From the NCBI GenBank assembly GCA_963711615.1, contig CAVQEY010000004.1:38617-102616 (forward strand): DNA of 64,000 bases, written 5' to 3'. Made by a program: the position numbers and the translations under genes. This stretch comes from an uncultured Actinomycetota bacterium. Its GTDB lineage: Bacteria; Actinomycetota; Actinomycetes; Propionibacteriales; Nocardioidaceae. This document shows positions 1 through 64,000 of the stretch, one piece after another. Every line of letters begins with the position of its first letter. The stretch's first letter is position 1. The notes beneath the pieces were generated by a model. It ran no database searches, had not been told where the DNA came from, and saw nothing but the letters and a program-made list of their open reading frames with translations.

Positions 1-2
1 AG

Positions 3-950
3 CCGGGATTTCGCGCGAGTCGCCGCAAGTACGGCGAGTACCCCACGCGTGACGAGTGGATCCGGTACCTCGAGGACTATGCCGCCCACCACCAGCTCGA
101 CGTGCGGTTCAACACCGCGGTCCAGCGAATCGATCGCGTCGATGACCACTGGCAGGTGCACTGCGACGACGGCGTCATCGACGCACCCACGGTGGTGATG
201 GCGACCGGCTTCGACCACGATCCTTACCTGCCCGACTGGCCCGGTCAGGAGTCGTTCACCGGTGACCTGATCCACGCCAGCGCCTACGTCGACCCGACGC
301 CGTACGAGGGCAAGGACGTCCTCGTCGTGGGTCCGGGCGTCACCGGCACCGAGCTGGCCTTCCACCTGATCGAGGGAGGGGCAACCCGGGTCCGTGTCTC
401 CTCGCGCACGCCACCGCACTTCTATCAACGCAAGTGGCTGGGCGTCCCCATGCAGATCCTCGGTATCCCGCTCAACCACCTTCCTCTGCGCGTGGCCGAC
501 GAGATGGCATGGTCGACCGAGCGTCGGATCTTCGGGGACCTGGCTCCCTACGGACTACCTCGCCCTCCGGTCGGCACCGCGACCCAGCTGGAGAAGCACC
601 AGCAGGCGCCGGCCTGTGACGACGGGTTCGTGACAGCGCTCAGGGCCGGCCGCATCACCGTCGTCGCGGCCGTCGAAGGATTCGACGGCAACGACATCCT
701 GCTCGCCGACGGATCACGCACTCAAGCCGACTCCGTCATCGCGGCGACCGGCTACACCCGTGGGCTCGGCCCCGTGGTGGGCCACCTCGGCGTGCTCGAC
801 GAGCGCGACACTCCGCTCGCCCACGGCAAGTCACTCCCGCATGCGCCCGGCCTCTACTTCGCCGGATACCGCGGTGACCTCTCCGGCCAGCTGCGCCTGA
901 TGAAGTTCCACGCTCGCTCGATCGCCAAGGAGTTCACCAACGGCCGCTGA
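3..950 (+). CDS. Flavin-containing monooxygenase (FMO/BVMO-like), 5'-truncated by the window edge
   Basis: Frame is open from base 3 (PGFRASRRKYGEYPTRDEWIRYLEDY...). Contains ATG..HDP.LPDWPG, FxGxxxHxxxY-like 'FTGDLIHASAY', second Rossmann motif GxGxTG and IAATGY. Confidence 0.85.
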   Translation, partial: PGFRASRRKYGEYPTRDEWIRYLEDYAAHHQLDVRFNTAVQRIDRVDDHWQVHCDDGVIDAPTVVMATGFDHDPYLPDWPGQESFTGDLIHASAYVDPTPYEGKDVLVVGPGVTGTELAFHLIEGGATRVRVSSRTPPHFYQRKWLGVPMQILGIPLNHLPLRVADEMAWSTERRIFGDLAPYGLPRPPVGTATQLEKHQQAPACDDGFVTALRAGRITVVAAVEGFDGNDILLADGSRTQADSVIAATGYTRGLGPVVGHLGVLDERDTPLAHGKSLPHAPGLYFAGYRGDLSGQLRLMKFHARSIAKEFTNGR

Positions 951-1791
951 TCTCGCCCCCGTGCCAGTTCTCCACCAGCCAGCGTGAGATCGACACGATC
1001 GGTGGGAGCAGCAGGTCCTCCGACGCGGTCATCTCGGTGATCTCGGCCCGGGTGAACCAGCGCGCCTCCGCGATCTCGGCCTGGTCGACGGTGATCTCGT
1101 CGGTGAGGGCCGTGCCGTAGAAGCCGAGCATGAGGCTGGACGGGAACGGCCACGGCTGGCTGCCGGCGAACTCCACTTCGCCCACCTCGATGCCGACCTC
1201 CTCCATCACCTCGCGGCGCACGGCGTCGGGCAGCGACTCTCCCGGCTCGACGAAGCCGGCCAGGGTCGAGAAGCGGCGCTCCGGCCAGCTCGGCTGCCGT
1301 CCGAGCAGGGCGCGGTCGTCGCCGTCGGTGATGAGCATGATGACGGCCGGATCGGTGCGCGGGAAGTGGGTGGCCCCGCACGCCGGGCACTCCCGGGTGT
1401 GGCCCGCCTGCGCGACGTCGGTGGGTGACCCGCAGCGGGCGCAGAAGCGGTGGGTCTGGTGCCAGCGGGAGAGCCCGACGGCGTGCACGGCGAGTGACGC
1501 GTCCTCGGCCGCGACCGTCGGGCCGAGCATGCGCAGACTCACCGGCTGCAAGGACTGGTCGACCCGGTCGACCACGACGGCCCCGTAACCGTGGCCGTCA
1601 CGGATGCCGAGGAACAGCCACTCCCCGTCGGGCGCATCGTCGGCGTCGACCCAGCGGATGCCCGAGCCGTCGACCGACGCGACGTGCTCACCGCCCACCA
1701 CCATGACCTTCAGGTCAGGAGTGCGCCAGCTGCCGTTGGCACGCAGATGGGCCGCACGGTCGTGCTGCGTGCGGTAGAACGCGAAGTCCAC
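934..1791 (-). CDS. nudC: NADH pyrophosphatase (Nudix, zinc ribbon)
   Basis: CARCG...CPACG zinc ribbon, FPRTDPAVI, Nudix box GFVEPGESLPDAVRREVMEEVG, SQPWPFP motif. Start placed at GTG 1791, just downstream of the adnB stop. Confidence 0.92.
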   Translation of the reverse strand: MDFAFYRTQHDRAAHLRANGSWRTPDLKVMVVGGEHVASVDGSGIRWVDADDAPDGEWLFLGIRDGHGYGAVVVDRVDQSLQPVSLRMLGPTVAAEDASLAVHAVGLSRWHQTHRFCARCGSPTDVAQAGHTRECPACGATHFPRTDPAVIMLITDGDDRALLGRQPSWPERRFSTLAGFVEPGESLPDAVRREVMEEVGIEVGEVEFAGSQPWPFPSSLMLGFYGTALTDEITVDQAEIAEARWFTRAEITEMTASEDLLLPPIVSISRWLVENWHGGEISGRW

Positions 1792-1807
1792 GGTGTCAGG
1801 GTAGGGG

Positions 1808-4800
1808 TCAGGGTTGGGTATGGAGCCCGAGAGCCTGCTCGAGTCCGGCGCGGTCGAGCAGCTCGTCCGCGCCGGGCCGGACTGTCTCGCCGAGCCGGAC
1901 GTAGTAGAACGCCGCCGAGACCCGGTCGAGGTCGACGCCCATGAGCTCGGCCCAGGCCAGCCGGTAGATCGAGAGCTGGAGCGGATCGGCATTCGCCTTC
2001 TCGTTCGTCTTCCAGTCGACGACCTCGTAGCGCTTGCCGCCGTCGGTGTCAGTGGTGGAGAACACCGCGTCGATGCGACCGCCGAACTGCTGACCGCCGA
2101 GGACGAGCGAGAACGGCGCCTCGATCTGCTCCGGCGTACGCGCGGCGAACTCTGACGCAAGGAACGTCTCCTTGAGGCGCTCCAGCTCGGTGTCGTTGTC
2201 GATGCCGGCATCACCGCGGCCGGGCAGGTCGGTGGGGTCGAACAGGCCCACCATGCCGTAGTGGTCCTCGATCCAGGCGTGGAACCGGGTACCGAACCGT
2301 GCCGCCGACGACGGACGTCGCGGCATCGGCCGGGCCAGGCTGCGCGCGAACTCCTCCGGATCCTTCGTCAGAGCCAGCGCCGAGGTGGCCGACATCCTGG
2401 ACGGCCATGGCACGAGACGGACGTCCTGGACGCTCTCGGCGGCCTCGACCGCCAGGAGCTCGAGGTCGTGCTCGAGGGCGGCCAGGCGGTCGAGCTCGGC
2501 CTCGTCCGCCGTGGACGCCTCGGGAACGTCGAGCCGCCCCTCGAGAGCCGCCCGGACGTCGGCGGCCAGAGCACGCCGGCCGTCGAGTCCGGGCCCTGCT
2601 GCCGGCCAGGCGATGCCGTCGGCCTCGACCAGATGCGGATTGGTGGACTCCTGTTCCGGCGGATCGGCCCAGTGGATCGGCTCGATGCCCCGCTCCCCGA
2701 GCCATTCGCGGGTGGTGATGAGGAACTCCGACGGCCCGAGCGGCTTCTGCTGGGTGCGTCCCCAGTAGTGACCGGTGACGGTGAGCCGCCGCGCCGCCCG
2801 GGTGAACGCGACGTAGGCCAGTCGTCGTTCCTCCATCAGGGCGTCCTCGCGGTCGGCCTGCTCGTAGACCTTCTTCGCCGCGGCCGTCCACTCCGCGAGG
2901 GCGGGCAGGCTGTCGGCGTCGCCGCGCAGCGGACCCGGGAGCGTCTGGGCACTGGAGATCCATCGTGACCGTCCGCGCCCCGACGGGAAGATCGTGCGCG
3001 AGACGAGCGGGACGAAGACCGTGGGCCACTCCAGACCCTTGGCCCGGTGGATGGTGAGCAGCTTGACGGAGTCGGACTCCGACGGCGTGGAGACCTCCAT
3101 GCCACCGGCGTAGAAGCGCTCGGCGTCGAGATAGGCGACCAGCCCGGACAGCGAGGCGTACCGATCGGTGTGGGAGTAGTCGGCGATGGCCTCGAGCAGC
3201 AGGGCGATGTTGTCGGCGCCACCCGCGACGTCGCCCGCGGCCAGCTCGAGATCGAGGTCGAGGGCGCGCACTCCCCGGCGGGCGAGGTCGAGCAGCGGAT
3301 CTCCGACGTGGGCGCGCACCGAGGAGACGAGGCGGGAGATCTCCAGGAACCGCGCCAGTGCCTCAGCGGAGAACGGCAGCTCGTCGCCAGGATCGTCGAC
3401 CGCGTCGGCGAGCGAGACGATCTCGGACGGGTCGGTGCCCTCCACGGCGCGTCGCAGCTCGGCCTCGAGCGTCGAGTCGTCGTCGCGGCCGGGCAACCGG
3501 CTGGTGAGCGTGGACGCACGTCGGCCGAGGAGGGCGAGGTCGCGGGGGCCGATGCGCCAGCGTGGGCCGGTGAGCAGCCGCAGCATCGCCGGATTGGCCG
3601 TGACGTCCTCGACGACCTCGAGCAGGGCCAGGAGGTCGAGCACCTCCGGCTGCGAGAGCAGGCCTTCGAGACCGACGATCTCGAAAGGGACATGCGCCTC
3701 GCGGAGTGCCTGGACGATGGCCCCGTTCTCGCGCGCGACCCGCACGAGGATCGCGATGTCGCGCCGGGGTCCGGGCGTGGCGGTGATGGCGTCGATCATC
3801 GCGGTGATCTCGGCGTCGATGGTGTCGTAGAGGCCCACGACGACGCGGCCGCCCGGCGCCGTGGCCGACGCGAGGGGTTGCACCGCCTCGGACGTGGCGT
3901 AGAACGGTGCGGCGATGTGGTTGGCGGCGTCGATGATCTCGGGTGCACAGCGTCGCGTCTCGGTGAGGCTGTACTGACGACCCCGGCTGCCGTCGGCGCG
4001 CGGGAAGTCGTCGAGGAAGTTCTCGAGGTTGCCGACCGCGGCGCCGCGCCAGCCGTAGATGGCCTGCGCGGGGTCGCCGACCGCGGTGACCGGGAAGCCT
4101 CGACCGTTCTCGGCGTCGGGACCGGAGAAGAGCGCCTGCAGCAGGTCGCGCTGCGCCACCGACGTGTCTTGGTACTCGTCGAGCAGGACGATGCCGAACC
4201 GCTCACGCAACACGGCACCCACCTCGGGCAGGAGCGCGAGCCTGGCGCCCCAGGCCATCTGGTCGGAGAAGTCCATCACTCCGTCGTGGGCCTTGCCGGC
4301 GCGGTAGCGGTCGACCAGATGGCTCAGCTCGATGCGCTTGTGCGCCGTGGACGCGGCATCGCGCAGCACGGCCGGCGGCTTGGCGGCCGAGAGGAACTCG
4401 CGGATGACCTCCTCGTCGTGGGCCCGCATGACCTCCGGCTCCACCAGGTGCTCGGACAGCTGGGCGTCGAGGCTCATCGCCTGCGAGACCAGGCTCGGCA
4501 CGTGGGTGGTGACGTCGCGCAGCTCGTCGGGGAACGACTCGATCGCCCGGGCCATGCGCTGGAAGCGGGACGCGTCCGTGACGAGACGCAGGTCGGGCTC
4601 GACGCCGAGGCGAAGGCCGTGCTCGGTGATGAGTGAACCGGCGAATGCGTGGTACGTGGACGTGGTGGGGTCGCCGTCCGCGTCGGCACCGAGCAGCTGC
4701 AGGCTCGCCCGGATGCGCTGCCCGAGCTCGGCCGCCGCCTTGTTGGTGAACGTCAGCCCGAGCACCTGCTCCGGGGGCACGCCGAGGTGACCGACCAGCC

Positions 4801-4960
4801 AGACGACGCGAGCCGCCATGACCGACGTCTTGCCGGACCCCGCGCCGGCGATGATCACACCCGGCTGGTCGAGGCCGGCCGTGATCGCCGTGAGCTGCTG
4901 GTCGGTGAAGCCGATGCCGAGCAGCTCGCAGAGCTGCTGCTCGTCGCGGACGGGATTCAT
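1808..4960 (-). CDS. adnB: ATP-dependent helicase-nuclease subunit B (UvrD-like motor plus RecB-family nuclease)
   Basis: AGAGSGKT, TFTNKAA, DEYQD, VGDPAQAIYGWRGA, TIHRAKGLEW, EERRLAYVAFTRA; C-terminal GRIDAVF...VVDWKT nuclease motifs. Paired with the upstream UvrD-like gene next to nudC. Confidence 0.92.
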   Translation of the reverse strand: MNPVRDEQQLCELLGIGFTDQQLTAITAGLDQPGVIIAGAGSGKTSVMAARVVWLVGHLGVPPEQVLGLTFTNKAAAELGQRIRASLQLLGADADGDPTTSTYHAFAGSLITEHGLRLGVEPDLRLVTDASRFQRMARAIESFPDELRDVTTHVPSLVSQAMSLDAQLSEHLVEPEVMRAHDEEVIREFLSAAKPPAVLRDAASTAHKRIELSHLVDRYRAGKAHDGVMDFSDQMAWGARLALLPEVGAVLRERFGIVLLDEYQDTSVAQRDLLQALFSGPDAENGRGFPVTAVGDPAQAIYGWRGAAVGNLENFLDDFPRADGSRGRQYSLTETRRCAPEIIDAANHIAAPFYATSEAVQPLASATAPGGRVVVGLYDTIDAEITAMIDAITATPGPRRDIAILVRVARENGAIVQALREAHVPFEIVGLEGLLSQPEVLDLLALLEVVEDVTANPAMLRLLTGPRWRIGPRDLALLGRRASTLTSRLPGRDDDSTLEAELRRAVEGTDPSEIVSLADAVDDPGDELPFSAEALARFLEISRLVSSVRAHVGDPLLDLARRGVRALDLDLELAAGDVAGGADNIALLLEAIADYSHTDRYASLSGLVAYLDAERFYAGGMEVSTPSESDSVKLLTIHRAKGLEWPTVFVPLVSRTIFPSGRGRSRWISSAQTLPGPLRGDADSLPALAEWTAAAKKVYEQADREDALMEERRLAYVAFTRAARRLTVTGHYWGRTQQKPLGPSEFLITTREWLGERGIEPIHWADPPEQESTNPHLVEADGIAWPAAGPGLDGRRALAADVRAALEGRLDVPEASTADEAELDRLAALEHDLELLAVEAAESVQDVRLVPWPSRMSATSALALTKDPEEFARSLARPMPRRPSSAARFGTRFHAWIEDHYGMVGLFDPTDLPGRGDAGIDNDTELERLKETFLASEFAARTPEQIEAPFSLVLGGQQFGGRIDAVFSTTDTDGGKRYEVVDWKTNEKANADPLQLSIYRLAWAELMGVDLDRVSAAFYYVRLGETVRPGADELLDRAGLEQALGLHTQP

Positions 4961-7900
4961 CGGACCCGGCCCTCCACGAGGATCGTCGCGCCCTCGTCCT
5001 TGGCCGGACAGACCCGCTGGAACTGGCAGTACTGGCAGGACGTGGTCGACGCCGTGGCCACGAAGTCCTCGTCGTGCAGGGCGTGGACGGAGCGCCGGAG
5101 CTGCTCGACGGCGAAGAACGGCTCATCGGGCCGGGGGCCGTCCTGTGCCTGCACCTTGGGGTAGCCGGGCACGCCGGTCTCGTCGTTGCGCAGCTGCACG
5201 AGCTCGGCGCCAGCCGCACCCGCTGCCTCGACACCCGGGAGGCCCGCGGCAGCGCCGTGCTCGACGGCGAGCTGGTAGAAGCCGAGCTGCGGGTGCTCGG
5301 CGATCTCCTTCGCCTGGGGCGGGTTCTTGGACGTCTTGAGGTCGACGACGTGGACGCCGTCGCCGGACAGCTCGACCCGGTCCATGGAGCCGCGCATCAG
5401 CACCTCACGCCCGTCGACGGCGACCGACACCTCGAACTCGTGCTCCGCCGCGAGGACCTCGCGGCCGTGCTCGCGGTGCCAGCGGCTGAACCGCACGATG
5501 GCGTCGACTGCGGCCTCGTGCTCACGCGCGCCGATCCACTCGGCGGGGTGCTCGAGCTGCGACCAGATGCCGTCGAGGTGCAGCGCCAGCTGGTCGGGGT
5601 CGGCGTCGACGCCGGAACGCACCACCTCGGCGGCGATCGCATGGACGATCGACCCGAACCCCTGCGCGGCCGAGCTGCCGCGCTCGCCGCGCGCCTCGCG
5701 GGCGAGGAACCACTTGAGCGGGCACTCCTCCATCGTGGAGACCGCACTGCCGGACAGGGCGAGCGGCTCGTCGGGATCGCGGATCGGGTCCTCGTTGCTG
5801 GTCAGGTCTCGAAGACCCCACCATCGATCGGGGTGCGCGCCGCTCTGGTGGTCGACGGTGCCGGCCAGCACGCCCGCCGCACGCGCCCGCACCGCCGGGC
5901 TCGTGGCGTTCTCACCGATGCGCCGGAGCTCGGCCACCGCACCGCGCAGCGAGAGCGCTCGACGCGGCCGGTTCTCCGCGACCGGGAAGGTGCGCCCCTC
6001 CTGCTCGGTGACGTGGGCGTGCAGCTCGCCGACGAACCGCGACGGCTGGTCGCCGTCGTCGGAACCGGTCGCCACCGCCGTGACGACCAGCCTGGACCGA
6101 GCACGGCTGCAGGCGACGTAGAACAGGCGTCGCTCCTCGGCGACCATCGCGCGAGCAGACGGAAGGTCGCGGAGCTCACCGGGACCCATGCGTTCGACCT
6201 GGAGGAGGCTGCTGCGCCACCGGGTGTCGGGCCACTCGCCGTCCTGGACACCGGCCACGACGACCAGCGGCCACTCCAGCCCCTTGGCCCGGTGCGCCGT
6301 CATGAGCTGCACCGCGCGGGTGGGCGCTACCTGCTGGGCGAGGGTGTCGGCCGGGATCTGCTGGGCCTCGAGCGCGGTCGCGATCTCCACCACCGAGCGG
6401 TGCGCGTGCTGCTCCTCGGCCCGGGCCGCCTCGGCGAACAGGGCACAGAGCGCATCGAGGTCGTGGTCGGCCTGCACGGCGCCGTCGCCACCGGACTCGG
6501 ACAGCTGGCGCAGTCGGCGGGGCCACTCGGTGCCGTCCCACAACGTCCACAGCACCTGTTCGGCGGGCTCGCCGGCAGCGATGGCGTCGGCCGCTCGTCG
6601 CAGGAGCCGGGCCAGCGTTCGCGCGGACTCGACCGCGTCTCCCTCGGGCGTTCCCGGTATGGACACGGTGCCGAGGACCGCCGGATCGGACAGGGCCTCG
6701 GCCACCAGCAGGCGGGATGGCCGAGGCCGGTCGGGCTCGACCTGACGGAGCACGCGCCCGAGTCGTCGCAGGGAGGCGGCGTCTAGGCCGCCCAGCGGTC
6801 CGGTGAGCAGCGCGGCCGCGGCGGCGGGATCGATCGCCCGGCCGGCGCGGAGGTCGTCGGCGGCATGCAAGGCGGCCAGGAGCGTGCGAACGGACGGCTC
6901 GAGCGCCAGCGGGACCTCGTCGCCCGCCACCTCGACAGGCACACCGGCCGCACCGAGCGCCCGCTGCAGGCGATCGAGGTGCGCGCCCGAGCGCACGAGC
7001 ACCGCCATGTCGGTCCAGGGCACGTCGTCGTGCAGGTGGGCCTCGCGCAGGGTGAGGGCGACGTGCTCGACCTCGGCGGTCGGCGACACGAACGTGCGGA
7101 CCTCGACCGTGCCGGAGTCGTCGACTCGTGAGACCGGCGAGCGCAGGGCCTCGTAGGCGCTGCCGTCGACAGGACCGAGAGCGCCGCGGTTGTGCACGAC
7201 GGACCGGACCGCCGCGCCGATCGTGGGCCCGTAGCGATGGGTGTGCCGCAGGACGACGACCGGAGCGGGACCACCGGCCACGCCGAACTCGTCCTGGAAG
7301 TCGAGGATGCCCCGGACGTCGGCGCCCCGGAACCCGTAGATGGACTGGTACGGATCGCCGACGGCCACGAGGTCGCGCCCATCGCCCGCCAGCGCCCGGA
7401 GGAACCGCACCTGGAGCGGGTCGGTGTCCTGGTACTCGTCGACGACCACGAGCCGGAATCGATTGCGCCAGCGCTCGCGTGTGTCAGCGTGGCCGAGCAG
7501 GCGCACGGCCTGGAAGATCATGTCGGTGTGGTCGATGGTGTTCTCGAGCGCAGCGACCGACGTGTACTCGTCGAAGAAGCGCCCGGCGCTCTGCCAGTCG
7601 TCACGATCGAGATGACGACCGATGGTCTCGACGTCGACCGAGTCCATGCCCAGCGCCCGCGCCGATGCCATCAGCCTCTGCAGCTCCGTGGCCAGCCCGC
7701 GGGTGTGCAGGGCGCCGCGGAGCTCGCGTGGCCAGTCCATGGGGTCGCCGCTGCGCAGCAGCTCCGCGATGGCCGCATCCTGCTCCGGGGCGCTGAGCAG
7801 GCGCATCGGGTTCGTGAACGCCTCGGACGCCTGTTCGTGGCGCAGCAGCGCGTAGCAGAACGCGTGGAACGTCATGGCCGGGGTGGCTGAAGTGGTGCGG

Positions 7901-8178
7901 GCGAGACGCCGCGCGATACGACCGCGAACCTCGTCGGCGGCCTTGCGGCTGAACGTCAGCACGAGCACCTGCTCCGGGCTGAGCCGCTCCCGCTCGATCC
8001 GCTCGACGACGGTCTCGACCACGGTTGTGGTCTTGCCGGTGCCGGGCCCGGCCAGCACCAGCAGCGGCCCACGGTCCGGCGTCGCTCCGTGCTCGACCAC
8101 GGCGCGCTGCTCGTCGTCGAGGGCAGGTGCGACCGCGAGGTCGCGGGCAGCCGGCGGCTGCAGGACGTACTCGGGCAT
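4957..8178 (-). CDS. adnA: ATP-dependent helicase-nuclease subunit A
   Basis: AGPGTGKT, VDEYQD, TAHRAKGLEW, EERRLFYVACSRA; RecB nuclease GSMDRVE...VVDLKT; four Cys (ECP ... CQYC ... CP) consistent with an Fe-S staple. Overlaps adnB by 4 nt. Confidence 0.92.
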   Translation of the reverse strand: MPEYVLQPPAARDLAVAPALDDEQRAVVEHGATPDRGPLLVLAGPGTGKTTTVVETVVERIERERLSPEQVLVLTFSRKAADEVRGRIARRLARTTSATPAMTFHAFCYALLRHEQASEAFTNPMRLLSAPEQDAAIAELLRSGDPMDWPRELRGALHTRGLATELQRLMASARALGMDSVDVETIGRHLDRDDWQSAGRFFDEYTSVAALENTIDHTDMIFQAVRLLGHADTRERWRNRFRLVVVDEYQDTDPLQVRFLRALAGDGRDLVAVGDPYQSIYGFRGADVRGILDFQDEFGVAGGPAPVVVLRHTHRYGPTIGAAVRSVVHNRGALGPVDGSAYEALRSPVSRVDDSGTVEVRTFVSPTAEVEHVALTLREAHLHDDVPWTDMAVLVRSGAHLDRLQRALGAAGVPVEVAGDEVPLALEPSVRTLLAALHAADDLRAGRAIDPAAAAALLTGPLGGLDAASLRRLGRVLRQVEPDRPRPSRLLVAEALSDPAVLGTVSIPGTPEGDAVESARTLARLLRRAADAIAAGEPAEQVLWTLWDGTEWPRRLRQLSESGGDGAVQADHDLDALCALFAEAARAEEQHAHRSVVEIATALEAQQIPADTLAQQVAPTRAVQLMTAHRAKGLEWPLVVVAGVQDGEWPDTRWRSSLLQVERMGPGELRDLPSARAMVAEERRLFYVACSRARSRLVVTAVATGSDDGDQPSRFVGELHAHVTEQEGRTFPVAENRPRRALSLRGAVAELRRIGENATSPAVRARAAGVLAGTVDHQSGAHPDRWWGLRDLTSNEDPIRDPDEPLALSGSAVSTMEECPLKWFLAREARGERGSSAAQGFGSIVHAIAAEVVRSGVDADPDQLALHLDGIWSQLEHPAEWIGAREHEAAVDAIVRFSRWHREHGREVLAAEHEFEVSVAVDGREVLMRGSMDRVELSGDGVHVVDLKTSKNPPQAKEIAEHPQLGFYQLAVEHGAAAGLPGVEAAGAAGAELVQLRNDETGVPGYPKVQAQDGPRPDEPFFAVEQLRRSVHALHDEDFVATASTTSCQYCQFQRVCPAKDEGATILVEGRVR

Positions 8179-8290
8179 GGGCCCATCTCAGCAGACGCTC
8201 CGGACACCCGTGAGCGCTGCCGCGAAATCGCCCGGTTGCCGCTCCGACGGACTCGGCATACGTTGTCGGATGAATCTTGGGGGCTATCCG

Positions 8291-9835
8291 ATGAGCGTCG
8301 AAATCACTGCACCGATGCACGACCGGTTCGACGAGATCCTCACCGACGACGCCTTGACGTTCCTCGAGCGTCTGCACCGCGAGCTCGAGCCGCGTCGGCG
8401 CGAGCTGCTCGAATCCCGCACGCGACGCTTCGAGGAGCTGTCCCACGGCGGCACCCTGCACTTCCTCGACGAGACCAAGGACATCCGTGAGAGCGACTGG
8501 CAGGTCGCCGAACCGGCACCCGGCCTTCGCGACCGTCGCGCCGAGATCACGGGTCCCACCGACGCCAAGATGGCGATCAACGCGCTGAACTCCGGAGCCA
8601 AGGTGTGGCTGGCCGACCACGAGGACGCCAACACCCCGTTGTGGGAGAACATGATCAACGGCCAGCTCAACCTCCGAGACGCGGTCGCCGGAACGCTGGA
8701 GCTCACCACGCCCGAGGGCAAGCAGTACTCCCTCCACGACGAGACCGCGACGATCGTCATGAGGCCACGTGGCTGGCACCTCACCGAGAAGCACGTGCTC
8801 GTCGACGGCGACCGCATGTCGGGAAGCCTGTTCGACTTCGGGCTCTACTTCTTCCACTGCGCCCAGGCCCAGCTCGACCGCGGATCGGGCCCCTACTTCT
8901 ACCTTCCGAAGATCGAGAGCCACCTCGAGGCGCGGCTCTGGAACGACGCCTTCGTGCTGGCCCAGGACCACGTCGGGCTCCCGCAGGGCACCATCCGCGC
9001 CACCGTGCTGATCGAGACGTACCCCGCCGCGTTCGAGATGGAGGAGATCCTCTACGAGCTCCGCGACCACTCGGCCGGGCTCAACGCCGGCCGGTGGGAC
9101 TACATGTTCAGCGTCATCAAGAACTTCCGCGACCGAGGCACGGACTTCCTGCTCCCCGACCGCAACTCGGTGACGATGACCGTCCCGTTCATGCGGGCCT
9201 ACACCGAGCTGCTCGTGCGCACCTGCCACCAGCGCGGCGCGCACGCCATCGGCGGGATGGCGGCCTTCATCCCCAGCAAGGACGAGGACATCAACCGGCA
9301 GGCGTTCGACAAGGTGCGCGACGACAAGACCCGCGAGGCCGGCGACGGCTTCGACGGCTCGTGGGTCGCGCACCCCGGCATGGTCGAGCTGTGCACGGAG
9401 GTGTTCACGTCGGTCCTCGGCGACGACCCCGACCAGCGCCATCGAACCCGCGACGACGTGGACGTCACGGCCGAGCAGCTGCTCGACGTCGCGAGCACGC
9501 CGGGTGAGGTCACCGAAGCCGGGCTGCGGTCGAACATCAGCGTCGGCATCCAGTACCTCGACTCCTGGCTGCGCGGCACCGGCGCAGTCGGCATCAACAA
9601 CCTGATGGAGGATGCCGCAACGGCGGAGATCTCCCGCTCCCAGGTGTGGCAGTGGCTGCACGCGGGCGTGTCGCTCGCCGACGGCCAGCAGGTGACCCGC
9701 GAGCTCGTCGAGCGGCTGATCGACGAGGAGACCGAAGGCCGTGAGTCCGACGCCCGCGCGCTCTTCACGGAGATGGCACTGGCCGAGCACTACGAGGACT
9801 TCCTGACCATCCCGGCGTACGAACGAATGCCCTGA
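8291..9835 (+). CDS. aceB: Malate synthase A
   Basis: EITGPTDAKMAINALNSGAKVWLADHED, RPRGWHL, YFYLPKIESHLEARLWND, GLNAGRWDYMFS, NLMEDAATAEISRSQVWQW. Confidence 0.95.
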   Translation: MSVEITAPMHDRFDEILTDDALTFLERLHRELEPRRRELLESRTRRFEELSHGGTLHFLDETKDIRESDWQVAEPAPGLRDRRAEITGPTDAKMAINALNSGAKVWLADHEDANTPLWENMINGQLNLRDAVAGTLELTTPEGKQYSLHDETATIVMRPRGWHLTEKHVLVDGDRMSGSLFDFGLYFFHCAQAQLDRGSGPYFYLPKIESHLEARLWNDAFVLAQDHVGLPQGTIRATVLIETYPAAFEMEEILYELRDHSAGLNAGRWDYMFSVIKNFRDRGTDFLLPDRNSVTMTVPFMRAYTELLVRTCHQRGAHAIGGMAAFIPSKDEDINRQAFDKVRDDKTREAGDGFDGSWVAHPGMVELCTEVFTSVLGDDPDQRHRTRDDVDVTAEQLLDVASTPGEVTEAGLRSNISVGIQYLDSWLRGTGAVGINNLMEDAATAEISRSQVWQWLHAGVSLADGQQVTRELVERLIDEETEGRESDARALFTEMALAEHYEDFLTIPAYERMP

Positions 9836-9881
9836 CCAGACAACAGAGCTCAGAGAACGGAAGATTCTAGGAGGTCCGACC

Positions 9882-11339
9882 ATGACCAGTCCGACACCGG
9901 AACGAGGTGAAGCCTCGACCCAAGCGGAGATTCCCGACAAGCACGTACCGGCGGTCGAGTACACCGACCTGCCCGAACCACTGCCGATGAAGAGGGTGCT
10001 CGGCCCCAGTGTGCTGCTGCTGGCCGGCGCGATCGGATCGGGTGAGTTCGTGCTGTGGCCGAGCATCGTCTCCCAGGTCGGGCTGGTGCTCGTCTGGCTG
10101 ACGATCCTCGGCGTGGGAACTCAGTACTTCCTGAACATGGAGATCGAGCGCTACACGCTCGCCACCGGTGAGACAGCGGTCACCGGGTTCACCCGGCTCT
10201 GGAAACCCTGGGGCATCCTGTTCATCTTCATGGGCGTGCTGGCCTGGATGTGGCCGGGCTGGGCGACGGGTGGCACCACCACCCTGAGCTTCGCGCTCGG
10301 ATTCTCCGAGGACTCGATTCCCTACATCACGATCGGCGTCCTCGTGTTGATCGGCATCGTGCTCACCATGTCGCCGGTGGTCTACCGGACGGTGGAGAAG
10401 ATCCAGTTCTTCATGGTCAGCCTGATCGTGGTCTTCATCATTTACGCGGCCTTCGTGCTGATCGGCGGAGACGGATACGGCGAGCTCGGCCGAGGTTTCG
10501 TCGCGTTCGACGAGATCCCGGACGCCGTCGACACCGTCGGAGCCGCCGCCCTGCTCGGAGCGATCGCCTTCGCCGGAGCCGGCGGAGTGATGAACCTGGT
10601 GCAGTCCAACTGGGTTCGCGACAAGGGACTGGGCATGGGTGCGAAGCTGCCCAAGGTGGTCTCGCCGTTCACCGGAGAGGAGATCGCCGCACCAACGACT
10701 GGCTACTTCTTCCGCCGCGACGAGGAGAACATGCGTCGCTGGAACGGCTGGTGGAAGGTCGCGAACCGCGAGCAGTTCTGGACCTTCTTCGTGATCGGCG
10801 CAGTGGCGTTGCTGATCTTCATGACCCTGACCTTCGTCACGGTCGGTGTGGGCTCCGGCGCCGAGAGCTTCGACTTCATCAACCTGCAGGGCGAGGCACT
10901 CAAGGGCGAACAGGGCGCCTGGCTCGGCACGGTGTTCTGGCTGATCGGCAGCGTCGTGCTGTTCTCGACCAACCTGACCGTGGTCGACATGATCGGCAGA
11001 CTCACCGCCGACGCGCTCAAGACGACCACGTTGCGAGACAACGACAAGTGGAGCGAGAGCCGGCTGTACTTCATCACGGTCTGGGCGATGATCCTGTTCG
11101 GCTCGATCATCCTGCTCTCCGGTGTCGACCAGCCCCTGGTGCTGCTGGTGATCGCAGCGGCCCTCAACGGCCTGGTGATGTTCGTCTACTCGATCCTGCT
11201 GCTCCAGCTCAACCGGGGCGTGCTGCCCCGCGAGATCGGGCTGAAGGGCTTCCGCTTCGGGGCGATCATCTGGGCGGTGGGGTTCTACGGGTTCTTCTCC
11301 GTGATCCTGCTCATCGACCAGGGCAAGCAGCTGTTCTGA
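9882..11339 (+). CDS. Nramp-superfamily membrane transporter
   Basis: GPSVLLLAGAIGSGE and EIERYTLATGET N-terminal motifs, about 11 hydrophobic segments, strong RBS AGGAGG. Confidence 0.75.
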   Translation: MTSPTPERGEASTQAEIPDKHVPAVEYTDLPEPLPMKRVLGPSVLLLAGAIGSGEFVLWPSIVSQVGLVLVWLTILGVGTQYFLNMEIERYTLATGETAVTGFTRLWKPWGILFIFMGVLAWMWPGWATGGTTTLSFALGFSEDSIPYITIGVLVLIGIVLTMSPVVYRTVEKIQFFMVSLIVVFIIYAAFVLIGGDGYGELGRGFVAFDEIPDAVDTVGAAALLGAIAFAGAGGVMNLVQSNWVRDKGLGMGAKLPKVVSPFTGEEIAAPTTGYFFRRDEENMRRWNGWWKVANREQFWTFFVIGAVALLIFMTLTFVTVGVGSGAESFDFINLQGEALKGEQGAWLGTVFWLIGSVVLFSTNLTVVDMIGRLTADALKTTTLRDNDKWSESRLYFITVWAMILFGSIILLSGVDQPLVLLVIAAALNGLVMFVYSILLLQLNRGVLPREIGLKGFRFGAIIWAVGFYGFFSVILLIDQGKQLF

Positions 11340-11370
11340 GACGCACCGAGCGCGCGCAGCGCGCGAGCGT

Positions 11371-11524
11371 GGCCAGGTCGAGTGCCTTGCGGCGAAGCCG
11401 CCTGGCGTATCGAGATCTCGTGAGGTTCATGAGCAGGTCACGTGGTTTCGATTCCCCCACTCGCTGGCGCTCGCGGGAGGTGCCCCCAGCGCTGACGCTG
11501 GCGCTCGCGGGCTACTCAACCACC
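11371..11524. repeat. REP-like intergenic palindromic element, copy 1
   Basis: Unit A 11371-11414 and unit B 11459-11488 both recur at 21419-21505. Imperfect terminal inverted repeats (GGTCGAGT...ACTCAACC). CGCTGGCGCTCGCGGG is duplicated internally. Confidence 0.8.
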
Positions 11525-11810
11525 GAGGACTGCCACAGGGCTGCGGGGACGTCCACCCGGCCACGCCGGACGGGCGTCCCCTCGGCCTGCCAGTGCTCCT
11601 GGGCATCAGTCATCAGGTGCGGCGGGAGCGTGCCGTTCGCACGGACGACGCGCCACCACGTGACGGCTGCGCCTTCGAGCGACATCACCCGGCCGACCTG
11701 GCGGGCACCGCCATCGCCGAGGGCGTCGGCGATCAGGCCGTAGGTCACGACCTTGCCGGGCGGAATCCGCTCGATGAACTCGAGCACCCGCTCGGTGAAG
11801 TGCCACTCAT
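11512..11810 (-). CDS. Alkyltransferase-like (ATL/MGMT family) protein
   Basis: IPPGKVVTYG..A...G..GARQVG and (V)TWWRVVRANG, with Trp at the catalytic-Cys position as in ATLs. In-frame start is GTG 11787; ATG 11810 is one base out of frame. Confidence 0.85.
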
Positions 11811-11816
11811 GTCGGG

Positions 11817-12989
11817 TTAGTAGGCGGGCTGGCTGGGGTCGATCTGGTTGACCCAGGCCACGACGCCGCCGCCGACGTGCACAGCGTCGGCGTAGCCGGC
11901 ACCTTTGAGCACGGCCAGCGCCTCGGCCGAGCGCGCGCCCGTCTTGCAGTAGAGAACCGCCTGCTTGTCGGAGGGAATCTTCTCGAGCGCGGTCCCGCTC
12001 AGGAACTCGCCCTTCGGGATGAGTACAGAGCCCGGGATCTTGTTGATCTCGTACTCGTTGGGCTCACGGACGTCGACCAGCTCGAAGTTGCGTCCGCCGT
12101 CGTCGCGCTCCTTGAGCCAGCCGTCCAGCGTGTGCACCGAGATGGTGGAGTCGGCGGCGGCCTCGGCGGCCTCCTCGCTGATCGCACCGCAGAACGCCTC
12201 GTAGTCGGCGAGCAGCTCGGTGGGGACCTCGCCGTTCGGATCGCGCTGGATCTTCAGCGTCGAGTACCTCATCTCCAGCGCGTCGTAGACCATGAGCCGG
12301 CCGATGAGCGGGTCGCCGATGCCGGTGAGGAGCTTGATCGCCTCGGTGGACATGATCGAGCCGATCGACGCGCACAGCACACCCAGCACTCCACCCTCGG
12401 CGCACGACGGCACCATGCCCGGCGGCGGAGGCTCGGGGTAGAGGTCGCGGTACTGCGGACCCTCCTGGGCCCAGAACACCGACACCTGGCCCTCGAAGCG
12501 GTAGATGGAACCCCACACGTACGGCTTGCCGAGGATGACGGCGGCGTCGTTGACGAGGTAGCGGGTGGCGAAGTTGTCGGTGCCGTCGAGGATGAGGTCG
12601 TAGTCGGCGAAGATCTCGAGCACGTTGTCGGTGTCGAGACGGACGTTGTGCTGGACGACCTTCACGAACGGGTTGATCTCGGCGACCGAGGCCGCAGCGG
12701 ACTCGACCTTGGGCCGGCCGATGTCGGACTGCCCGTGGATGACCTGACGCTGCAGGTTCGACTCGTCGACGACGTCGTCGTCGATGATGCCGAGCGTGCC
12801 GACGCCGGCGGCTGCGAGGTAGAGCAGCGCCGGGCTGCCGAGACCGCCCGCGCCGATGATGAGCACCTTCGCGTTCTTGAGCCGCTTCTGGCCGGTCATG
12901 CCGACGTCCGGGATGATGAGGTGCCGGCTGTAGCGGCGGACCTCGTCGATCGTCAGCTCATCGGCGGGTTCCACGAGTGGGGCGACCAC
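11817..12989 (-). CDS. moeB: Molybdopterin-synthase adenylyltransferase/sulfurtransferase (ThiF plus rhodanese)
   Basis: RYSRHLIIPDVG, GAGGLGSP, DESNLQRQVIH, PSCAEGGVLGVLC, C-terminal rhodanese LVDVREPNE...YCKTGARS. Confidence 0.95.
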   Translation of the reverse strand: MVAPLVEPADELTIDEVRRYSRHLIIPDVGMTGQKRLKNAKVLIIGAGGLGSPALLYLAAAGVGTLGIIDDDVVDESNLQRQVIHGQSDIGRPKVESAAASVAEINPFVKVVQHNVRLDTDNVLEIFADYDLILDGTDNFATRYLVNDAAVILGKPYVWGSIYRFEGQVSVFWAQEGPQYRDLYPEPPPPGMVPSCAEGGVLGVLCASIGSIMSTEAIKLLTGIGDPLIGRLMVYDALEMRYSTLKIQRDPNGEVPTELLADYEAFCGAISEEAAEAAADSTISVHTLDGWLKERDDGGRNFELVDVREPNEYEINKIPGSVLIPKGEFLSGTALEKIPSDKQAVLYCKTGARSAEALAVLKGAGYADAVHVGGGVVAWVNQIDPSQPAY

Positions 12990-13121
12990 TGAATCTCTCC
13001 TCCAAGCAGCGGAAATGCTGTCTCCGGTGCAAACATCGCGCCGACTGCCAATGTTCCCTCACCGGCGGCGTAGCGCGACCGGGAGTCCGGATGGTGGGCG
13101 TCGACCTACTACATTGGAGCC

Positions 13122-13745
13122 GTGAGCGATGCCCTTCCCCTCAAGCAGCGGACGAACCGCCTGCCGCGCTCGGCGCGCCGAGCCCAGCTGCTCGAGGTCG
13201 CGCTCGACGTCTTCGTCGAGCAGGGCTACCACGCGGCCTCCATGGATGTGATCGCCGACCGGGCGGGCGTCTCCAAGCCCGTGCTCTACCAGCACTTTCC
13301 CGGCAAGCTCGACCTCTACCTCGCGCTGCTGCAGACGTCCTGCGACACCGTCATCGCCGGAGTCAAGGACGCCCTCGCGTCCACCACCGACAACCGCAAA
13401 CGCGTCCAGGCCACGATCGAGCTCTGGTACGACTACGTCGCCGACCAGGGCGCGGCGTTCCGCCTCGTCTTCGAGTCCGACCTCACCAACGTCCCGGCCG
13501 TCCGCGAGCACGTGGACCGGGTGGTCAACGAGTCCGCCGCGGCCATCGCGGAGGTCATCCACGAGGACACCGGCCTGCCGACGCCCGCCGCGCACCTGCT
13601 GGCGGTCAGCCTGGTGGGCATGGGCCACGTCGGTGCCCGCAACTGGCTTTCCGCCGACTCGCAGCTGAGCCGAGCCGAGGCGGTCGAGCTGGCCGCAGGT
13701 CTCGCCTGGCGCGGCATCGGCGGTTTCCCCAAAGGAGAAGAGTGA
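13122..13745 (+). CDS. TetR/AcrR family transcriptional regulator
   Basis: HTH: ASMDVIADRAGVSKPVLYQHFPGKLDLY. Confidence 0.9.
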   Translation: MSDALPLKQRTNRLPRSARRAQLLEVALDVFVEQGYHAASMDVIADRAGVSKPVLYQHFPGKLDLYLALLQTSCDTVIAGVKDALASTTDNRKRVQATIELWYDYVADQGAAFRLVFESDLTNVPAVREHVDRVVNESAAAIAEVIHEDTGLPTPAAHLLAVSLVGMGHVGARNWLSADSQLSRAEAVELAAGLAWRGIGGFPKGEE

Positions 13746-13747
13746 GC

Positions 13748-13981
13748 ATGGAAGTCAAGATCGGTGTCCAGAACGCCGCCCGTGAGCTGTCGGTCGAGAC
13801 CGACCAGGACCCCGACGAGGTGCTGAAGTCGCTCGAGACGGCGATCTCCGACGAGGCGGTGTTCAGTCTCACCGACGACAAGGGCCGCACCGTGGCCGTC
13901 CCGGCCGACAAGGTCGCCTACCTCTACTTCACCGCCGACACCGGCCGCAAGGTCGGCTTCGGCCTCGCCGCCAGCTCTTAG
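13748..13981 (+). CDS. DUF3107 family small protein
   Basis: MEVKIGVQNAARELSVETDQDPDEV...LTDDKGRTVAVPADKVAYL...RKVGFG; usual position after this TetR. Confidence 0.85.
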   Translation: MEVKIGVQNAARELSVETDQDPDEVLKSLETAISDEAVFSLTDDKGRTVAVPADKVAYLYFTADTGRKVGFGLAASS

Positions 13982-14087
13982 GGCGTCGGGTCGCGGTTGA
14001 ACAGCCGCTTGGCCCACAGGTAGCTGACGAGGGCGATGCCGATCGACCACGCGACGGCGAGGACGACGTGGTCGCCCGACGCTGCTG
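13978..14087 (-). pseudogene. C-terminal remnant of a membrane protein, ABC-2 permease-like tail
   Basis: Frame reads GDHVVLAVAWSIGIALVSYLWAKRLFNRDPTP* with no start of its own and begins right after the ferritin-like stop. Confidence 0.5.
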
Positions 14088-14786
14088 CTAGGCGTCCAGA
14101 CCGAGCTTCGCCATGCGCTCGGCGTGGGCCTCGGTGATGCGGGTGAACATCCGGCCGATCGCTGCGAGGTCCATACCCGGCTGGTCGATGCCGCCGACGA
14201 TCACGGCACTCAGCGCGTCGCGCTCGGCCACGACCATCTGCGCCTGACTCAGGGCCTCGCCCATGAGCCGACGACCCCACAGGGCCAGGCGTCCGGCAAC
14301 GCGGTGGTCGGCCTCGATGGCCCCCCGTACCTGGCCGACGACGAACTCCGAGTGCCCGGTTCCGCTGAGCGTCTCGAGCACGAGCTCGCGGGTCTCGGGG
14401 TCGAGGTACGAGGCGACTTCGCGGTAGAAGTCGGACGCCAGACCGTCGCCCACGTACGCCTTGACCAGGCCCTCGAGCCAGTCGGACGGCGCCGTTTGCC
14501 GGTGGAATCGCTCGAACGTGGTCCGAAACGGCTCCATCGCGGCGAACGGGTCCTCGCCCAGCTCGGTGAGCCGGTCGCGGAGCAGCTCGAAGTGCTGGAA
14601 CTCCGCGACGGCCATGCTCGCGACCTCGACCTTCGTGTGCAGGTCAGGCGCCATCTTGGCATCGTCCGCGAGCCGTTCGCAGGCGCTGATCTCGCCGTAC
14701 GCGAGGACGCCGAGCAGCTCGAGGACGCCGGTCCGGTAGACCGGATCGTCGAACGCCGACTGCTGCGAGCTGTCCGTGGAGGCCAT
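14088..14786 (-). CDS. Ferritin-like fold protein (MiaE-like)
   Basis: LLGVLAYGEISACERLA.DA, AVAEFQHF, WLEGLVKAYVGDGLASDFY, RLALWGRRLMGEAL. Confidence 0.88.
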   Translation of the reverse strand: MASTDSSQQSAFDDPVYRTGVLELLGVLAYGEISACERLADDAKMAPDLHTKVEVASMAVAEFQHFELLRDRLTELGEDPFAAMEPFRTTFERFHRQTAPSDWLEGLVKAYVGDGLASDFYREVASYLDPETRELVLETLSGTGHSEFVVGQVRGAIEADHRVAGRLALWGRRLMGEALSQAQMVVAERDALSAVIVGGIDQPGMDLAAIGRMFTRITEAHAERMAKLGLDA

Positions 14787-14842
14787 GGGATCGCAGCGTA
14801 GCGCGAGCGCTGCGTCAAGCGCGGGGTGCATCGGAGGTTACG

Positions 14843-16270
14843 ATGGGACCAGAAAATACATCTGAGTCCCAAGAATTCGAGAAGACCCTGACTACGTTCA
14901 AAGATCTGGGCGTCATGCCCGAGATCGCCGACGCACTTGATGACGTCGGCATCACCCATCCTTTTCCCATCCAGGAGATGACGCTCTCGGTGGCCCTCAT
15001 GGGCACCGACCTCATCGGCCAGGCGCGCACCGGCACCGGCAAGACGCTGGCGTTCGCGATCCCCGTCATCCAGCGCGCCGTCGCGCCCCACGACCCTGAC
15101 TACGACCAGCTCGCCGCACCCGGCAAGCCACAGGCACTGGTCGTCACCCCCACCCGCGAGCTCACGATCCAGGTGGCCAAGGACATCGACACCGCCTCGG
15201 CCAAGCGCGGCACGCGCAACCTCACCATCTATGGCGGCGTGCCATACGAGCCCCAGCTCGACATGCTCAAGTCCGGGGTCGACATCGTGGTCGGCACCCC
15301 CGGCCGCCTGCTCGACCTCGCCAACCGGGGCGCCCTCGACCTCTCGCACGTCAAGTCACTGGTGCTCGACGAGGCCGACGAGATGCTCGACCTCGGCTTC
15401 CTGCCCGACGTCGAGGCGATCCTGGCCAAGACGCCCGAGCTGCGCCAGACCATGCTGTTCTCGGCCACGATGCCCGGCGCGATCGTCACCCTGGCCCGCA
15501 CCCACATGCGGCACCCGATGAACATCCGCGCGGAGTCGCCCGACGAGGATCACCTCGTGCCCACCACGGCACAGTTCGTCTGGCAGGCGCACGACATGGA
15601 CAAGCCCGAGGTCGTGGCCCGCATCCTGCAGGCCGACGACGTAGGACGCGTCCTCGTCTTCACCCGCACCAAGCGCACCGCGCAGCGCGTCGCCGACGAC
15701 CTCGTCGACCGTGGCTTCCCGGCGTCACCGTTGCACGGCGACATGGCTCAGACCGCTCGTGAGAAGGCGCTCCAGCGGTTCCGCGACGGCAAGGTCAACA
15801 CTTTGGTCGCCACCGACGTCGCCGCCCGCGGCATCGACGTCGCCGGCATCACCCACGTCATCAACTACAACTGCCCCGAGGACCACAAGACCTACCTGCA
15901 TCGCATCGGCCGCACCGGCCGTGCCGGCGCATCAGGCATCGCGGTCACGTTCGTCGACTGGGCCGACATGACGCGCTGGCAGCTCATCAACAAGGAGCTC
16001 GACCTGCCGTTCCCGCAGCCGCAGGAGACGTACTCCACGTCGGAGCACCTCTTCCACGACCTGGGCATCGCCCATGACGTGAAGGGCCGTCTCAAGCCGC
16101 CCGCCCCGAAGGAGCCCCGCAAGGACGCCCCCCAGGGCCGAGGCGGACGTCCGCAGCAGAAGTCATCGCAGCAGGAGTCCGGGGGCAAGGCGTCCGCGGG
16201 CGGGCCGAGCCGCAGCCGGCGGCGTCGCAACCGCACCCGCAGCGGACAAGCCGTCGCGAAGTCCGACTAG
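14843..16270 (+). CDS. DEAD-box RNA helicase
   Basis: Q-motif PFPIQ, GTGKT, PTREL, TPGR, DEAD, SAT, ARGID, HRIGRTGRAG; basic tail. Confidence 0.95.
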   Translation: MGPENTSESQEFEKTLTTFKDLGVMPEIADALDDVGITHPFPIQEMTLSVALMGTDLIGQARTGTGKTLAFAIPVIQRAVAPHDPDYDQLAAPGKPQALVVTPTRELTIQVAKDIDTASAKRGTRNLTIYGGVPYEPQLDMLKSGVDIVVGTPGRLLDLANRGALDLSHVKSLVLDEADEMLDLGFLPDVEAILAKTPELRQTMLFSATMPGAIVTLARTHMRHPMNIRAESPDEDHLVPTTAQFVWQAHDMDKPEVVARILQADDVGRVLVFTRTKRTAQRVADDLVDRGFPASPLHGDMAQTAREKALQRFRDGKVNTLVATDVAARGIDVAGITHVINYNCPEDHKTYLHRIGRTGRAGASGIAVTFVDWADMTRWQLINKELDLPFPQPQETYSTSEHLFHDLGIAHDVKGRLKPPAPKEPRKDAPQGRGGRPQQKSSQQESGGKASAGGPSRSRRRRNRTRSGQAVAKSD

Positions 16271-16980
16271 CTGGTGACGATGACCTTCGTGCCGATCGGC
16301 GCGAAGGTCCACAGCGCGATGGCGTCGTCGCGCCACTGGCGCACACACCCGGCTGAGGTCGGCGTGCCGAGCTCCTCCCTGGACTGCTCGGGCAGGCCGG
16401 CGTTGTCGACCGGCACGGTGTGGAAGCCGATCGGCGCGGTGAAGCCGGTGGCGAAGCGCACGAAGTACTCCATGGACCCGCTGTAGTCGAACGCTGTGGC
16501 GAAGCGCGACTTGGACTGCACGGCGTACGTTCCCGGATTCAGGTTGTCGAACTTGCTGCCCGACACCAGGTAGGTGCGCTCCACGCTGCCGGCGGCGCCC
16601 ACGAGCCAGACCCGCTGGGCCGTCTCGGAGAAGACGATGCGGCGACCCTCGCCCGAGTCGGCCGGGAGCGCGTCGGACTTCCTGATCCGGGCCACCTCCT
16701 CGGCCTGCTTCTTGAGGAAGGCCGCTGCGGCGTCCTGCGCAGCGATCACGTCTGACACCGGCCGCGACAGGTCTGAGAGCGAGGCCTGTTCGAGCGTCGA
16801 AAGCCCACTCGTCGACACGGTGGAAGGCGCGGATCGAACCTGGGGCAGCACGCCGACCGCGGCCGCTCCAACCGCGACCGTCAGGATGGCGGCAGCCCCG
16901 AGCGTGCCCACGCGACGACGTCGCCGAGCGCGGTGGCGCGCGGCTCGATGCCTGTGGACCCGGGGGGAGGACACTCCCAC
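16267..16980 (-). CDS. L,D-transpeptidase (YkuD) family
   Basis: N-terminal TM anchor; IGFH...SAGCVRQ catalytic His/Cys motif. Confidence 0.85.
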   Translation of the reverse strand: MGVSSPRVHRHRAARHRARRRRRVGTLGAAAILTVAVGAAAVGVLPQVRSAPSTVSTSGLSTLEQASLSDLSRPVSDVIAAQDAAAAFLKKQAEEVARIRKSDALPADSGEGRRIVFSETAQRVWLVGAAGSVERTYLVSGSKFDNLNPGTYAVQSKSRFATAFDYSGSMEYFVRFATGFTAPIGFHTVPVDNAGLPEQSREELGTPTSAGCVRQWRDDAIALWTFAPIGTKVIVTS

Positions 16981-16997
16981 ATCCTAGTTCCGCGAGG

Positions 16998-17762
<765 letters not shown>

Positions 17763-17826
17763 GACAGCACCGTACCGTCGCCGCCCACGGCCCGGCACCC
17801 CAGCGGGGCACGGTAACTTGATCGCC

Positions 17827-18588
17827 ATGCGTGGACGCGCCCTGATCACCGGTGCCACCGCCGGCATCGGCAACGCCTTCGCCCGCGAGCTGGCCGGTCG
17901 CGGCCACGACCTGGTGCTCGTCGCCCGCGACACCGAGCGTCTCGAGTCCGTCGCCGCCGGACTGCGCGAGAAGCACCGCGTCGAGGTCGACGTGATCACC
18001 GCCGACCTCACGACGGACGACGGGCTGAGGGACACCGTCAACGCGCTCACCGACACCGCCCGGCCGGTCGACCTGCTGGTCAACAACGCCGGCTCGTCCC
18101 TGGCCGCGTGGTTCGGAACCACCGACATCGCGGACGAGGACCACCAGCTCGACCTCATGGTCCGGGCACCGATGTACCTCATGGACGCCGCGATCAAGGC
18201 CATGACCGGGCGCGGGCACGGCGAGATCGTCAACGTCGCCAGCGTCGCAGCGTTCACGCCGCGCGGCACCTACTCCGCGCACAAGGCATGGATGGTCACG
18301 CTCTCGCGCTGGGCCAACTTCCAGTACGCCGACGCCGGGGTCACCGTGATGGCGCTGTGTCCCGGATTCGTGCGTACGGAGTTCCACCAACGCATGGGCG
18401 TCGACCCGAACAAGAGCGTGCCCGCGTGGATGTGGCTCAAGGCCGACAAGGTCGTCAAGGCCGCGCTCGACGATCTCGACAAGCGCAAGTCCGTCTCCAT
18501 CCCGAGCGTCCGCTACAAGATCCTGGCGACGATCGCGCAGTACGCACCCAAGCCGCTCGTCGCCCGCATGGCCAAGCGCGGTCGATGA
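17827..18588 (+). CDS. Short-chain dehydrogenase/reductase
   Basis: TGATAGIG, NNAG, YSAHK (YxxxK), CPGFVRTEF. Confidence 0.92.
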   Translation: MRGRALITGATAGIGNAFARELAGRGHDLVLVARDTERLESVAAGLREKHRVEVDVITADLTTDDGLRDTVNALTDTARPVDLLVNNAGSSLAAWFGTTDIADEDHQLDLMVRAPMYLMDAAIKAMTGRGHGEIVNVASVAAFTPRGTYSAHKAWMVTLSRWANFQYADAGVTVMALCPGFVRTEFHQRMGVDPNKSVPAWMWLKADKVVKAALDDLDKRKSVSIPSVRYKILATIAQYAPKPLVARMAKRGR

Positions 18589-19421
18589 GTACTCCGCGCA
18601 CCCTGACCCTGCCCGACGGCGTCGAGGCCACACGCATCGAGACCCCGGTCGGCACGTTCGCCGCGCACGTCGCTCGCACGGACTCTCCCACGGCTCACCT
18701 CCTGCTGATCCCCGGCTGGACCGGCAGCAAGGAGGACTTCACGCCGCTGCTGCCGCTGCTCGCCGCCGCCGGATACGACGCCACCGCGTACGACCAGCGT
18801 GGACAGTTCGAGTCGCCGGGCGGCGCAGACGCCGACTACACGCTCGACGGGTTCGCCGCGGACGCCCTCGCGGTCGCCTCCGCGTGCAGCGACGAGCCTC
18901 CGCACCTGCTCGGCCACTCCTTCGGCGGGCTCGTCGCCCAGCAGGCGGTTCTCGCGACGATGTCGGCCTGGCGCAGCCTGAGCCTGCTCGACACCGGTCC
19001 CGGCGCCCTCGGCGACACGCCGACCCGGCCCCTGACCATGCTTCTCGAGGCCATCGGAGTCACGCCGATGGCCGACATCCATCGGTTCCGGGAGGAGGCG
19101 ATGGGCGTCAAGCGCGCGCCTGACATCGCCGAGTTCCTGTTGCGTCGGTTCACGTCCAACGACCCGATGTCGCTCAAGGCGATGACCCGGGCGCTCATCG
19201 ACGCGCCCGACCGGATCGACGAGCTGGCAGCGTTGCCCGTACCGGTCTGGGTCGGCCGCGGCGCAGACGACGACGCCTGGCCGCACGACATCCAGGCCGC
19301 GATGGCCAAGCGGCTCGGCACCGAGATCCACGTCATCGAGAACTCGGCGCACTCCCCCGCCGTCGAGAACACCCAGGGTCTCGCCGACGCCTGGCTCCCG
19401 TTCCTCGCCTCAGCCGAGTAG
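18585..19421 (+). CDS. Alpha/beta fold hydrolase
   Basis: PGWTGSKEDF, DQRGQFES, GHSFGG nucleophile elbow, SAHSP. Confidence 0.9.
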   Translation: MSTPRTLTLPDGVEATRIETPVGTFAAHVARTDSPTAHLLLIPGWTGSKEDFTPLLPLLAAAGYDATAYDQRGQFESPGGADADYTLDGFAADALAVASACSDEPPHLLGHSFGGLVAQQAVLATMSAWRSLSLLDTGPGALGDTPTRPLTMLLEAIGVTPMADIHRFREEAMGVKRAPDIAEFLLRRFTSNDPMSLKAMTRALIDAPDRIDELAALPVPVWVGRGADDDAWPHDIQAAMAKRLGTEIHVIENSAHSPAVENTQGLADAWLPFLASAE

Positions 19422-20234
19422 CCGCGCGAGCTCCTCGGGGCTGGTCGTGTTCGCTCCGAGCCGGAAGTTTCCCGTCTTCCCCGAGCCGTGATAGTCGCTC
19501 GACCCGGTGACGACCAGGTCGTGGGCGGCCGCGATCTTTCGCAGGTCCTCGCGCTGGGCGTCGTCGTGGTCGGGGTGATCGACCTCCAGCCCGTCGAGAC
19601 CCGCCTCCACCAGCTCGGCGATGCGGTCTGGCGTCATCACCTTGTCGCTGCCACGTGACCATGGGTGAGCAAGCACGGCCTTGCCGCCGGCAGCCTTCAC
19701 GAGCCGGACGGCGACGTCCGTGGGGATCGAGTAGCGGCCGACGTACCCGGGCATGCCCGGTTGGAGGTAGTGCTCGAATGCCTCGGCGCGGTCCTTGACG
19801 ATGCCCTTGTCGATGAGCACGTCGGCGAGGTGCGGTCGACCGACGGCGTCGGCATCGCCGACCTTCGCGAGGATCTCCTCCGCGGTCACGTCGATACCGA
19901 TCGCCTGGAAGCGGGCGACGAACTTCGGGACACGACCCGACCGTCCATCGATGACCTTCGCCAGCTCGGCCAGAAGCGGGGCATCACCGGGGTCGATGTC
20001 GTAGCCGAGGAGATGGATGCTCTTGTGCTGCAGCTCGGTGGACACCTCGAGTCCCTTGACCAGCCGGATGCCGACACGATCGGCGGCCTCCTGCGCCTCG
20101 TCCCAACCCACGGTGGTGTCGTGGTCGGTGAGTGCCACGACGTCGAGGCCGGCCTTCTTCGCGTTGTCGACCAGCTCGGTCGGAGTGTCCGTCCCGTCGG
20201 AGCGGTTGGAGTGGGTGTGGAGGTCGATGGTCAC
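19410..20234 (-). CDS. PHP domain phosphoesterase
   Basis: DLHTHSNRSDG, ALTDHDT, IHLLGY, VLAHP, GSSDYHG. Confidence 0.92.
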   Translation of the reverse strand: MTIDLHTHSNRSDGTDTPTELVDNAKKAGLDVVALTDHDTTVGWDEAQEAADRVGIRLVKGLEVSTELQHKSIHLLGYDIDPGDAPLLAELAKVIDGRSGRVPKFVARFQAIGIDVTAEEILAKVGDADAVGRPHLADVLIDKGIVKDRAEAFEHYLQPGMPGYVGRYSIPTDVAVRLVKAAGGKAVLAHPWSRGSDKVMTPDRIAELVEAGLDGLEVDHPDHDDAQREDLRKIAAAHDLVVTGSSDYHGSGKTGNFRLGANTTSPEELARLLG

Positions 20235-20280
20235 GTGATCAGGCTAGAGGCAGGGCGGGGGTGCCGGGCCACGGGCGGCC

Positions 20281-20838
20281 TCATACAGCACAGTTCCACT
20301 GCTCGATCACGGGCATCTCGTGGTAGTCGCCGAGCACCGAGATCGTCGTGGTGCCGAGCCGGAACAACCGTCCTTCCTCGACCGGCTGGTCGAGCCATCG
20401 GGCGGCGAGGGCGGGCAACGAGTGGCCGTGGGCGAACACCAAGGAGTTGCCGTCGACCGCACGGACGCGGGCGACGACCCGGTCGAGCCGTTCCGTCACC
20501 TGCTCGGGCGTCTCCCCGCCTGGGCTGGGGTGGGTCCAGACCGTCCAGTCCGGCACGCTCTCACGGATCTCGTCGGTGGTCAGGCCCTCGTAGTCGCCAT
20601 ATGACCACTCGACGAGGTCGTCGTCGACCTCAGCCTCGAAGCCGGCAAGCTCAGCGGTTCGCTGGGCCCGTCGACGTGGACTGGTCAGCACGAGCGAGAA
20701 CGTCTCGGCGGCCAGCACCGGTCGCAGCCGTTCGGCGGCCGCGACTCCGGCCTCGGTGAGGTCGATGTCGGTCGTGGACGTGTGACGTCCGGAGGCGCTC
20801 CACTCGGTCTCGCCGTGACGGACCAACCAGAGGCTCAC
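20281..20838 (-). CDS. Histidine phosphatase (phosphoglycerate mutase family)
   Basis: LVRHGETEWS, SPRRRAQRTA, EWSYGDYEG, FAHGH. Confidence 0.9.
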   Translation of the reverse strand: MSLWLVRHGETEWSASGRHTSTTDIDLTEAGVAAAERLRPVLAAETFSLVLTSPRRRAQRTAELAGFEAEVDDDLVEWSYGDYEGLTTDEIRESVPDWTVWTHPSPGGETPEQVTERLDRVVARVRAVDGNSLVFAHGHSLPALAARWLDQPVEEGRLFRLGTTTISVLGDYHEMPVIEQWNCAV

Positions 20839-21389
20839 TCTGACGAGCTCTGTGCATCTGGCCCATCCGGGCCGGGCCAGTTCTTGTCGGGCTGGGGCAC
20901 CGGTCGGCCGGGCTGCTCGCCGCCACGCTCCTCCAGGTAGGAGTCCTTGGGCACCATGACCTTGCGGCGGAAGATGCAGACGACCTTGCCGTCCTGGTTG
21001 TAGCCGATGGTCTCGACGTGGACGACGCCTCGATCGTCCTTGCTCTTGCTCTCCCACTTGTCGAGCACGGTGGTCTCGCCGTACAGGGTGTCGCCGTGGA
21101 ACGTCGGGGCCACGTGACGCAGCGACTCGATCTCGAGATTCGCGATGGCCTTGCCGGAGACGTCCGGGACGCTCATGCCGAGCAGGACGGAGTAGACGTA
21201 GTTGCCGACCACGACGTTGCGGCCGAACTGGGTCATCTCCTCGGCGTAGTGGGCGTCGAGGTGCAGCGGGTGGTGGTTCATCGTCAGCAGGCAGAACATG
21301 TGGTCGTCGAACTCGGTGACCGTCTTGCCCGGCCAGTGCTTGTAGGTGGCGCCGACCTCGAACTCTTCGTAGCTACGACCGAATTGCAT
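20835..21389 (-). CDS. MaoC-family dehydratase (candidate mesaconyl-CoA hydratase)
   Basis: MQFGRSYEEFEVG..YKHWPGKTVTE.DDH.FCLLTMNHHPLH, APTFHGDTLY hot-dog fold motifs. Confidence 0.85.
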   Translation of the reverse strand: MQFGRSYEEFEVGATYKHWPGKTVTEFDDHMFCLLTMNHHPLHLDAHYAEEMTQFGRNVVVGNYVYSVLLGMSVPDVSGKAIANLEIESLRHVAPTFHGDTLYGETTVLDKWESKSKDDRGVVHVETIGYNQDGKVVCIFRRKVMVPKDSYLEERGGEQPGRPVPQPDKNWPGPDGPDAQSSSE

Positions 21390-21418
21390 GACGCCCATCA
21401 TCGCGCAGGGCCTTGGGC

Positions 21419-21520
21419 CTCGATACGCCGGGCGGCTCCGCCGCAACGCACTCGACCTGGCCGGACGTTCCCTCTACTCGCTGGCGCTCGTGGGAGGTGC
21501 CCCCATCTCGCAGAGCTCGC
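21419..21520. repeat. REP-like intergenic element, copy 2
   Basis: 21419-21462 is the reverse complement of 11371-11414 (41/44 identical). 21476-21505 matches 11459-11488 (29/30). Confidence 0.8.
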
Positions 21521-21530
21521 TCAGCCCGTC

Positions 21531-22007
21531 TCAGAACGTCTGGGCGCGACCCGGCATCTTGGCGAGCAGCTCCTGGCCGCGGGCGAGGAGCTTGTGCTCG
21601 ACCAGCACCTCGTAGCGGGTGGCGACGACCTTGGTGACCGAGCTGAAGTCGCGCTGCCCGCGGGTGGCCCAGTAGCCGATGAGGCCCCAGACGACGCCGA
21701 ACACGACACCGAGAGCGACGCCGCCGAGCACGGTCGTGAGGTAGTTGCCCTCCTGCGCGAAGATCCCGAGCAGCAGCCCGATGAGGAGGCCGAGCCAGGC
21801 GCCCGACGCAGCGCCGGCCATGAGGACACGACCGGTGGTGAGACGGCCCGTCACACGCTCGACCTGCTTCAGGTCGGTGCCGACGATGAGGCAGTTCTCG
21901 ACCGGGAACTCCTCGTCGGACAGGTAGTCGACGGCCTTCTGGGCGTCGGCGTACGCGTCGAAGACGCCCAGCGACTGCGGGAACTGCAACGAGAAGATCT
22001 CAGGCAT
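21531..22007 (-). CDS. General stress protein-like membrane protein
   Basis: Y..AQKAVDYLSDE.FPV....IVG.DLK.VERVTGRLT, two TM helices, RDFSS.....ATRYEV. Confidence 0.75.
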   Translation of the reverse strand: MPEIFSLQFPQSLGVFDAYADAQKAVDYLSDEEFPVENCLIVGTDLKQVERVTGRLTTGRVLMAGAASGAWLGLLIGLLLGIFAQEGNYLTTVLGGVALGVVFGVVWGLIGYWATRGQRDFSSVTKVVATRYEVLVEHKLLARGQELLAKMPGRAQTF

Positions 22008-22029
22008 GCCGTCAGCCTACCGAGAGGGC

Positions 22030-23223
22030 TTATGCCTTGTAGTCCTCCAGCAGGCGACGCCCGATGATCATCTTCTGGATGTCGGCCGTGCCCTCGCCGA
22101 TGAGCAGCATCGGCGCCTCACGGTAGAGCCGCTCGATCTCGTACTCCTTGCTGTAGCCGTAGCCGCCGTGGATGCGGAACGAGTCCTCCACGACGTCGCG
22201 ACAAAACTCCGAGGCGAGGTACTTGGCCATGCCGGCCTCGAGGTCGTTGCGCTCACCGGCGTCCTTCTTGCGGGCCGCGTTGACGACCATGGCGTGCGCG
22301 GCCTCGACCTTGGTGCCCATCTCGGCGAGACGGAACAGGATGGCCTGGTGCTCGGCGATCTTCTTGCCGAACGTCTCACGCTGCTGGGAGTAGGCGATGC
22401 CGAGCTCGAACGCCCGGGTGGCCAGCCCCACCGCACGAGCGGCGACGTTGACGCGGCCCACCTCGACGCCGTCCATCATCTGGTAGAAGCCCTTGCCGGG
22501 CTCGCCGCCGAGGATCTGGTCGGCGGAGACCTGGTGGCCCTCGAAGATCATCTCGGTGGAGTCGACGCCCTTGTAGCCCATCTTCTCGAGCTTCCCGGGC
22601 ACGGTGAGGCCCGGAGCCGTCTCGCCGAAGCCCGGCTCCTTCTCGACCAGGAAGGTCGTCATGTTCTTGTAGACGGAGTCGGCACCCTCGTCGGTCTTGA
22701 CGAGCACGGCCACGAGGTTCGACGAGCCGCCGTTCGTGATCCACATCTTCTGGCCGTCGATCGTGTAGTTGCCGTCGTCGCCCTTGGTGGCCTTGGTCGT
22801 GATGGCCGAGACGTCCGACCCGAGCGCCGGCTCCGACATCGAGAACGCGCCGCGCACCTCGCCGGTGGCCATCTTGGGCAGGTACTTCTTCTTCTGCTCC
22901 TCGGTGCCGTGCTGCATGAGCATGTAGGCGACGATGAAGTGTGTGTTGATGACGCCGGAGACGCTCATCCAGCCGCGGGCGATCTCCTCGACGACCAGCG
23001 CATACGTCAGCAGCGACTCGCCCAGCCCGTCGTACTCCTCGGGAATCATCAGGCCGAAGATCCCGAGATCCTTGAGGCCCTCGACGATGTCGGTGGGGTA
23101 CTCGTCCTTGTGCTCCAGCTCAGTGGCGACCGGCAGGATCTCCTTCTCGACGAACTGGCGGACGACCTTGAGGATCTCTTGCTGCTCCTCGGTCAGACCG
23201 TCGGTGGTGGCGAGGCGACCCAT
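22030..23223 (-). CDS. Acyl-CoA dehydrogenase (candidate methylsuccinyl-CoA dehydrogenase)
   Basis: GAFSMSEPALGSDV, GQKMWITNG, KMGYKG, RIHGGYGYSKEYEIERLYR, IGEGTADIQ. Confidence 0.92.
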   Translation of the reverse strand: MGRLATTDGLTEEQQEILKVVRQFVEKEILPVATELEHKDEYPTDIVEGLKDLGIFGLMIPEEYDGLGESLLTYALVVEEIARGWMSVSGVINTHFIVAYMLMQHGTEEQKKKYLPKMATGEVRGAFSMSEPALGSDVSAITTKATKGDDGNYTIDGQKMWITNGGSSNLVAVLVKTDEGADSVYKNMTTFLVEKEPGFGETAPGLTVPGKLEKMGYKGVDSTEMIFEGHQVSADQILGGEPGKGFYQMMDGVEVGRVNVAARAVGLATRAFELGIAYSQQRETFGKKIAEHQAILFRLAEMGTKVEAAHAMVVNAARKKDAGERNDLEAGMAKYLASEFCRDVVEDSFRIHGGYGYSKEYEIERLYREAPMLLIGEGTADIQKMIIGRRLLEDYKA

Positions 23224-23278
23224 GGGAACTCCTGTGTCGGGGGGAATCGGATTCGTGACCCGGTGATCCTATCGGCTC

Positions 23279-24151
23279 TCAATCCGCCTGCACGGGGGCC
23301 GGTGGTGGACGCTGAGACGTCACCACCGCGAGCCCGATGAGGATCATCACCAGGCCGGCATAGACGCCCCACGCCGGCGACTGCCCGAGGAACACCCCGG
23401 CGAGCAACGCCGCCACAGGCACCTCGAGGAGCAGCAGCAACGAGATGACGACCGGGCTCATGACGGCGAGGAGGTGGTTGAGCAGCGAGTGCCCGAAGAG
23501 CTGGGCCGACACCGTGACGGCACCGATCAGGAGCCAGGTCCGCGTCGAGAACCCGGTCAGCTCGGTGCCGGTGGCCAGGCAGAGCACCGCGAGCAGGACG
23601 GCGCAGATCCCGTAGCAGGTGACGGTGTAGGCAGTGGTCGACAGGCGGGTGCGCACGGACTGGCCGGAGATCAGGTAGACCGCCGCGAAGAAGCCGCCGA
23701 CCACGGCGAGGGCGTCGCCGGCGAGCGCGCGGCGCGAGAGCGCGAAGTCGACGCCGGTCACCACGAGGACGCCGGCAATGGCGACCGCGAGCCCGAGGAT
23801 CACCGCCGGCGCGAGCCGGACGCCGCGCAGCCGGTCGTACAGCACCACCCACACGATCTGGGCGCAGACCAGCGCCGTCGCGGCAGCGACCGACGTCAGC
23901 TTGAGCGCCGACACCCAGGTGGCGAAGTGGCCGGCCAGGGCGACGCCCGCGAGCGCCGTGGCCATCCAGTGCCGGCGCCCGAGGGACGCGAGCTCGTCGC
24001 GCGACCGGGTCAGGGCTACGGGCGCGATCAGGACCGACGCCGCGGCATTGCGCCAGAAGGCGATCGCGAAGGCGGGAGCGGCGGCCGCCGCCATCAGCGG
24101 CCCGGACAACGAGACACCCAGGACCGCGACGGCAGCGAGGAACGGGGTCAC
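23279..24151 (-). CDS. DMT/EamA transporter
   Basis: About 10 TM segments in two repeats; AIAFWR, GHFATW, LLEVP. Confidence 0.88.
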   Translation of the reverse strand: MTPFLAAVAVLGVSLSGPLMAAAAAPAFAIAFWRNAAASVLIAPVALTRSRDELASLGRRHWMATALAGVALAGHFATWVSALKLTSVAAATALVCAQIVWVVLYDRLRGVRLAPAVILGLAVAIAGVLVVTGVDFALSRRALAGDALAVVGGFFAAVYLISGQSVRTRLSTTAYTVTCYGICAVLLAVLCLATGTELTGFSTRTWLLIGAVTVSAQLFGHSLLNHLLAVMSPVVISLLLLLEVPVAALLAGVFLGQSPAWGVYAGLVMILIGLAVVTSQRPPPAPVQAD

Positions 24152-24163
24152 TGCCCCAGCAGA

Positions 24164-24290
24164 TCAGGAACAAGGTTCGGCGTCGACCTTGCCCCGTCGA
24201 CGCCGCAGTGCGGCGAGGAGCCCGGCGGCCAGGGCCGCGAGCACGACGAGACCCCCGAGGATCCATGGCGACCGCGCGTCGCTCGGCCCC
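24164..24290 (-). pseudogene. C-terminal membrane-anchor fragment of a lost gene
   Basis: PSDARSPWILGGLVVLAALAAGLLAALRRRRGKVDAEPCS*: TM plus basic tail with no plausible N-terminal part. Confidence 0.45.
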
Positions 24291-24458
24291 AAGCCGGGCA
24301 CGCAGGTGCCGGTGCGTTTCGACCCGGACGAGCCGTCCCGCGCGATGATCGACACCTACGTGCAGGGCGGTCGCATCCTCTACCCCATCGGCATCTTCGT
24401 GCTGACGCTCGGGCTGATCGTGCTGCTCGTGGCGGGCTGGTCAGCCGGCGCCGCCTGA
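24285..24458 (+). pseudogene. C-terminal fragment of a DUF3592-like membrane protein
   Basis: GTQVPVRFDPDEPSRAMI followed by a TM helix and a stop; N-terminal half absent. Confidence 0.5.
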
Positions 24459-24590
24459 GCGCTGCAACGCTCGATTTTTGCCGATTTTCCGGGTTTTCCT
24501 GACACGGGCCCATAGCATGCGCCACTCTGGTCACTCTGACCTCAGAAGTTGTCACGAGCCATTCGGGGACGACAGGTAAGGGGTGGGCGC

Positions 24591-26027
24591 ATGGCCGTAT
24601 CACGACTCCACGTTCGTCACCTCGCCGCCGTCACGATCGTTGCCGCGAGCACCCTCGCTGGCCTCGCCACTGCGGCGTCGGACACCACGGACTGGGTGGG
24701 GAACCCGACCTTCGCGATCAACACGTCGTCGTGGACCGTCTCGTCGTACGGCCGGCTCACGGCGCTGGAGTCCTCAGACGTCCCCTATGGCCGACTGACA
24801 TCGCGGGATGGCAGACGGACGGTTCACATGACGTCTCTTCCCTCCACCAAGCTGCTGCCCGAGGGCTCCACGATGACGATCAAGCTCGAGGTCAGGACAC
24901 CGAAACCCACCGTCAAGATCGGCGTCCAGGCGCGCGAGCTCGACGACGAGGGCCTCATCGTCGCATCAACGACGTGGACGAGCTCCAGCGGCAGCAGCGC
25001 ATGGCGCTCGCCCAAGGTCACGCTCACGACCCGTGCGACCGGCCACCGGTTCGCCCTGCGCATCACCGCTTACTCCATGCCCGAATCGAAGAGCCTCAGG
25101 GTTCGCGACATCGAGGCCACACTGACCGCACCAACCCCGACGCCGACACCCAGTCCAGCTTCGACGTCGAGCCCGCCGCCGCCTCCGTCGACGGCGTCCG
25201 ACCTGCCCGTGGCCGGGTATACGCACGGTAGCGCGGGGGTCAGGCCGTGCAGCGCCAGCCAGCTCGAGCAGCTCGATTACAGTCGCGCCGATCAGGGTGA
25301 GCTCGCCTGGGCCGACGAGTTCGAGGGGACGGGCGTCGACACCGCTCGCTGGCGGGTTCGCGACGAGACCACTCTGTCGTTCGACCAAGCGCGCATCATG
25401 GCCGCGAACGTCGGCGTGAGCGACGGCAGGCTGTCGATCACAGGCCGTCGACAGACCATCGCCGGCCGCGACTACACGACCGGATACCTCGACACCATCG
25501 GCAAGTTTTCCCGCCAGTACGGCCGATGGGAGATCCGGGCGAAGCTGCCCACCGCTCCCCAGATCTCGCGGGGTCTGTGGCCGGCCTTCTGGTTGCGCGC
25601 CGACCAGCTGCCCGGCGAGGTCGACATCATGGAGGCTTGGGGTGATCCGTCGTCTCGGGAGCCCAACTCGCTCGCGACCTCCTATGCATGGACGGTCCAC
25701 GAGAACACCAACAGCCCTCCCGGCAGCCAGAGGTTCGGCGGGTGGGGACACCTGAAGACCCCCATCGCCGACTCGTTCCACGTCTGGGCCGTCGACTGGT
25801 CGCCCATGTGCTTGAAGTTCACCATGAATGGCGTGACGACCGGATCAATAGCCCTGGAGAGTGCGCCTTGGATCGCGCCCTCGCTGGCCGGCCCGGTCAA
25901 CATCAGGTTGAACATGCAGATCGGCAGCAACTACTGGGGTCTGGCCGACTCCGCAAGGCCCGAAGAGACGAAGCTGCCGGCGACGTATCTCGTCGACTAC
26001 GTGCGCGTCTACCGACCAGTGGGCTGA
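24591..26027 (+). CDS. Secreted GH16 glycoside hydrolase with N-terminal CBM-like domain
   Basis: Signal peptide, NPTF..W beta domain, Pro/Thr linker, WADEF, GLWPAFWL, catalytic EVDIME (ExDxxE), VDYVRVY. Confidence 0.9.
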   Translation: MAVSRLHVRHLAAVTIVAASTLAGLATAASDTTDWVGNPTFAINTSSWTVSSYGRLTALESSDVPYGRLTSRDGRRTVHMTSLPSTKLLPEGSTMTIKLEVRTPKPTVKIGVQARELDDEGLIVASTTWTSSSGSSAWRSPKVTLTTRATGHRFALRITAYSMPESKSLRVRDIEATLTAPTPTPTPSPASTSSPPPPPSTASDLPVAGYTHGSAGVRPCSASQLEQLDYSRADQGELAWADEFEGTGVDTARWRVRDETTLSFDQARIMAANVGVSDGRLSITGRRQTIAGRDYTTGYLDTIGKFSRQYGRWEIRAKLPTAPQISRGLWPAFWLRADQLPGEVDIMEAWGDPSSREPNSLATSYAWTVHENTNSPPGSQRFGGWGHLKTPIADSFHVWAVDWSPMCLKFTMNGVTTGSIALESAPWIAPSLAGPVNIRLNMQIGSNYWGLADSARPEETKLPATYLVDYVRVYRPVG

Positions 26028-26064
26028 GCAGATCACCTTCGCTCTGACGGGTATCTGGATCCTG

Positions 26065-27195
26065 TCAGCGCACCTTGGCCTTCGTCGACGCCGATCGCGT
26101 CTCGCCGTCGCCGCTGTAGAAGACCCGCACCTTCTTCGCCGCTCCCTCGCCGATGTCGGTGAGCGAGATCGACGCCCGTCCGTCCACGAGCGCAACCGAG
26201 ACGTGCTCGGACATCTTGGTGGACAGCTCGATCTCTCCCGTCGCGGGCGCACCGGTGGCGCGGTGCGTCACCCTGACGACGACATCGATCTTGCGCTTGC
26301 GGGCGGTGGCCTGGATGTTGATCTTTGCGGTCGACCGGAGCGCAACGTCGACCCCTTCCGCCGGTGACGCGGCTGTGACCATGAACGATCCGGCGGAACG
26401 ATACTTCGGTCCCCCGAACCATGCCTTCTCGAAATCGCCCTCGACGTCGTCGAACGCCCGGAGCCGGTAGGTGCCGGTAGGCACATCGTCGACCCTGAAT
26501 CGACCGCTGCCAGTGGTGGTCGCCGATCCCACGACGGTCTTGTCGGAGTCGACGACCTCGACGCGCAAACCCGGCAGGCCGCGTCCGTGGACGTTCGTGA
26601 CCGATCCACTGACCGCCCCGGGTATGCGACGCGGCTGATCCTCCGGCTCCGGCTCAACGAGCCTCGGTTCGTCGTGGAGTGCTTCGGGAACGATCGACAA
26701 CATTGCGGCAGGATCCTCCACCACCACAGGATCCTCCACCACCACAGGATCCTCCACCACCACAGGATCCTCCACCACCACAGGATCCTCCACCACCACA
26801 GGATCCTCCACCACCACAGGATCCTCCACCACCACAGGATCCTCCACCACCACAGGATCCTCCACCACCACAGGATCCTCCACGACGGACAACGCTCGCT
26901 CGGCCTCCTCTTCGAAACGGGCCCGCGGGTTGGCGCGCTCAGGCTCGAAACCGACGACCCGTCCAACGTTGCTGGGTGCGGGACCGAAGGGATGGAAGGA
27001 GGGCGCAGACGGGACCGCCAACCGCTGGTATGAAACTGGCTCGCCGGTAGCGCTCGCCGACTCGTTTCCTTGAGTGGACGGATCCAGTGCGATCTCGTCG
27101 AGCATGCGGCGGGCGGAGTCGGCCGCTCGCGACACTGCGGCAGCCGCGGCAAGTGTGGCGGCTACGCGCATCGCCGAGCGGATAACGTGACTCAT
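26065..27195 (-). CDS. Protein with (VEDPVV)n tract, carboxypeptidase-regulatory-like domain and Ig-like C-terminus
   Basis: GAVSGSVTNVHGRGLPGLRVEV...GRFRVDDVPTGTYRL; C-terminal beta domain ...VFYSGD. Confidence 0.7.
   Translation of the reverse strand: MSHVIRSAMRVAATLAAAAAVSRAADSARRMLDEIALDPSTQGNESASATGEPVSYQRLAVPSAPSFHPFGPAPSNVGRVVGFEPERANPRARFEEEAERALSVVEDPVVVEDPVVVEDPVVVEDPVVVEDPVVVEDPVVVEDPVVVEDPVVVEDPVVVEDPAAMLSIVPEALHDEPRLVEPEPEDQPRRIPGAVSGSVTNVHGRGLPGLRVEVVDSDKTVVGSATTTGSGRFRVDDVPTGTYRLRAFDDVEGDFEKAWFGGPKYRSAGSFMVTAASPAEGVDVALRSTAKINIQATARKRKIDVVVRVTHRATGAPATGEIELSTKMSEHVSVALVDGRASISLTDIGEGAAKKVRVFYSGDGETRSASTKAKVR
26710..26883. repeat. Perfect 18-bp tandem repeat (AGGATCCTCCACCACCAC) x9 plus a 12-bp partial unit
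   Basis: Counted directly; encodes VEDPVV on the minus strand. Confidence 0.97.
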
Positions 27196-27264
27196 GTGCT
27201 TCCCTTCGTCAGACCCCTGAGCGGTGTAGGTTCACGGCTATCAGAGGTCGCCCCGATCGAATCC

Positions 27265-27276
27265 TGACGAATTCCG
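27265..27276 (+). promoter_or_regulatory. Candidate island regulatory motif TGACGAATTCCG, copy 1
   Basis: Identical 12-mer at 35140-35151 and 11/12 match at 37623-37634, all intergenic. Confidence 0.45.
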
Positions 27277-27314
27277 TCCGATCTGCGTGGATTCCGTCAT
27301 GACCGCACGGTTCG

Positions 27315-30234
27315 ATGCTCATCTTGGGGGAACCCGTCCACGACGGGCTCACCGACGTGACCGGCCCAAACCGAAGGATGCGCGTGAGAGCTCCACGACC
27401 CACGAACCTCCGGCAGGTCCTACTGCTCCTGCTGCTGTTTCTGATTCCCGCCGTAGCCCTCATGGGCTCGCCGGCGCAGTCGGCTGTCGTCATCGACGGT
27501 TCCGCTTCGCACCGCGCTGCCGCATCCTGCTGGGAGATCAAGCAGAACCAGCCGAGCGCCACCGACGGACGGTACTGGCTGATCACCCCGCAGCTGAAGA
27601 CACCGGCCCAGTTCTACTGCGACATGACCACCGACGGCGGAGGCTGGGTGCTGGTCGGCCGAGGTCGCGACGGATGGATGTGGGACGGCAACGGCAAGGG
27701 GACGATCGATCAGGTCTCGTCCACCGTCACCGGCACGGCCGCCTTTTCGCCTCGTCAGCTACCGAGCTCCGCCGTCAATGGCCTGCTTGGCGGTCGCCGC
27801 CTGGACTCGCTGACCGATGGCGTTCGGCTGCGCCGTGCCACGAACACGGGCGGAACGAACTGGCAGGACGTGCGATTCAAGTTCAAGTCCCGCGACCGCT
27901 GGTCATGGGCATTCGGCGCCGGGCATCCCGATCGCGTCGTTCACGATGGACGGCGCAAGCGGCTCCAACACGAGTACCCGTGACTTCGGAACCAACTCAG
28001 TCGCTCAACCGGGTCAGAACCTTCGAGACGTCGGTCAACAACTTCGTCCGCGGCTTCACGTTCGGCCAGAGCGGCAGCGGCACCAGCGACCCGAACGAGC
28101 TTCGTGTACTCCACCGTCGGTGGGTATGGCGCGCCGTTCACCCAGGTCTTTCTCCGGCCGAAGATCAACACGGCCGACTTGTCGTATGACGCGATCCCGG
28201 ACTCGGGAACATCGGCGGAGACGGCCCTGCCGGTTGCCAAGAACGGTGCGCTGCCGGCGACGTGGGGAGTGACCGGGACCGGCGCTGGCGGCAGTGGCGA
28301 GCTCGCCACCGAAGTGCAAGCCTTCGCGCAGGTGGGCGGCACCATGTACGTCGGCGGAAACTTCACCACCGTCCAGAAGGGAGCGGGTGCCACCGGTGCG
28401 GACCGTGTCAGTCAGGCCTACCTTGCCGCGTTCGACGCGTCGACCGGGGACTGGATCAGCTCGTTCCGTCCGACGTTCAACAACCAGGTCAAGGCGCTCG
28501 CGGCGCTGCCGGGCAACAGGCTCGCGGTCGGCGGCACCTTCACCAACGTCAACGGCGTGGCTCGCACCGGACTGATCGTGCTGGACCTTTCGACTGGTTC
28601 CCTCGACCCAAGCTGGGACTCGAATGTCGAGAACCGTGTGGGCGGCGGCGACCCGGTCTCGGTGCGCGGACTCGACGTGAGCGACAACCACCTCTATGCC
28701 GCGGGATCCTTCTCGCACTTCGTGCGTGGTACGTCTGCCGTCTTCGCACGCAACGGGGCCAGGCTGTCGCTGGCCACGGGCCGCGCCGACGGCGGCTGGA
28801 ACCCCAACTTCAACGGCACGAGCATCTGCCGTCGATGTCGACGACGACGGATCTCGTGTCTACTTCTCGGGCTACTTCACCAAGTCAGGCGCGGCGACAG
28901 CCGATCGGGGGGCGGCGGTCGGCACCGGCGCATCCGCTGCACTCGTGAGTCCTCCGTGGCAGCCGACTCACTCCTCGACCGGAGCGCGAACTATCAGCAG
29001 GCGGTCAAGCAGGTCGCCGACAAGGTCTGGCTCGGCGGTTCGCAGCACAACATGTTCGCCTACGACACGTCGACGTTCGCCCTGAAGAGCGCATTGGGTG
29101 AGCCGGGCCGGCGGCGACATCCAGGCCATCGACGGGAACGATCACGTGGCCTACAGCGGCTGCCACTGCGGCGACTGGAATTACGCCACCACCCAGTACG
29201 ACGGTCTCAGTCCCGGTCAGTCCACCGTGACTTGGACGCAGGCCGAGAAGATCTCCCTCGTCGGGGCCTACCGTGCCGACACCGGCGCCTACATCCCCGA
29301 GTTCGCGCCACAGTGGAAGTCGCGAGGCGGATTCGGCTCGTGGGCGCTGAAGGTCGACACCGACGGGACGCTGTGGGCCGGCGGGTCGTTCGAGTCAGCC
29401 GTCAGGGAGAACGGCGCGAATCAGTGGGTCGGTGGATTCGTCCGATTCGACCAGCGCCCGCACACCGCTCCCGACAAGCCGACAGCGCCATCGGCCACCC
29501 TGACGGACGACGTCGCCCATGTGTCGTGGAGCAACGGATCTACGGCCGGTGCGACGTACGAGATCATCCGCAACGATCGCGTCGTGGCCACGTCGACCGG
29601 ATCGTCGGCCAACGTGCCGGACTCGGCTCCGGGCGACAAGTTCTTCGTCCGCGCATCGGACGGCGCGGGCAACCGGTCGGCATCGACCTCGGCCGTGCAG
29701 CCGACCGGGGGAACAAGCACCACGGTGCTGGCTGCCGGGAGTACGTGGCGGTACCTCTTCGACAACAACGTCACTGTGGACGCCTCGTGGAAGCAATCGA
29801 CGTTCAACGACTCGGCGTGGCGGTCTGGCCCAGCGCCCCTGGGGTGGGGCACGAGTGGCCCGATCGCGACCAACATCGACGTCCCCTCCGGGCAGACTCG
29901 CGCCATCACGTCGTATCACCGGGCAACGTTCAATGTTGCCAATCCCGGTGCGTTCAGCTCGTTCGATCTGACCACGCGCGCCGACGACGGGCTCGTGGTC
30001 TACGTCAACGGCACCGAGGTGAGGCGCGCCAACCTTCCCGCGGGAACGATCACCCGAACCACGTACGCCACGGCTGCCCCCTCGACGGCCACAGCGGTCG
30101 CCAATCCGGTCACGGCGCAGATCCCCGCGAACCTGATCCAAAGCGGCTCGAACACGATCGCCGTGGAAGTGCACTCGAACTACCGGTCGACGCCGAACAC
30201 CAGCCTGGACGTCGCGATCACCGCGAAACCTTAG
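27315..30234 (+). pseudogene. Large secreted protein (fibrinogen-like YCDxxxxGGGW domain, beta-propeller-like repeats, FN3, galactose-binding-like domain) interrupted by about 6 frameshifts
   Basis: Coding sense hops frames near 27927, 27997, 28097, 28827, 28985 and 29097. Motifs SCWEIK, FYCDMTTDGGGWVLVG, MYVGGNFT, LAVGGTFT, GCHCG, LWAGG, FN3 VSWS..AT.YEI.RND. True start may be ATG 27378. Confidence 0.75.
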
Positions 30235-30247
30235 GAGCACCAGCCGC

Positions 30248-30952
30248 ATGGCCTTCATGGTGGACGTCCGCGAGTCATACGCGCGACTCGCCAGCGCGCA
30301 GAAGCCCGGCGCCGGTGTTCCGCTTTACATGCGCTTCGTCAACAGACGGCTCGGCCGGATGATCGCGGCCGTCGCGAAGCGGCTCGGCGCGACGCCCGAC
30401 CAGATGACGGCAGCGAGTGCTCTGCTCTTCGCTGCGGCGATGGTGGCGCTGGTGTGGATTGCGCCATCGATTTCTCTCGCGCTTGCCGTCACCGTTCTGC
30501 TCCAGCTCGCGTTTGCCTTCGACTCCGCGGACGGTCAGCTGGCCCGGCTGACCGGCACGGGTTCGGTGGCCGGAGAGTGGCTCGATCATGTGGTCGACGC
30601 CGCCCGCATCCTGCTGCTGCATCTCGGCGTCGCGGTGTGTCTGTATCGGCACACCGACCTCGAGACGGCGTGGTTGTTACTGCCGTTGGGATTCGCGTTC
30701 GTGGCCTCGTTGCGGTTCTTCGCGCAGATCCTGGGCGACCAGCTGATGACGTCGCCACGGACCGCTGGAGGCTCGCGGGCGTTGCTGCAGACGCCGGCTG
30801 ACCCCGGCGTGGTCAACGCGGCGTTCCTGCTGTGGCCGTGGACGCCGGTCTTCCTCGTCGGATACGCCGTGCTTGGGGCGGGGAACCTGGTGTTGCTCCT
30901 GGCCACGCTGCGTCGCCGTCATCGTGCTCTGCGGAACGGTTCGGCGCCGTGA
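30248..30952 (+). CDS. CDP-alcohol phosphatidyltransferase family protein
   Basis: TPDQMT and FDSADGQLARLTGTGSVAGEWLDHVVD (DGxxARxxxxxxxxGxxxDxxxD). Confidence 0.92.
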   Translation: MAFMVDVRESYARLASAQKPGAGVPLYMRFVNRRLGRMIAAVAKRLGATPDQMTAASALLFAAAMVALVWIAPSISLALAVTVLLQLAFAFDSADGQLARLTGTGSVAGEWLDHVVDAARILLLHLGVAVCLYRHTDLETAWLLLPLGFAFVASLRFFAQILGDQLMTSPRTAGGSRALLQTPADPGVVNAAFLLWPWTPVFLVGYAVLGAGNLVLLLATLRRRHRALRNGSAP

Positions 30953-32232
30953 GCGCCGACTTGGCTGTGCCGGGAGCGGCACGATCCCGAGTGCTCGTCG
31001 ACAACCTGCCGGCATGGCCCGTCCTGGTCATGCTCTGGGGGTTCCCCTTGTTCTGGGCACTCGGGATGACCGTCCTCCCGGCAGCCGTCACGATGACCGG
31101 AGTGATGATCGCGTTCCTGGCCCGGCAACGTGACATCACCATCGTCTCGGGCATCGGCGTCTTCATCGCCTTTGCGACGTGGGTCGCCCTCTCGGCGATC
31201 AAGCTCGACTCCGCCCTGCGCACTCTGGGGTTTCTCTACCGCTTTGCGATCATCGTCTTCGCCGTGGTTGCCTTCGTCTACGCGTTGAACGCCCGCCGAC
31301 ATCTGACTGTTCGGTCGATCGTGAACGGGCTTGCGTTCGTCTGGCTCTTCACGATCGTCGGCGGCATCCTCGGCATGATCTTCCCGGGCACCCGACTCAG
31401 TACTCCGGTCGGCTTGCTCCTGCCGTCGAGCCTCACGTCGAACGAGTACGTGCGGGACCTCTTCTTTCCGCCGCTCGCCGAGGTCCAGCATCCGTTCGGC
31501 TCACCGGAGGTCTTCGTCCGGCCCGCCGCGCCATTCCCCTACGCCAACAGCTGGGGAGTCGCCATCCTCGTCTTGACACCGGTTGCGGTGGCGGCTTTCC
31601 TGATGGCGCGCTCGTGGGCGACCCGCATCGTGCTCCTCACCGGGGCGCTCGCGATGATCCCGCCCGCCATGGCGACATCGAACCGCGGCATGTTCGCGGC
31701 GCTAGGCCTCGCGGTGATCTACATCGTGGTGCGGTTGGCGATTCGCAACCGGGCCGCACCCGTGCTGGGGCTCGGTGCGATCGGTCTCTCGGTCGCACTG
31801 TTCCTCCTGTCGCGAGGGCTCGTCGACCAGATCGCCGCACGCCAGCGCTACGGGGAGTCGACCGGGTCACGCTTCTCCCTCTATGCGGAGACCTTTCGGC
31901 GTACGTTGGACCATCCGTTGCTCGGGTACGGAGCTCCGAGGCCCTCGAGCGTGCAAGACCTTTCGGTGGGTACACAGGGATATGTCTGGACCGTGATGTT
32001 CAGCCACGGCTTCGTGGGACTCGCACTGTTCCTGTTGTTCATCTGGGGCACGACGCTCCGCACATGGCGCGCCCCGTCGGACGTCCAGCTCGTGCTGCAC
32101 AGCGTCCTCGTGGTCACGAGCTTGGCGATCCTCATCTATGGCCTCGACATCATGCAGATGCTGTCCGTGGTGCTGGTCGCCGCGATGCTGCTCCGTCGAC
32201 GCTACGGGTTGGACGAGGATGACGGCCCTTGA
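30949..32232 (+). CDS. Wzy/O-antigen ligase-like polysaccharide polymerase
   Basis: About 11 TM segments, RPAAPFPYANSWG, SNRG, large loop with R-S, PLLGYG, HGFVGL. Confidence 0.8.
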   Translation: MSADLAVPGAARSRVLVDNLPAWPVLVMLWGFPLFWALGMTVLPAAVTMTGVMIAFLARQRDITIVSGIGVFIAFATWVALSAIKLDSALRTLGFLYRFAIIVFAVVAFVYALNARRHLTVRSIVNGLAFVWLFTIVGGILGMIFPGTRLSTPVGLLLPSSLTSNEYVRDLFFPPLAEVQHPFGSPEVFVRPAAPFPYANSWGVAILVLTPVAVAAFLMARSWATRIVLLTGALAMIPPAMATSNRGMFAALGLAVIYIVVRLAIRNRAAPVLGLGAIGLSVALFLLSRGLVDQIAARQRYGESTGSRFSLYAETFRRTLDHPLLGYGAPRPSSVQDLSVGTQGYVWTVMFSHGFVGLALFLLFIWGTTLRTWRAPSDVQLVLHSVLVVTSLAILIYGLDIMQMLSVVLVAAMLLRRRYGLDEDDGP

Positions 32233-33718
32233 CGGCATGAGACTGGGTCGCGCCGCCGGCGTGAACCTTGCGGCCGGTGCCGTCGGTGCTGTTGCCAACC
32301 TGTTGATCGCCGCGCTGGTCGGACGCCATCTCGGCGTCGTCGGAGCGGGCTACTACTTTCTCGTCGTGGCGGTCTTCATGATCGCCGCCAACACGATCGA
32401 GCTTGGAGCGGACACGGGCCTGGTCCGTTTCGTGTCGGCCGCACACGCGCGGGGCCGGCCGGAGGAGATCGCGGTCGTGCTGCGATCGGCCGTTCGACCC
32501 GTCCTGGTGGCCGCTGGGCTGCTGGTGGGGGCAACCGCCGTCATCGTCCTTGCCACTGATCCGCTCGTCGGTGTCCCGCCATGGCTGCTCATCGTGGCGT
32601 CGGCCGTTGCCGGCTCGCTCGCCATGGTCGCCGTTCTGCTGGGTGTGCCCCGCGGCTACGGCGATTCACTCGTGTACCCGGCTCTGCAGAACCTCCTGCT
32701 GCCCTTGGGGAGGCTGGCGGCGATCGGGTTGGCGGTGGCGGCGGGCTGGGGCCTCTCGGGGGTACTGGCGGCGTGGCTCGTTCCGGTGCCTCTCGTCCTG
32801 GTCGTGGCGGTGGCGATCACCGTGCGGCTCCTGCGTAGGACGGAATCGCCGGCCACGATCGCTTCGAGCGACCGCAGGGAGCTCGGTGCGACCTTCTGGA
32901 AGTTCAGCACGGCACGCGGCTTCGCAGCCTGCGTCGAGATCACCCTCGAGTGGATCGACGTGGTGCTGGTCGGCATCCTCGCGTCTCCCGCGGCAGCCGG
33001 CGTGTACGCCGTCGTGACCCGATGCCTACGGGCCAGCGAGGTCGTTCAGCAAGCCGCACGAGTCGTGGTGGGGCCGCAGATCAGCGCGGCGCTGGCGCGC
33101 GGCGACACGGACCACGCTCGCGACATCTACGGTGTCGTCACCGCAGCCATGATCTGGGTGACCTGGCCGTTCTTCATCCTGCTCGCCCTGTTCGGCGACC
33201 AGGTTCTACGCGTGTTCGGGCCCGGCTTCGACAGTGGCGCGGTTCCCATGGGTGTCCTCGCCGCTGCCATGGCCATCGCGACGGCGGCCGGCACGGTGCA
33301 GTCGATCCTGCTCATGGGTGGTCGAAGCACATGGCAGCTGGCCGACAAGACCGGTGCCCTCGTGCTGAACGTCACCCTCAACATGTTGCTGATCCCCATG
33401 TGGGGCATCACGGGAGCGGCTTTGGCCTGGGCTGTCACCATCGTCGCCGACACGGCGATCGTCGTGTGGCAGGTTCAACGCCTCATGGGCATACGCCCGT
33501 CGGGCCGCCACCTGAGGCCGGCGATCATCCAACCAGTCGTTCTCCTGGCCCTGCCAGGACTCGCCGCGCGGTTGATCCTGGGTTCGTCGGTGACGACGAT
33601 GGTCGCCGCCGTCATGGTTCTGGGAGCCGTCTATCTCGTCGTCGGCTGGAAGACACGGCGCGTGCTCGGTTTCACCCGGCTGGCCGCCATCCGGTCATGG
33701 GCGGCCCCGACTCACTGA
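32219..33718 (+). CDS. Wzx-type oligosaccharide flippase
   Basis: LGADTGLVRF, WIDVVLVG, polysaccharide-synthesis C-terminal LNVTLNMLLIPMWGITGAALAW. Confidence 0.85.
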   Translation: MTALDGMRLGRAAGVNLAAGAVGAVANLLIAALVGRHLGVVGAGYYFLVVAVFMIAANTIELGADTGLVRFVSAAHARGRPEEIAVVLRSAVRPVLVAAGLLVGATAVIVLATDPLVGVPPWLLIVASAVAGSLAMVAVLLGVPRGYGDSLVYPALQNLLLPLGRLAAIGLAVAAGWGLSGVLAAWLVPVPLVLVVAVAITVRLLRRTESPATIASSDRRELGATFWKFSTARGFAACVEITLEWIDVVLVGILASPAAAGVYAVVTRCLRASEVVQQAARVVVGPQISAALARGDTDHARDIYGVVTAAMIWVTWPFFILLALFGDQVLRVFGPGFDSGAVPMGVLAAAMAIATAAGTVQSILLMGGRSTWQLADKTGALVLNVTLNMLLIPMWGITGAALAWAVTIVADTAIVVWQVQRLMGIRPSGRHLRPAIIQPVVLLALPGLAARLILGSSVTTMVAAVMVLGAVYLVVGWKTRRVLGFTRLAAIRSWAAPTH

Positions 33719-35013
33719 CCGAGCACGATGTACTCGGGCCGCGGTGGGAACAGCGCGGTGAGCGCGATGTCGACACCCTTCGAGTGGAACAGGCCGACCA
33801 GGCGTCGTAGCGCACCGGCATCGTCAGTGGTCGAACGAGCCAGGAGCACCGAGTTGGATCTCGTCGCGAGCGCGACCTTGCGGGCGTCGGACGCAACGTT
33901 CGAGGTGTCGATGATGACCACCTCGCCGGCCCAGGAGCTTCGCTTCCTGTCGGTCGGCCACCCGCGGCTGATCTTTCCCTCGTGGATCGCCCCGGCGTCG
34001 ACGAATCGTGCCTGCCGGCCGCGCCGCGACAACGCTTCGACCAGCTCCTGACCCGGCGCCGGACGACCGGCCACTGGCTCGGAGTCGACCATGATCACGA
34101 ACGTTCCTTCGGGCTCCATGTTTTGCGGGATCTTGAGCATGAAGGCAGCGATGTCCCAGGTCTCAGCGCGGTCCGTGTCCTGCGTTCCGTCGAGCACGAG
34201 CTGGTCCTCGGTGAGCGTCAGGCCGTCGACGTTGTCGATGTGTGAGTCCACATCCTTGCGCGTCAGGGCGAGCGGAACACCGATCACGAGGCCGAGGAAC
34301 ATCCCGGCGAGCCCGAGCGGGACGGTCCCCGGGGTCGCGCGATCACGCGGCCGCGTTGCGGTGCCGACGATCCTGCCGGGATCGAGGTCGAGCGTGGTGA
34401 GCTCGGCCAGCTTCGTTCCGAGGGCATCGACCTGGATCCGCCACGAACGATCCACCAGGGCTGGTGCCGGCGATCCCGACTTCGTCGACTTGGTGGCCAG
34501 GCCCTGAAGCGTGTCGACCTGCTTCTGCACCCTCTCCTCGAGGTTCTCGATCTGCGTCGCGGCACGATCATGACGGGCCATGAGATAGGCCTTCGCCACG
34601 GCGTTCGCGCCGTCGGACGCCTGCGTCCGGCTGGAGCCGACGAACCTCATGCGAAGAACCTGGGAGTCCTGAGGGGTTTCGACCGAGGTCGCGTCCTGGA
34701 CGTCCTGGGTGCTCAGCCGATGACGCGCGCGAAGCAGGGCGGCGGCGGCGGCGCCCACGACGCGCGACTGAATCAACTCCGCCTCAGTGGCCATGTTGAT
34801 GGCATGGGCGCTGTCGGCGGACGTGTTGAGCGGATCGGTGTTCATGGGGTTCACCGCAACCGTGGCCGTCGCGGCATATCGGGCCGGGATCACGAAACCC
34901 ACCACCACGCCGATCACCAGTCCTACTAGGGCCGTCGTCGCGACGACTCGCCAGTGGCGCCGCAACGCGCCGAGGACGTCCGAGAGCTGTGCAGGTTGTG
35001 CGGGGCTTGGCAT
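33712..35013 (-). CDS. Wzz/CpsC-like polysaccharide co-polymerase with a degenerate C-terminal domain
   Basis: LRRHWRVV..TM..Y.ATATV.V...NMATEAELIQS, coiled coil, second TM with P..GL.G..LG; no Walker A motif in the C-terminus. Confidence 0.75.
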   Translation of the reverse strand: MPSPAQPAQLSDVLGALRRHWRVVATTALVGLVIGVVVGFVIPARYAATATVAVNPMNTDPLNTSADSAHAINMATEAELIQSRVVGAAAAALLRARHRLSTQDVQDATSVETPQDSQVLRMRFVGSSRTQASDGANAVAKAYLMARHDRAATQIENLEERVQKQVDTLQGLATKSTKSGSPAPALVDRSWRIQVDALGTKLAELTTLDLDPGRIVGTATRPRDRATPGTVPLGLAGMFLGLVIGVPLALTRKDVDSHIDNVDGLTLTEDQLVLDGTQDTDRAETWDIAAFMLKIPQNMEPEGTFVIMVDSEPVAGRPAPGQELVEALSRRGRQARFVDAGAIHEGKISRGWPTDRKRSSWAGEVVIIDTSNVASDARKVALATRSNSVLLARSTTDDAGALRRLVGLFHSKGVDIALTALFPPRPEYIVLGQ

Positions 35014-35139
35014 GACGATGTGTCCCTTTCCGTATGACCCCGGGGTGGCCAGGCGGTTACCGAGATCAGAGCGCACATGTCGCCATCCATGACGCGACAC
35101 TCGAACACCACGACCGTCGTGTGACGCTTGATGCCTGTG

Positions 35140-35151
35140 TGACGAATTCCG
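35140..35151 (+). promoter_or_regulatory. Candidate island regulatory motif TGACGAATTCCG, copy 2
   Basis: Lies between the divergent wzz-like gene and the ECF sigma gene; identical to 27265-27276. Confidence 0.45.
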
Positions 35152-35288
35152 CAATTGTTTGGACCTTTTCTGCTCAGTTCGTGTACAGACCGTCCAAAGA
35201 CTGACTAGTTTGGTCAAACTGTCACATCCGTTTACAACTCCCCCCAGTGCCGGCCAGGACCTCGCCAGTGCGAAGAACTAGAGGAAGC

Positions 35289-36641
35289 ATGGCCAACCCG
35301 AATCTCGGAGCCGCGCTCGAGGTCGACGATGAACTCATCATCCCGGACGACGGTCTGACGCTTCTCGCTGACGATGTGCTGCTCGATCTCGTGCGCGGCG
35401 GCAGCGCCAGCGCCTACGGAGTGTTGTTCGAGCGCTATCGACATCCTGCACACCGTCTGGCGGCCTACTTCTCAAACTCTGTCGACGCCAAGGACATCGT
35501 CGCGGAAACCTTCGCGGACGTGCTCCACCAACTCCGTCGTGGCCAAGGTCCGCACACATCCTTCCGCAGCTACCTCTTCACGTCGGTCCGCCGCGAGGCA
35601 GGCAAGCGCGCGAGGTTGAACAAGCGCGTGAGGGTCACGAGCGACCTGGCGACGATCGACAAGCCCGTGCCATTCGGAGGCGGCGGCTGCGACACGTTCG
35701 AGCGCGAGCTCGTGCGGGCGGCGTTTGCATCCTTGCCCACACGTTGGCGAACCGTGCTCTGGCAGCTCGACGTGGACGGTCGGAAACCGCACGAGCTCGC
35801 ATCGCACCTGGGCTTGAAGCCCAACGCTGTTTCGGCGCTGGCCTACCGGGCTCGAGAGGGATTGAGAAAGGCCTACCTGGAACAGCACGCGCTGACGAAT
35901 GGGACATCGTTGGCCGCTGCGTGCAAGGAGGTTCGCAGCCGCCTCGTCACCTTCGTCCGTGGCTCGGCGACGACACGTGACGTGATCATGATCGACCCAC
36001 ACCTCGAGATCTGTGTCCCCTGCATGGACGTCTACCTCGAGCTCGAGGAGGTCAACACCCACCTCGGCGCAGTGTCCACAGCGCTCGCGATCGGATTCGC
36101 CGCTCCGGCAGCCGCCCCACTCGTGGGTGGCGTGGTTGCCAAGGCATCGTTTCTCGCGAAGCTCATCGCCGGCTCGCTCGGATCGACCGCCGCCGTCGTC
36201 GCCACGTCGGTGACCGTGGTGACCGTTCCCATGGAGGCTCCCGTCCAGGCGACAACCGTTCACGCGCGCCACCATTCCGTGGCGCAGGAGCCGGACCGGA
36301 GAATCGGTCCGGCCGCCGACGGGCCGGGATCGGAGAAGCAGACCGAGACGGCATCGAACATCGACACCTCCTCGGATGCAACTGACACGGTCTCACCAGG
36401 GGACCCGGGAACCACTGGCCCAGAGACGTCGGCACCGACTCCGCCGCCTGACGGTGTGACGGTCCACGTCGACAAGACCATCACATCCGCGTCCGTCAGC
36501 AGGCCCGGCATCGAGGCAGCGGTGTCGGTCAACCTCCAGAAGCCGGAGGCCACGCAGATCACGGTCAAGGTCGCGAAAAGGGTGGTGGAGCTGAAAGCCG
36601 ACACGGTGAAGGACCTGGTCGCAGGTGCCGTGGAGAAATAG
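35289..36641 (+). CDS. ECF sigma factor fused to ZAS zinc-finger motif, TM segment and extracytoplasmic tail
   Basis: Region 2 AYGVLFERY...DIVAETF...FRSYLF.SVRR; region 4 AAFASLPTRWRTVLW...ELASHLG..PNAVSALAYRAREGLR; HLEICVPC (HxxxCxxC); RBS GAGGAAG. Confidence 0.88.
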   Translation: MANPNLGAALEVDDELIIPDDGLTLLADDVLLDLVRGGSASAYGVLFERYRHPAHRLAAYFSNSVDAKDIVAETFADVLHQLRRGQGPHTSFRSYLFTSVRREAGKRARLNKRVRVTSDLATIDKPVPFGGGGCDTFERELVRAAFASLPTRWRTVLWQLDVDGRKPHELASHLGLKPNAVSALAYRAREGLRKAYLEQHALTNGTSLAAACKEVRSRLVTFVRGSATTRDVIMIDPHLEICVPCMDVYLELEEVNTHLGAVSTALAIGFAAPAAAPLVGGVVAKASFLAKLIAGSLGSTAAVVATSVTVVTVPMEAPVQATTVHARHHSVAQEPDRRIGPAADGPGSEKQTETASNIDTSSDATDTVSPGDPGTTGPETSAPTPPPDGVTVHVDKTITSASVSRPGIEAAVSVNLQKPEATQITVKVAKRVVELKADTVKDLVAGAVEK

Positions 36642-37563
36642 CGTCCCCCCCGGCCTGTTCGTGCTCGGACTGGTCATCCTTTACGTGGTCGGGGGACTTT
36701 CCATCCACGCCCTGCGGAACTCGTCCCCCCACCCGGCCACGCCGAGGCCGTCCGTGTCGCCCACCGCCGCGACGTCATGCAGCGCTGAGGAGCTACGGAA
36801 CCTCGACTATTCCCGAACGGAACAGGGCGAGCTCGCATGGGCCGATGAGTTCGACGGCGATGTCGTGAACACGCGGCGCTGGACCGTTCGCGATCGGACC
36901 ACGTTGTCGTTCGACCAGGCGGCCATCCTCGCCCGCAACGTGGCCGTCCGCGACGGCACACTGACGATCGAGGCGCGCCGTGAGTCTTGGGGCGGCCGCG
37001 ACTACACCACGGGGTATCTCGACACGATCGGGCACTTCTCCCAGCGCCACGGTCGATGGGAGATCAGGGCCCGGTTGCCGGTCACGGCCGGATCGTCACG
37101 AGGACTCTGGCCCGCGTTCTGGCTGCGTGCCGACGACGCTCCCGGCGAGATCGACGTCATGGAGGCCTGGGGAACGCCGGCCGACGATCCCCTGACCGGT
37201 CCGGCACGGTATGCGTGGAACGTCCATGAGGACACGAACGCACCGGCGGGCAGCGGGAGCGGTCGGTTTCACGGCTGGGGCACGGCGCCGGGTAAGACGT
37301 CGCTCGCGGACGACTTCCACGTTTTCGCGGTCGACTGGTCACCTGAGTGCCTCATGTTCACCCTCGACGGCCGCGTCACCGGATCAGTCGGCCTCGACGC
37401 CGCCGGCTGGCTGTCGGCCGCCCTGAAGGGGACGGTCAACATCCGGCTCAACCTCCAGGTCGGGAGCCACTACTGGGGTCGAGTCGACCGGAGCAGGCCC
37501 GAGCTCACGCGGTTGCCGGCACGACTGGTGGTCGACTACGTCCGTGTCTTCGAGCGGCGATGA
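36625..37563 (+). CDS. GH16 glycoside hydrolase, membrane-anchored (paralog of 24591-26027)
   Basis: N-terminal TM; WADEF, GLWPAFWL, EIDVME, VDYVRVF. Confidence 0.9.
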   Translation: MPWRNSVPPGLFVLGLVILYVVGGLSIHALRNSSPHPATPRPSVSPTAATSCSAEELRNLDYSRTEQGELAWADEFDGDVVNTRRWTVRDRTTLSFDQAAILARNVAVRDGTLTIEARRESWGGRDYTTGYLDTIGHFSQRHGRWEIRARLPVTAGSSRGLWPAFWLRADDAPGEIDVMEAWGTPADDPLTGPARYAWNVHEDTNAPAGSGSGRFHGWGTAPGKTSLADDFHVFAVDWSPECLMFTLDGRVTGSVGLDAAGWLSAALKGTVNIRLNLQVGSHYWGRVDRSRPELTRLPARLVVDYVRVFERR

Positions 37564-37622
37564 GCGATCGGGGTCCGTTCTCGGTCGATCGGCCACGACT
37601 TCGACTGTTCGGCCTCGATTCT

Positions 37623-37634
37623 TGACGATTTCCG
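37623..37634 (+). promoter_or_regulatory. Candidate island regulatory motif TGACGATTTCCG, copy 3
   Basis: 11/12 match to the other two copies; upstream of the cytidylyltransferase-GT operon. Confidence 0.4.
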
Positions 37635-37712
37635 GGGAACTGCCGTCAGACTGAGGTTGTCCCGAACTCCCTATACGGGAGCGCCCAACAGACGCTGCCA
37701 TGAAGGGATCCC

Positions 37713-38165
37713 GTGTCCACAACGACGCACAAGACGTATCGCGTTGGTTATGCCAGCGGAGTCTTCGACATGTTTCATGTCGGTCACCTGAACCTTCTCC
37801 GGAGTGCCCGAAGCCGATGCAGCTACCTCGTCGTGGGCGTCGCGAGCGACGAGTACGCTGATCAGGTCAAGGGCCGACCGCCAGTTGTCCCGTGCGATGA
37901 ACGCATCGAGATCATCTCGGCGCTCGGCATCGTCGACGAGGTCGTCATCGATCGTTCGGTGGACAAGATGCTGATCTGGCAGCAGCGCCCGTTCGACGCC
38001 ATCTTCAAGGGCACGGACTGGCAGGGCACACCCAAGGGCTATCGACTCGAACGCGCGATGGCGGAGGTCGGCGCCGACGTCGTCTACTTCCCGTACACGC
38101 GGCAGACCTCCAGCACGCTGTTGCGCACGTTCTTCGACGACACCGAGATGGAGGGCGGACCGTGA
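37713..38165 (+). CDS. Cytidylyltransferase (glycerol-3-phosphate cytidylyltransferase/TagD-like)
   Basis: GVFDMFHVGHLNLL (HxGH), FKGTDW, YFPYTRQTSSTLLR. Confidence 0.9.
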   Translation: MSTTTHKTYRVGYASGVFDMFHVGHLNLLRSARSRCSYLVVGVASDEYADQVKGRPPVVPCDERIEIISALGIVDEVVIDRSVDKMLIWQQRPFDAIFKGTDWQGTPKGYRLERAMAEVGADVVYFPYTRQTSSTLLRTFFDDTEMEGGP

Positions 38166-39106
38166 GCCTGCGTGACGCCGGCACGAAAGTGGTCGCCAGC
38201 CCAGCGGTCACCGCCGTCGTTCCCACGCACCGGAGACCGGACCTGATGCGCCGGGCCGTGCAGAGCATCCTCGACCAGGACTATCCAGGACTCATCGAGA
38301 TCGTTGTCGTGTTCGACGACTGCGCCCCGGAACTTCCCGACGTCAAGACCGGGTCAATGCGGACGCTGCATGCTGTCGTCAACGAGCGGGTCAGAGGTCT
38401 GGCCGGTGCACGAAATACCGGGATCCTGGCCGCGTCTCACGGTTTCGTCGCCTTCCTGGACGACGACGACGCCTGGCTCCCGGGCAAGTTGACCGCCCAG
38501 ATGCCGCTCTTCGAAGAGCACTTGGACGTCCGTCTCGTCGGCTCCGCGATGCAGGTAGACGACGGTCGCCAGATCCATGCGCGGCTCGTCCCCACCGACG
38601 TCGTCACCCGAGACGATCTCGTCCGCAACCGACTGGCCGGCCTGCACTCCAGCAGCTTCGTCTTCCGCCGCGATGCGCTGGTCGACGAGATAGGGCTCAT
38701 CGACGAAGACCTGCCCGGGGCCTACGGCGAGGACTACGACGTATTGCTCATGACAGCCGGGATCGCTCCCATCCGTCTGGTGAACGAACCGCTCGTGTCG
38801 GTGCGGTGGCAGGGTCAGTCGTACTACTTCGGACGTTGGGCTGAGTATGCGAGGGCACTGGCCTACCTCTTGGCCAAGCATGAGGACATCGCTGACGATC
38901 CAGACGCCCTCGCCCGAATTCGGTCTCAGATCGCGTTCGCACTTGCCGCATCCCGCCAGGGGCGCGCCTCGCGCTCTCTCATCCGCGACGTGTTGCGCCA
39001 CCAACCACGAAACCTGCGCGCCTGGCTCGCGCTGGCGATCTCCTTCCGCCTGCTCTCCGCCGATGCCGTCGGACGACTGGCGAATCGATTCGGGAAGGGC
39101 ATCTGA
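38162..39106 (+). CDS. GT2 glycosyltransferase
   Basis: VVPTHRRPDL, GLAGARNTG, FLDDDD, EDYD. Confidence 0.9.
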   Translation: MSLRDAGTKVVASPAVTAVVPTHRRPDLMRRAVQSILDQDYPGLIEIVVVFDDCAPELPDVKTGSMRTLHAVVNERVRGLAGARNTGILAASHGFVAFLDDDDAWLPGKLTAQMPLFEEHLDVRLVGSAMQVDDGRQIHARLVPTDVVTRDDLVRNRLAGLHSSSFVFRRDALVDEIGLIDEDLPGAYGEDYDVLLMTAGIAPIRLVNEPLVSVRWQGQSYYFGRWAEYARALAYLLAKHEDIADDPDALARIRSQIAFALAASRQGRASRSLIRDVLRHQPRNLRAWLALAISFRLLSADAVGRLANRFGKGI

Positions 39107-39555
39107 TGAAGGTGCTCATCGTCTGCTCGTCCGGCGGTCATCTCGCTCAGGCGCTGGCGCTGAAGCCGTGGTGGGGTGATCACGATCGGCTGTGGGTCAC
39201 CGGGCCGACACAGGATGCGCGGATGAAGCTGAGGGGCGAACAAGCCGTCGCGTGCCACTGGCCGACCCAGCGCAGCATTCCGAACCTCCTGCGCAACGCA
39301 CGACTGGCTCGCCGTGTGCTGCACGACTATCGCCCCGACATCGTCTTCAGCACCGGAGCCGCCGTTGCCGTGCCGTTCATGTGGCAGGCCCACAGCGTCG
39401 GCGCACGCTCGATCTATCTCGAGACCGTCGATCGCATCGACAAACCGTCGTTGAGTGGTCGCCTGGTCTACCCGATCGTCGATGAGTACCTCACCCAGTG
39501 GGAACAGCTCGGCGAACGTTTGCCGCGCTCGAAGCTCGTGGGGCTGGTCCTGTGA
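39106..39555 (+). CDS. PssD/Cps14F (Alg14-like) glycosyltransferase subunit
   Basis: VCSSGGHLAQ, RPDIVFSTGAAVAVPF, YLET.DRI..PSLSGRL, QWE. Confidence 0.9.
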   Translation: MKVLIVCSSGGHLAQALALKPWWGDHDRLWVTGPTQDARMKLRGEQAVACHWPTQRSIPNLLRNARLARRVLHDYRPDIVFSTGAAVAVPFMWQAHSVGARSIYLETVDRIDKPSLSGRLVYPIVDEYLTQWEQLGERLPRSKLVGLVL

Positions 39556-41378
39556 GTGAGACCTTCACAGTCGTCGCAAGCGTCGGCACCTACCACCACC
39601 CATTCGACCGCTTCGTCGAGTGGCTCGAGCCCTGGACCATGCGGAACAAGGCGAGAGTGGTGTTCCAGCACGGTTCCACCCGCCCGATGCGCGGCTCGGA
39701 GAACCACGAACTGCTCTCGCCCAAGGAGCTGCTCGAGCAGTACCGCGCCGCGGACGCGATCGTCCTTCAGGGCGGCGCAGGTGGCGTGATGGATGCCCGC
39801 AAGGTCGGTCGGATCCCGATCGTCGTACCCCGTATTCCCATCGACCAGGAAGTGGTCGACGACCACCAGGTGATCCTGTGCCGCAGGCTCGCCGAACTGG
39901 GGGTCGTGCATGTCGCCGAGTCGGCAGCGGATCTGGCGCGATTGCTCGACGGCACGAGGTCCGGCTCCGTCTCGTCGCGTCAGAGCAAGCGCCGCCCATC
40001 GCCAGGGGTCCGGGAGGCCGTGCGACTGCTCGCGGGACAGGATCCAACCGCGTACCGCATCGAACGCGGCGAAGTTCGGCTGCGACCACGGCTCCGTCGC
40101 CGGCCGAGCGCGAAGACCCGTCTACTGCGCCTCGTGCACCGGGGTGCGCTCGCTTACCTCCTCGCGTTCGCGATGGCATTCTTCCTGCTCGACCGTGCTT
40201 CGCTCGCTCCGCGATCCGAGGCGCTCACCCTGGGTTGCGTCGGCGCCTGGCTGGCCGTCAGCTTCGCCGTGCTGCCGGCCTACGAACGCGCGCGATCATT
40301 CAAACCAGTGCTGTGGTTCGTCGCCCTGCTCGGGGTGGGACTGGTGGTCGCGCTGCTCCTGGGTGCGGAGACGTCGGCGCAGCTCCGTCGCGGCCTGGGT
40401 GTGGGGCTAGCGTCCGCCGCCACGCTCGCTGCCGTTTCGGCCGTCGCGCGAGTTGCGTTCCGACGCACACCGACCGTCCTCGTCGGCAATGAATCCTCGG
40501 TTCGACGGCTCGCCACTCGCTGGCTGGAGCGCACGGACGTGAAGGTCGTGGCCACCTGCGCATGGCGCGGCACCAAGCCCGACATCCCCAACGGGTCGCT
40601 CTCGGAGCTGATCCCCCAGGTGATCGGAGCGGCGGACCGCAACCACGCGCGATCCGTGGTCATCACCTCGGAGAAGTCTCTGTCGACATCGACGTTGCGC
40701 GACCTCGCCTGGGCACTTCAACGTGCTGGTGTCGAGTGCATGGTGCTGGCAGACGGAAACGAGAAGGGCGACAACATCAGAACGCGTCAGCTGGTCGACC
40801 AGGTGGCGCTCTCGACGCGTCCTCCCACCGAGCATCTGGTCTCGACAGCGGTGAAAGATCTCATCGACCGGTGCGTCGCTGCGTTCGCCTTGTTGGTGCT
40901 CGCCCCGATCCTGGTCGTCGTGTCGATGGCGCTGCGGATCACCACGCGACACCCGGCCATCCTCCGCCAAACACGCACAGGACGCGACGGCGAAACCTAT
41001 GTGATGTACACGTTCCGCACCACAATCGCCACGCCAGGACGGGATCCGAGGATCTCCGGACTGGGCCGCTTCCTGCGTCGAACCTCCATCGACGAGCTTC
41101 CGCGGCTGGTCAACGTGCTCAAGGGCGAGATGTCACTCGTGGGGCCTCGTCCTTCGCTTCCGAGCGAGACCGTGCGTTACACCGACCGGATGTGGCGGCG
41201 CCTGTCGGTCCGACCCGGGGTGACCGGGTTGAGCCAGGTCAGTGGACGCTCGCGGCTGTCGCCGGAAGAAACGATCAGCATCGACCTGCAGTACATCGAT
41301 CATTGGAGCCTACGGCTGGACGCCCGCATCCTGGCACGGACGCTGGGTGTGGCCCTGACACGCGACATCACACGCTGA
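39552..41378 (+). CDS. Fusion of a PssE/Cps14G (Alg13-like) GT domain, membrane segment and priming phosphoglycosyl transferase (Bac_transf)
   Basis: N-terminal VGT..HPFDRFV...QHG...HQV..CRRL; four TMs; C-terminal D..DR...RQTR.G...DPRI..LGRFLRRTSIDELP.L.NVLKGEMSLVGPRP...RPG.TG..QV.GRS. One uninterrupted frame. Confidence 0.85.
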   Translation: MSETFTVVASVGTYHHPFDRFVEWLEPWTMRNKARVVFQHGSTRPMRGSENHELLSPKELLEQYRAADAIVLQGGAGGVMDARKVGRIPIVVPRIPIDQEVVDDHQVILCRRLAELGVVHVAESAADLARLLDGTRSGSVSSRQSKRRPSPGVREAVRLLAGQDPTAYRIERGEVRLRPRLRRRPSAKTRLLRLVHRGALAYLLAFAMAFFLLDRASLAPRSEALTLGCVGAWLAVSFAVLPAYERARSFKPVLWFVALLGVGLVVALLLGAETSAQLRRGLGVGLASAATLAAVSAVARVAFRRTPTVLVGNESSVRRLATRWLERTDVKVVATCAWRGTKPDIPNGSLSELIPQVIGAADRNHARSVVITSEKSLSTSTLRDLAWALQRAGVECMVLADGNEKGDNIRTRQLVDQVALSTRPPTEHLVSTAVKDLIDRCVAAFALLVLAPILVVVSMALRITTRHPAILRQTRTGRDGETYVMYTFRTTIATPGRDPRISGLGRFLRRTSIDELPRLVNVLKGEMSLVGPRPSLPSETVRYTDRMWRRLSVRPGVTGLSQVSGRSRLSPEETISIDLQYIDHWSLRLDARILARTLGVALTRDITR

Positions 41379-41398
41379 CGGCGGTCTGGAGCCCGACA

Positions 41399-41962
41399 TC
41401 ACGGCACCATGTTCCGACCGGCAGCGTCGGAGGTGAAGCGCCGATTGTCATCGGAGTCCGGCCCCGTTCTCACCAGAACAGACCACGTGCTGCGCTCGAG
41501 TCGCAATGAGACGACGTCCTCGACGGCAACGCCACGAGCGTGGATGCCGGCAACCAGTCGCTTCGGCGCCCCGATCGAGAGCTCCCCGAGCCTCATGGCG
41601 CTGTCGAGCTCCCCGTCGCCGATCTCCCGCTCGTAGTCCTCCACCGGCCCACCGCCGGTGTAGGCCTCGCCGCCTCCGCGCTGGCCGAACCCTTCGACGG
41701 TGGCCCGCCCGTCCCCCGTGACGATGCTGAACTGGGCCGAGCGAATGTCCACGTGCACCTCCAGCACCCGCGCATCGCGTCCGTGCTGGTCGACGAGCTC
41801 GCCGACGGCCCGGGCATACAGGTCGTGCTCGAGGAAGTTCTCCCCCATGACTTCGCGCTCGGTCTTCGGATCGGCGAAGAGATCGGCGATGTCCCAAGCC
41901 AGGAAACCGAGCGGGACGACCACGACCAGCAGCCAGATCAGCACCTTGGCTCGGGTTCCCAA
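41399..41962 (-). CDS. Hypothetical membrane-anchored protein
   Basis: N-terminal TM followed by a soluble domain; co-oriented just downstream of WS/DGAT. Confidence 0.6.
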   Translation of the reverse strand: MGTRAKVLIWLLVVVVPLGFLAWDIADLFADPKTEREVMGENFLEHDLYARAVGELVDQHGRDARVLEVHVDIRSAQFSIVTGDGRATVEGFGQRGGGEAYTGGGPVEDYEREIGDGELDSAMRLGELSIGAPKRLVAGIHARGVAVEDVVSLRLERSTWSVLVRTGPDSDDNRRFTSDAAGRNMVP

Positions 41963-41965
41963 GCG

Positions 41966-43342
41966 TCAGCCCCAGGCGGTCTCGAGCTCGGCGAGAGACG
42001 TCTCGAGGTGGGCGAGGAGTCGCTGCAGGTGCGGAACGCTCTTGCGACAGCCGATGATGCCGAAGTCGAGGTAGTTGTCACGGCTGCACAGCGTGATGTT
42101 GATGGCCTGGCCGTCAAGAACGATCGACACCGGGTACATGCCGTCGAGCCGCGCCCCGTTGAAGTACATCTGGCTCTTCGGCCCCGGGACGTTGGAGACG
42201 ATGACGTTGAACGGTGGTCGGGCGTACTTGATGAAGCCGGGCAGGGGCGACATGGCGAGTGGGAGCATCTGCAGCGCGGAGAACGCCAGGATCTGGTTCT
42301 GCGAGAGGTCGCCGAGCAGCTTCTTGGTGGTGCGCGAGGAGTAGGCGATCTCCTCGAGCCGAGTGGCGCCGTTCTCGCGGTCGGTGGCGAGGTTCACGAT
42401 GATGGCGCCCACCGAGTTGCTGTCGCCGGCCTCCTTGCCGGCCGACTCCGCGCGCAGCGCCAGCGAGACCGGCACCATCGCGCTCATCGGCTCGTCCGGG
42501 AGCGCATGCTGCTCGAGCAGGTACTCACGCAGGGCCCCGGACACCATGGCCAGCACGACGTCGTTGAGCGTCGTGCCCGACGACTTGGCCACGCGTCGGA
42601 GCCGCTCGATCTCCCACGACTGCGCGGCGAACCGCCTGGCGCCGCCGACCCGGCCGTTGAGGATCGTCCTCGGGGCGCTCGGGAGCGTGATGTCGCCGTC
42701 GCGGAGGATCTGGCTGACGATCTTGGTGGACGCCGGCAGCAGCCCTGCCGCCTCGCTGGCGGCGCCGCCGAGGCCTCGCAGCAGCCCCATCGGGTCGAAG
42801 CCACCCGCGTCACCTGACGACTTCCTCGGAGGCAGGGCCCACGGCGGGACGCAGTCACGCGCGTCGGGGTCCTCGCTGAGCGAGCGCTTCATCAGCCGGA
42901 TCGCCGCCACCCCGTCGACCAGCGCGTGATGGATCTTGCTGTACACCGCGATGCGGCCGTCCTCGAGCCCTTCGACGACGTGGGCCTCCCAGAGCGGCCG
43001 GTGCCGGTCGAGCAGCGACCCGTGCCATCGTGACGTCAGCTGGAGCAGCTCGCGGATGCGTCCGGGCTGCGGCACCGCCGAGTGCCGGATGTGGTGGTCG
43101 TAGTCGATCGTGTCGTCCAGGGTCCACCAGGTGTTGCCGAGCGAGCTCACCGGCTCCGCCGGACGCTTGCGGAACGTGGGCGAGATGTTGTCGGTGCCGC
43201 GGAAGGTCTCCATGAGCTCGCGGACGAAGTCCGGTCCGGCGTCCTCAGGCAGCTCGAAGAGCTGCAATCCACCCACGTGCATCGGGTGCTCGCGGGACTC
43301 GGCCAGCAGAAACATCGAGTCCGTGGGCGGCATGAACGACAT
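41966..43342 (-). CDS. Wax ester synthase/diacylglycerol acyltransferase (WS/DGAT)
   Basis: DSMFLLAESREHPMHVGGL, HHALVDG (HHxxxDG), FNVIVSNVPGP. Confidence 0.93.
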   Translation of the reverse strand: MSFMPPTDSMFLLAESREHPMHVGGLQLFELPEDAGPDFVRELMETFRGTDNISPTFRKRPAEPVSSLGNTWWTLDDTIDYDHHIRHSAVPQPGRIRELLQLTSRWHGSLLDRHRPLWEAHVVEGLEDGRIAVYSKIHHALVDGVAAIRLMKRSLSEDPDARDCVPPWALPPRKSSGDAGGFDPMGLLRGLGGAASEAAGLLPASTKIVSQILRDGDITLPSAPRTILNGRVGGARRFAAQSWEIERLRRVAKSSGTTLNDVVLAMVSGALREYLLEQHALPDEPMSAMVPVSLALRAESAGKEAGDSNSVGAIIVNLATDRENGATRLEEIAYSSRTTKKLLGDLSQNQILAFSALQMLPLAMSPLPGFIKYARPPFNVIVSNVPGPKSQMYFNGARLDGMYPVSIVLDGQAINITLCSRDNYLDFGIIGCRKSVPHLQRLLAHLETSLAELETAWG

Positions 43343-43458
43343 TCGGCGAACCTCCCTCACATGGGTGGGTGACACCCCTACGCTAGTGGGCGGACGTGCG
43401 GCAAGTCACGGCATGTGAAATGTTCATGAACGGCAGATCACAGGATGAAAGGGTCCAG

Positions 43459-44514
43459 ATGGCCAAGCATCTGACGCTCGCCGCCGAGCCCCGCTATTTC
43501 AAGGGCTCGAGCGTACAGTCCCGCCTCCTCGGCCTGGGGCTGCGTCACACGGTCCGACCGATCCTCGGGATGTGGGCCCGCCTGCCGTTCGACTTCTATC
43601 CGCCGAACGTGGTCGATCACGCCGCGCGGCTGCTTCCCGTGCCCGAAGGCACCAGCTGGCGCACCGTCGACCTCGGCTCGTGCCCGAGCGAGTGGCTGCT
43701 GGCCAAGGACGTCCGCGACGTCCACGGCGGCAACCCTGGAGCGATCCTGTACTTCCACGGTGGCGCGTTCCTCACCTGTGGCCTCAACACCCACCGCAAC
43801 CTGGTCTCGCGCATCTCGTACGCGGCCGGCCAGCCGGTGCTCAACGTCGGCTACCGGCAGATGCCGCTCGAACCGATCACCGAGTCGGTAGCCGACGGCG
43901 TCGTGGCGTTCCGCTGGCTGCTCGACCAGGGCTACCGGCCCGAGGACATCACCATCGCCGGTGACTCGGCCGGCGGCTACCTCGCCTTCAGCGTCGCCCG
44001 CGCGGTGCTCGACGCCGGCTGGGGACGTCCTGCCGGGGTCGTGGCCATCTCACCACTGCTCGACGTCGACTCCACCCGCAAGCGCAACCACCCGAACGCC
44101 GACCGGTGCCAGGCGTTCCCCATCAACGCGCTCGAGCGCTTCACCCAGCTGGCTCTGCGCACCGACGACCGACGCGGCATCTCCGGCGAGCGCGTCTGCC
44201 CGGTCGACATGCCGGTGGCCGACATGCCGCCGTCCATCATCCAGATCGGGTCCCGCGAGATCCTCATGCCCGACGCCGAGCTGATGGCCAACCGCCTCGT
44301 CGCCGCCGGCATCCCGTGTGACCTGCAGGTCTGGGAGAACCAGGTGCACGTCTTCCAGGCGGCCGCGCACTGGTTGCCCGAGGCCCGTCAGGCGATCGAC
44401 GAGATCGGGTTGTTCGTGCAGTCGCTGGCCAATGGCTCGATCCAGGCGCCGGCGGCCACACGGAAGGCCAAGACGAAGGTCGCCCGCCCCCGCGTCCGCG
44501 CCGCGAGCCATTGA
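43459..44514 (+). CDS. HSL-family esterase/lipase (alpha/beta hydrolase)
   Basis: YFHGGAF oxyanion motif, GDSAGG nucleophile, E-I-L, HVFQ. Confidence 0.9.
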   Translation: MAKHLTLAAEPRYFKGSSVQSRLLGLGLRHTVRPILGMWARLPFDFYPPNVVDHAARLLPVPEGTSWRTVDLGSCPSEWLLAKDVRDVHGGNPGAILYFHGGAFLTCGLNTHRNLVSRISYAAGQPVLNVGYRQMPLEPITESVADGVVAFRWLLDQGYRPEDITIAGDSAGGYLAFSVARAVLDAGWGRPAGVVAISPLLDVDSTRKRNHPNADRCQAFPINALERFTQLALRTDDRRGISGERVCPVDMPVADMPPSIIQIGSREILMPDAELMANRLVAAGIPCDLQVWENQVHVFQAAAHWLPEARQAIDEIGLFVQSLANGSIQAPAATRKAKTKVARPRVRAASH

Positions 44515-44960
44515 GCGACCTCGACCTCGTCTCCGACCTGGCGAAGAAGTCCGGGCTCGTCTGGATCACGGTGCACGACCGCACCTACCCCGTCTGGCAC
44601 GAGCTCGTCGACAGCGCTGACGGTTGGGCAATATGCGTCGTCGGCGGAGGCGGCGAGCAGCCGATCCCCGAGGTCCATGACGACGACAAGGTTCTGCTCC
44701 TGCTGCGATCCAAGACGAATCGTCAGCTGGTCGCGACGGTCGAAGCCACCGTCGAGGTGCTCACGCCCGAGTCCCCGGCCTGGGACGACGTCACCGCGGC
44801 GTTGAAGAGCGGCCGGCTCAACCTGCCCGACTCCGACCACGCGGTCGAGCGGTGGGCCAGCGAGTCGACGGTGCTGCGGCTGGTGCCGCACGAGCCGGTC
44901 ATCCTGGCCAGTGACCTCCCCACCGATCGCCGCCAGACATCACCTCGCCTCTCAGGGTGA
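44511..44960 (+). CDS. Conserved hypothetical protein (split-barrel-like)
   Basis: AKKSGLVWI...PVWH...GEQPIP...LRSK...GRLN; overlaps the esterase stop by 4 nt. Confidence 0.65.
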   Translation: MSDLDLVSDLAKKSGLVWITVHDRTYPVWHELVDSADGWAICVVGGGGEQPIPEVHDDDKVLLLLRSKTNRQLVATVEATVEVLTPESPAWDDVTAALKSGRLNLPDSDHAVERWASESTVLRLVPHEPVILASDLPTDRRQTSPRLSG

Positions 44961-44966
44961 CGCCGC

Positions 44967-46490
44967 TCAGTTGGCCTCGGCCCACGTGCCGTACTCCATC
45001 GGCTTGTCGGTGAGCACGAGATCGGCACCGACATCGTCGGCCTGTTGCCAGAGCGTCGGGGTGTTGACGATCCACATCATCACCTTCATCCCTGCATCGT
45101 TGAGCTCCGACACGTAGGCCTTGGAGATGATGTCGAACTTGACGGCGACGGCGTATAGCCCCTGCTCCGCGAGCGTCCGCTGCCGGCACTGGCGCTCGCC
45201 CGAGATGAACAGCATCGTCCGCAGGTCACCTTCGCCCTGAGCCTCAGCCTCAGCCCGGATCTCGGCCAGCCATCCGGGATCGAATGACGTCACGACAGTC
45301 CGGTCGATCATGCGGGCATTCTTGATCGTCTCCACGAAATGGCGATTCTGACGCGCACCCTGCTCGACCTTCACCTCGGCATAGATCTCGGCGCCCGGAA
45401 TCTTCGCGACCGCTGCGACCCCCTCGGCAAACGTGGGGATGCCGTACTGCTTGCCATCCTTCGATGCGATCGCGGCCGAGCGACACTTCTCCTCAAGCAC
45501 CGACCAGTCGGTCTCTGCGATGATGTGGTTGCCCCCCTCGCACTCCATCCCGGGCGTGGTGCCCGGGTCATGCACGAGGATGGCGACGCCGTCCTTGGAC
45601 CAGCGCACATCGGTCTCGATCTGCGCGCCGATCTTGGCCGCGTGCTCGAATGCGGGAATCGTCTGCCAGGCGAACTCCTCATCACCCCCGCGGTGCGCCA
45701 GCACGATGGGGGCGCCGGACCCACCGAGCTTGGGTGGCGCGGTCGCTTCGGTCGCAGGCGTCGGTCCGTCCGTCGCACCGGCATCCTTCTTCGGATCGTC
45801 CGCCTGAGCGTTGAGCACGATCGCGACCACGACGGCGACCGCCGCGACCGCAGCGCCTACCGACAGCAGAACGCGGCGCGAGACGGTCGGCGATCCGAGC
45901 GGCTTTGGCTTTGTCTCGGCCTTCACCGGCTCCTCGGCGGGCGCCTCGGCGGCAAGCTCCGCCGGAACCTCGACGGCAGGCTCCCCCGCTTGCTCGTCCT
46001 GGATGTCGGCCAGGGTGCGCTCCATGACTTCGAGGAGGCGCTCGGTGTCGGCGCGGAAGCGAGTGGGGCTGAGCTCGAGCGCCTGGCGGCGGACCATCGG
46101 CGCGATGCTGGGCGGCAGCTGGTCGCCCCGCGGCATCAGCGCACCCTCGACCAGGATCGGGATGAGCAGGACCTTCCGCGTGAGCGCGGCCTCGATCTCG
46201 AGCCGGACGAAGTCGTCGGGGTCGTCGAGCCGACGCGACCCGTCCGAGCTGGCGATGTCGAGCCAGTCCTGGCCGATCAGGGCGAGCAGGATGTCGCACG
46301 ACCCGACCGCGTTCGTGATCGTCTCGACGAAGTCGTCGCCGAGCTCGATGGAGTCGACATCCTTGAAGATCTGATCCGCGCCAAACCGCTCGGCGAGGCG
46401 GTCGTACAGCCAGCCGGCAGGGTAGGCCGAGTCCTGCCGGCGGTAGCTGATGAAGATCCGGCCGGTCGCTTCGGACGCTGAGTCGGTCAT
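44967..46490 (-). CDS. TIR domain - TM - glycerophosphodiester phosphodiesterase (GDPD) fusion
   Basis: N-terminal IFISYRRQDS...LYDRL...FG...IFKDVDSIELGDDF...FVRLEIEAAL; TM RRVLLSVGAAVAAVAVVVAIVL; C-terminal LAHRG...IETDV..SKDG..ILVHD...EVK...VVTSF...WIVN...LTDKP. Confidence 0.88.
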   Translation of the reverse strand: MTDSASEATGRIFISYRRQDSAYPAGWLYDRLAERFGADQIFKDVDSIELGDDFVETITNAVGSCDILLALIGQDWLDIASSDGSRRLDDPDDFVRLEIEAALTRKVLLIPILVEGALMPRGDQLPPSIAPMVRRQALELSPTRFRADTERLLEVMERTLADIQDEQAGEPAVEVPAELAAEAPAEEPVKAETKPKPLGSPTVSRRVLLSVGAAVAAVAVVVAIVLNAQADDPKKDAGATDGPTPATEATAPPKLGGSGAPIVLAHRGGDEEFAWQTIPAFEHAAKIGAQIETDVRWSKDGVAILVHDPGTTPGMECEGGNHIIAETDWSVLEEKCRSAAIASKDGKQYGIPTFAEGVAAVAKIPGAEIYAEVKVEQGARQNRHFVETIKNARMIDRTVVTSFDPGWLAEIRAEAEAQGEGDLRTMLFISGERQCRQRTLAEQGLYAVAVKFDIISKAYVSELNDAGMKVMMWIVNTPTLWQQADDVGADLVLTDKPMEYGTWAEAN

Positions 46491-46571
46491 CGTGCGCACT
46501 TCCTGCGTGTCCCCGAGTTCCCCGTCTACCATATGGGGGCGCGACCCCCCTACTAGGAAGAATGCGGCGAA

Positions 46572-47048
46572 ATGCTCGACTGGCTGGCCCGCAACACCGA
46601 CCTCGTGGCACTGTTCCTCGCCGTCGTCGGCATGTGCGTCAGCCTCGTCACGGTGTGGCTCTCGGTTCGCAACGCACGTCTGGTCGCGTACACCCGGATG
46701 CACGAGATGCTGGTCTCCTCCGATACCGCCCGAGGGCGGCGCATCCTCTTCCTGGCGCACGCCAAGCACGAGCTGCCGGAACCGGGCGATGCCGACTGGG
46801 ACGCCATCAACCAGTCCCTGGCCGTGTACGACACGCTCGCCGTCTACATGCGACGGCGGATCGTCAGTCACCGGCTCGTGCTCAGCGCCTGGTTCCATCC
46901 GCTGACCGCGATCCACGCGCCGGCAGACGCGTGGGTGAAGCACCGCGCCCTCCACGGCGTCCGGAACCCGTGGGCCAACCTCAGCTGGCTGCTCGACCGC
47001 GCGGAGCAGTATCACGCCAAGCAGGGGTGCTGCACCGAGGACGCGTGA
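46572..47048 (+). CDS. Small membrane protein, DUF4760-like
   Basis: N-terminal TM, then a helical domain with INQSLAVYDTLAVYMRRRIV...W. Family recalled from the pattern only. Confidence 0.55.
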   Translation: MLDWLARNTDLVALFLAVVGMCVSLVTVWLSVRNARLVAYTRMHEMLVSSDTARGRRILFLAHAKHELPEPGDADWDAINQSLAVYDTLAVYMRRRIVSHRLVLSAWFHPLTAIHAPADAWVKHRALHGVRNPWANLSWLLDRAEQYHAKQGCCTEDA

Positions 47049-47051
47049 GCG

Positions 47052-47534
47052 TCAGCTCGCGTGTGCGGCGTCGGCCCGACCGGCCCGGTGCTCGAAGATC
47101 AGGTGGGTCTCGGTACCGCTGACCTCGCCGGTGCCGCTCAGGTCGGTGACGATGTCGCGCAGCCCGTCGCTGCTGTCGGCGGCCACGTGCAGGAGGTAGT
47201 CGTAGGAGCCGGAGACGAAGAAGACGTTCAGGACGTACTTCTTCTCGGCCACGGCGGCCGCGAAGTCAGTGAGCGACGATCGTGCGTCAGAGCTCAGGCT
47301 GACCGCGATCATCGCCTGGATGGAGAGCCCGAGCACCTCCGGGTCGACGTCGGCATGGATGCCACGAATGGCGCCACGCTCGCGCAGCGACCGCACCCGG
47401 GCCAGGCACGTCGACGGAGCGATGCCGGCCTGACGCGCAAGCTCGTTGTTGGGCGTGCGGCCGTCACGTTGAAGTGCCGCGAGCAGAGCGCGATCGATGG
47501 AGTCGAGGGACTGAAGATCGTTCGGCACGGGCAT
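47052..47534 (-). CDS. aldR: Lrp/AsnC regulator of alanine dehydrogenase
   Basis: LDSIDRALLAALQRDGRTPNNELA..AGIAPSTCL.RVRSL, SGSYDYLLHV; divergent from ald. Confidence 0.85.
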   Translation of the reverse strand: MPVPNDLQSLDSIDRALLAALQRDGRTPNNELARQAGIAPSTCLARVRSLRERGAIRGIHADVDPEVLGLSIQAMIAVSLSSDARSSLTDFAAAVAEKKYVLNVFFVSGSYDYLLHVAADSSDGLRDIVTDLSGTGEVSGTETHLIFEHRAGRADAAHAS

Positions 47535-47637
47535 GGTGAGCCCCCTCACATCAGTCGAATCTTCGTAGCATTGGCACGCTTAGAGAATGATCTTCATCAA
47601 TGTTGCCATATCCACATCATTTCTTCACCATTGAAGC

Positions 47638-48756
47638 ATGCGAGTCGGAATTCCTACCGAGGTCAAGAACCACGAGTACCGCGTGGCCATCACCCCAGCC
47701 GGCGTCACCGAGCTGGTACGCCGCGGCCACGAGGTCACCATCCAGGCAGGAGCCGGCGTCGGCTCCTCCATCACTGACGACGATTACGCGGCGGCGGGCG
47801 CCTCAATGCTCGACTCTGCGGACGAGGTCTGGGAGGGAGCAGATCTCGTCCTCAAGGTCAAGGAGCCGGTCGCCGAGGAGTGGCACCGCATGCGCCGAGG
47901 CCAGGTGTTGTTCACGTATCTGCACCTGGCTGCCGCCGCTGACGTCACGGAGGCCGTGCTCGACAGCGGCATCACCGCGATCGCTTACGAGACCGTTCAA
48001 CGCCGCGATGGATCGCTTCCGCTGCTGGCTCCGATGTCCGAGGTGGCGGGTCGTCTCGCCACCCAGGTCGGCGCCTACCACCTGATGCGACCGCTCGGGG
48101 GGCGCGGCGTGCTCATGGGCGGAGTGCCCGGCACCGAGCCCGCCAACGTCGTCATCATCGGTGGCGGAGTCTCCGGCACCCACGCCGCCGACATGGCCGT
48201 CGGCCTGCACGCCGACGTCACGATCCTCGACCTCAGTGTCCCCCGTCTGCGCGAGCTCGACTCGCGCTACCGCGGTCGGGTCCGAACCATCCACTCCAGC
48301 GCCCACGCCATCGAGGAGGCCGTGCTCGACGCCGACCTCGTCGTCGGCGCCGTCCTGGTGCCGGGTGCCCGCGCGCCGAAGCTGGTGAGCAACGAGCTGG
48401 TGTCGCGGATGCGTCCAGGCTCGGTGCTCGTCGACATCGCCATCGACCAGGGCGGCTGCTTCGAGGACTCGCACCCCACCACGCACGCCGAGCCCACGTT
48501 CCGTGTCCACGAGTCGGAGTTCTACTGCGTCGCGAACATGCCTGGCGCCGTGCCGCGTACATCCACGTACGCACTGACCAGCGTGACCATGCCCTACGTC
48601 CTCGCGATCGCCGAGCACGGCTGGCACGACGCGCTGGCCGAGGACGCCGACCTGTCCCTCGGCCTGAACGCCCACGACGGGCGTCTGTATCACCACTCCG
48701 TCGGCGAGGCGCTCGGCATCGAGACGGCCGATCTGCTGCCCCTGCTCGCCGGCTGA
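47638..48756 (+). CDS. ald: Alanine dehydrogenase
   Basis: GIPTEVKNHEYRV, KVKEP, FTYLHLAA, LLAPMSEVAGR, DIAIDQGGCFE, VANMPGAVPRTST. Confidence 0.97.
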   Translation: MRVGIPTEVKNHEYRVAITPAGVTELVRRGHEVTIQAGAGVGSSITDDDYAAAGASMLDSADEVWEGADLVLKVKEPVAEEWHRMRRGQVLFTYLHLAAAADVTEAVLDSGITAIAYETVQRRDGSLPLLAPMSEVAGRLATQVGAYHLMRPLGGRGVLMGGVPGTEPANVVIIGGGVSGTHAADMAVGLHADVTILDLSVPRLRELDSRYRGRVRTIHSSAHAIEEAVLDADLVVGAVLVPGARAPKLVSNELVSRMRPGSVLVDIAIDQGGCFEDSHPTTHAEPTFRVHESEFYCVANMPGAVPRTSTYALTSVTMPYVLAIAEHGWHDALAEDADLSLGLNAHDGRLYHHSVGEALGIETADLLPLLAG

Positions 48757-48764
48757 CCGACCGG

Positions 48765-50777
48765 TCACACTGCCCGGCGGGGGTGCCGGGCCCCGGGCGG
48801 CTGAGAAGGTAGAGCATGTGGATCGGCTGGATCGAGCTCGACCTGCGTCTGGGTGACGTGCACTCGCTGAAGACGAAGCGCTCCATCGTGCGGCCGATCG
48901 TCTCCGAGCTTCGACGTCGCTTCCAGGTCACCGCTGCCGAGACGGACCACCTGGACCAGCACCGACGAGTCGGCATCGGTGCGAGCATCGTCGCCGCCGA
49001 CCGCGCCCACGTCGTCGAGGTGCTCGACGCGATCGAGCAGCTCGTCGCCTACCACCCCGAGGTGGAAGTGCTGTCCGCCCGCCGCCACATGGTGACGGCG
49101 GACGACTGACCACATCCGACGATCCTTGCCGCGACGTCCGAGGATGGCCACGCCGACGAGGGCAGCCGCGCCGAGCGCCGTCCACCGGCCTCGGTGCGAC
49201 TCCGGCTTCACGACGGTCACCGGCAAGTCGGCATCACGACCGATCGTGTACGACCACGCTGCTGCCGGTGCAGCTGATGGCACCGGACCGAACAGTCCGA
49301 TCCGACCCATCGACTCGCGATTGGTGAGGATCGACAGGCCGAGGACGGTCAGCATGCCGCCCATCAGCAGTGTCCACAACGACGTGCCGCCCGTGTCGGG
49401 CAGCAGGGCTGCCTTGTCGGGGTCGTCGCCGTCCTCGTCCTCGTCCTCGTCGCATTCCTCGTCCGACTCTTTATCGTCGTCGAGGGCACGCACGTCGCCG
49501 GACCCGTCCTCGTCGGACTCTTCATCGTCGGACTCCTCCGGGCACTCCTCTTCGCCTGGCTCATCGGGGACCTGGCAGTTGTTGAAGTAGATCGTCTGAC
49601 CATCGCCATCCCAGTTCAGACCCGGGAAGGACCCGTTCTCGTGCTCGAACGGCGGGATGATGTCGCCCCAGTCGGACGCACCCGGGAAGAACACCGGAGC
49701 GTCATGCCCGGCGTGACCATTCTGGTTGAGGATGCTGTTCACGGAGACGTTGATCTGGCCCGGCCCGTACGGCTGCTGCGGATTGCTGTCCGCATGGCAG
49801 ATGTCGACCTTCTCCTCGCCGGGCGGCGGCGGCTCGCCAGGCTCCTGGCAGTTGTTGAACCAGAACGCCTGCCCATCGTCATCCCAGTTCAGACCCGGGA
49901 AGGACCCGTCCTTGTGCTCGAACGGCGGGATGATGTCGCCCCAGTTGGCCGCGGGGAAGACCGGACCGGTGTGGGTCGCGTGACCGTTCGGGTTGACGAT
50001 GCTCTGTACCGAGACATTGATCCGCTTGGGACCGTACGGATTCGTCACCGCGGCCCTGGCGTGACAGATGTCGACCTTCTTCACCACGGCAAGCGCGACC
50101 ACGCCTTCGCAGGCGACGGCCGGTGTTTCAGCGGACTCACCCTCCGTAGTTTCCCCCTCGGCCAAGGCCGGGGTGACGATTTCGGTGTCGGTGGAGGCTT
50201 CGCAGGCCTCAGCTGCGGTGCCGCCACCTGGTGCCGACCCGTCAGTCGGGGCGGTGCAGGCGTTGTTGTAGATCGACTTGCCGGTGTCCCAGTTCTGGCC
50301 ACCGAAGCCGCCACCGCTGTAGGTGAACGGCTTGACGATGTCGCTTCTACCGATGCCGGAGCCGTCGAGCACACTCGCCGCACTGACATTGCCGGTGGTG
50401 AACGTGCCGGATCCAGAGGCCTGGCAGACCTTGACGGTCTTGCCGTCGATCGTGGGGCCTAGATCATCGACGGGGTCGGCTTCGCTGGTCAGCGCCTTCG
50501 CCGTGCTCGGTGTCGACCCGCCGCCGCTCTGGTTGGAGCCGGAACCTGGTGTGTTACCCGGTGTCGGCTCACCCGTCGGCGTCTCCGCTGGGGTGGTGGG
50601 GGTCTCCGCGGGCGGCGGAGTCGTCTCCACCGGCGGTGGAGGTGTTTCTGGCGTCGGCTCGCTGGTCTGAGACGGGGTCACCGTCTCGGTGGAACCATCG
50701 CCTTCTTGGGCCACGGCCGGCGACGCTGAGAAAGCGAAGGCGCCCACGATGGCCAGAGCAATGAGAACCCTGCGCAT
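48765..50777 (-). CDS. LPDTG-anchored surface protein with 2 intact and 1 degenerate Cys/His-rich repeats; ORF runs on antisense through DUF503
   Basis: Signal peptide, Pro/Thr/Glu linker, repeats at 50256-50442, 49845-50081 and 49572-49813, acidic tract, LPDTG at 49389-49403 plus TM. Functional end is probably near 49110. Confidence 0.8.
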   Translation of the reverse strand: MRRVLIALAIVGAFAFSASPAVAQEGDGSTETVTPSQTSEPTPETPPPPVETTPPPAETPTTPAETPTGEPTPGNTPGSGSNQSGGGSTPSTAKALTSEADPVDDLGPTIDGKTVKVCQASGSGTFTTGNVSAASVLDGSGIGRSDIVKPFTYSGGGFGGQNWDTGKSIYNNACTAPTDGSAPGGGTAAEACEASTDTEIVTPALAEGETTEGESAETPAVACEGVVALAVVKKVDICHARAAVTNPYGPKRINVSVQSIVNPNGHATHTGPVFPAANWGDIIPPFEHKDGSFPGLNWDDDGQAFWFNNCQEPGEPPPPGEEKVDICHADSNPQQPYGPGQINVSVNSILNQNGHAGHDAPVFFPGASDWGDIIPPFEHENGSFPGLNWDGDGQTIYFNNCQVPDEPGEEECPEESDDEESDEDGSGDVRALDDDKESDEECDEDEDEDGDDPDKAALLPDTGGTSLWTLLMGGMLTVLGLSILTNRESMGRIGLFGPVPSAAPAAAWSYTIGRDADLPVTVVKPESHRGRWTALGAAALVGVAILGRRGKDRRMWSVVRRHHVAAGGQHFHLGVVGDELLDRVEHLDDVGAVGGDDARTDADSSVLVQVVRLGSGDLEATSKLGDDRPHDGALRLQRVHVTQTQVELDPADPHALPSQPPGARHPRRAV
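48816..49109 (+). CDS. DUF503 family protein
   Basis: DVHSLKTKRSIVRPIVSELRRRFQV.AAE.DHLD.HRR..IG. Confidence 0.85.
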   Translation: MWIGWIELDLRLGDVHSLKTKRSIVRPIVSELRRRFQVTAAETDHLDQHRRVGIGASIVAADRAHVVEVLDAIEQLVAYHPEVEVLSARRHMVTADD

Positions 50778-50948
50778 GGGGAGAACCTCTCGGTAAGAGG
50801 AGTGGGAGTACGTCTCAGGCGACACTAGTGCCAGATGCACCGAATTGGGATGAAACGCGCAGAATTCTACGCCACCACCAGGTGCACCTACTGCGAGACC
50901 CGCGCACCCGCAGGGCGTGCGCAGTGCGGCTCACAGGTGACGGCACAG

Positions 50949-50988
50949 AGTTCGTCCGCGCGACCTCACTCGATCGCGCGGACGAACT
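50949..50988. terminator. 15-bp stem hairpin between the two surface-protein genes
   Basis: AGTTCGTCCGCGCGA...TCGCGCGGACGAACT, 11 bp past the 51000 stop. Confidence 0.65.
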
Positions 50989-50999
50989 GACGCGGTGAG

Positions 51000-52016
51000 C
51001 TACAGCTTGACGTGACGTCCAGCGACTGAGCCCTGCATCCGACCCATCGAGCCGTTGCTGAGGATCGCGATGCCGAGGACGGTCAGAAGGCCGCCGGTCA
51101 GCAGGATCCAGGGCGACCCGCCACCTGTATCAGGCAGGGATCCCTCGTCGTCACCGTCGCCGTCGCCGTCGCGGTCATCGTCGCCGTCGTCGCCGTCATC
51201 GCCGTCGTCGTCATCTTCATCGCCAGGAATCTGGCAGTCGTTGAAGAAGATCGCTTGACCGTCGGAGTCCCAGTTCAGGCCAGGGAACGACCCGTTCTCG
51301 TGCACGAACGGCGGGATGATGTCGCCCCACTGCTCTTGGATGCCCGGGAAAAAGACCGGACCGTCGTGCCCAGCGTGGCCGTTCTGGTTGAGGATGCTGC
51401 TCACGGAAGGACTGATCGGCCCGGGTCCGTACGGCTGCTGCGGATTGGCGTCCGCGTGGCAGATGGTGATCTCTTCATCGCCCGGCGGCGGCGGGTCCTC
51501 GTCGATCTGGCAGTTGTTGAAGAAGATCGCCTGGCCATCTTCATCCCAGTTCTGGCCGGGGTAGAACCCGCTCTCGGCCTCGAACGGCGGGATGATGTCG
51601 CCCCAGTTCGGCGCGGGGAAGACCGGACCGTTGTGGGTGTCGTGGCCGTTGTTCGGGTTGAAGATGCTGTTCACCGAGACGGTGATCGCCTGCGGACCGT
51701 ACGGATTGGTCTCCGCGGCCCTGCGGTGACAGATCGTGACCCGCTCCACCACGGCCAAAGCCTGGAACTCGTTCTCTTCATCTGGGGCGTTCCCACCGGC
51801 CTTCGGCTCCGTCGTCTCACGTGCCGACGGCGATTCCTCGACCTCCTCCTGGGACGGCGGGTCCTCAGATGGCGGGTCCTCCGAAGGAGGAGTTGTCGGT
51901 GCCTCGGTCGAGGCGGGCGGCTCGGCGGAGCCGGTGGAGTCTTCCTGTGCGATGGCCGGCGCGGCGATGAAGACGCAGGCAGCGATCATCGCGAGCGCAG
52001 TGAGCACCCTTCTCAT
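51000..52016 (-). CDS. LPDTG-anchored surface protein with 2 Cys/His-rich repeats (paralog of the previous gene)
   Basis: Signal peptide [13 protein letters not shown], repeats at 51507-51746 and 51231-51476, Asp/Gly tract, LPDTG plus TM and tail. Confidence 0.85.
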
Positions 52017-52141
52017 TGGCGTATCCCCCCGGATATACGAAATGTTCCGTGCGACGCTATCAGATCAGCGCGGCGATTCCGATTGAGGTCATCTTCGAGC
52101 CCGCGGCCGGACATCCGGACTCGACTCGACATACTGGGCAG

Positions 52142-53191
52142 ATGCGAAATCCTCGTGCCTTCCTGCGCCCCTTGGCGGTCGGAGCGCCGACGCCGGTCGC
52201 GGACATCCCGTTCAAGCCGTCACGGATGATCCACTTCTTCGACCCGAGCAACGAGAAGATGCAGGCCAAGGTGCCCGACATCGCGGCGAAGGTCGACATC
52301 ATCCTCGGCAACCTCGAGGACGCCATCAAGACGGAGAACAAGGAGGCCGCGCGGCAGGGCCTCATCGACATCGCCAAGAAGACCGACTTCGGGCAGACCC
52401 AGCTCTGGACCCGCGTCAACAGCCTCGACTCCCCCTGGGCGCTCGACGACCTCACCACCCTGGTGACCGAGATCGGCGACAAGCTCGACGTCGTCATGGT
52501 GCCGAAGGTCGAGGGCGCGCAGGACATCCACTACGTCGACCGCCTGCTCGCGCAGCTGGAGGCGCGGGCCGGGCTGAGCGAGCCGATTCTCGTGCACGCG
52601 ATCCTCGAGACCGCCGAGGGCGTCATCAACGTCGAGGAGATCGCCGGCGCCAGCCCGCGCATGCAGGGCTTGTCGCTCGGGCCGGCCGACCTCGCCGCGA
52701 GTCGTCGCATGAAGACGACACGGGTCGGCGGCGGCCACCCCGGCTATCTGGTGCGCACCGACCCGACGGGCGACGACATCAACGAGGGCCGCAGCACTTA
52801 CCAGCAGGACCTCTGGCACTACACGATCTCCCGCATGGTCGACGCCTGCGCGGCGAACGACATCCTCCCGTTCTACGGGCCGTTCGGCGACATCAAGGAC
52901 GTCGTGGCCTGCGAGGACCAATTCCGCAACGCCTTCCTGCTCGGCTGCGTCGGAGCATGGAGCCTGCACCCCGTGCAGATCGACATCGCCAGGAAGGTGT
53001 TCTCCCCCGATCCCGCTGACGTCGAGCACGCCAAGAAGGTCGTCGAGGCGATGGGCGATGGCTCTGGAGCCGTGATGATCGACGGCAAGATGGAGGACGA
53101 CGCCTCGTGCAAGCAGTGCCAGGTCATGCTCGACCTCGCCAAGGCGCTGGCCGAGCGCGACCCGGAGCTGGCCGAAGCATATGGCCTCTGA
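52142..53191 (+). CDS. mcl: Malyl-CoA/beta-methylmalyl-CoA lyase (Chloroflexus-type, CitE/HpcH family)
   Basis: [99 protein letters not shown]. These match my recollection of the C. aurantiacus Mcl motifs. Confidence 0.85.
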
Positions 53192-54053
53192 GCTGCTGCG
53201 GCCCCGCCGCTCCGTCCTGTACATGCCCGGCGCCAACGAGCGCGCGCTCGAGAAGGCCAAGGGCCTCGACGCTGACGCGCTCATCCTCGACCTCGAGGAC
53301 GCCGTTGCTCCCGACGCCAAGCCGGAGGCCCGCGAGCGGGTCTGCGCCGCCGTGCAGTCGGGCGAGTACGGCCACCGCGAGCTCACGATCCGCGTCAACG
53401 GCATCGGCACCGAGTGGCACGAGGACGACCTCGCCGCCGCCGCTCAAGCCGGCCCGCACGGTGTCGTCGTGCCGAAGGTGAACTCGGCCGACGAAGTGCG
53501 CGCACTCGTCGACGCGCTCGAGAAGGCCGGCGCTCCCGACCACACGATGCTGTGGGCGATGGTCGAGACGCCGGTCGCGATCCTGCACGCCGAGGAGATC
53601 GCCGCCGCGCACGAGCGCCTGGCCGTGCTGGTGATGGGCACGAACGACCTGGTCAACGAGACGTTCGCGCTGCACGTGCCCGGACGCGCGCCGCTGGTGC
53701 CGTCGCTGACCATCGCCCTGCTCGCCGCCAGAGCGGCCGGCAAGGTCATCCTCGACGGCGTCTACAACGACGTGAAGAACGAGGAAGGGTTCGCCGCCGA
53801 GGCGCGTCAGGGCCGCGAGATGGGCTTCGACGGCAAGACCCTCATCCACCCGAGCCAGGTCGAGCCCACCAACGAGGCGTTCGCTCCGAGTGAGGCCGAC
53901 GTCGAGCACGCCGGTGAGGTCATCGAGGCCTACGAGCAGGCGCAGGCCGAGGGTCGCGGTGTCGTGACGGTCAACGGCCGCATGATCGAGCACCTGCACG
54001 TGCGCGACGCCCAACGCATCCTCGCCCTGCACGAGGCCATCACCTCCCGCTGA
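53181..54053 (+). CDS. CitE-family CoA ester lyase / malyl-CoA thioesterase (Mcl2-like)
   Basis: [38 protein letters not shown]...[29 protein letters not shown]. Confidence 0.85.
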
Positions 54054-54059
54054 ACGCCA

Positions 54060-54093
54060 ACGGCGGGAGGCGACCATGGTCACCCCCCGCCGT
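54060..54093. terminator. GC-rich hairpin between convergent genes
   Basis: ACGGCGGGAGGCGACC-AT-GGTCACCCCCCGCCGT imperfect stem right after the 54053 stop. Confidence 0.55.
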
Positions 54094-54124
54094 CAGCCAG
54101 GTAGCGGCTCCGAGCCTCACCGCC

Positions 54125-54385
54125 CTACCGGTTCGCGCGAAGCCCGAACAGCTCGTTGTGGATCCGGTCCTGATGCGCGCGCATCTTGCGTCGCTGACGC
54201 ATGGACTCCAGGATCACCGCGCGATCGATCTCGGATGACTCATCCCGGGCGCGCTTCTTGCTGCGGGCCCGACGGGACTCGAAAGTGGCCACGTCCTTCA
54301 CCTCCTCTCCGTCCGTACCGGTCGTCGGTGAGGAGTCGGTGAGGTTCTGTGCGGGTATGAGTCGTGGATCGAGTTTCGTGGTCAT
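54125..54385 (-). CDS. 86-aa basic hypothetical protein
   Basis: Strong RBS AAAGGAGG before ATG 54385; MTTKLDPRLIPAQNL...RRARSKKRAR...MRQRRKMRAHQDRIHNELFGLRANR. Confidence 0.7.
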   Translation of the reverse strand: MTTKLDPRLIPAQNLTDSSPTTGTDGEEVKDVATFESRRARSKKRARDESSEIDRAVILESMRQRRKMRAHQDRIHNELFGLRANR

Positions 54386-54421
54386 AGCGCGCCTCCTTTC
54401 TGGATGTTTGGTTGGTGGGAG

Positions 54422-54459
54422 CAAAAGAAAAACGCTCCGGATCCCTGATCCGAAGCGTT
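54422..54459 (-). terminator. Intrinsic terminator upstream of the 86-aa gene (attenuator)
   Basis: Minus strand AACGCTTCGGATC-AGG-GATCCGGAGCGTT (13-bp stem, one GU pair) followed by TTTCTTTTG. Confidence 0.85.
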
Positions 54460-54481
54460 GACCGACGTACTGACAGAAAAG

Positions 54482-54580
54482 CTACGTCGAAGACACTGCT
54501 CCGGAGATGAGACCGGCGAAGAACATGGCGACATCACGGCGCGACAGGGCCGGCGTGACGGTCATGGCGTACATCTTCAA
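54482..54580 (-). CDS. Putative 32-aa leader peptide (uORF)
   Basis: AAGGAGG, 8 nt, then TTG; MKMYAMTVTPALSRRDVAMFFAGLISGAVSST*; stop lies 22 nt before the terminator stem. Confidence 0.6.
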   Translation of the reverse strand: MKMYAMTVTPALSRRDVAMFFAGLISGAVSST

Positions 54581-54777
54581 GGGGCTCACCTCCTTCGAGT
54601 GCTGGCGCTCCGCAGGGAGCGACTTGGCCACATTAGCGCAGGTCACGACGGCTGTCGAGGGTCCTGGCCGTCTGATCCGTCCAGACCCGGCCAAAAGCCC
54701 TCTCGGAAGTCGAGCCGGGCGAAACATGGGTCATTTCCCTCATGCATCTCGGCCCGGTGCGGTGTGACGCTGTCGAC

Positions 54778-55212
54778 ATGATCATCGACTCATTCAACGA
54801 CCTGAGCTGGGTGGCAGTCGCCGTCGCGACGATCGCCGCCTTCGCCATCGGCCTCATCTGGTTCGCACCGCCCGTGCTCGGGACGCTGTGGGCACGGCAG
54901 GTCTCGCAGTACGCCGGCATCGCCGAAACCGACGTCACAGACGGTGCGGCCAAGGGCACAGCTCTGCTTCCCTGGCTCGTGGCCACGGCGGTCAACGTCG
55001 TCGTCCTTGCGCTGGCGGTGGCGGCGACCGGCACTGACTCCATGGCCGACGGCGTCGTCCTCGGCCTCGTGCTCTCGGTGGGCTTCGGAGCGACGCTGGG
55101 CAGCTGGCCGACGATCTTCGCTCGGCTTCCACGGACCTGGTGGCTGCTCAACTGCGGCGCAGCCCTGCTGATGAACGGGGTGGCCGGAGCGATCCTCGGC
55201 GCCTGGCAGTGA
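54778..55212 (+). CDS. DUF1761-like membrane protein
   Basis: WVAVAVATIAAFAIGLIWF.PP..G..W, four TMs, N-G-L...GAILG.W. Confidence 0.75.
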   Translation: MIIDSFNDLSWVAVAVATIAAFAIGLIWFAPPVLGTLWARQVSQYAGIAETDVTDGAAKGTALLPWLVATAVNVVVLALAVAATGTDSMADGVVLGLVLSVGFGATLGSWPTIFARLPRTWWLLNCGAALLMNGVAGAILGAWQ

Positions 55213-55230
55213 GGCCCCGGAGGGTCGGTT

Positions 55231-56595
55231 TCAGTCCTTGAGCCTCAAGAGGTCGGAGATCAGACCGAACAGATCCGTCTGCTCGTCCAGGTCCGCCACG
55301 GCGGCTGCGTTCGGCCCGTCAGCGCTGATGGGAACCTGGACTCCGGTGTGCGCCTGCGCGCTACCCTTCGGCGCCGAACCGTACGACAACGTCATCGGGG
55401 CGCCCTCGTTCGTGAGCAGCGTGGCCGTCAGGCCCCGGGTGTTCGAACCGGGCTGGACGATCTGACTCGCCTGCCCGTGGTCGGACGTCACCAGGACGGT
55501 GGTGCGCTTGTCCTTCTCGGCGAATGCGCGGGCCGCCTGCACGGCCTCGTCGAGCGCAATCACCTCACCGATCTGTCCGCACGCGTTGGCATCGTGACCG
55601 CTCTTGTCGATGCTCGCGCTCTCCACCTGGAGGAAGAAGCCATTCTCGCCGTCGAGCAGCGAGATCGCCTTCTCGGTCATCTGCGCGAGGCTGGGCTGCG
55701 AGGAGGGACGATTGTCGTTGGGTTCGCAGCGCACCCCCGGCTCCTCGCCGCCGCTGCGGGTTGCCTTGGGGCCGACCCAGCTCACCGGCAGGTTCCCCCG
55801 TGCGAAGAGGCCGAGCAGCGGCGACTTCTGGTCGGCCCTCTCGATCACGGCCAGGGAGTGCACATCCTCGACGAGCTGATAGCCGCGGCGCTCGGCCTGT
55901 TCGAGCAGCGGGACGCCCGCGTCATCGCCGGACTCGGCCTTCTCCTCGAACGTCTCGAGGCCACCGCCAAGTGTGACGTCGGGACGCGTGCGCAGCAGCT
56001 GCTCGGAGATCGAGCCCGACCCACCGTTCTCGAGGGCCGAGTCCGGGCAGGTTTCCGTGGTCTCCTCCGGCCCCTGGCAAGAGCGAGCCGGCACGTGCGC
56101 CACCAGAGCCGCCGGCGTCGCGTCCTGGATGGCAGAAGTGGTGACATTGCCGGTCCGCAGGCCCTTCTTCTTCGCGAGCTCCAGCAATGTCGGCCGTGGC
56201 TTCCCATCGACGTCGATGCCGACCGCTCCGTCGTGCGTCTTGGTACCGGTCGCCCAGGCGGTGGCACTGGCAGCAGAGTCGGCGACGTAATCGGGCGACC
56301 CGTCCCGGCCCACGGAGTGAGTCGTGAACCGTCCGTTGTACGGCAGTGCGTCGACGCCTGGAAGGCGTCCGCCCGTGCCGTACTCGTAGTTGCGGGCCGA
56401 CGTGATCTCCGATTCACCCATGCCGTCGCCGATGAACAGGATGACGTTGCGTGCAGAGGGCTCGTCATCCCGGCCGAACCCGGTGGCCGCGACCGCGACG
56501 GCGGCGGAGGCGAGGACGACCAGGAGGACGACGGCGACGGCGATCGCCCGACGGGGCCGACGAGACCCGGCACGGCGGGAGTGGGACGAACTCAC
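55231..56595 (-). CDS. phoA: Alkaline phosphatase (E. coli PhoA type)
   Basis: NVILFIGDGMG.SEIT.ARNY, DSAASATAWATG.KT (catalytic Ser), DATPAA, FLQVE.ASIDK..H, TSDHG, HTG. Confidence 0.93.
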   Translation of the reverse strand: MSSSHSRRAGSRRPRRAIAVAVVLLVVLASAAVAVAATGFGRDDEPSARNVILFIGDGMGESEITSARNYEYGTGGRLPGVDALPYNGRFTTHSVGRDGSPDYVADSAASATAWATGTKTHDGAVGIDVDGKPRPTLLELAKKKGLRTGNVTTSAIQDATPAALVAHVPARSCQGPEETTETCPDSALENGGSGSISEQLLRTRPDVTLGGGLETFEEKAESGDDAGVPLLEQAERRGYQLVEDVHSLAVIERADQKSPLLGLFARGNLPVSWVGPKATRSGGEEPGVRCEPNDNRPSSQPSLAQMTEKAISLLDGENGFFLQVESASIDKSGHDANACGQIGEVIALDEAVQAARAFAEKDKRTTVLVTSDHGQASQIVQPGSNTRGLTATLLTNEGAPMTLSYGSAPKGSAQAHTGVQVPISADGPNAAAVADLDEQTDLFGLISDLLRLKD

Positions 56596-56636
56596 CGCGA
56601 CAAACTACCCGAGCCACGGAATGCGGACGACGACGG

Positions 56637-57710
56637 TCAGTCGAACTCGAGGCGTTCGTCGATCTCGTCACGGGTGTAGCCGCTCGCGTACAACAGGTCG
56701 GCTGCCAGTGAGCGGATCTGAGCGGCGATCGACGCGCTGTTCATGGTCGCCGCGGTCGGCAGAGCCAACGTGGCCATCCGCGCCGCCTGCACCAGCTCGC
56801 CACGGGCCTCCTCGAAGTCGTCCTGTTCTGAGAGGTCGTCGGCGAAGATGCCGATCGCGCCGGCCAGGGCATCGACCGCCAGGGCCATGTCGGCCGGCAC
56901 CTCCTCGTGATGCCGCAGCAGCGCGGACGTCTTGCGAGCCAGCACGCGTGCGTCACGCACGGCGTTGTCGAGATCGATGACTGTCGTCGTGTAGAGCTGC
57001 ACGTGCGCTCGCTGCCGCCAGCGGAGCGGCGAGATGCGGGCGACCTCGGCGACGTTGTTCGCCGTGGCCTTCATGGAGTCGACGAGCGGCTGCATGTTCC
57101 GTGCGTCGGTCAGGGCGCGATCGGCGAGGGCGGCGTCCTGGTCGCGCAAGGCGGCAGCGACGCGGGTGAGGACGGCCGCCAGTCGGGTCAGGAACTTCTG
57201 CACCTCGACGTCGATGTCACGCACCGGATTGCGTGGAATGAGCAGCACCATCGCGAGTCCGACGAGCCCCCCGACGAGCGCGTCGAGGAACCGGGTCACA
57301 GCCGGGTTGCCTGTACCGGCGAACGGGATCACGGCCGTGAGCAGCACCGATGACGTCGCGGCTTGGGTGAGGGCGAGGCCGGTGAGACCCACCAAGGTGC
57401 CGACGACGACGGCGAGCGCGACGACCAAGGCCATCTGCCATGGCCCACGTCCGATGCCGAGAATGAGCAGCTCACCCACCAAGACGCCGATGGACACGCC
57501 GAGCACGAGCTCGAGGACAGTGCGGACGCGCGCGCCGCCACCGGAGATCAGCGCAACGATGGCGGCGATCGGTGCGAAGAACGCCTGCTGGTGGTCGAGC
57601 ACCTCGGTGGCGATGAAGAACGCGATCGACGTAGCGAGGCTGAGCCGCAGCAGGAGGCGCCACCGGCGTCGGATCGTCACGAGGCGGTCGGCGAAGGAGT
57701 CATCGCTCAT
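56637..57710 (-). CDS. FUSC/aromatic acid exporter family membrane protein
   Basis: FFAPIAA, ELVLGV.IGV..GEL, QAATS.VL, RFLDALVGG, helical C-terminus. Confidence 0.8.
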   Translation of the reverse strand: MSDDSFADRLVTIRRRWRLLLRLSLATSIAFFIATEVLDHQQAFFAPIAAIVALISGGGARVRTVLELVLGVSIGVLVGELLILGIGRGPWQMALVVALAVVVGTLVGLTGLALTQAATSSVLLTAVIPFAGTGNPAVTRFLDALVGGLVGLAMVLLIPRNPVRDIDVEVQKFLTRLAAVLTRVAAALRDQDAALADRALTDARNMQPLVDSMKATANNVAEVARISPLRWRQRAHVQLYTTTVIDLDNAVRDARVLARKTSALLRHHEEVPADMALAVDALAGAIGIFADDLSEQDDFEEARGELVQAARMATLALPTAATMNSASIAAQIRSLAADLLYASGYTRDEIDERLEFD

Positions 57711-57803
57711 CCGCAGTCGCATCCGCCTCAGCGGGATGTCGCGGCCTCTGTTCATCGTCCTGGGCTCAGCGGCGTCAGCGCATCCGACGCATGGTGTGCA
57801 TGG

Positions 57804-58052
57804 TCAGCGCGTCAGACGCCGGATGACGACGAACACCGTGATGACCGCGGCCGCACCGGCGACGACCGGGACGATCGTCTCGAACTTGGGTGACCCCTGC
57901 TCGTCGACGAATCGGCTCTTCAGGCTGTGCAGGCTGCGCTGGGCGATGCTCCGAGGATGGGCACGGTCGACGAGCTCGTCGACCGTGCTGGCCAGTCGCA
58001 TCCGGATCTGCTCGATCTCGTCGACCAGCTCGTCGGTGTCGGACTTGCCCAC
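57804..58052 (-). CDS. DUF3618 family protein
   Basis: EIEQIR.RLASTVDELVDRAHP; C-terminal TM. Confidence 0.8.
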   Translation of the reverse strand: MGKSDTDELVDEIEQIRMRLASTVDELVDRAHPRSIAQRSLHSLKSRFVDEQGSPKFETIVPVVAGAAAVITVFVVIRRLTR

Positions 58053-58101
58053 GGGGTGCCTCGCTCAGCTCGGGAACGTCGATGTTGAAAGGATAGGGCC
58101 C

Positions 58102-58578
58102 ATGACGAATCGACTGCAGCCCGGAGACGTCGCGCCCGACTTCACCCTCCCTACGGACACCGGCGAGACGGTGACCTTGTCCGACCTGCGCGGGAGTCGC
58201 GTCATCGTCTACTTCTATCCCACCGCGATGACGCCGGGCTGCACGACGCAGGCCTGCGACTTCAGCGACTCCCTCGACCACCTGAAGTCCGAGGGCTACA
58301 CCGTGCTCGGCATCTCGAAGGACACCACGGAGCGGCTCGCGAAGTTCCGCGAGAAGGAAGGACTGACGATCACGCTGCTCTCCGACGTCGACAAGGTCGT
58401 CCTCATGGCGTGGGGCGCGTTCGGAGAGAAGAAGCTGTACGGCAAGGTGGTCGAGGGTGTCATCCGCTCGACCTTTGTCGTCGACACCGACGGCAAGATC
58501 GAGCTGGCCCAGTACAACGTCAAGGCCACCGGACACGTCGCGAAGCTGCGGAGGGATCTCGGCCTCGAGGCGGCCTGA
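58102..58578 (+). CDS. bcp: Thioredoxin-dependent thiol peroxidase (BCP)
   Basis: YFYP.AMTPGCTTQACDF, GVIRSTFVVD. Confidence 0.93.
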   Translation: MTNRLQPGDVAPDFTLPTDTGETVTLSDLRGSRVIVYFYPTAMTPGCTTQACDFSDSLDHLKSEGYTVLGISKDTTERLAKFREKEGLTITLLSDVDKVVLMAWGAFGEKKLYGKVVEGVIRSTFVVDTDGKIELAQYNVKATGHVAKLRRDLGLEAA

Positions 58579-58583
58579 GCGAC

Positions 58584-59012
58584 ATGGAACCCACCAAAGA
58601 CGACGTCGACGCCTTCCTGGCCGAGCTCGGCAGCGACGACATGACGACGCTCGACGCGCACATCGCCGACGTCTTCGGAGCCGACCGCGTGCTGTGGAGG
58701 GGCATCTTCTGGGGTGGCTCCGAGCAAGCCATCATCGGCTACGGCGACTGGACCTACCGGCGGCCCGGCAAGCCCGACGTCAACTGGTTCATGGTCGGCC
58801 TCGCCCAGCAGAAGAACGCCATCAGCGTCTACATCATGGCCGTCGAGGACGGCCAGTACGCGGTGAAGAAGTACGCCGACACGTTCGCGTCGGGCACCGG
58901 TGCGAAGCCCAAGATCGGGAGCTCGGTCGTCAGCTTCAAGCGGCTGTCTGATGTTGATCTCGAGGCGTTGCTTCACGTCGTGAGGATCGGGCGGAGTCAG
59001 CTAGACGGGTGA
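58584..59012 (+). CDS. DUF1801 family protein
   Basis: IIGYG.W.Y......WF.VGLA.QKN.IS.YI, KIG.S.V.FKRL.DVDL. Confidence 0.75.
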   Translation: MEPTKDDVDAFLAELGSDDMTTLDAHIADVFGADRVLWRGIFWGGSEQAIIGYGDWTYRRPGKPDVNWFMVGLAQQKNAISVYIMAVEDGQYAVKKYADTFASGTGAKPKIGSSVVSFKRLSDVDLEALLHVVRIGRSQLDG

Positions 59013-59131
59013 GCAGACCGCATTCATCGCCGCTCGATGACGACTCGCATCACCGGATCGTCGCGATCTGCTCGAGTCGCATGACGGAGGGGTCACATTT
59101 CGCCTTCGTCTCGCCTATTCTTTGGGTCCGG

Positions 59132-59214
59132 GCCGAAGTGGTGGAACTGGGTAGACACGCGGCGTTTAGGTCGCCGTGCCTTCGGGCGTGCGGGTTCAAA
59201 TCCCGCCTTCGGCA
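59132..59214 (+). tRNA. tRNA-Leu (anticodon TAG)
   Basis: Acceptor stem GCCGAAG/CTTCGGC, D-loop TGGGTAGAC, anticodon arm CGGCG-TTTAGGT-CGCCG, long variable arm GCC-TTCG-GGC, T-loop GGTTCAAATCC. Confidence 0.96.
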
Positions 59215-59233
59215 CCGAGCAAACCGGTGAACC

Positions 59234-60274
59234 CTACGGGGCGGGGATCTCGCCCGACCCACGAAGGATGAAGCGGGTCGGCACGATGACCCGCTGGGCG
59301 GGTGAGGTGTCGCCGTCGATGCGGGCGAAGACGCGTTCTGCAGCGAGCCGGCCGATCTGGATGGCGTCCTGCGCGATGACGGTGATGCCGGGCTGCAGGA
59401 GGTCGCCGAGGGGAAGGTCGTCGAAGCCCACGAGCGCCACGTCGCGCTCGAGACCGAGGCTGCGCAGTGCCCTGATGGCGCCGACCGTCACCAGGTTCTG
59501 TGCGGTGAAAAGTGCCGTGGGCGGGTCGCTGGCCTCGAGCAGCGATCGCACCGCGGCCTCGGCGACGTACTCGTTGGTGAGGCCGTCGATCGTCGGCGAT
59601 ACCGCACCGCTCAGACCGAGTGCATCGACACCCTGCAGGAAACCTTCCAGTCGGGCGTGTGCGGTGGCCAGCGCCGGACGGTCGCCAAGGAACGCGATGC
59701 GACGGTGCCCGAACGACGCGAGGTGCTCGACGGCCTGACGCGCTCCGCCCTGGTTGTCGACGGCGACGCAGTCGGCGTCCAGACCGACCGGCGGACGGTC
59801 GACGAACACGATCGACATGCCGGCCGCGATCTCGGTGGCGAGATAGGCATGGTCATGGCTGGCGGGCATCAGGATCAGGCCGTCGATGCGCCGGGTGGCG
59901 AGTGCGTGCACGAACGGCTGCTCCCGCTCGACTCGCTCGTCGAGGCTCGCCGAAAGCACCGAGACGCCGAACTCCTGGGCGACGTCCTCGGCCGCGCGGT
60001 GCAGGGCCGCATCGAACGGGTTCGCCACGTTGGCCAGAAGAAGTCCGAGGGTGAGCGAGCGGCGGTCGGAGCGACGCAGGCTTCCCGCGGCAAGGTCGCG
60101 GCGGTAGTTGAGCTCGTTCATCGCGCGCTCGACCCGCTCGGCCGTGGATTTGGCCACGTAGGCCTCACCGTTCACGACGCGCGACACCGTCTTGATGCCG
60201 ACCCCGGCACGCTGGGCGACGTCCTTCATGGTGGCGCGCCCTCGGGGCGGAAGCACCGACTGGTCGTCCGACAT
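59234..60274 (-). CDS. LacI family transcriptional regulator
   Basis: TMKDVAQRAGVGIKTVSRVVN, VGFDD, PGITVIAQD. Confidence 0.93.
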   Translation of the reverse strand: MSDDQSVLPPRGRATMKDVAQRAGVGIKTVSRVVNGEAYVAKSTAERVERAMNELNYRRDLAAGSLRRSDRRSLTLGLLLANVANPFDAALHRAAEDVAQEFGVSVLSASLDERVEREQPFVHALATRRIDGLILMPASHDHAYLATEIAAGMSIVFVDRPPVGLDADCVAVDNQGGARQAVEHLASFGHRRIAFLGDRPALATAHARLEGFLQGVDALGLSGAVSPTIDGLTNEYVAEAAVRSLLEASDPPTALFTAQNLVTVGAIRALRSLGLERDVALVGFDDLPLGDLLQPGITVIAQDAIQIGRLAAERVFARIDGDTSPAQRVIVPTRFILRGSGEIPAP

Positions 60275-60282
60275 CGATGTCA
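60269..60282. promoter_or_regulatory. Candidate LacI operator 1 (CGACATCGATGTCA)
   Basis: Palindrome with central CG overlapping the regulator start codon. Confidence 0.65.
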
Positions 60283-60356
60283 CCTTTCGCTCATTGCGTT
60301 CACCATAGTGGTTGACGTTGGCTCTCAAGTGAGGTAGAACTCACGGTAGACCAATC

Positions 60357-60370
60357 TGACATCGTTGTCA
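60357..60370. promoter_or_regulatory. Candidate LacI operator 2 (TGACATCGTTGTCA)
   Basis: Near-palindrome with central CG, 18 bp upstream of the SBP gene; matches operator 1. Confidence 0.7.
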
Positions 60371-60388
60371 TAACTTGAGGAGAACATC

Positions 60389-61459
60389 GTGTCCCGCACC
60401 CCCATTCGCCGCCTCTGCGCCGGGCTCGCGCTCGCGCTGGTCGGCACGCTCGCCCTCTCGGCCTGCGGATCAGACAGTGGAGGCAGCGACGGCGACGTCG
60501 GCGTCTCGCTGATTGTCAAGACCACCACCAACCCGTTCTTCGTCGCGATGCAGGACGGCGCGAAGAAGGCCGCCAAGGAGCAGGGCGTCGACCTGACGCT
60601 CGCCGCCGGCAAGTCCGACGGCGACGAGGCCACCCAGATCCAGGCGATCGAGAACGCGATCTCCCAGGGTCAGAAGGGCATTCTCATCACGCCCAACGGC
60701 CCCGGCGTCGTGGACGCTATCGAGAAGGCCCGCGACCAAGGCCTGTTCGTCATCGCCCTCGACACCCCGCCAGACCCGGCCAACGCGGTGGACATCACTT
60801 TCGCGACCGACAACTTCGCCGCCGGCAAGGCGATCGGTTCGTGGACGGCCAAGAAGCTCGGCGGTGAGAAGGCCACGATCGCCATGCTCGACCTGTTCGA
60901 CGACAAGGTCGTCTCGGTCGACTACAACCGCGACCAAGGCTTCCTCGAGGGCATGGGCATCGACACGAAGAACGCCAAGAAGAACGGCGACGAGGCCAAG
61001 TCCGGCAGCTACAGCGGCGGCGAATACGAGCTCGCCTGCAACGAGGCTACGCAAGGCGCCGAGGACGGTGGAACGACCGCGATGGAAACCTGCCTGTCAA
61101 AGAACGACAACATCAACGTCGTCTACACCATCAACGAGCCCGCCGCCTACGGCGCGTACCAGGCGCTGAAGAGCGCGGGCAAGGAGAAGGACGTGACGAT
61201 CATCAGCGTCGACGGCGGGTGCGCCGGAGTCGGCTACGTCGGGGATGGTGTGATCGGAGCCACCGCTCAGCAGTATCCGCTGAAGATGGCGTCCGAGGGC
61301 GTCAAGGCCATCGCCGCGCTGGAGAAGGACGGCACCAGGCCGAAGCCGACCGAAGGCCTCGACTTCTTCGACACCGGAGTCGCCCTCGTCACCGACGAGC
61401 CGCAGGACGGCGTCGAGAGCATCGACACCGCCGAGGCGAAGTCCATCTGCTGGGGCTGA
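60389..61459 (+). CDS. Sugar ABC transporter substrate-binding lipoprotein (FrcB/fructose-like)
   Basis: Lipobox LSAC; NPFFVAMQDGA, AGK.DGD, FATDNF.AG, TINEP.A.GA, SVDGGC.G, QQYP..MA. Confidence 0.9.
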   Translation: MSRTPIRRLCAGLALALVGTLALSACGSDSGGSDGDVGVSLIVKTTTNPFFVAMQDGAKKAAKEQGVDLTLAAGKSDGDEATQIQAIENAISQGQKGILITPNGPGVVDAIEKARDQGLFVIALDTPPDPANAVDITFATDNFAAGKAIGSWTAKKLGGEKATIAMLDLFDDKVVSVDYNRDQGFLEGMGIDTKNAKKNGDEAKSGSYSGGEYELACNEATQGAEDGGTTAMETCLSKNDNINVVYTINEPAAYGAYQALKSAGKEKDVTIISVDGGCAGVGYVGDGVIGATAQQYPLKMASEGVKAIAALEKDGTRPKPTEGLDFFDTGVALVTDEPQDGVESIDTAEAKSICWG

Positions 61460-61466
61460 CCCTGTG

Positions 61467-61500
61467 GGGGCGGCGGGTCGTCCTCCCGTCCCGCCGCCCC
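61467..61500. other. Intercistronic GC hairpin after the SBP gene
   Basis: GGGGCGGCGGG...CCCGCCGCCCC, 11-bp perfect stem. Confidence 0.6.
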
Positions 61501-61578
61501 ATCCCCTTGCCAGCCGACCAACGGAGAACGAGCCATGACCACCTCACCCACCCGTCCGAGCCACAGGAGCGATCTGCC

Positions 61579-62586
61579 ATGACCGAGGTCCTCGTCCACG
61601 ACAGAGAAGGCGAGACGGTCGCCCAGCGCATCCACCACGTGCTGCACCGCCATCCGGCCCTCAGCCCGGCGTTGGTGCTGGTCATCTCGATGATCGTGTT
61701 CTCCATCCTCAACGACCGCTTCCTCGCCCCGCAGAACCTCTCCCTCGTCGTGCAGCAGGTCGCCGTGATCGGTGCCCTCGCTGTCGGGCAGACGCTCATC
61801 ATCCTCACGTCCGGCATCGACCTGTCGGTTGGAGCACTTATGCTGCTGTCGACGATGGTCGCCGCGCGGACGGCGTCGGTGAACGGGTTGCCCGGACCGC
61901 TGGCGCTCATGATCGGGCTGGGGGTCGGTATCGCCGCGGGCCTGTTCAACGGTTTCCTCGTCACGAGGCTCAAGCTGCCGCCGTTCATCGTCACGCTCGG
62001 CACGCTCAACGTGTTCACAGCGCTGATGTTGCTGTACTCATCGGGCGCGAGCGTGCGAGGCTCCGACATGCCCGGCCTGATGACGTGGACCGGCACCGTG
62101 ATCACGCTCGGTGACGTCCGCATCACCACAGGCGTCATCATGATGATCGCGCTGTATGCCGTGGTGTCGTTCGCGCTGAGCCAGACCGCATGGGGCCGGC
62201 ACGTGTACGCCGTGGGCGACGACGCCGAGGCCGCCCGGCTCTCCGGCATCTCGGTGCGGCGCGTCCTCCTGAGCGTCTACGTCACCGCCGGGGCGACCTT
62301 CGCCCTGGCCGGCTGGATCCTGATGGGCCGGATCAACGCCGCCAGCCCGAACGCCAGCGTCGATGCGAACCTCGACTCGATCACCGCCGTGGTCATCGGC
62401 GGCACCAGTCTGTTCGGTGGGCGGGGAGTTCTCTGGGGCAGCCTGATCGGTGCGCTCATCGTCGGCGTGTTCCGCAACGGGCTCTCCCTCGCCGGACTCG
62501 ACGTCCTCTATCAAACGCTCGCGGTCGGCATCCTCGTCATCGTCGCTGTCGCGGTCGACCAGTGGATCAGGAAGGCGCGCGCATGA
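61579..62586 (+). CDS. Sugar ABC transporter permease (RbsC/FrcC-like)
   Basis: GQTLIILTSGIDLSVG, PPFIVTLG, GRHVYAVGDD.EAARLSGI, AVVIGGTSLFGGRG. Confidence 0.93.
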   Translation: MTEVLVHDREGETVAQRIHHVLHRHPALSPALVLVISMIVFSILNDRFLAPQNLSLVVQQVAVIGALAVGQTLIILTSGIDLSVGALMLLSTMVAARTASVNGLPGPLALMIGLGVGIAAGLFNGFLVTRLKLPPFIVTLGTLNVFTALMLLYSSGASVRGSDMPGLMTWTGTVITLGDVRITTGVIMMIALYAVVSFALSQTAWGRHVYAVGDDAEAARLSGISVRRVLLSVYVTAGATFALAGWILMGRINAASPNASVDANLDSITAVVIGGTSLFGGRGVLWGSLIGALIVGVFRNGLSLAGLDVLYQTLAVGILVIVAVAVDQWIRKARA

Positions 62587-63362
62587 GCAACCCAGTGAAT
62601 GACCGGCAGCCGGTTCTCCAGGCGAAAGGCCTCGTCAAGCGCTTCGGCAACGTCGTCGGCCTTGCCGGTGTCGATCTTGAGCTGTACCCGGGCGAGGTGC
62701 TGGCCATCATCGGCGACAACGGCGCCGGCAAGTCGACCCTCATCAAGTGCCTCTCGGGAGCGCACGTGCCCGACGCCGGAGAGATCGTCGTCGACGGCGC
62801 GGCGGTCGAGTTCGAGAACCCGCTGGACGCACGCCGCGCCGGCATCGAGACCGTTTACCAGAACCTGGCCGTCTCCCCCGCGCTCGACATCGCCAGCAAC
62901 CTCTACCTCGGCCGCGAGGAGCGGCGACCCGGCTTCCTCGGCTCGGCGCTGCGCCTGCTCGACAAGAAGGGCATGCGACGTCGGGCCCAGGAACAGGTCG
63001 AGGCGCTCGGGATCACCACGCTGCAGTCGATGACCCAGGCCGTCGAGACGTTGTCCGGCGGCCAGCGTCAGGCGGTGGCCGTGGCGCGATCAGCTGCGTT
63101 CGGTTCGAAGGTCGTCATCCTGGACGAGCCCACGGCGGCACTCGGCGTCCGCGAGACCGCCCAGGTGCTCCGGCTCGTGCGCGACCTCCGCGACCAAGGC
63201 CTTCCGGTGATCATCATCAGCCACGACATGCCCGCCGTGTTCCAGGTGGCCAACCGGATCCAGGTGCAGCGACTGGGTCGTCGCGTCGCGGTGATCACGC
63301 CGGACAGCCACACCCCCTCAGAGGCCGTCGCCATCATGACCGGCGCGGTCGACGCAGCCTGA
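62583..63362 (+). CDS. Sugar ABC transporter ATP-binding protein (FrcA-like)
   Basis: GDNGAGKST, GIETVYQ, LSGGQRQ, ILDEPTAALG, IISH. Confidence 0.95.
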   Translation: MSNPVNDRQPVLQAKGLVKRFGNVVGLAGVDLELYPGEVLAIIGDNGAGKSTLIKCLSGAHVPDAGEIVVDGAAVEFENPLDARRAGIETVYQNLAVSPALDIASNLYLGREERRPGFLGSALRLLDKKGMRRRAQEQVEALGITTLQSMTQAVETLSGGQRQAVAVARSAAFGSKVVILDEPTAALGVRETAQVLRLVRDLRDQGLPVIIISHDMPAVFQVANRIQVQRLGRRVAVITPDSHTPSEAVAIMTGAVDAA

Positions 63363-63376
63363 AGACGGGGTCCGCC

Positions 63377-64000
63377 ATGCTCCTCGTCGTCGGTGAGGCG
63401 TTGGTCGACGTCGTCGAGCAACCCGACGGCAAGCGCAACGAGCACGCTGGCGGGAGCCCGGCGAACGTCGCGGTCGGGCTCGGGCGGGTCGGACTCGACG
63501 TCACCTTTGCCACCGCGCTGGCCGACGACGCCCATGGCGAGCTGATCCGTTGGCACCTGGCCGAGTCGCGTGTGAACGTGCTGGCCTCGGCCGCCGAACG
63601 CACGTCGTCGGCGGTGGCCAGGCTCGACAAGCACGGGTCCGCGAGTTACGAGTTCGATGTCGCGTGGGATCCCGGTCCGATCAAGCCGAACGAGACCCCC
63701 TCCACCGTCCACACCGGCTCGATCGCGGCCGTGCTCGACCCGGGAGCCGGCGAGGTCGAGGCACTCGTCCGTCGCCTGCACCCGACCACGATCGTCACGT
63801 TCGATCCGAACGTCCGACCATCCATGATTCCCGATCGCGTGGCGGCCCTATCCCGGATCGAGGGTCTCGTCGCGCTGGCCGACGTCGTGAAGGCGAGCGA
63901 CGAGGACCTGGCCTGGCTGTATCCGGATGAATCCCTCGACGCCGTTGCCGAGCGCTGGCTCGCGGCCGGTGCGTCGCTCGTCGTGGTTACCCGCGGAGGA
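63377..64000 (+). CDS. PfkB-family carbohydrate kinase (fructokinase-like), 3'-truncated
   Basis: Own translation: MLLVVGEALVDVV...HAGGSPANVAVGLGR...HTGSIA...FDPNVRP...VVKASDED. Confidence 0.9.
   Translation, partial: MLLVVGEALVDVVEQPDGKRNEHAGGSPANVAVGLGRVGLDVTFATALADDAHGELIRWHLAESRVNVLASAAERTSSAVARLDKHGSASYEFDVAWDPGPIKPNETPSTVHTGSIAAVLDPGAGEVEALVRRLHPTTIVTFDPNVRPSMIPDRVAALSRIEGLVALADVVKASDEDLAWLYPDESLDAVAERWLAAGASLVVVTRGG

Follow-up and report, generated by a model that had tools for sequence, protein, structure and literature searches.

Fusion of a PssE-like half-glycosyltransferase to a large phosphoglycosyl transferase with an altered catalytic domain in one genus of Nocardioidaceae

Introduction

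Every Wzx/Wzy- or ABC-dependent pathway to a surface glycan is entered under the control of phosphoglycosyl transferases (PGTs). Two matters under active study are the coupling of this first step to those that follow and the contributions of the lid and of Lys59 in these enzymes. In the window (the whole stretch of 64,000 nucleotides that was analysed) a single gene joins one half of a split glycosyltransferase to a PGT. Does one protein here take part in two successive steps, or has its PGT half acquired another role?

PssD/PssE, Cps14F/Cps14G and Alg14/Alg13 are pairs of small proteins that act on the lipid-linked product of a priming enzyme. Rhizobium encodes its priming PGT, PssA, away from pssD/pssE, and priming in trans is therefore normal there. 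In Rhizobium leguminosarum (PssD/PssE) and Streptococcus pneumoniae (Cps14F/Cps14G) the two GT-B halves come from overlapping genes (PMC9961541).

Results and discussion

The fused gene and its domains

The features of the locus are collected in Table 1. The 608-residue protein consists, in this order, of a PssE/Alg13-like half, a basic linker, four membrane helices, a Rossmann-like domain and a Bac_transf PGT. The Pfam profile Bac_transf (PF02397) matches residues 435-602 with E 1.8e-51 and 174.6 bits (cut-off 27), over profile positions 1-178 of 179, which places the domain in this family. At the N-terminus the NCBIfam PssE model matches residues 10-145 (E 3.9e-14), and there is a weak Glyco_tran_28_C match at residues 59-132 (Pfam; 17.4 bits, under the 22-bit cut-off). 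Further, EPS_sugtrans (TIGR03025, NCBIfam) aligns with residues 201-604 at E 4.6e-74; its score of 250.2 bits is under the cut-off of 295.55.

In the AF2 model the membrane region starts with a short helix (187-196) followed by long ones at 199-216, 220-240, 251-269 and 276-302. Strands and helices alternate in residues 303-428, and a long helix is found at 429-465. [quoted passage not shown] The top Foldseek match of the model is WbaP (8t53, E 1e-13), where the domain equivalent to the Rossmann-like one ("DUF") mediates dimerisation and binds uridine nucleotides (PMC10942596). The fold of the PGT domain is predicted to be intact (pLDDT 80), and superposition on PglC (8e37) gives TMt 0.80 at an rmsd of 2.7 A. 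In the linker, residues 162-183 have pLDDT below 50; the alignment sets the Arg-rich C-terminal tails of stand-alone PssE relatives against this linker.

Table 1. Features of the locus, in coordinates of the window.
Feature	Coordinates	Strand	Basis
CDP-alcohol phosphatidyltransferase	30248-30952		Pfam
Wzy	30832-32232		Pfam
Wzx	32138-33718		Pfam
Wzz	33712-35217	minus	Pfam
sigma/anti-sigma	35247-36641		Pfam
GH16	36625-37563		Pfam
TagD-like cytidylyltransferase	37713-38165	+	Pfam
GT2 glycosyltransferase	38162-39106	+	Pfam
pssD, Alg14-like N-terminal half of split GT-B glycosyltransferase, 149 aa	39106..39555	+	NCBIfam PssD, Pfam Alg14
Fused gene, 608 aa + stop	39552..41378	+	GTG start; translated frame free of stops
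PssE / Alg13-like nucleotide-sugar-binding half-glycosyltransferase domain, residues 1-150	39552..40001	+	NCBIfam PssE
Basic linker, poorly ordered, residues 151-186	40002..40109	+	AF2 pLDDT
Large-PGT-type membrane region, residues 187-302	40110..40457	+	AF2 helices, TIGR03025 EPS_sugtrans span
Rossmann-like cytoplasmic domain of large PGTs, residues 303-428	40458..40835	+	AF2, Foldseek
Re-entrant membrane helix + derived monoPGT-fold domain, residues 429-608	40836..41375	+	Pfam Bac_transf, superposition on PglC
T487 codon, position of PglC catalytic Lys59	41010..41012	+	via WbaP and PglC alignments
20-residue deletion site, spanned by residues 491-497	41022..41042	+	comparison with canonical proteins
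Asp514-Glu515 dyad retained, then R518 (DELPRL for DELPQL)	41091..41105	+	alignment

The fused protein is the only PGT within the Wzx/Wzy locus (Pfam). The gene order of this locus is the same in the isolate Aeromicrobium sp. Leaf291 and in loci with an unfused PGT, and the cytidylyltransferase and GT2 genes are syntenic in every state of the locus, unfused included. Downstream, the 425-aa frame at 41540-42817 was rejected as a gene: it has no Pfam match and overlaps a WS/DGAT gene in antisense, as a shadow frame would.

The fusion recurs in homologs

The preliminary description had read the PssE domain and the PGT as a single gene product, and the homologs bear this out, since the single 608-aa frame has a junction that recurs. 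Full-length fused homologs were found from 86% down to 46% identity in NCBI, ENA, JGI and Logan. At least 25 independent homologous sequences have this junction. In frame, it is shared by 10 proteins of the window's form (clade A) and 16 canonical fused proteins, with an isolate genome among the sources. Of the 60 genera of the family that were sampled, a single one yielded the fusion.

Could the single frame be an assembly or sequencing error that unites separate pssE and PGT genes? In this DNA of high G+C wrong frames are frequently open, a database protein of 759 aa (P0014) is a frameshift mosaic, and two relatives (G205/L006 and G213) contain frameshifts. Nevertheless, the junction comes from independent projects in both groups of proteins, the linker is conserved in length and character, and dN/dS is below 1 across it in clade A. 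We consider an artefact extremely improbable.

The suggestion that all close homologs might be split did not hold, as most are intact, although the two relatives with frameshifts are broken. In L006 the PssE part is present, shifted through two frames within about 150 bases; in G213 a single frameshift lies in the Rossmann-like domain. These broken copies belong to long-contig metagenome assemblies, and their frameshifts may be either real pseudogenes or long-read errors. P0011 (453 aa) and P0031, candidates for split forms without the PssE or the PGT domain, proved to be frameshifted instead. P0014, a candidate triple fusion PssD-PssE-PGT, shows blocks of 91% identity between out-of-frame stretches, i.e. 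a mosaic from an error-prone assembly.

The PssD/PssE pair

The Alg14-like partner is, as first described, a separate gene upstream. The ORF matches PssD (NCBIfam, E 5.5e-28) and Alg14 (Pfam, 49.3 bits against a cut-off of 27). Its TGA stop overlaps the GTG start of the fused gene as GTGA, so that four bases are shared; pssD is adjacent to the fused gene and translationally coupled to it, and encodes a putative partner of the PssD/Cps14F type. Such an overlap is present at each fused locus compared, and pssD lies directly upstream in all fused and truncated loci compared.

In 21 close stand-alone relatives 14 columns are invariant, those of GG..G and DDHQ among them, and the PssE domain conforms to every one. 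Its model resembles the C-terminal domains of GT-B UDP-glycosyltransferases, e.g. 2o6l (TMt 0.59). Homology at the domain level is clear; judged from the sequence, functional equivalence to PssE/Cps14G is a candidate only. The equivalog cut-offs are missed by both partners, with 52.8 bits against 120 for the PssE/Cps14G family (NF041548) and 98.2 against 110 for PssD (NCBIfam), and the sugar transferred therefore need not match that of known PssD/PssE.

The PGT domain lacks conserved residues of its UDP-sugar side

We compared the PGT domain of the 10 clade-A proteins with that of 44 canonical ones (54 domain-containing sequences). The motifs that had been quoted are all found: TFRTT at 487, DELPRL at 514, GPRP at 531 and GLSQV at 559. 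Beyond these there are several more substitutions and a 20-residue deletion between TFRTT and DPR.

Position 487, aligned to the K of WbaP KFRSM and corresponding to PglC Lys59 (KFR[ST]M), is T in 10/10 clade-A and K in 44/44 canonical proteins. Lys59 of PglC is reported to be essential for catalysis (bioRxiv 10.1101/2023.09.19.558431). Three further positions differ just as strictly (10/10 against 44/44): 471 (F replaced by L), 518 (Q by R) and 561 (W by S or C). Clade A shows relaxation at 467 (Gly), 491 (Met), 498-500 (DPR) and 571 (Trp), with R500 of the DPR motif kept in six of the ten.

In PglC, Phe43, Met63 and Arg79 contact uracil, and a mobile loop (61-81) closes over the ligand (PMC12550135). 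Here L471 stands for Phe43, the residue equivalent to Met63 is variable (491), the uridine-site Arg (R500) persists in 6 of 10, and the loop is 20 residues shorter than in canonical proteins. The deletion takes most of this helix-turn-helix lid, including a conserved L..NE..GPLFK segment: from the Lys59 position to the catalytic Asp there are 26 residues in clade A and 46 in canonical proteins, and WbaP residues 338-364 have no counterpart in the alignment. What is left falls below the lid of the small PglC, with a loop that is 7 residues shorter.

Other parts are unchanged. The Asp-Glu dyad D514-E515 is invariant in all 54 sequences. K435, D439, R440 and P452, the basic/acidic cap and helix-breaking Pro of the re-entrant helix, are invariant too; the residue preceding this Pro is Ala in 8/10 clade-A and Ser in 33/44 canonical proteins. 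In PglC, Arg88 and Arg145 bind undecaprenyl phosphate (PMC10519829), and their equivalents, R509 and R566, are invariant as well. Among the 72 positions that are invariant in canonical proteins, clade A keeps 50, has 5 that are conserved but different, 12 that are relaxed and 5 that are deleted. The Bac_transf scores (Pfam) of clade A are 164-179 bits against 231-239 bits in the canonical fused clade, and the protein of the window lies 55-65 bits under its canonical fused orthologs.

With the UDP-sugar side lost and the lipid-phosphate side kept, we infer little or no priming: the PGT of the window probably primes poorly or no longer. The earlier option of a weak or dead scaffold is thus the one we favour, given the loss of the Lys59 equivalent, the lid and the uridine-site residues. 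The proposed tethering of steps 1 and 2 remains credible for the sister clade, where the PGT is fully canonical, and probably does not apply to the protein of the window, with its pocket residues lost and its PGT domain deleted by relatives.

Could the fused protein still be bifunctional, its PGT priming with a changed donor or regulation and PssD/PssE adding the second sugar by channelling? R518 would then replace the lost lysine and the shorter lid would shift specificity. Q518R lies one helical turn past the nucleophile Asp and could supply the charge of the lysine, and catalysis may therefore persist. The invariant dyad, PRP motif, two arginines and re-entrant helix motif agree with this, as do the 50 retained positions and the position of the protein as the sole PGT in a Wzx/Wzy locus. 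Further, the five conserved-but-different replacements (T487, R518, S561 and two others) resemble a new optimum rather than drift, and PGTs that differ in specificity are known to differ in the loop of the lid region (PMC10942596, PMC10186338). Against it stand the reported essential role of Lys59, the lost uracil contacts together with the relaxed DPR arginine, a lid below the length of that in small PglC, and closely related operons that function without a PGT domain; in addition, none of the 44 canonical relatives sampled shows such changes. On balance we hold continued priming to be rather unlikely, though a serious contender.

A CDP-linked donor for the changed pocket was also considered and set aside: the cytidylyltransferase and CDP-alcohol transferase genes occur in all states of the locus, canonical included, and lend it no specific support.

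The PGT domain is under purifying selection

Between the window and G207 the dN/dS of the PGT domain is 0.18 at dS 0.46, and across species down to 64% identity it is 0.18-0.26. The domain is under purifying selection and not decaying. The same values fit a PGT that is still active and speak against a functionless remnant heading for deletion, in which only the PssE, membrane and Rossmann-like parts would matter. The strength of purifying selection on the domain is comparable to that on many active enzymes.

In favour of a remnant, relatives have deleted the domain at least twice. Further, its dN is 0.34-0.37 when clade A is compared with the canonical clade, about twice the 0.16 within the latter at similar dS. 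Constraint in clade A is weaker on the PGT domain than on PssE, the opposite of what the canonical clade shows. However, 50 canonical-invariant positions are still invariant, the intact assemblies are free of stops and frameshifts, and the fold is predicted confidently. We regard a mere remnant as improbable.

Four states of one locus

In the Aeromicrobium-like genus we find the orthologous locus in four states. In the first (G123, G233) the PGT is unfused, in an operon of CDP-alcohol transferase, Wzy, Wzx, Wzz, sigma, cytidylyltransferase, GT2 and PGT genes; GH16, PssD and PssE were not found in these two loci. In the second, PssE is fused to a canonical PGT (8 species genomes), and the third is the window's form, clade A (5 genomes). 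In the fourth, syntenic operons of 5 genomes encode PssD and PssE with the membrane and Rossmann-like parts, the PGT domain being deleted; in these operons the PGT domain appears to be dispensable.

A tree of PssE alone with stand-alone outgroups (150 columns) is unresolved. The PssD+PssE concatenate resolves the main groups in an unrooted tree, in which the PGT domain was lost at least twice. The likely history is that an ancestor in this one Aeromicrobium-like genus of Nocardioidaceae gained pssD-pssE between the GT2 gene and the large priming PGT of the locus, and that PssE was then fused in frame onto the cytoplasmic N-terminus of that PGT. On this reading one genus keeps every stage of a series that runs from the unfused PGT through a presumably active and a degenerate fusion to the truncated form.

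If the PGT of clade A does not prime, another enzyme would have to. An orphan large PGT (G000:C17) has orthologs of at least 76% identity in all five clade-A genomes and in three genomes with the truncated form; no match at E <= 1e-140 was found in the eight canonical fused genomes. It is the sole Bac_transf match of G216 (98% complete), in a survey confined to PGTs of the Bac_transf type, as opposed to polytopic (WecA-type) ones. The association of the orphan PGT with degenerate or truncated forms counts as a single event because one shared ancestry underlies it. Priming in trans by this orphan PGT is what we infer.

A possible mechanism

PssD, translationally coupled, would bind the PssE domain, and the split GT-B glycosyltransferase so assembled would be kept at the membrane by the four-helix bundle and the Rossmann-like dimerisation domain. 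The protein of the canonical sister clade would carry out step 1, the transfer of a sugar-1-phosphate onto undecaprenyl phosphate, and together with PssD also step 2. The window's clade has lost the UDP-sugar side of the PGT (lid and the equivalents of Lys59 and of the uridine-contacting Phe43 and Met63) and kept the lipid-phosphate side (re-entrant helix, Asp-Glu dyad and the equivalents of Arg88 and Arg145). Its likely role would then be that of an anchor, a dimerisation module and an undecaprenyl-(pyro)phosphate-binding scaffold that places the lipid-linked acceptor for PssD/PssE, with the orphan large PGT of this lineage priming in trans.

In its general form, a membrane-anchoring, lipid-carrier-binding pseudo-PGT with priming supplied by the lineage-specific orphan PGT, we judge this slightly better than an even bet. 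The narrower proposal, that the domain is a PGT-fold pseudoenzyme which no longer binds nucleotide sugars or transfers phosphosugars and instead uses its re-entrant helix, Mg/phosphate site and arginines to bind undecaprenyl-(pyro)phosphate-linked intermediates and pass these on to the attached PssD/PssE, we put forward tentatively, at somewhat less than an even chance. Lipid-carrier binding by the domain is extrapolated from the arginines of PglC.

Within the genus, matched natural variants of the same locus can be set directly side by side: canonical fused, fused without lid and lysine, and domain-deleted. If the domain is a pseudoenzyme, it would be a first natural monoPGT turned into a lipid-carrier-presenting scaffold, and would show by a natural experiment what Lys59 and the lid do. 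Should it bind the carrier, PGT folds would be reusable as acceptor-presenting scaffolds, and annotators would be warned that "polyprenyl glycosylphosphotransferase" calls based on Bac_transf can mislead. If it is still active, the truly essential residues of the superfamily need to be redefined.

Comparison with known systems

Apart from the catalogue of PGT fusions of O'Toole et al. 2021, our literature search found no paper on a PssE-to-large-PGT fusion or on its degenerate form. The claim that the architecture is undescribed stands in part: the PssE-large-PGT type was met in none of the papers searched, but the protein combination is already in databases (the Leaf291 protein at NCBI, PF04101 + PF02397), and PGT-glycosyltransferase fusions are a recognised class, BiPGT (PMC11626204). 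MonoPGT fusions with a glycosyltransferase or acetyltransferase at either end have been described (PMC11626204, PMC12776464).

Like the BiPGTs (Neisseria PglB, Simonsiella BiPGT1, Limnohabitans BiPGT2), the protein combines a monoPGT core with a second enzyme domain of the same pathway, here PssE at residues 1-150 with a conserved junction. Unlike them, its fused partner is half a glycosyltransferase that needs a separate Alg14-like subunit, PssE is joined to a large PGT and not to a bare core, and the PGT half in the window's clade looks catalytically compromised.

With PssD/PssE, Cps14F/Cps14G and the eukaryotic Alg14/Alg13 it shares a GT-B enzyme split in two halves encoded by overlapping genes. 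Unlike in these pairs, PssE is here covalently joined to a PGT-derived membrane protein.

The large monotopic PGTs WbaP, WcaJ and CpsE have the same four-helix bundle, Rossmann-like domain, re-entrant helix with K..DR and Pro motifs, Asp-Glu dyad, PRP motif and Arg88/Arg145 equivalents, and likewise are the sole PGT in a Wzx/Wzy/Wzz locus. Unlike these, the protein of the window has an extra N-terminal PssE domain and no helix-turn-helix lid; the Lys59 equivalent is changed to Thr, that of Phe43 to Leu, the Gln of DELPQL to Arg and the Trp of GLWQV to Ser, and the Met63 equivalent is variable. The ortholog of Aeromicrobium sp. Leaf291 (GCA_001423365.1; P0018, 646 aa) has the same locus, domain order and PssD overlap at 52% full-length identity but, unlike the protein of the window, retains all canonical PGT motifs and a complete lid.

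A fused gene in a conserved locus

The 608-aa frame is a real gene. It begins with GTG, which shares the sequence GTGA with the TGA that ends an upstream 149-aa ORF. The preliminary description had read it as a PssE half-glycosyltransferase joined to a large phosphoglycosyl transferase (PGT), with the PssD/Alg14 partner upstream, and profile searches bear this out (see table). In a search of 5.8 billion proteins, full-length fused matches (99-100% coverage) were found from 86% down to 46% identity; they come from NCBI, ENA, JGI and Logan, and include an Aeromicrobium sp. Leaf291 protein that bears PF04101 and PF02397. The earlier concern that all close homologs might be split is thus not upheld. 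Frameshifts do occur: one close relative (L006/G205) has two within about 150 bases, another (G213) has one, and a 759-aa database protein is a frameshift mosaic. These cases derive from long-contig metagenome assemblies and are outweighed by intact fused copies. That the single frame is an assembly artefact is highly improbable, as every fused locus fetched has this junction, with a basic linker and with the overlap to PssD.

The fused gene is the last of a conserved Wzx/Wzy locus, with the order CDP-alcohol phosphatidyltransferase, Wzy, Wzx, Wzz, sigma/anti-sigma fusion, GH16, TagD-like cytidylyltransferase, GT2, PssD and fused gene, which is identical in Leaf291. The polysaccharide locus is syntenic with three fetched loci of the genus (L009, L053 and L054, one isolate genome included), and has the look of a cell-envelope locus that is conserved in the chromosome and takes up variable inserts, unlike a mobile island complete in itself. 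A 425-aa ORF without family match overlaps a WS/DGAT wax-ester synthase gene on the other strand; in DNA of such high G+C content it most likely is a shadow frame. In the relative L006 an EamA transporter gene lies between the fused gene and WS/DGAT.

Origin of the fusion

The family was sampled with 120 genomes in 60 genera, and full-length matches are confined to the window's own genus. When locus states were scored among 117 species genomes of this genus, the commonest was unfused: the large PGT comes right after GT2, without GH16, PssD or PssE. The fusion has a canonical PGT domain in 8 genomes and a derived one (the window's clade) in the window's genome and 4 others, all of 2.6-3.2 Mb. 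In 5 genomes a truncated form of about 407-429 aa holds the PssE, membrane and Rossmann-like parts without the PGT domain. A pssD-pssE pair thus entered the locus behind GT2 and ahead of its native priming PGT, to which PssE became joined.

The locus of the window has two GH16 genes. The one that follows the sigma factor gene occurs in the fetched fused or truncated loci with PssD/PssE (L006, L007, L009, L010) and is missing from both unfused loci examined (G123, G233), so GH16 and PssD/PssE may have been acquired, or retained, together.

Outside the window's lineage no PssE-PGT fusion was found when the PssE domain alone was searched against 1.84 billion representatives. Other long PssE proteins in the best 150 matches have sulfotransferase or methyltransferase partners (P0146, P0172, P0259 and P0183, with Sulfotransfer_3/1 or methyltransferase, from other lineages). 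In G118, another genus of the family, a PssE-like half is also fused to a domain of one of these two kinds. Tailoring enzymes seem often to be joined to the Alg13-like half.

Coordinates of the features. Residue changes are given as canonical relatives to window's clade.
Feature	Location	Result	PglC residue (alignment)	Basis
Fused gene	window 39552-41378 (+)	608 aa, open throughout		translation
Upstream ORF	window 39106-39555	PssD, E 5.5e-28; Alg14, 49.3 bits, above cut-off		profile
PssE (NCBIfam)	residues 10-145	E 3.9e-14		profile
Glyco_tran_28_C	residues 59-132	weak, 17.4 bits		profile
TIGR03025 EPS_sugtrans	residues 201-604	E 4.6e-74		profile
Bac_transf	residues 435-602	E 1.8e-51, 174.6 bits		profile
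PssE domain	residues 1-150	Rossmann-type		AlphaFold2
Linker	residues 162-183	pLDDT <50; part of the poorly ordered linker (151-186)		AlphaFold2
Four long helices	residues 199-302			AlphaFold2
Strand-helix alternating domain	residues 303-428			AlphaFold2
Long helix	residues 429-465	catalytic-fold domain follows		AlphaFold2
Site	467	Gly to His, Arg, Ser or Gln		comparison
Site	471	Phe or Tyr to Leu	Phe43 (L471)	comparison
Site	487	Lys to Thr	Lys59 (T487)	comparison
Site	491	Met to variable	Met63 (T491)	comparison
Site	498-500	Asp-Pro-Arg to relaxed (Arg 6/10)	Arg79 (R500)	comparison
R509	509		Arg88	alignment
D514-E515	514-515		Asp93-Glu94 dyad	alignment
Site	518	Gln to Arg		comparison
Site	561	Trp to Ser or Cys		comparison
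R566	566		Arg145	alignment
Site	571	Trp to variable		comparison
Polysaccharide locus	window 30248-41378	syntenic		locus comparison
GH16 genes	window 36625-37563; 24549-26027
425-aa ORF	window 41540-42817 (+)	no family match
WS/DGAT gene	window 41966-43375 (-)
Orphan large PGT	G000 contig 17, 72946-74238 (L050:10944-12239, minus strand)
Split Bac_transf	G000 contig 23, 15380-15929 (L004, L005)	profile positions 1-64 and 64-172
PssE-like fusion	G118, L051:2572-4416 (-)	tailoring-enzyme domain

A derived PGT domain

For the window's clade, 10 proteins were set against 44 canonical relatives, which comprised fused and unfused proteins along with other large PGTs from actinobacteria. The motifs quoted earlier are all present (TFRTT 487, DELPRL 514, GPRP 531, GLSQV 559), and the three changes noted in them are real; that list was incomplete, as there are further changes and a loss of 20 residues between the KFRTM and DPR motifs (26 residues instead of 46). 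At 72 canonical-invariant positions, the window's clade keeps 50, has 5 conserved but different and 12 relaxed, and lacks 5 by deletion. In alignments to WbaP, residues 338-364 of that enzyme have no equivalent in the window's protein.

To place these changes we used PglC, whose PDB chain has four additional N-terminal residues. Its Lys59 is reported to be essential for catalysis (bioRxiv 10.1101/2023.09.19.558431). Phe43, Met63 and Arg79 are proposed uracil contacts, and a mobile loop (61-81) closes upon ligand binding (PMC12550135); in WbaP a helix-turn-helix beside the active site replaces this loop and is thought to open and close the site (PMC10942596). Because the lost residues and loop map to these elements, the losses lie on the nucleotide-sugar side of the active site. 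Arg88 and Arg145 mediate undecaprenyl-phosphate binding, with minimal activity for R88Q and a 100-200-fold reduction for Arg145 substitutions (PMC10519829). The window's protein shows no changes on its lipid-phosphate side, in the dyad or in the re-entrant helix motif (K435, D439, R440, P452). By fold and profile it belongs to the monoPGT superfamily; of the residue-level hallmarks it lacks two, the Lys59 equivalent and an intact, lidded uridine site.

Between the window and the 86%-identical G207 (dS about 0.46), dN/dS is 0.18 in the PGT domain and 0.09 in PssE. The canonical clade shows the opposite ranking at comparable dS (0.08-0.12 in the PGT domain, 0.22-0.35 in PssE). Between the two clades PGT-domain dN is 0.34-0.37, about twice the 0.16 measured inside the canonical clade for a comparable dS. 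PssE shows no acceleration. This points to a burst of change in the PGT domain on the branch to the window's clade, followed by restored constraint. Such a pattern is unlike decay, so that a functionless remnant is a poor fit and we regard it as improbable. The main alternative is a domain that still primes, with R518 replacing the lost lysine and the shorter lid altering specificity; it would agree with the strength of the constraint and with the five positions that are conserved but differ, and we consider it possible but rather unlikely. We lean towards a PssD/PssE glycosyltransferase tethered to the membrane by its PGT-derived C-terminal domain, which has probably ceased priming and would now be an anchor, a dimerisation module and likely a binder of the undecaprenyl-linked acceptor.

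Predicted structure

An AlphaFold2 model of the protein was built from a 62-sequence alignment (mean pLDDT 80). In Foldseek it matches WbaP (8t53, E 1e-13), its C-terminal domain superposes on PglC 8e37 (TMt 0.80, rmsd 2.7 A), and its N-terminal domain matches the UDP-sugar-binding C-terminal halves of GT-B enzymes. Since the membrane helices number four, the PssE and PGT domains are predicted to lie on one side of the membrane, presumably the cytoplasm by analogy with WbaP and WcaJ. The PssE domain retains all 14 columns invariant in 21 stand-alone relatives, whose Arg-rich C-terminal tail resembles the linker of the fused protein.

A candidate alternative primer

Since truncated forms occupy the same operon, the PssD/PssE part can do without a PGT domain in cis. 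A tree of PssD+PssE places the window's clade together with the main truncated group in a single clade (support 95/98), and the core canonical group is separate (100/99). The truncated genome G155 is placed elsewhere, which implies that the PGT domain was lost at least twice.

The genome of the window (G000) has three further Bac_transf loci. One of them, on contig 17, encodes an orphan large PGT and is not part of a glycan locus; its neighbours are a DEAD-box helicase gene, genes for TctA/TctC transporters and a GCV_T-like gene. Orthologs with at least 76% identity are found in all five window's-clade genomes and three truncated-form genomes, and no match at E <= 1e-140 in the 8 canonical fused genomes. 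This association stems from a single common ancestry and does not count as independent evidence. The orphan PGT is the sole Bac_transf match in G216, a genome that is 98% complete, and is an available candidate for priming in trans. It is normal in PssD/PssE systems for priming to depend on a distant gene: Rhizobium encodes PssA elsewhere than in the Pss-I region (PMC9961541).

Across the genus's small-genome subclade the orphan PGT keeps 76-85% identity, and G221 has three copies. An ortholog is also present in G215 and G231, two genomes of the genus with 98-99% completeness. Neither gave a match to the fused gene's PssE, membrane and Rossmann-like region, an absence that is uncertain in G215, where 8000 bases are withheld. 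On contig 23 of G000 a further Bac_transf domain is broken between two open frames (258 and 136 aa), as the result of either a sequencing error or a frameshift in a pseudogene.

Comparison with known systems

Within one genus these loci offer a natural variant series for probing the function of Lys59 and the lid, and for testing whether the PGT fold is reusable as a scaffold. We found no paper describing a PssE half joined to a large PGT with a degenerate PGT half, in a coverage that left out a 2021 fusion survey. The protein shares the large-PGT architecture of the WbaP/WcaJ type and, like the bifunctional monoPGT class (PMC11626204), has a second enzyme domain. It is unusual in three respects: its fusion partner makes up one half of a split glycosyltransferase, the attachment is to a large PGT instead of a bare PGT core, and the PGT half is degenerate.

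Follow-up and report, generated by a model that had tools for sequence, protein, structure and literature searches.

To our knowledge, the TIR protein in the bacterial TIR systems described so far is soluble and infection is sensed inside the cell. Bringing TIR domains together is the usual way in which TIR enzymes are switched on. Type VII Thoeris combines the TIR protein ThsB with the SLATT effector ThsH; it makes its signal, canonical cADPR, in a phage-dependent manner and protects against phage (Yirmiya et al., bioRxiv 10.64898/2025.12.03.692087). Its loci tend to be found near known defence genes. Stand-alone TIRs have been set aside in the Thoeris survey as likely NAD-depleting effectors. 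Here we describe a locus from a 64,000-nucleotide stretch of DNA of an uncultured member of the Nocardioidaceae (the whole of which is called the window below), at which a SARM1-like TIR domain, a single predicted transmembrane (TM) helix and an outer GDPD domain are joined in one protein, encoded beside a small membrane protein of the DUF4760 family.

The TIR-TM-GDPD gene (44967..46490, minus strand, stop codon included) is open throughout and encodes 507 amino acids. An AGGAAG ribosome site lies 8 nt upstream of the ATG at 46490, and in 29 of 29 aligned homologs (44-83% identity) the N-terminus is at or near MTD. We discarded a longer reading of 682 aa (44967..47015), since the homologs begin at MTD and its upstream part runs antisense to the gene for the conserved DUF4760 protein. 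The first-pass annotation had read the protein as a TIR_2 domain, an acidic linker, a single TM segment preceded by RR, and a GDPD domain; Pfam, AlphaFold2 (AF2) and the alignment of 29 homologs bear out this architecture. The search that it proposed for TIR_2 plus GDPD returned more than 100 full-length proteins in public data, annotated simply as GDPD family proteins, and the architecture is thus not rare.

The cytoplasmic, SARM1-like TIR domain spans residues 10-168 (45987..46463, minus strand). The Pfam match to TIR_2 (PF13676) covers residues 12-122 (E = 5.8e-12; 46.6 bits vs. a cut-off of 28), the AF2 model has a beta/alpha pattern with pLDDT mostly 80-95, and a profile of the TIR module searched against the PDB matches only SARM1/TIR-1 chains (best E = 2.2e-8). 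TIR box 1 (FISYRR) aligns with SARM1/TIR-1, the BB-loop segment DSIELG with EKLEAG of SARM1, and the BB-loop residue Gly51 does not vary. Within FVRLE98IE, the segment to which the first-pass annotation assigned the conserved glutamate, Glu98 is invariant among the 29 homologs and Glu100 is not. The profile alignment places Phe94 on the Trp and Glu98 on the Glu of the SARM1 segment ...DWVHKEI..., a residue that we take to be the catalytic E642 (Essuman et al. 2017). The Glu98 codon (46197..46199, minus strand), invariant in three alignments, is accordingly marked as that of a predicted catalytic glutamate. A Glu at the SARM1 E642 position together with an intact binding pocket, as expected of a catalytic TIR, is what the aligned sequences predict for this domain. 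The TIR is the most conserved part of the protein (dN/dS 0.22; 52-80% identity over the sampled actinobacterial loci). This level of conservation is unusually high for an immune protein.

Between the TIR and the membrane lies an acidic, Pro/Ala/Glu-rich linker (about residues 169-205; 45876..45986, minus strand) that ends in RR and is predicted to be disordered (AF2 pLDDT <50); it varies in length and sequence among the 29 homologs and has a dN/dS of 0.59. The single TM helix (residues 206-227; 45810..45875, minus strand) was placed by AF2, with the hydropathy maximum at 207-225 and RR204-205 just before it. Within 15 residues of the helix, the K+R count over the 29 homologs averages 3.6 on the N-terminal side vs. 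1.6 on the C-terminal side, an asymmetry that fits an N-in/C-out topology, and the invariant cysteines C317 and C336 fit an extracytoplasmic location of the GDPD domain. The topology proposed earlier is therefore upheld as a prediction (charge counts, hydropathy and the AF2 helix). The predicted layout is that of a Toll-like receptor (outer domain, one TM helix, cytoplasmic TIR) in reversed order.

The extracytoplasmic GDPD TIM barrel (residues 262-506; 44973..45707, minus strand) is recognized by Pfam (PF03009, residues 266-497; E = 1.2e-22; 81.6 bits vs. a cut-off of 23.6) and by sequence matches in the PDB, and the modelled domain superposes on 2pz0 with a TM score of 0.91 (Foldseek, E = 9e-18). 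Catalytic positions were equated through the 2pz0 alignment with the ttGDPD set (His pair, Arg, metal-binding Glu/Asp/Glu and Lys), which we take to be H17, R18, E44, D46, H59, E119 and K121. Residues H266, R267, E292, D294, D308, E372 and K374 are invariant in the 29 homologs and H307 is at least 90% conserved, in agreement with the earlier claim that the catalytic residues are retained (H266, E292, D294 and H307). The PENT motif is absent after HRG, where AWQT stands here and [WL][QE]T family-wide; because of this replacement, the substrate of the outer domain may be something other than a glycerophosphodiester. The dN/dS of the domain is 0.36.

The TIR module defines a very large family in Actinobacteria, with 18,233 clusters at E ≤ 1e-30. 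Its position in these proteins is almost always N-terminal, and what follows is usually a TM helix and then an outer domain that can be swapped (GDPD, trypsin, beta-propellers, multi-TM). TIR_2 was present in all 51 non-GDPD relatives scanned (from 80 genome loci, plus one paralog in the window genome), with WD40/PD40/Kelch propellers, DPPIV_N or no known domain in the C-terminal part, and a TM segment follows the TIR in 69 of the 72 complete proteins. The first-pass annotation had asked whether the TIR is an appendage that homologs variably lose; the opposite was found, with the TIR the most conserved part and the outer domain swapped. In the TIR tree, a branch with 100/100 support separates the clade linked to DUF4760 from the SLATT-linked GDPD clade, and the former groups with other TIR-TM-X proteins. 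Because the tree has no outgroup root, it is compatible both with formation of the TIR-GDPD fusion by domain shuffling and with an old fusion. No relevant paper on TIR plus GDPD or on DUF4760 turned up in literature searches; one match on ‘Tir’ concerned CesT/Tir chaperones and was set aside.

The product of the partner gene (46572..47048, plus strand) is 158 aa long and has a single TM helix at its N-terminal end (residues 12-30), together with a helical cytoplasmic domain that ends in a conserved GCC motif. It is a divergent member of DUF4760 (PF15956), with a score barely above the Pfam cut-off (25.8 vs. 25 bits); all eight clade members match the family (best E = 1.3e-6), the AF2 model is all helical (pLDDT 91.6), and the gene has a dN/dS of 0.23. 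The TIR and DUF4760 genes are divergently oriented and do not form an operon. The 81-bp intergenic region that they have in common (46491..46571, assigned to neither strand) contains both ribosome sites and, in an alignment of eight loci, a conserved CCATATGGTAGA block; no sigma-70 consensus was found, and scans for promoter and terminator consensus sequences were empty.

In the genus (117 genomes), the pair is restricted to a single subclade of 11 genomes, with a deletion in one of them; each of the 10 carriers has the DUF4760 gene next to the TIR gene and divergent from it. Apart from that deletion, carriage coincides exactly with the subclade whose alanine dehydrogenases are at least 91% identical. 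A patchy horizontal scatter within the genus was rejected, as the carriers match a single subclade, and inheritance is vertical. In the exception, G107, a single gap at the locus takes in the TIR gene and, from its 5' end, two thirds of the DUF4760 gene; we read this gap as one deletion event. The TIR-GDPD gene was not found in the other 106 of the 117 genomes, and together with the deletion in G107 this indicates that the gene is dispensable. The association recurs elsewhere: at locus L046 the TIR and DUF4760 genes are kept together despite non-syntenic flanks, and at L148 a 65%-identical DUF4760 gene lies 3 bp from a TIR-TM-trypsin gene in a cluster of four TIR genes. DUF4760 is not a general TIR partner: at 23 further DUF4760 loci in Actinobacteria the neighbours are mixed and include no TIR; the TIR linkage is limited to the DUF4760 subfamily of the window locus. 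A disguised SLATT was likewise rejected (hhalign profile comparison, probability 1.2%). Searches with the DUF4760 fold gave no PDB or viral match with E <0.001, and a PHROGs search with the partner gave no match. EDS1-PAD4, a complex that binds TIR products, would be an attractive relative, but the match to it (8zwa_B) falls short of significance (E = 1.0; TM score 0.55).

Neighbourhood analysis, which had been suggested as a check, showed that a small membrane protein adjoins 22 of 24 TIR-GDPD loci: SLATT in 14 and DUF4760 in eight (including the window), with neither in the remaining two. SLATT genes often flank the TIR-GDPD gene on both sides, their products including a tandem SLATT_3-SLATT_1 protein, and an adjacent SLATT also occurs at 10 of 56 other TIR-TM-X loci. 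The type VII Thoeris arrangement, with SLATT next to TIR, is absent from the window locus, where DUF4760 is the neighbour, and no SLATT (SLATT_1 or DUF4231) was found in the window genome, which is 93% complete. Neither a RyR nor a SLOG protein was seen at the locus. PADLOC and NCBIfam gave just weak, partial ThsB-type matches. The genes around the pair have metabolic functions (Lrp, alanine dehydrogenase, hydrolase, WS/DGAT) and do not look like a defence island; the locus is, however, a variable spot between an Lrp gene and a gene for a 149-aa protein. The coupling of the outer domain to a TIR output, proposed in the first-pass annotation, gains support at the level of gene arrangement, with SLATT beside relatives and the product of 46572..47048 as a faithful partner. 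The link drawn there to a nearby CDP-polyol/glycan island is not supported: the pair also has quite different flanks in L046 and L148, and relatives have no conserved link to such genes.

We consider it about an even bet that the two genes form a Thoeris-like pair for TIR signalling from outside in, in which both the form of the receptor and the candidate partner are new. The outer GDPD domain would bind or cleave a phosphodiester component of the envelope (a teichoic-type polymer or lipid head group), or sense a change in one, and this engagement would cluster the TIR domains beneath the membrane. The TIR would then cleave NAD+, most likely yielding canonical cADPR (or ADPR), as with SARM1 and the type VII Thoeris TIRs, and the adjoining membrane protein would respond to the product, SLATT by pore formation and the DUF4760 protein analogously. 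The most likely role would be protection from phage or from some other attack directed at the envelope, on a signal that comes from outside the cell. For such a pair speak the predicted architecture and topology, the likeness of the TIR to SARM1, the large family with its conserved TIR, the SLATT and DUF4760 neighbours, and purifying selection on all parts (the dN/dS values of the TIR, GDPD and DUF4760 given above). Against it stand the lack of SLATT at the window locus, the profile comparison that separates DUF4760 from SLATT, the 23 DUF4760 loci elsewhere that have no TIR neighbour, the divergent gene orientation, the metabolic surroundings, the weak and partial ThsB-type matches, the vertical inheritance, the unusually conserved TIR and the replaced PENT motif.

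Several of these last features would suit a housekeeping ecto-phosphodiesterase, an explanation that we think rather unlikely, in which the GDPD domain does the work, scavenging phosphate or turning over a teichoic-type polymer or lipid head group on the outer side of the membrane, and the TIR is a cytoplasmic oligomerisation or regulatory module that makes, for example, the activity or stability of the enzyme depend on NAD+ levels. The DUF4760 neighbour would then be unrelated and kept by synteny, or a structural partner. The metabolic, syntenic chromosomal context, the vertical inheritance of the pair in one subclade and the strong conservation of the TIR agree with this, as do the invariant catalytic residues and purifying selection of the GDPD domain, among whose solved relatives are B. 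subtilis GlpQ and S. aureus lysophosphatidylglycerol phospholipase D, both housekeeping enzymes of the envelope. However, this TIR also occurs fused to a wide range of outer domains that are unrelated to each other (propellers, trypsin, multi-TM), which argues that the TIR, and not the GDPD, is the common function. The invariant catalytic Glu and SARM1-type pocket residues, the SLATT effector beside 14 of the 24 orthologous loci and the dispensability of the gene also weigh against an ecto-phosphodiesterase. Were the TIR the output, it could instead act alone, as in SARM1, an outer cue causing it to burn NAD+ until growth stops, with no need of a diffusible signal or a partner; neighbouring membrane proteins would be accessory, keeping the receptor inactive, for example, or giving immunity. 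This would accord with the treatment of stand-alone TIRs in the Thoeris survey, with the NAD-depleting SARM1/TIR-1 enzymes being the closest solved relatives, and with the two TIR-GDPD loci and most other TIR-TM-X loci that have neither SLATT nor DUF4760 as a neighbour. We nevertheless hold it to be improbable, given the small membrane partner at 22 of 24 TIR-GDPD loci, the recurrence of the DUF4760-TIR link in an unrelated context and the status of SLATT as an established signal-responsive effector in type VII Thoeris.

On a larger scale, we tentatively suggest, as a possibility more doubtful than the local signalling pair, that the window protein belongs to a very large, undescribed actinobacterial family of transmembrane TIR receptors, in which a SARM1-like TIR and one TM helix are combined with interchangeable outer domains (GDPD, trypsin, beta-propellers and others) to turn outside cues into a cADPR-type signal for SLATT or DUF4760 membrane effectors. 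If so, TIR signalling in bacteria could run from outside in, and the family would contain candidate bacterial relatives of the SARM1 TIR domain that were missed by an earlier survey. Coupling of a TIR enzyme to an outer domain would mean that bacterial TIR signalling can start at the surface, as it does in animals, and would offer a simple model of ligand-driven clustering that switches on a SARM1-type TIR. From the swappable outer domains one could then read which cues Actinobacteria watch for at their envelope, and the DUF4760 protein would become a candidate new effector or partner for TIR signals. The similarity of the family to SARM1 bears on the origin of the animal NADase; between the SARM1 TIR and the actinobacterial TIR, the analysis gives no sign of direct descent, whichever way round.

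Compared with SARM1/TIR-1, box 1, the BB loop, the Phe/Trp position and the catalytic Glu align along the entire TIR domain, but identity is modest, the protein has no ARM or SAM domains, and its TIR is N-terminal and membrane-tethered. Like Toll-like and IL-1 receptors, it is predicted to cross the membrane once and to join a cytoplasmic TIR to an outer domain of variable kind, and it has many paralogs with swapped outer domains. It differs from them in having an N-terminal TIR, a C-terminal outer domain and no signal peptide, and in combining a predicted TIR enzyme with an outer domain of hydrolase fold, where those receptors combine a scaffold TIR with LRR/Ig domains. With extracytoplasmic GDPDs (B. 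subtilis GlpQ, S. aureus lysophosphatidylglycerol phospholipase D and the GDPD domains of phage K gp155/phi812 spike proteins) it has in common the TIM barrel and the His/Arg/Glu/Asp/His/Glu/Lys set, acting at a Gram-positive envelope, whereas identity is just 17-24%, PENT is replaced, a Cys pair is conserved and the domain is fused to TM-TIR. Type VII Thoeris is resembled in the placement of a TIR with the catalytic Glu beside a small membrane effector, which is SLATT at those 14 orthologous loci, and in the SARM1-like type of TIR, known to make canonical cADPR. The window locus departs from type VII Thoeris in having DUF4760 instead of SLATT, in its metabolic surroundings, and in a TIR protein that is itself predicted to cross the membrane once and to carry a large outer domain of an enzyme fold.

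The TIR-GDPD gene (44967-46490, - strand) translates to a 507-aa protein with a TIR_2 domain at residues 12-122 (E 5.8e-12) and a GDPD domain at residues 266-497 (E 1.2e-22), both well over the curated Pfam cut-offs. The ORF listing gives a longer frame of 682 aa, up to 47015, which we rejected since the extension is antisense to a conserved plus-strand gene and 29 of 29 aligned homologs start at or near MTD... An AGGAAG ribosome site lies 8 nt ahead of the ATG at 46490. Opposite the DUF4760 gene the reading frame (46491-47015, -) stays open and is gene-like by GC3, so simple ORF callers stretch the TIR gene over it, to 682 aa, and absorb its partner. In the AlphaFold2 model computed from the 29-sequence alignment (mean pLDDT 82), two domains are confidently folded, an alpha/beta TIR domain (residues 12-168) and a TIM barrel (262-506). 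Between them lie the acidic linker, which is disordered, a single long helix (206-227) and then a further disordered segment. By Foldseek the barrel falls among solved GDPDs (2pz0, TM 0.91), with further matches to B. subtilis GlpQ, to the lysophosphatidylglycerol phospholipase D of S. aureus and to GDPD domains in baseplate proteins of staphylococcal phages. The protein lacks an N-terminal signal sequence. RR immediately precedes the hydrophobic segment, and over the 29 homologs the 15 flanking residues contain a mean of 3.6 Lys+Arg before the segment versus 1.6 after it (net charge +2.5 versus -0.3). The positive-inside rule thus predicts a cytoplasmic TIR and an outer GDPD domain, a location with which two invariant cysteines of the latter (C317, C336) are consistent. 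The first-pass annotation had described a TIR_2, acidic linker, single TM and GDPD architecture, with which Pfam and the model agree, and an N-in/C-out topology, which the RR, flanking charges and cysteines support as a prediction. In two long-read metagenome bins the gene is frameshifted after residue ~21 (L040 6001-7500) or is a shortened 378-aa call (L147 4001-5137); whether assembly errors or decay, these cases account for database entries with GDPD or TIR alone.

The conserved TIR glutamate noted from the sequence alone, Glu98 (FVRLE98IE), proved invariant in three alignments: 29 TIR-GDPD homologs, 51 non-GDPD TIR relatives (50 genome loci and one paralog from the window's genome) and a 30-sequence TIR-only set; the second Glu of the motif varies. 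When a profile of the TIR module was run against all PDB sequences, the only matches at E < 0.01 were SARM1 and C. elegans TIR-1 chains (best E 2.2e-8), with an alignment spanning the whole domain. FISYRR aligns with FISYRR, DSIELG with the BB loop EKLEAG, and DFVRLE with DWVHKE, placing Glu98 on the SARM1 glutamate that we take to be the catalytic E642 of Essuman et al. 2017. The resemblance is noteworthy because a 2020 TIR-domain survey reported that its search for SARM1 homologs in bacteria had failed (PMC7075850). Residues H266, R267, E292, D294, H307, E372 and K374 of the GDPD domain correspond to Thermoanaerobacter H17, R18, E44, D46, H59, E119 and K121 (2pz0 alignment). All seven are invariant or nearly so in the 29 homologs, including the catalytic His and E-x-D residues (H266, E292, D294, H307) that had been recognized earlier. 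The PENT motif after HRG of ordinary GDPDs is AWQT here and [WL][QE]T family-wide; with the catalytic set kept and PENT replaced, phosphodiesterase chemistry looks intact and the substrate pocket is altered.

A protein search returned >100 full-length proteins with TIR_2 and GDPD (40-96% identity); any that are named are called GDPD family proteins, from Aeromicrobium, Propionibacteriaceae and other Actinomycetota. Scanning one genome per species with a pattern, we located 496 loci with relatives of the TIR module and took the best 80 for analysis. About 24 of these 80 are TIR-GDPD; the remainder have the same TIR (~60-73% identical over ~165 residues) with a different C-terminal part, namely WD40, PD40 or Kelch propellers, DPPIV_N or nothing by Pfam. 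Elsewhere, one locus has a trypsin-like protease in this position. At least one membrane segment is predicted after the TIR in 69 of 72 complete proteins. Among 1.84 billion cluster representatives, the TIR profile matched 18,233 clusters at E<=1e-30, in almost all of which the TIR is N-terminal. In this family, then, the TIR stays constant and the outer domain varies, the reverse of the scenario named beforehand as refuting, in which the TIR would be a variably lost appendage. The dN/dS values in the clade of the window's protein are 0.22 (TIR), 0.59 (linker plus helix) and 0.36 (GDPD domain).

Other arrangements of this TIR were also seen. One 49%-identical copy, in a different species of the genus (L004 840-2786, G024:C99), is fused to an NB-ARC/STAND NTPase, resembling a plant TNL-like or Avs-like arrangement. 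A second copy in the window's genome (G000:C1:13132-14922; L013 5133-6923, +; 55-60% identical) has no membrane helix; fused to it are DUF6416 and, at the C-terminus, a zinc ribbon. Directly after it lies a gene for a membrane-anchored GmrSD_C (DUF1524-type nuclease) protein (L013 6937-7776), and the two may form a separate TIR-plus-nuclease pair. One well-supported TIR-TM-X clade from Gaiellaceae and other Actinomycetes (L073, L077, L095, L109, L113 and L117, ~5500-8400 each) is preceded by a gene for a small NUDIX hydrolase (4 loci) and followed by a convergent gene for an EamA-type transporter (7 loci in all). As ADP-ribose compounds are substrates of NUDIX enzymes, this clade may represent a further TIR-linked module.

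Precomputed Pfam calls placed SLATT/DUF4231 proteins beside distant TIR-GDPD genes (~43% identity). HMMs made from these neighbour proteins were then run on six-frame translations of the 80 loci. SLATT is adjacent in 14 of 24 TIR-GDPD loci, 7 of which have it on each side, with the upstream protein a tandem SLATT_3-SLATT_1 of 303 aa; a divergently transcribed DUF4760 gene is present in 8/24, and 2/24 have neither. Adjacent SLATT genes occur in 10/56 other TIR-TM-X loci, in many cases as the next gene downstream in the same orientation.

The window's DUF4760 partner (46572-47048, +; 158 aa) has one N-terminal membrane helix, whose flanking charges point to a cytoplasmic location for the helical C-terminal domain; close to the end of the protein is a conserved GCC motif. 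Its Pfam match is barely over the cut-off; its model is confident (pLDDT 91.6), all helical, and without significant structural likeness among solved or viral structures. By profile comparison it is unrelated to SLATT. The TIR module and partner-type DUF4760 are each present in 11/117 genomes of the genus, and in ten of these the two are divergent neighbours. In another genome (G107), a single gap, which we read as one deletion, covers the TIR gene together with the 5' two thirds of DUF4760 and leaves a 66-codon remnant. L046 keeps an intact pair between flanks that differ on both sides, and on an unrelated contig (L148, 61% GC) 3 bp separate a 65%-identical DUF4760 copy from a TIR-TM-trypsin gene belonging to the same TIR family. 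SLATT was not found in the window's genome (93% complete). Based on these five observations, we read as real a functional link between this DUF4760 subfamily and the TIR module, in which DUF4760 stands where SLATT stands elsewhere. In the metagenomic L148 (1997-8522), four TIR genes surround the DUF4760 gene (TIR-TM-Trypsin_2, 575 aa; double-TIR, 578 aa; a 683-aa TIR protein; a weak 338-aa one) in a layout that resembles an array of paralogous receptors. DUF4760 at large was rejected as a TIR partner, since neighbours are mixed at 23 further DUF4760 loci from actinobacteria. The window's genome has a second DUF4760 gene, a more typical one (G000:C18:10925-11323; L124 1438-1938, -; E 3e-12), which adjoins an AMP-binding enzyme gene with no TIR nearby. 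The intergenic region common to both genes of the pair contains, at 46520-46545, a short inverted repeat (GGGGGGTCGCGCCCCC) beside a conserved CCATATGGTAGA block; the repeat could be an operator for both.

Alanine dehydrogenase splits the genus cleanly: 11 genomes, the ten pair carriers and G107, have copies >=91% identical to the window's, the next best being 80%. The pair was thus present at the base of this subclade and lost once, and a scattered distribution was rejected because carriers are confined to it. Across the subclade, flanking genes are 84-96% identical versus 63-78% for the TIR-GDPD protein. The interval from the Lrp gene to the 149-aa gene varies between genomes; it can contain one more TIR-X gene (G116), a molybdopterin oxidoreductase that is YdeP-like, or FG-GAP/RTX proteins. 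The 149-aa protein (44511-44960, +) matches no Pfam, NCBIfam or PHROGs family, is 64-83% conserved over the subclade with or without the TIR pair, and its gene start overlaps the Abhydrolase_3 gene stop (ATGA). No known defence gene lies near the pair within the window. The CDP-polyol/glycan island that the first-pass annotation pointed out is close, yet the pair occurs without it.

The analysis shows the architecture, predicted topology, conserved catalytic residues, family structure and gene linkage; to these we add by inference a ligand, activation by clustering, a product, a partner's response and a biological role, in a scheme to which we give an even chance. The outer GDPD domain would engage an envelope phosphodiester, either polymer or lipid, and so cluster the receptor; the clustered SARM1-like TIR domains would convert NAD+ to a cADPR-type product, to which the adjoining membrane protein would then respond. 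The main rival is a housekeeping ecto-phosphodiesterase with a regulatory TIR. The metabolic, vertically inherited surroundings and the strong conservation of the TIR speak for it, the outer domains swapped around a constant catalytic TIR and the SLATT linkage against it; we consider it rather unlikely. A SARM1-style, self-contained sensor that depletes NAD+, with its neighbours as accessories, appears distinctly improbable.

The closest known system to the receptor-and-partner pair is type VII Thoeris (TIR + SLATT), defined in December 2025 and reported from Actinomycetota among other phyla, in which phage infection leads the TIR to make canonical cADPR and the effector is the SLATT protein ThsH (bioRxiv 10.64898/2025.12.03.692087). 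That paper and four supplements to it make no mention of GDPD or DUF4760, and a literature search found no publication describing the actinobacterial TIR-TM-X/TIR-GDPD family. The defining SLATT gene is missing at the window pair, which we therefore do not assign to type VII; the pair most likely works like it. The new elements are the receptor form of the TIR protein, with its membrane helix and outer enzyme domain, and the DUF4760 partner.

Follow-up and report, generated by a model that had tools for sequence, protein, structure and literature searches.

Two neighbouring genes on the minus strand of the window, which is the whole stretch of 64,000 nucleotides analysed here, each encode a protein that starts with a signal peptide and has two or three repeats of about 80 amino acids, an acidic stalk and an LPDTG motif. 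The repeat is a genuine and widespread domain family of about 80 residues which is not catalogued. The two proteins, P0001 and P0002, are tandem paralogues from an actinobacterium of high GC content. Judged from the residues that are conserved in the family, the best explanation for the domain is a disulfide-stapled surface module that may bind a metal, probably zinc, and that would be a functional analogue but not a relative of the Pht repeats; we see roughly even chances for this reading. The features of both genes are given below.

51000..52016, minus strand: gene 1 (P0001, 338 aa), an open frame; orthologues are 69-87% identical and have the same layout
51948..52016, minus strand: P0001 signal peptide of 23 aa, ending in AIA before QE (sequence)
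51504..51746, minus strand: Cys/His domain, P0001 copy 1, type A (profile and AF2 model)
51228..51476, minus strand: Cys/His domain, P0001 copy 2, type B (profile)
51138..51227, minus strand: P0001 acidic stalk, Asp/Gly-rich (sequence)
51000..51137, minus strand: P0001 sorting signal with LPDTG (51123-51137), hydrophobic segment and basic tail to GRHVKL, then the stop (sequence)
50949..50988, minus strand: perfect 15-bp inverted repeat directly 3' of the P0001 stop (sequence)
48765..50777, minus strand: gene 2 (P0002), an open frame of 670 aa as read, with the start at 50777 (sequence)
50709..50777, minus strand: P0002 signal peptide of 23 aa, ending in AVA before QE (sequence)
50250..50441, minus strand: N-terminal, divergent His-less copy of P0002 (alignment, AF2, orthologues P0011, P0015 and P0016)
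49842..50084, minus strand: Cys/His domain, P0002 copy 1, type A, 71% identity with P0001 copy 1
49569..49814, minus strand: Cys/His domain, P0002 copy 2, type B, 78% identity with P0001 copy 2
49404..49568, minus strand: P0002 acidic stalk, Asp/Glu-rich, with two Cys inside (sequence)
49289..49403, minus strand: P0002 sorting signal with LPDTG (49389-49403), hydrophobic segment and NRESMGR (sequence)
49125..49187, minus strand: P0002 second hydrophobic segment and RRGK tail (orthologue comparison)

In P0001 the signal peptide is followed by a Pro/Glu/Ser-rich segment, the two Cys/His domains, the acidic stalk and the sorting signal. The inverted repeat behind its stop is probably a terminator hairpin between the two genes. 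An end of gene 2 at 49110, as given in the earlier note, does not fit the sequence, because the frame passes the second hydrophobic segment and is free of stops down to 48765, where it runs antisense across a DUF503 gene. The stretch that P0002 has in common with its orthologues ends near 49120.

Both proteins start with MRRVL, followed by a hydrophobic core and by AxA before a Q after residue 23, as read from the sequence. Not only the signal peptides but also the acidic stalks and the LPDTG motifs with their hydrophobic segments were described before, and all of them could be recognized. The sorting signal of P0001 is complete: LPDTG is followed by a hydrophobic segment, and the protein ends in a basic tail which is kept among the orthologues. 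In P0002 LPDTG and the hydrophobic segment are followed by R-x-x-x-x-R and then by an extension of about 70 aa, including the second hydrophobic segment, which is likewise kept in the orthologues. The sequence LPVTV in this tail was considered as a second sorting motif and rejected, as the orthologues do not conserve it. Anchor models are the only Pfam and NCBIfam matches of the two proteins at E<=1; Gram_pos_anchor and TIGR01167 reach 11-12 bits, which is below the cut-offs of 20 and 15.9. The same genome encodes three sortases on other contigs (PF04203, above the cut-off), and besides P0002 only three canonical LPxTG tails were found in it. Clustering of the neighbouring genes over 49 loci revealed sortases as the sole recurrent neighbour of the family, present in 11 of these loci. 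These features support the assignment of P0001 and P0002 to the sortase-type surface proteins, for which attachment to the wall is predicted.

All five copies of the repeat that had been claimed were found, two in P0001 and three in P0002. The four canonical copies share 62-78% mutual identity. The His-less copy shares only 33-39% identity with these four and is shorter by a loop of 14 residues; it begins with CQ, has lost the GHxxH loop and retains both Cys, D-I-V-K-P-F and G-x-NW. Its description as a copy with both Cys and without any of the three His thus holds, while its coordinates are those listed above and not 50256-50442. It is also present in the three orthologues P0011, P0015 and P0016.

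A profile of the five copies, the construction of which had been suggested in the earlier note, was used for a search and matched 2,352 clusters (50% identity) at E<=1e-3. The profile re-scores the four canonical copies at E 1e-45 to 1e-48, values that are circular due to the use of the same copies for its construction. Independent relatives are matched at E values down to 1e-73, which places the repeat match far above chance level. No family for the repeat was found in Pfam and NCBIfam at E<=1 with both proteins, the isolated repeat and 80 relatives (alignment A2) as queries. The PHROGs scan gave no match, and a profile search of the PDB sequences with the repeat gave noise only (best E 0.07). 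Four members of alignment A2 match the Pfam family TrAA12-like (best E 2e-6); no such match was obtained for P0001 and P0002 in the Pfam scan. A likeness to DUF7451 stems from a single protein of the mini-variant type described below, P0102 from Anaerolineae, and is sub-threshold (E 3.2e-5, 24.4 bits, cut-off 27). P0001, P0002 and the 80 members of A2 have no match to DUF7451. Literature searches with the motif strings of the repeat and with DUF7451 found no papers. The earlier statement that the domain is assignable to no named family was therefore borne out by Pfam, NCBIfam, PHROGs, PDB sequences and PDB folds. An own domain-family entry is merited and would give a family to more than 2,000 protein clusters for whose repeat the searched libraries have none.

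Structure prediction followed by Foldseek, also suggested before, gave a confident AF2 model for copy 1 of P0001 (pLDDT 94.4, pTM 0.86) and left the PDB without a match. The modelled segment spans P0001 residues 86-174, in which the conserved residues are numbered Cys11, His12, His40, His43, Asp55 and Cys84. For the canonical and the His-less model the best E value against the PDB was 3.5 with TM values of 0.24 or less, so that the predicted fold is without a solved neighbour there. The sole fold match of high probability was to a phage protein in BFVD that carries no annotation. The predicted fold of about 80 residues is loop-rich alpha/beta and is not a beta-sandwich, Ig-like or TED-like. 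According to DSSP, His40 to Thr42 form a helical turn in the canonical model. The model of the His-less copy (pLDDT 86.7) has the same order of secondary-structure elements with the His loop gone, which upholds the proposal that this copy is a natural control.

Members of the family are encoded by Actinomycetota, Chloroflexota, Patescibacteria and Bacillota as well as by three Arthrobacter phages. The thousands of relatives come from soil and wastewater lineages, candidate-phyla bacteria, bifidobacteria and actinomycetes. The family is sparse, with members in six out of 300 genomes in a sample of the Actinomycetota and in four of 24 other genomes of the source genus. In larger relatives the domain is combined with SpaA-type, SdrD_B, fn3, VWA, DUF11, DUF5979 and PG_binding_1 domains only, and no fused enzyme domain was found among them. 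Genes for metal transporters or regulators neither adjoin P0001 and P0002 nor recur across the 49 family loci. An Rfam scan of 48500-52700 revealed no riboswitch, a promoter scan of the region of both genes found nothing, and no Zur-box-like palindrome was seen by eye in the two upstream regions.

It could be argued from these data that the domain is a structural module of a stalk or adhesin, in which metal and disulfide merely stabilise and the role is adhesion or spacing. The partner domains, all of the stalk and adhesin type, the context without metal genes and the patchy, accessory distribution fit such a role, and the persistence of His-less subfamilies indicates that the fold serves a purpose even where the site is missing. 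However, the set of three His and one Asp is whole in the large majority of copies across phyla, as detailed below, which exceeds the expectation for a purely stabilising feature with which the His-less copies dispense. Furthermore, P0001, P0002 and many small relatives have no folded part other than the domain, which suggests a functional head rather than a spacer. We regard a purely structural role as somewhat unlikely.

Conservation was counted over 352 copies of full length. None of them has lost either Cys, and the complete set of C-H...GHxxH...D(IIPPF)...C is found in 300 of them (85%). The invariant Asp claimed in the earlier note does exist family-wide, but it is the Asp of WGDIIPPF (100%) and not that of NWD (46%). 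His3 by itself is substituted in about 9% of the copies; a strict four-ligand site is therefore not present throughout the family. The first His is missing in 13 copies, and all 13 have also lost His2 and His3 and retained both Cys; they form at least three sequence-distinct groups, in one of which the Asp is replaced by Asn, and since the sequences are related few independent events stand behind these counts. The loss of the His set in one piece, with the Cys and the predicted fold staying, argues that the site is dispensable for folding and is kept or lost as a set. A Cys-His-Asp catalytic triad was rejected, because both Cys persist where every His is gone.

The surroundings of the site are rich in invariant aromatic and polar residues (NPY, WGD, G-x-NW). 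Together with a fold that matches nothing known and thereby leaves room for an activity, they would suit a site for a non-metal ligand, e.g. a glycan of wall or matrix, or a catalytic site of a small hydrolytic or redox type, which would make the proteins lectins or mini-enzymes. We consider this improbable. The domain is small (about 80 residues, about 40 in the mini-variant described below) and occurs in tandem, no enzyme partner is fused to it or recurrently encoded alongside, no Pfam enzyme family is matched, and direct comparison revealed no resemblance to HExxH, LAS or cupin motifs. LAS or zincin-type metallopeptidases were rejected due to unsuited motif and size and the absence of a fold match. 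The small metalloenzyme offered as an option in the earlier note is unlikely for a tandem module of this size which is accompanied by stalk and adhesin domains only and never by enzyme domains.

The stalk domains of sortase-anchored proteins often contain intramolecular cross-links, for which His, Asp or Glu act as catalytic residues. The conserved residues could, instead of binding a ligand, drive an autocatalytic cross-link similar to those of Gram-positive adhesins, which are isopeptide, ester or thioester bonds, and Asn68 (99%) and Gln74 (76%) are well conserved. An invariant Lys, Thr or Gln partner is missing, however (Lys4 60%, Thr24 48%), the Cys stay when all His go and hence lie outside any His-dependent reaction, and the predicted fold is neither Ig-like nor TED-like. 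A cross-link is in our opinion highly improbable.

A mini-variant of 39-40 residues was found in 109 copies and follows the pattern CH-x(22-23)-HxxHxxD-IIP-...-C. Its two His and the Asp are spaced i, i+3, i+6, which, together with the helical turn from His40 to Thr42 in the canonical model, suggests that the ligands are close to each other. The HxxHxxD of the mini-variant and the joint loss of the His with the Cys kept lend indirect support to a metal site.

For the metal-binding module the following picture emerges. A housekeeping-type sortase would attach both secreted proteins covalently to the wall via LPDTG, and the acidic stalk would hold two (P0001) or three (P0002) domains off the wall. 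The terminal pair of conserved Cys may form a disulfide staple. In each canonical copy the site would consist of the His beside the first Cys, the His pair of the GHxxH turn and the WGDIIPPF Asp. It would bind a single divalent transition-metal ion, with Zn2+ as the most likely one, and this ion may also stiffen the loop-rich fold. The proteins could then serve to capture or buffer metal by holding it at the cell surface. In the N-terminal copy of P0002 the fold would be retained and the site gone.

The Pht repeats of streptococci (PhtA/PhtD) bind one Zn2+ per unit via three His and one Asp/Glu, and metal capture at the surface is the role proposed for these proteins (PMC3842936). As in Pht, a surface protein is built from several short repeat units, and the ligand set of three His and one Asp is conserved. 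In contrast to Pht, the motif is not HxxHxH but C-H...GHxxH...D, that is GHxxH plus a distant His, and the domain has a conserved Cys pair, a putative disulfide, as well as a different predicted fold. There is no sequence relationship (no match to Pfam Strep_his_triad at E<=1). P0001 and P0002 have an anchor of the LPXTG type while Pht proteins are anchored otherwise, and a zinc-uptake gene next to the two genes is absent.

Like the LPXTG/LAXTG sortase substrates with stalk domains in tandem (SpaA/CnaB, SdrD_B, Aap/SasG G5-E), the proteins have small repeated domains and a stalk of low complexity between a signal peptide and a sorting signal at the C-terminus. SpaA, SdrD_B, fn3 and VWA even occur on the same polypeptides as the new domain in larger relatives. 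Yet the repeat belongs to none of the families of these stalk domains, and its predicted fold is no beta-sandwich. Zn2+ is used by G5-E repeats for self-association.

Sortase-anchored repeat proteins are of a familiar kind; it is the repeat module itself that is uncatalogued in the libraries searched. As a tentative proposal, to which we give somewhat less than even credence, the domain would be a new extracellular metal-binding fold with a disulfide staple, a His3-Asp site and a minimal form of 40 residues. It would be used for wall-displayed metal capture or buffering by monoderm-type bacteria (Actinomycetota, Chloroflexota, Patescibacteria and some Bacillota) and some of their phages, and would have evolved independently of Pht. 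If the His3-Asp site indeed binds zinc or another metal, the family would represent a second class of repeats that capture metal at the surface, with an evolutionary origin of its own. The His-less copies and subfamilies would in that case be natural negative controls, and the 40-residue version would be handy for biophysics.

On the minus strand of the window, which is high-GC (65-73%) and belongs to a 2.74-Mb draft genome of 93% completeness, two neighbouring genes encode P0001 and P0002, proteins that share a repeat of about 80 residues, here called the Cys/His domain. All five copies which the earlier note had reported could be located on this strand.

51000-52016, minus: P0001 gene, 338 aa
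51504-51746, minus: Cys/His domain, P0001 copy 1
51228-51476, minus: Cys/His domain, P0001 copy 2
50949-50988: perfect 15-bp hairpin, 3' of the P0001 gene
Start 50777, open to 48765, minus: P0002 frame (translation)
50250-50441, minus: His-less copy, P0002
49842-50084, minus: Cys/His domain, P0002 copy 1
49569-49814, minus: Cys/His domain, P0002 copy 2

The signal peptides of both proteins are near-identical, with a cleavage site, read from the sequence, behind AIA or AVA (residue 23). They are followed by a Pro/Thr/Glu/Ser-rich segment and then by the repeats; behind these come a stalk rich in Asp, Glu and Gly and finally LPDTG, the latter together with a hydrophobic segment and some basic residues. 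Exported proteins of Actinomycetota commonly form disulfides, and both products would be exported, oxidatively folded and anchored to the wall. The three sortases of this genome are all encoded elsewhere. Besides P0002 only three canonical LPxTG tails are found in the genome, so that P0001 and P0002 account for roughly half of the sortase substrates predicted for it.

Copy 1 of P0001 is 71% identical to copy 1 of P0002 and the second copies are 78% identical, while cross-comparisons of copy 1 with copy 2 give 62-69%. As like-numbered copies are closest to each other, the two-domain unit must have been duplicated in one piece, and the two genes are tandem paralogues. Due to the hairpin behind the P0001 gene two separate transcripts are expected. 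A 16-nt near-perfect palindrome, GCGTAGAATTCTGCGC (minus strand, 50857-50872), precedes the start of P0002 by about 80 nt and may be a regulator-binding site. P0002 contains extra Cys pairs in its linker (50100-50250, minus; AEAC...AVAC) and in its acidic stalk (49404-49568, minus; EEEC...EEC), which are missing in P0001 and possibly form further disulfides. The whole neighbourhood at 48800-56600 is syntenic in a relative (L053, ENA contig_18533), comprising genes for an alkaline phosphatase, DUF1761, an 86-aa product, two HpcH-type lyases, both surface proteins and DUF503. The P0002 orthologue encoded there has five copies of the domain versus three in the window.

P0002 does not end at 49110, as had been assumed, since its frame runs past this position to 48765. 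Behind the LPDTG sorting signal (region 48765-49290, minus) the protein continues for about 70 residues that include another hydrophobic segment (49125-49187). Eight orthologues have this conserved extension too, and most of them terminate directly behind ...ILGRRxxK. At that point the window lacks a stop codon and the frame is 115 codons longer, the readthrough being antisense to the DUF503 gene (48816-49109); the orthologue P0144 likewise overlaps its neighbouring DUF503 gene. Either the stop was lost or the assembly is in error.

That the repeat belongs to no named family is borne out by the database searches. Pfam and NCBIfam scans of P0001 and P0002 returned weak anchor-type models only, PHROGs gave no match for the repeat, and a PDB sequence profile search yielded noise. 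No Pfam family covers the repeat in any of 80 aligned relatives. Four of these match Pfam TrAA12-like (PF22807, best E 2e-6). A literature search for the motif strings and for DUF7451 found no paper. The family itself is large: a word-indexed search revealed 210 relatives, and an exhaustive profile search 2,352 clusters (50% identity) at E<=1e-3 and 755 at E<=1e-10.

The AlphaFold2 model of P0001 copy 1, built from the 80-sequence alignment, is confident (mean pLDDT 94.4, pTM 0.86), with regular secondary structure in only about one third of the residues. Two strands and a short helix are followed by a long loop, in which His40-Thr42 form a helical turn, and then by a bridge at D-I-I, a small hairpin and a final helix. 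Foldseek found no neighbour of this model in the PDB (best E 3.5, TM <=0.24). The Cys/His domain is a real family that is clearly bounded, widespread and so far uncatalogued, and the fold predicted for it with confidence has no counterpart in the PDB.

Among 352 extracted full-length copies both Cys are present without exception, and 300 (85%) contain the full set Cys1-His1...His2-x-x-His3...Asp...Cys2. As a correction to the earlier note, the Asp that is invariant throughout the family is the D of WGDIIPPF (100%) and not that of NWD (46% only). His3 alone is substituted in about 31 copies. His1 is absent in 13, all of which have also lost His2 and His3; by sequence, these 13 can be divided into three distinct groups at least and, representing a handful of events in related sequences, are used as a pattern and not as a statistic. 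One group is formed by the N-terminal copy of the P0002 type together with its orthologues, another by P0183, P0192, P0210 and P0243, and the third P0212. In the second, with two copies per protein, His1 is replaced by Ile, Met or Leu, and WGD by WGN (Asp to Asn), while the fold residues are kept. The residues that determine the fold are retained in the His1-lacking copies: both Cys, GP, WG-x-I-x-PP, G-x-NW and GQ, and, except in the P0002-type copies, the Pro-Tyr of NPY. This pattern argues that the Cys belong to the scaffold and that the three His and the Asp act as one dispensable functional unit. The model of the His-less copy (pLDDT 86.7, pTM 0.76) has the same element order except for the His loop, and the idea of a natural negative control is therefore sound.

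The minimal form of the domain occurs in Anaerolineae lipoproteins (P0102, P0055 and relatives from Anaerolineales and Bellilinea MAGs) with four or five copies each. The pattern CH-x(22-23)-HxxHxxD-IIP-x-P-x(3)-C, derived from 109 copies in a set of 27 closely related proteins, covers 39-40 residues between its first and its last Cys. It lacks the GPVF loop and the entire C-terminal subdomain. What is left is precisely Cys, His, NPY, His, His, Asp and Cys, where the two His next to the Asp and the Asp itself occupy positions i, i+3 and i+6. P0102 gives a sub-threshold match to Pfam DUF7451. A unit of 40 residues can have little hydrophobic core, and such mini-domains are usually held together by a disulfide and a bound ion.

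Each canonical domain would present a His3-Asp site for one divalent transition metal, a reasonable, unproven hypothesis to which we give even or marginally better chances. Three His and a carboxylate are the classic tetrahedral Zn2+ ligand set, which makes zinc the best guess, albeit a doubtful one; capture or buffering of the metal, rather than a purely structural ion, is less probable still. The same ligand set is used by the short surface repeat units of streptococcal Pht proteins to scavenge Zn2+ (PMC3842936). The parallel is limited to function, and a Pfam scan rejected membership in the Pht family. Against metal binding count the lack of a metal transporter, metal regulator or riboswitch nearby, both here and at the relatives' loci, and the fact that His3 is not universal. 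The domain could instead be a structural or adhesive module, the His and Asp could form a non-metal ligand-binding or catalytic site, or the conserved residues could form an autocatalytic cross-link. The large relatives scanned carry SpaA-type, SdrD_B, fn3, VWA, DUF4215, DUF11, DUF5979 and PG_binding_1 domains, and none has an enzyme domain fused to the Cys/His domain.

Family proteins contain one to five copies. Of the 273 collected, 64 end in LPxTG, 41 in LAxTG and 45 in a membrane segment alone, and 26 have a lipobox without C-terminal membrane segment. The sole recurrent neighbour gene encodes a sortase (11 of 49 loci). Five of these, all actinobacterial (L016, L025, L037, L044 and L048), have the sortase gene directly downstream of a single-domain member, at about 6.5-7.6 kb of the locus, which suggests dedicated sortase-substrate pairs. 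Phages also encode the domain. The only high-probability Foldseek match (BFVD; probability 0.97, E 0.09, TM 0.58) comes from Arthrobacter phage Qui and is a 'membrane protein' lacking annotation; by tblastn, the Arthrobacter phages Racecar and Talia1610 were seen to encode homologues as well. Racecar gp190 (L061:2357-3148, plus), whose gene directly follows that of a minor tail protein, has a signal peptide and a single Cys/His domain, further a second region without known family, and MPDTG with a membrane tail resembling a sortase signal.

Named carrier genomes are mostly Actinomycetota (e.g. Agromyces, Leucobacter, Aeromicrobium, Blastococcus, Actinomyces, Bifidobacterium, Acidimicrobiia and Frankiales), others being Sporosarcina, Chloroflexota, Dormibacterota and several Patescibacteria. 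The domain occurs in four of 24 other genomes of the genus, one of 16 in the remaining order sample and six of 300 in the phylum sample. The window's own genome encodes a third carrier on contig C1 (L060:4634-6478, plus; 614 aa), with a signal peptide, one canonical copy, N- and C-terminal regions without known family, and no LPXTG. Such a sparse distribution is typical of accessory surface proteins, and the carriers in the window are two ordinary-looking sortase substrates, wall-anchored repeat proteins with a new module.
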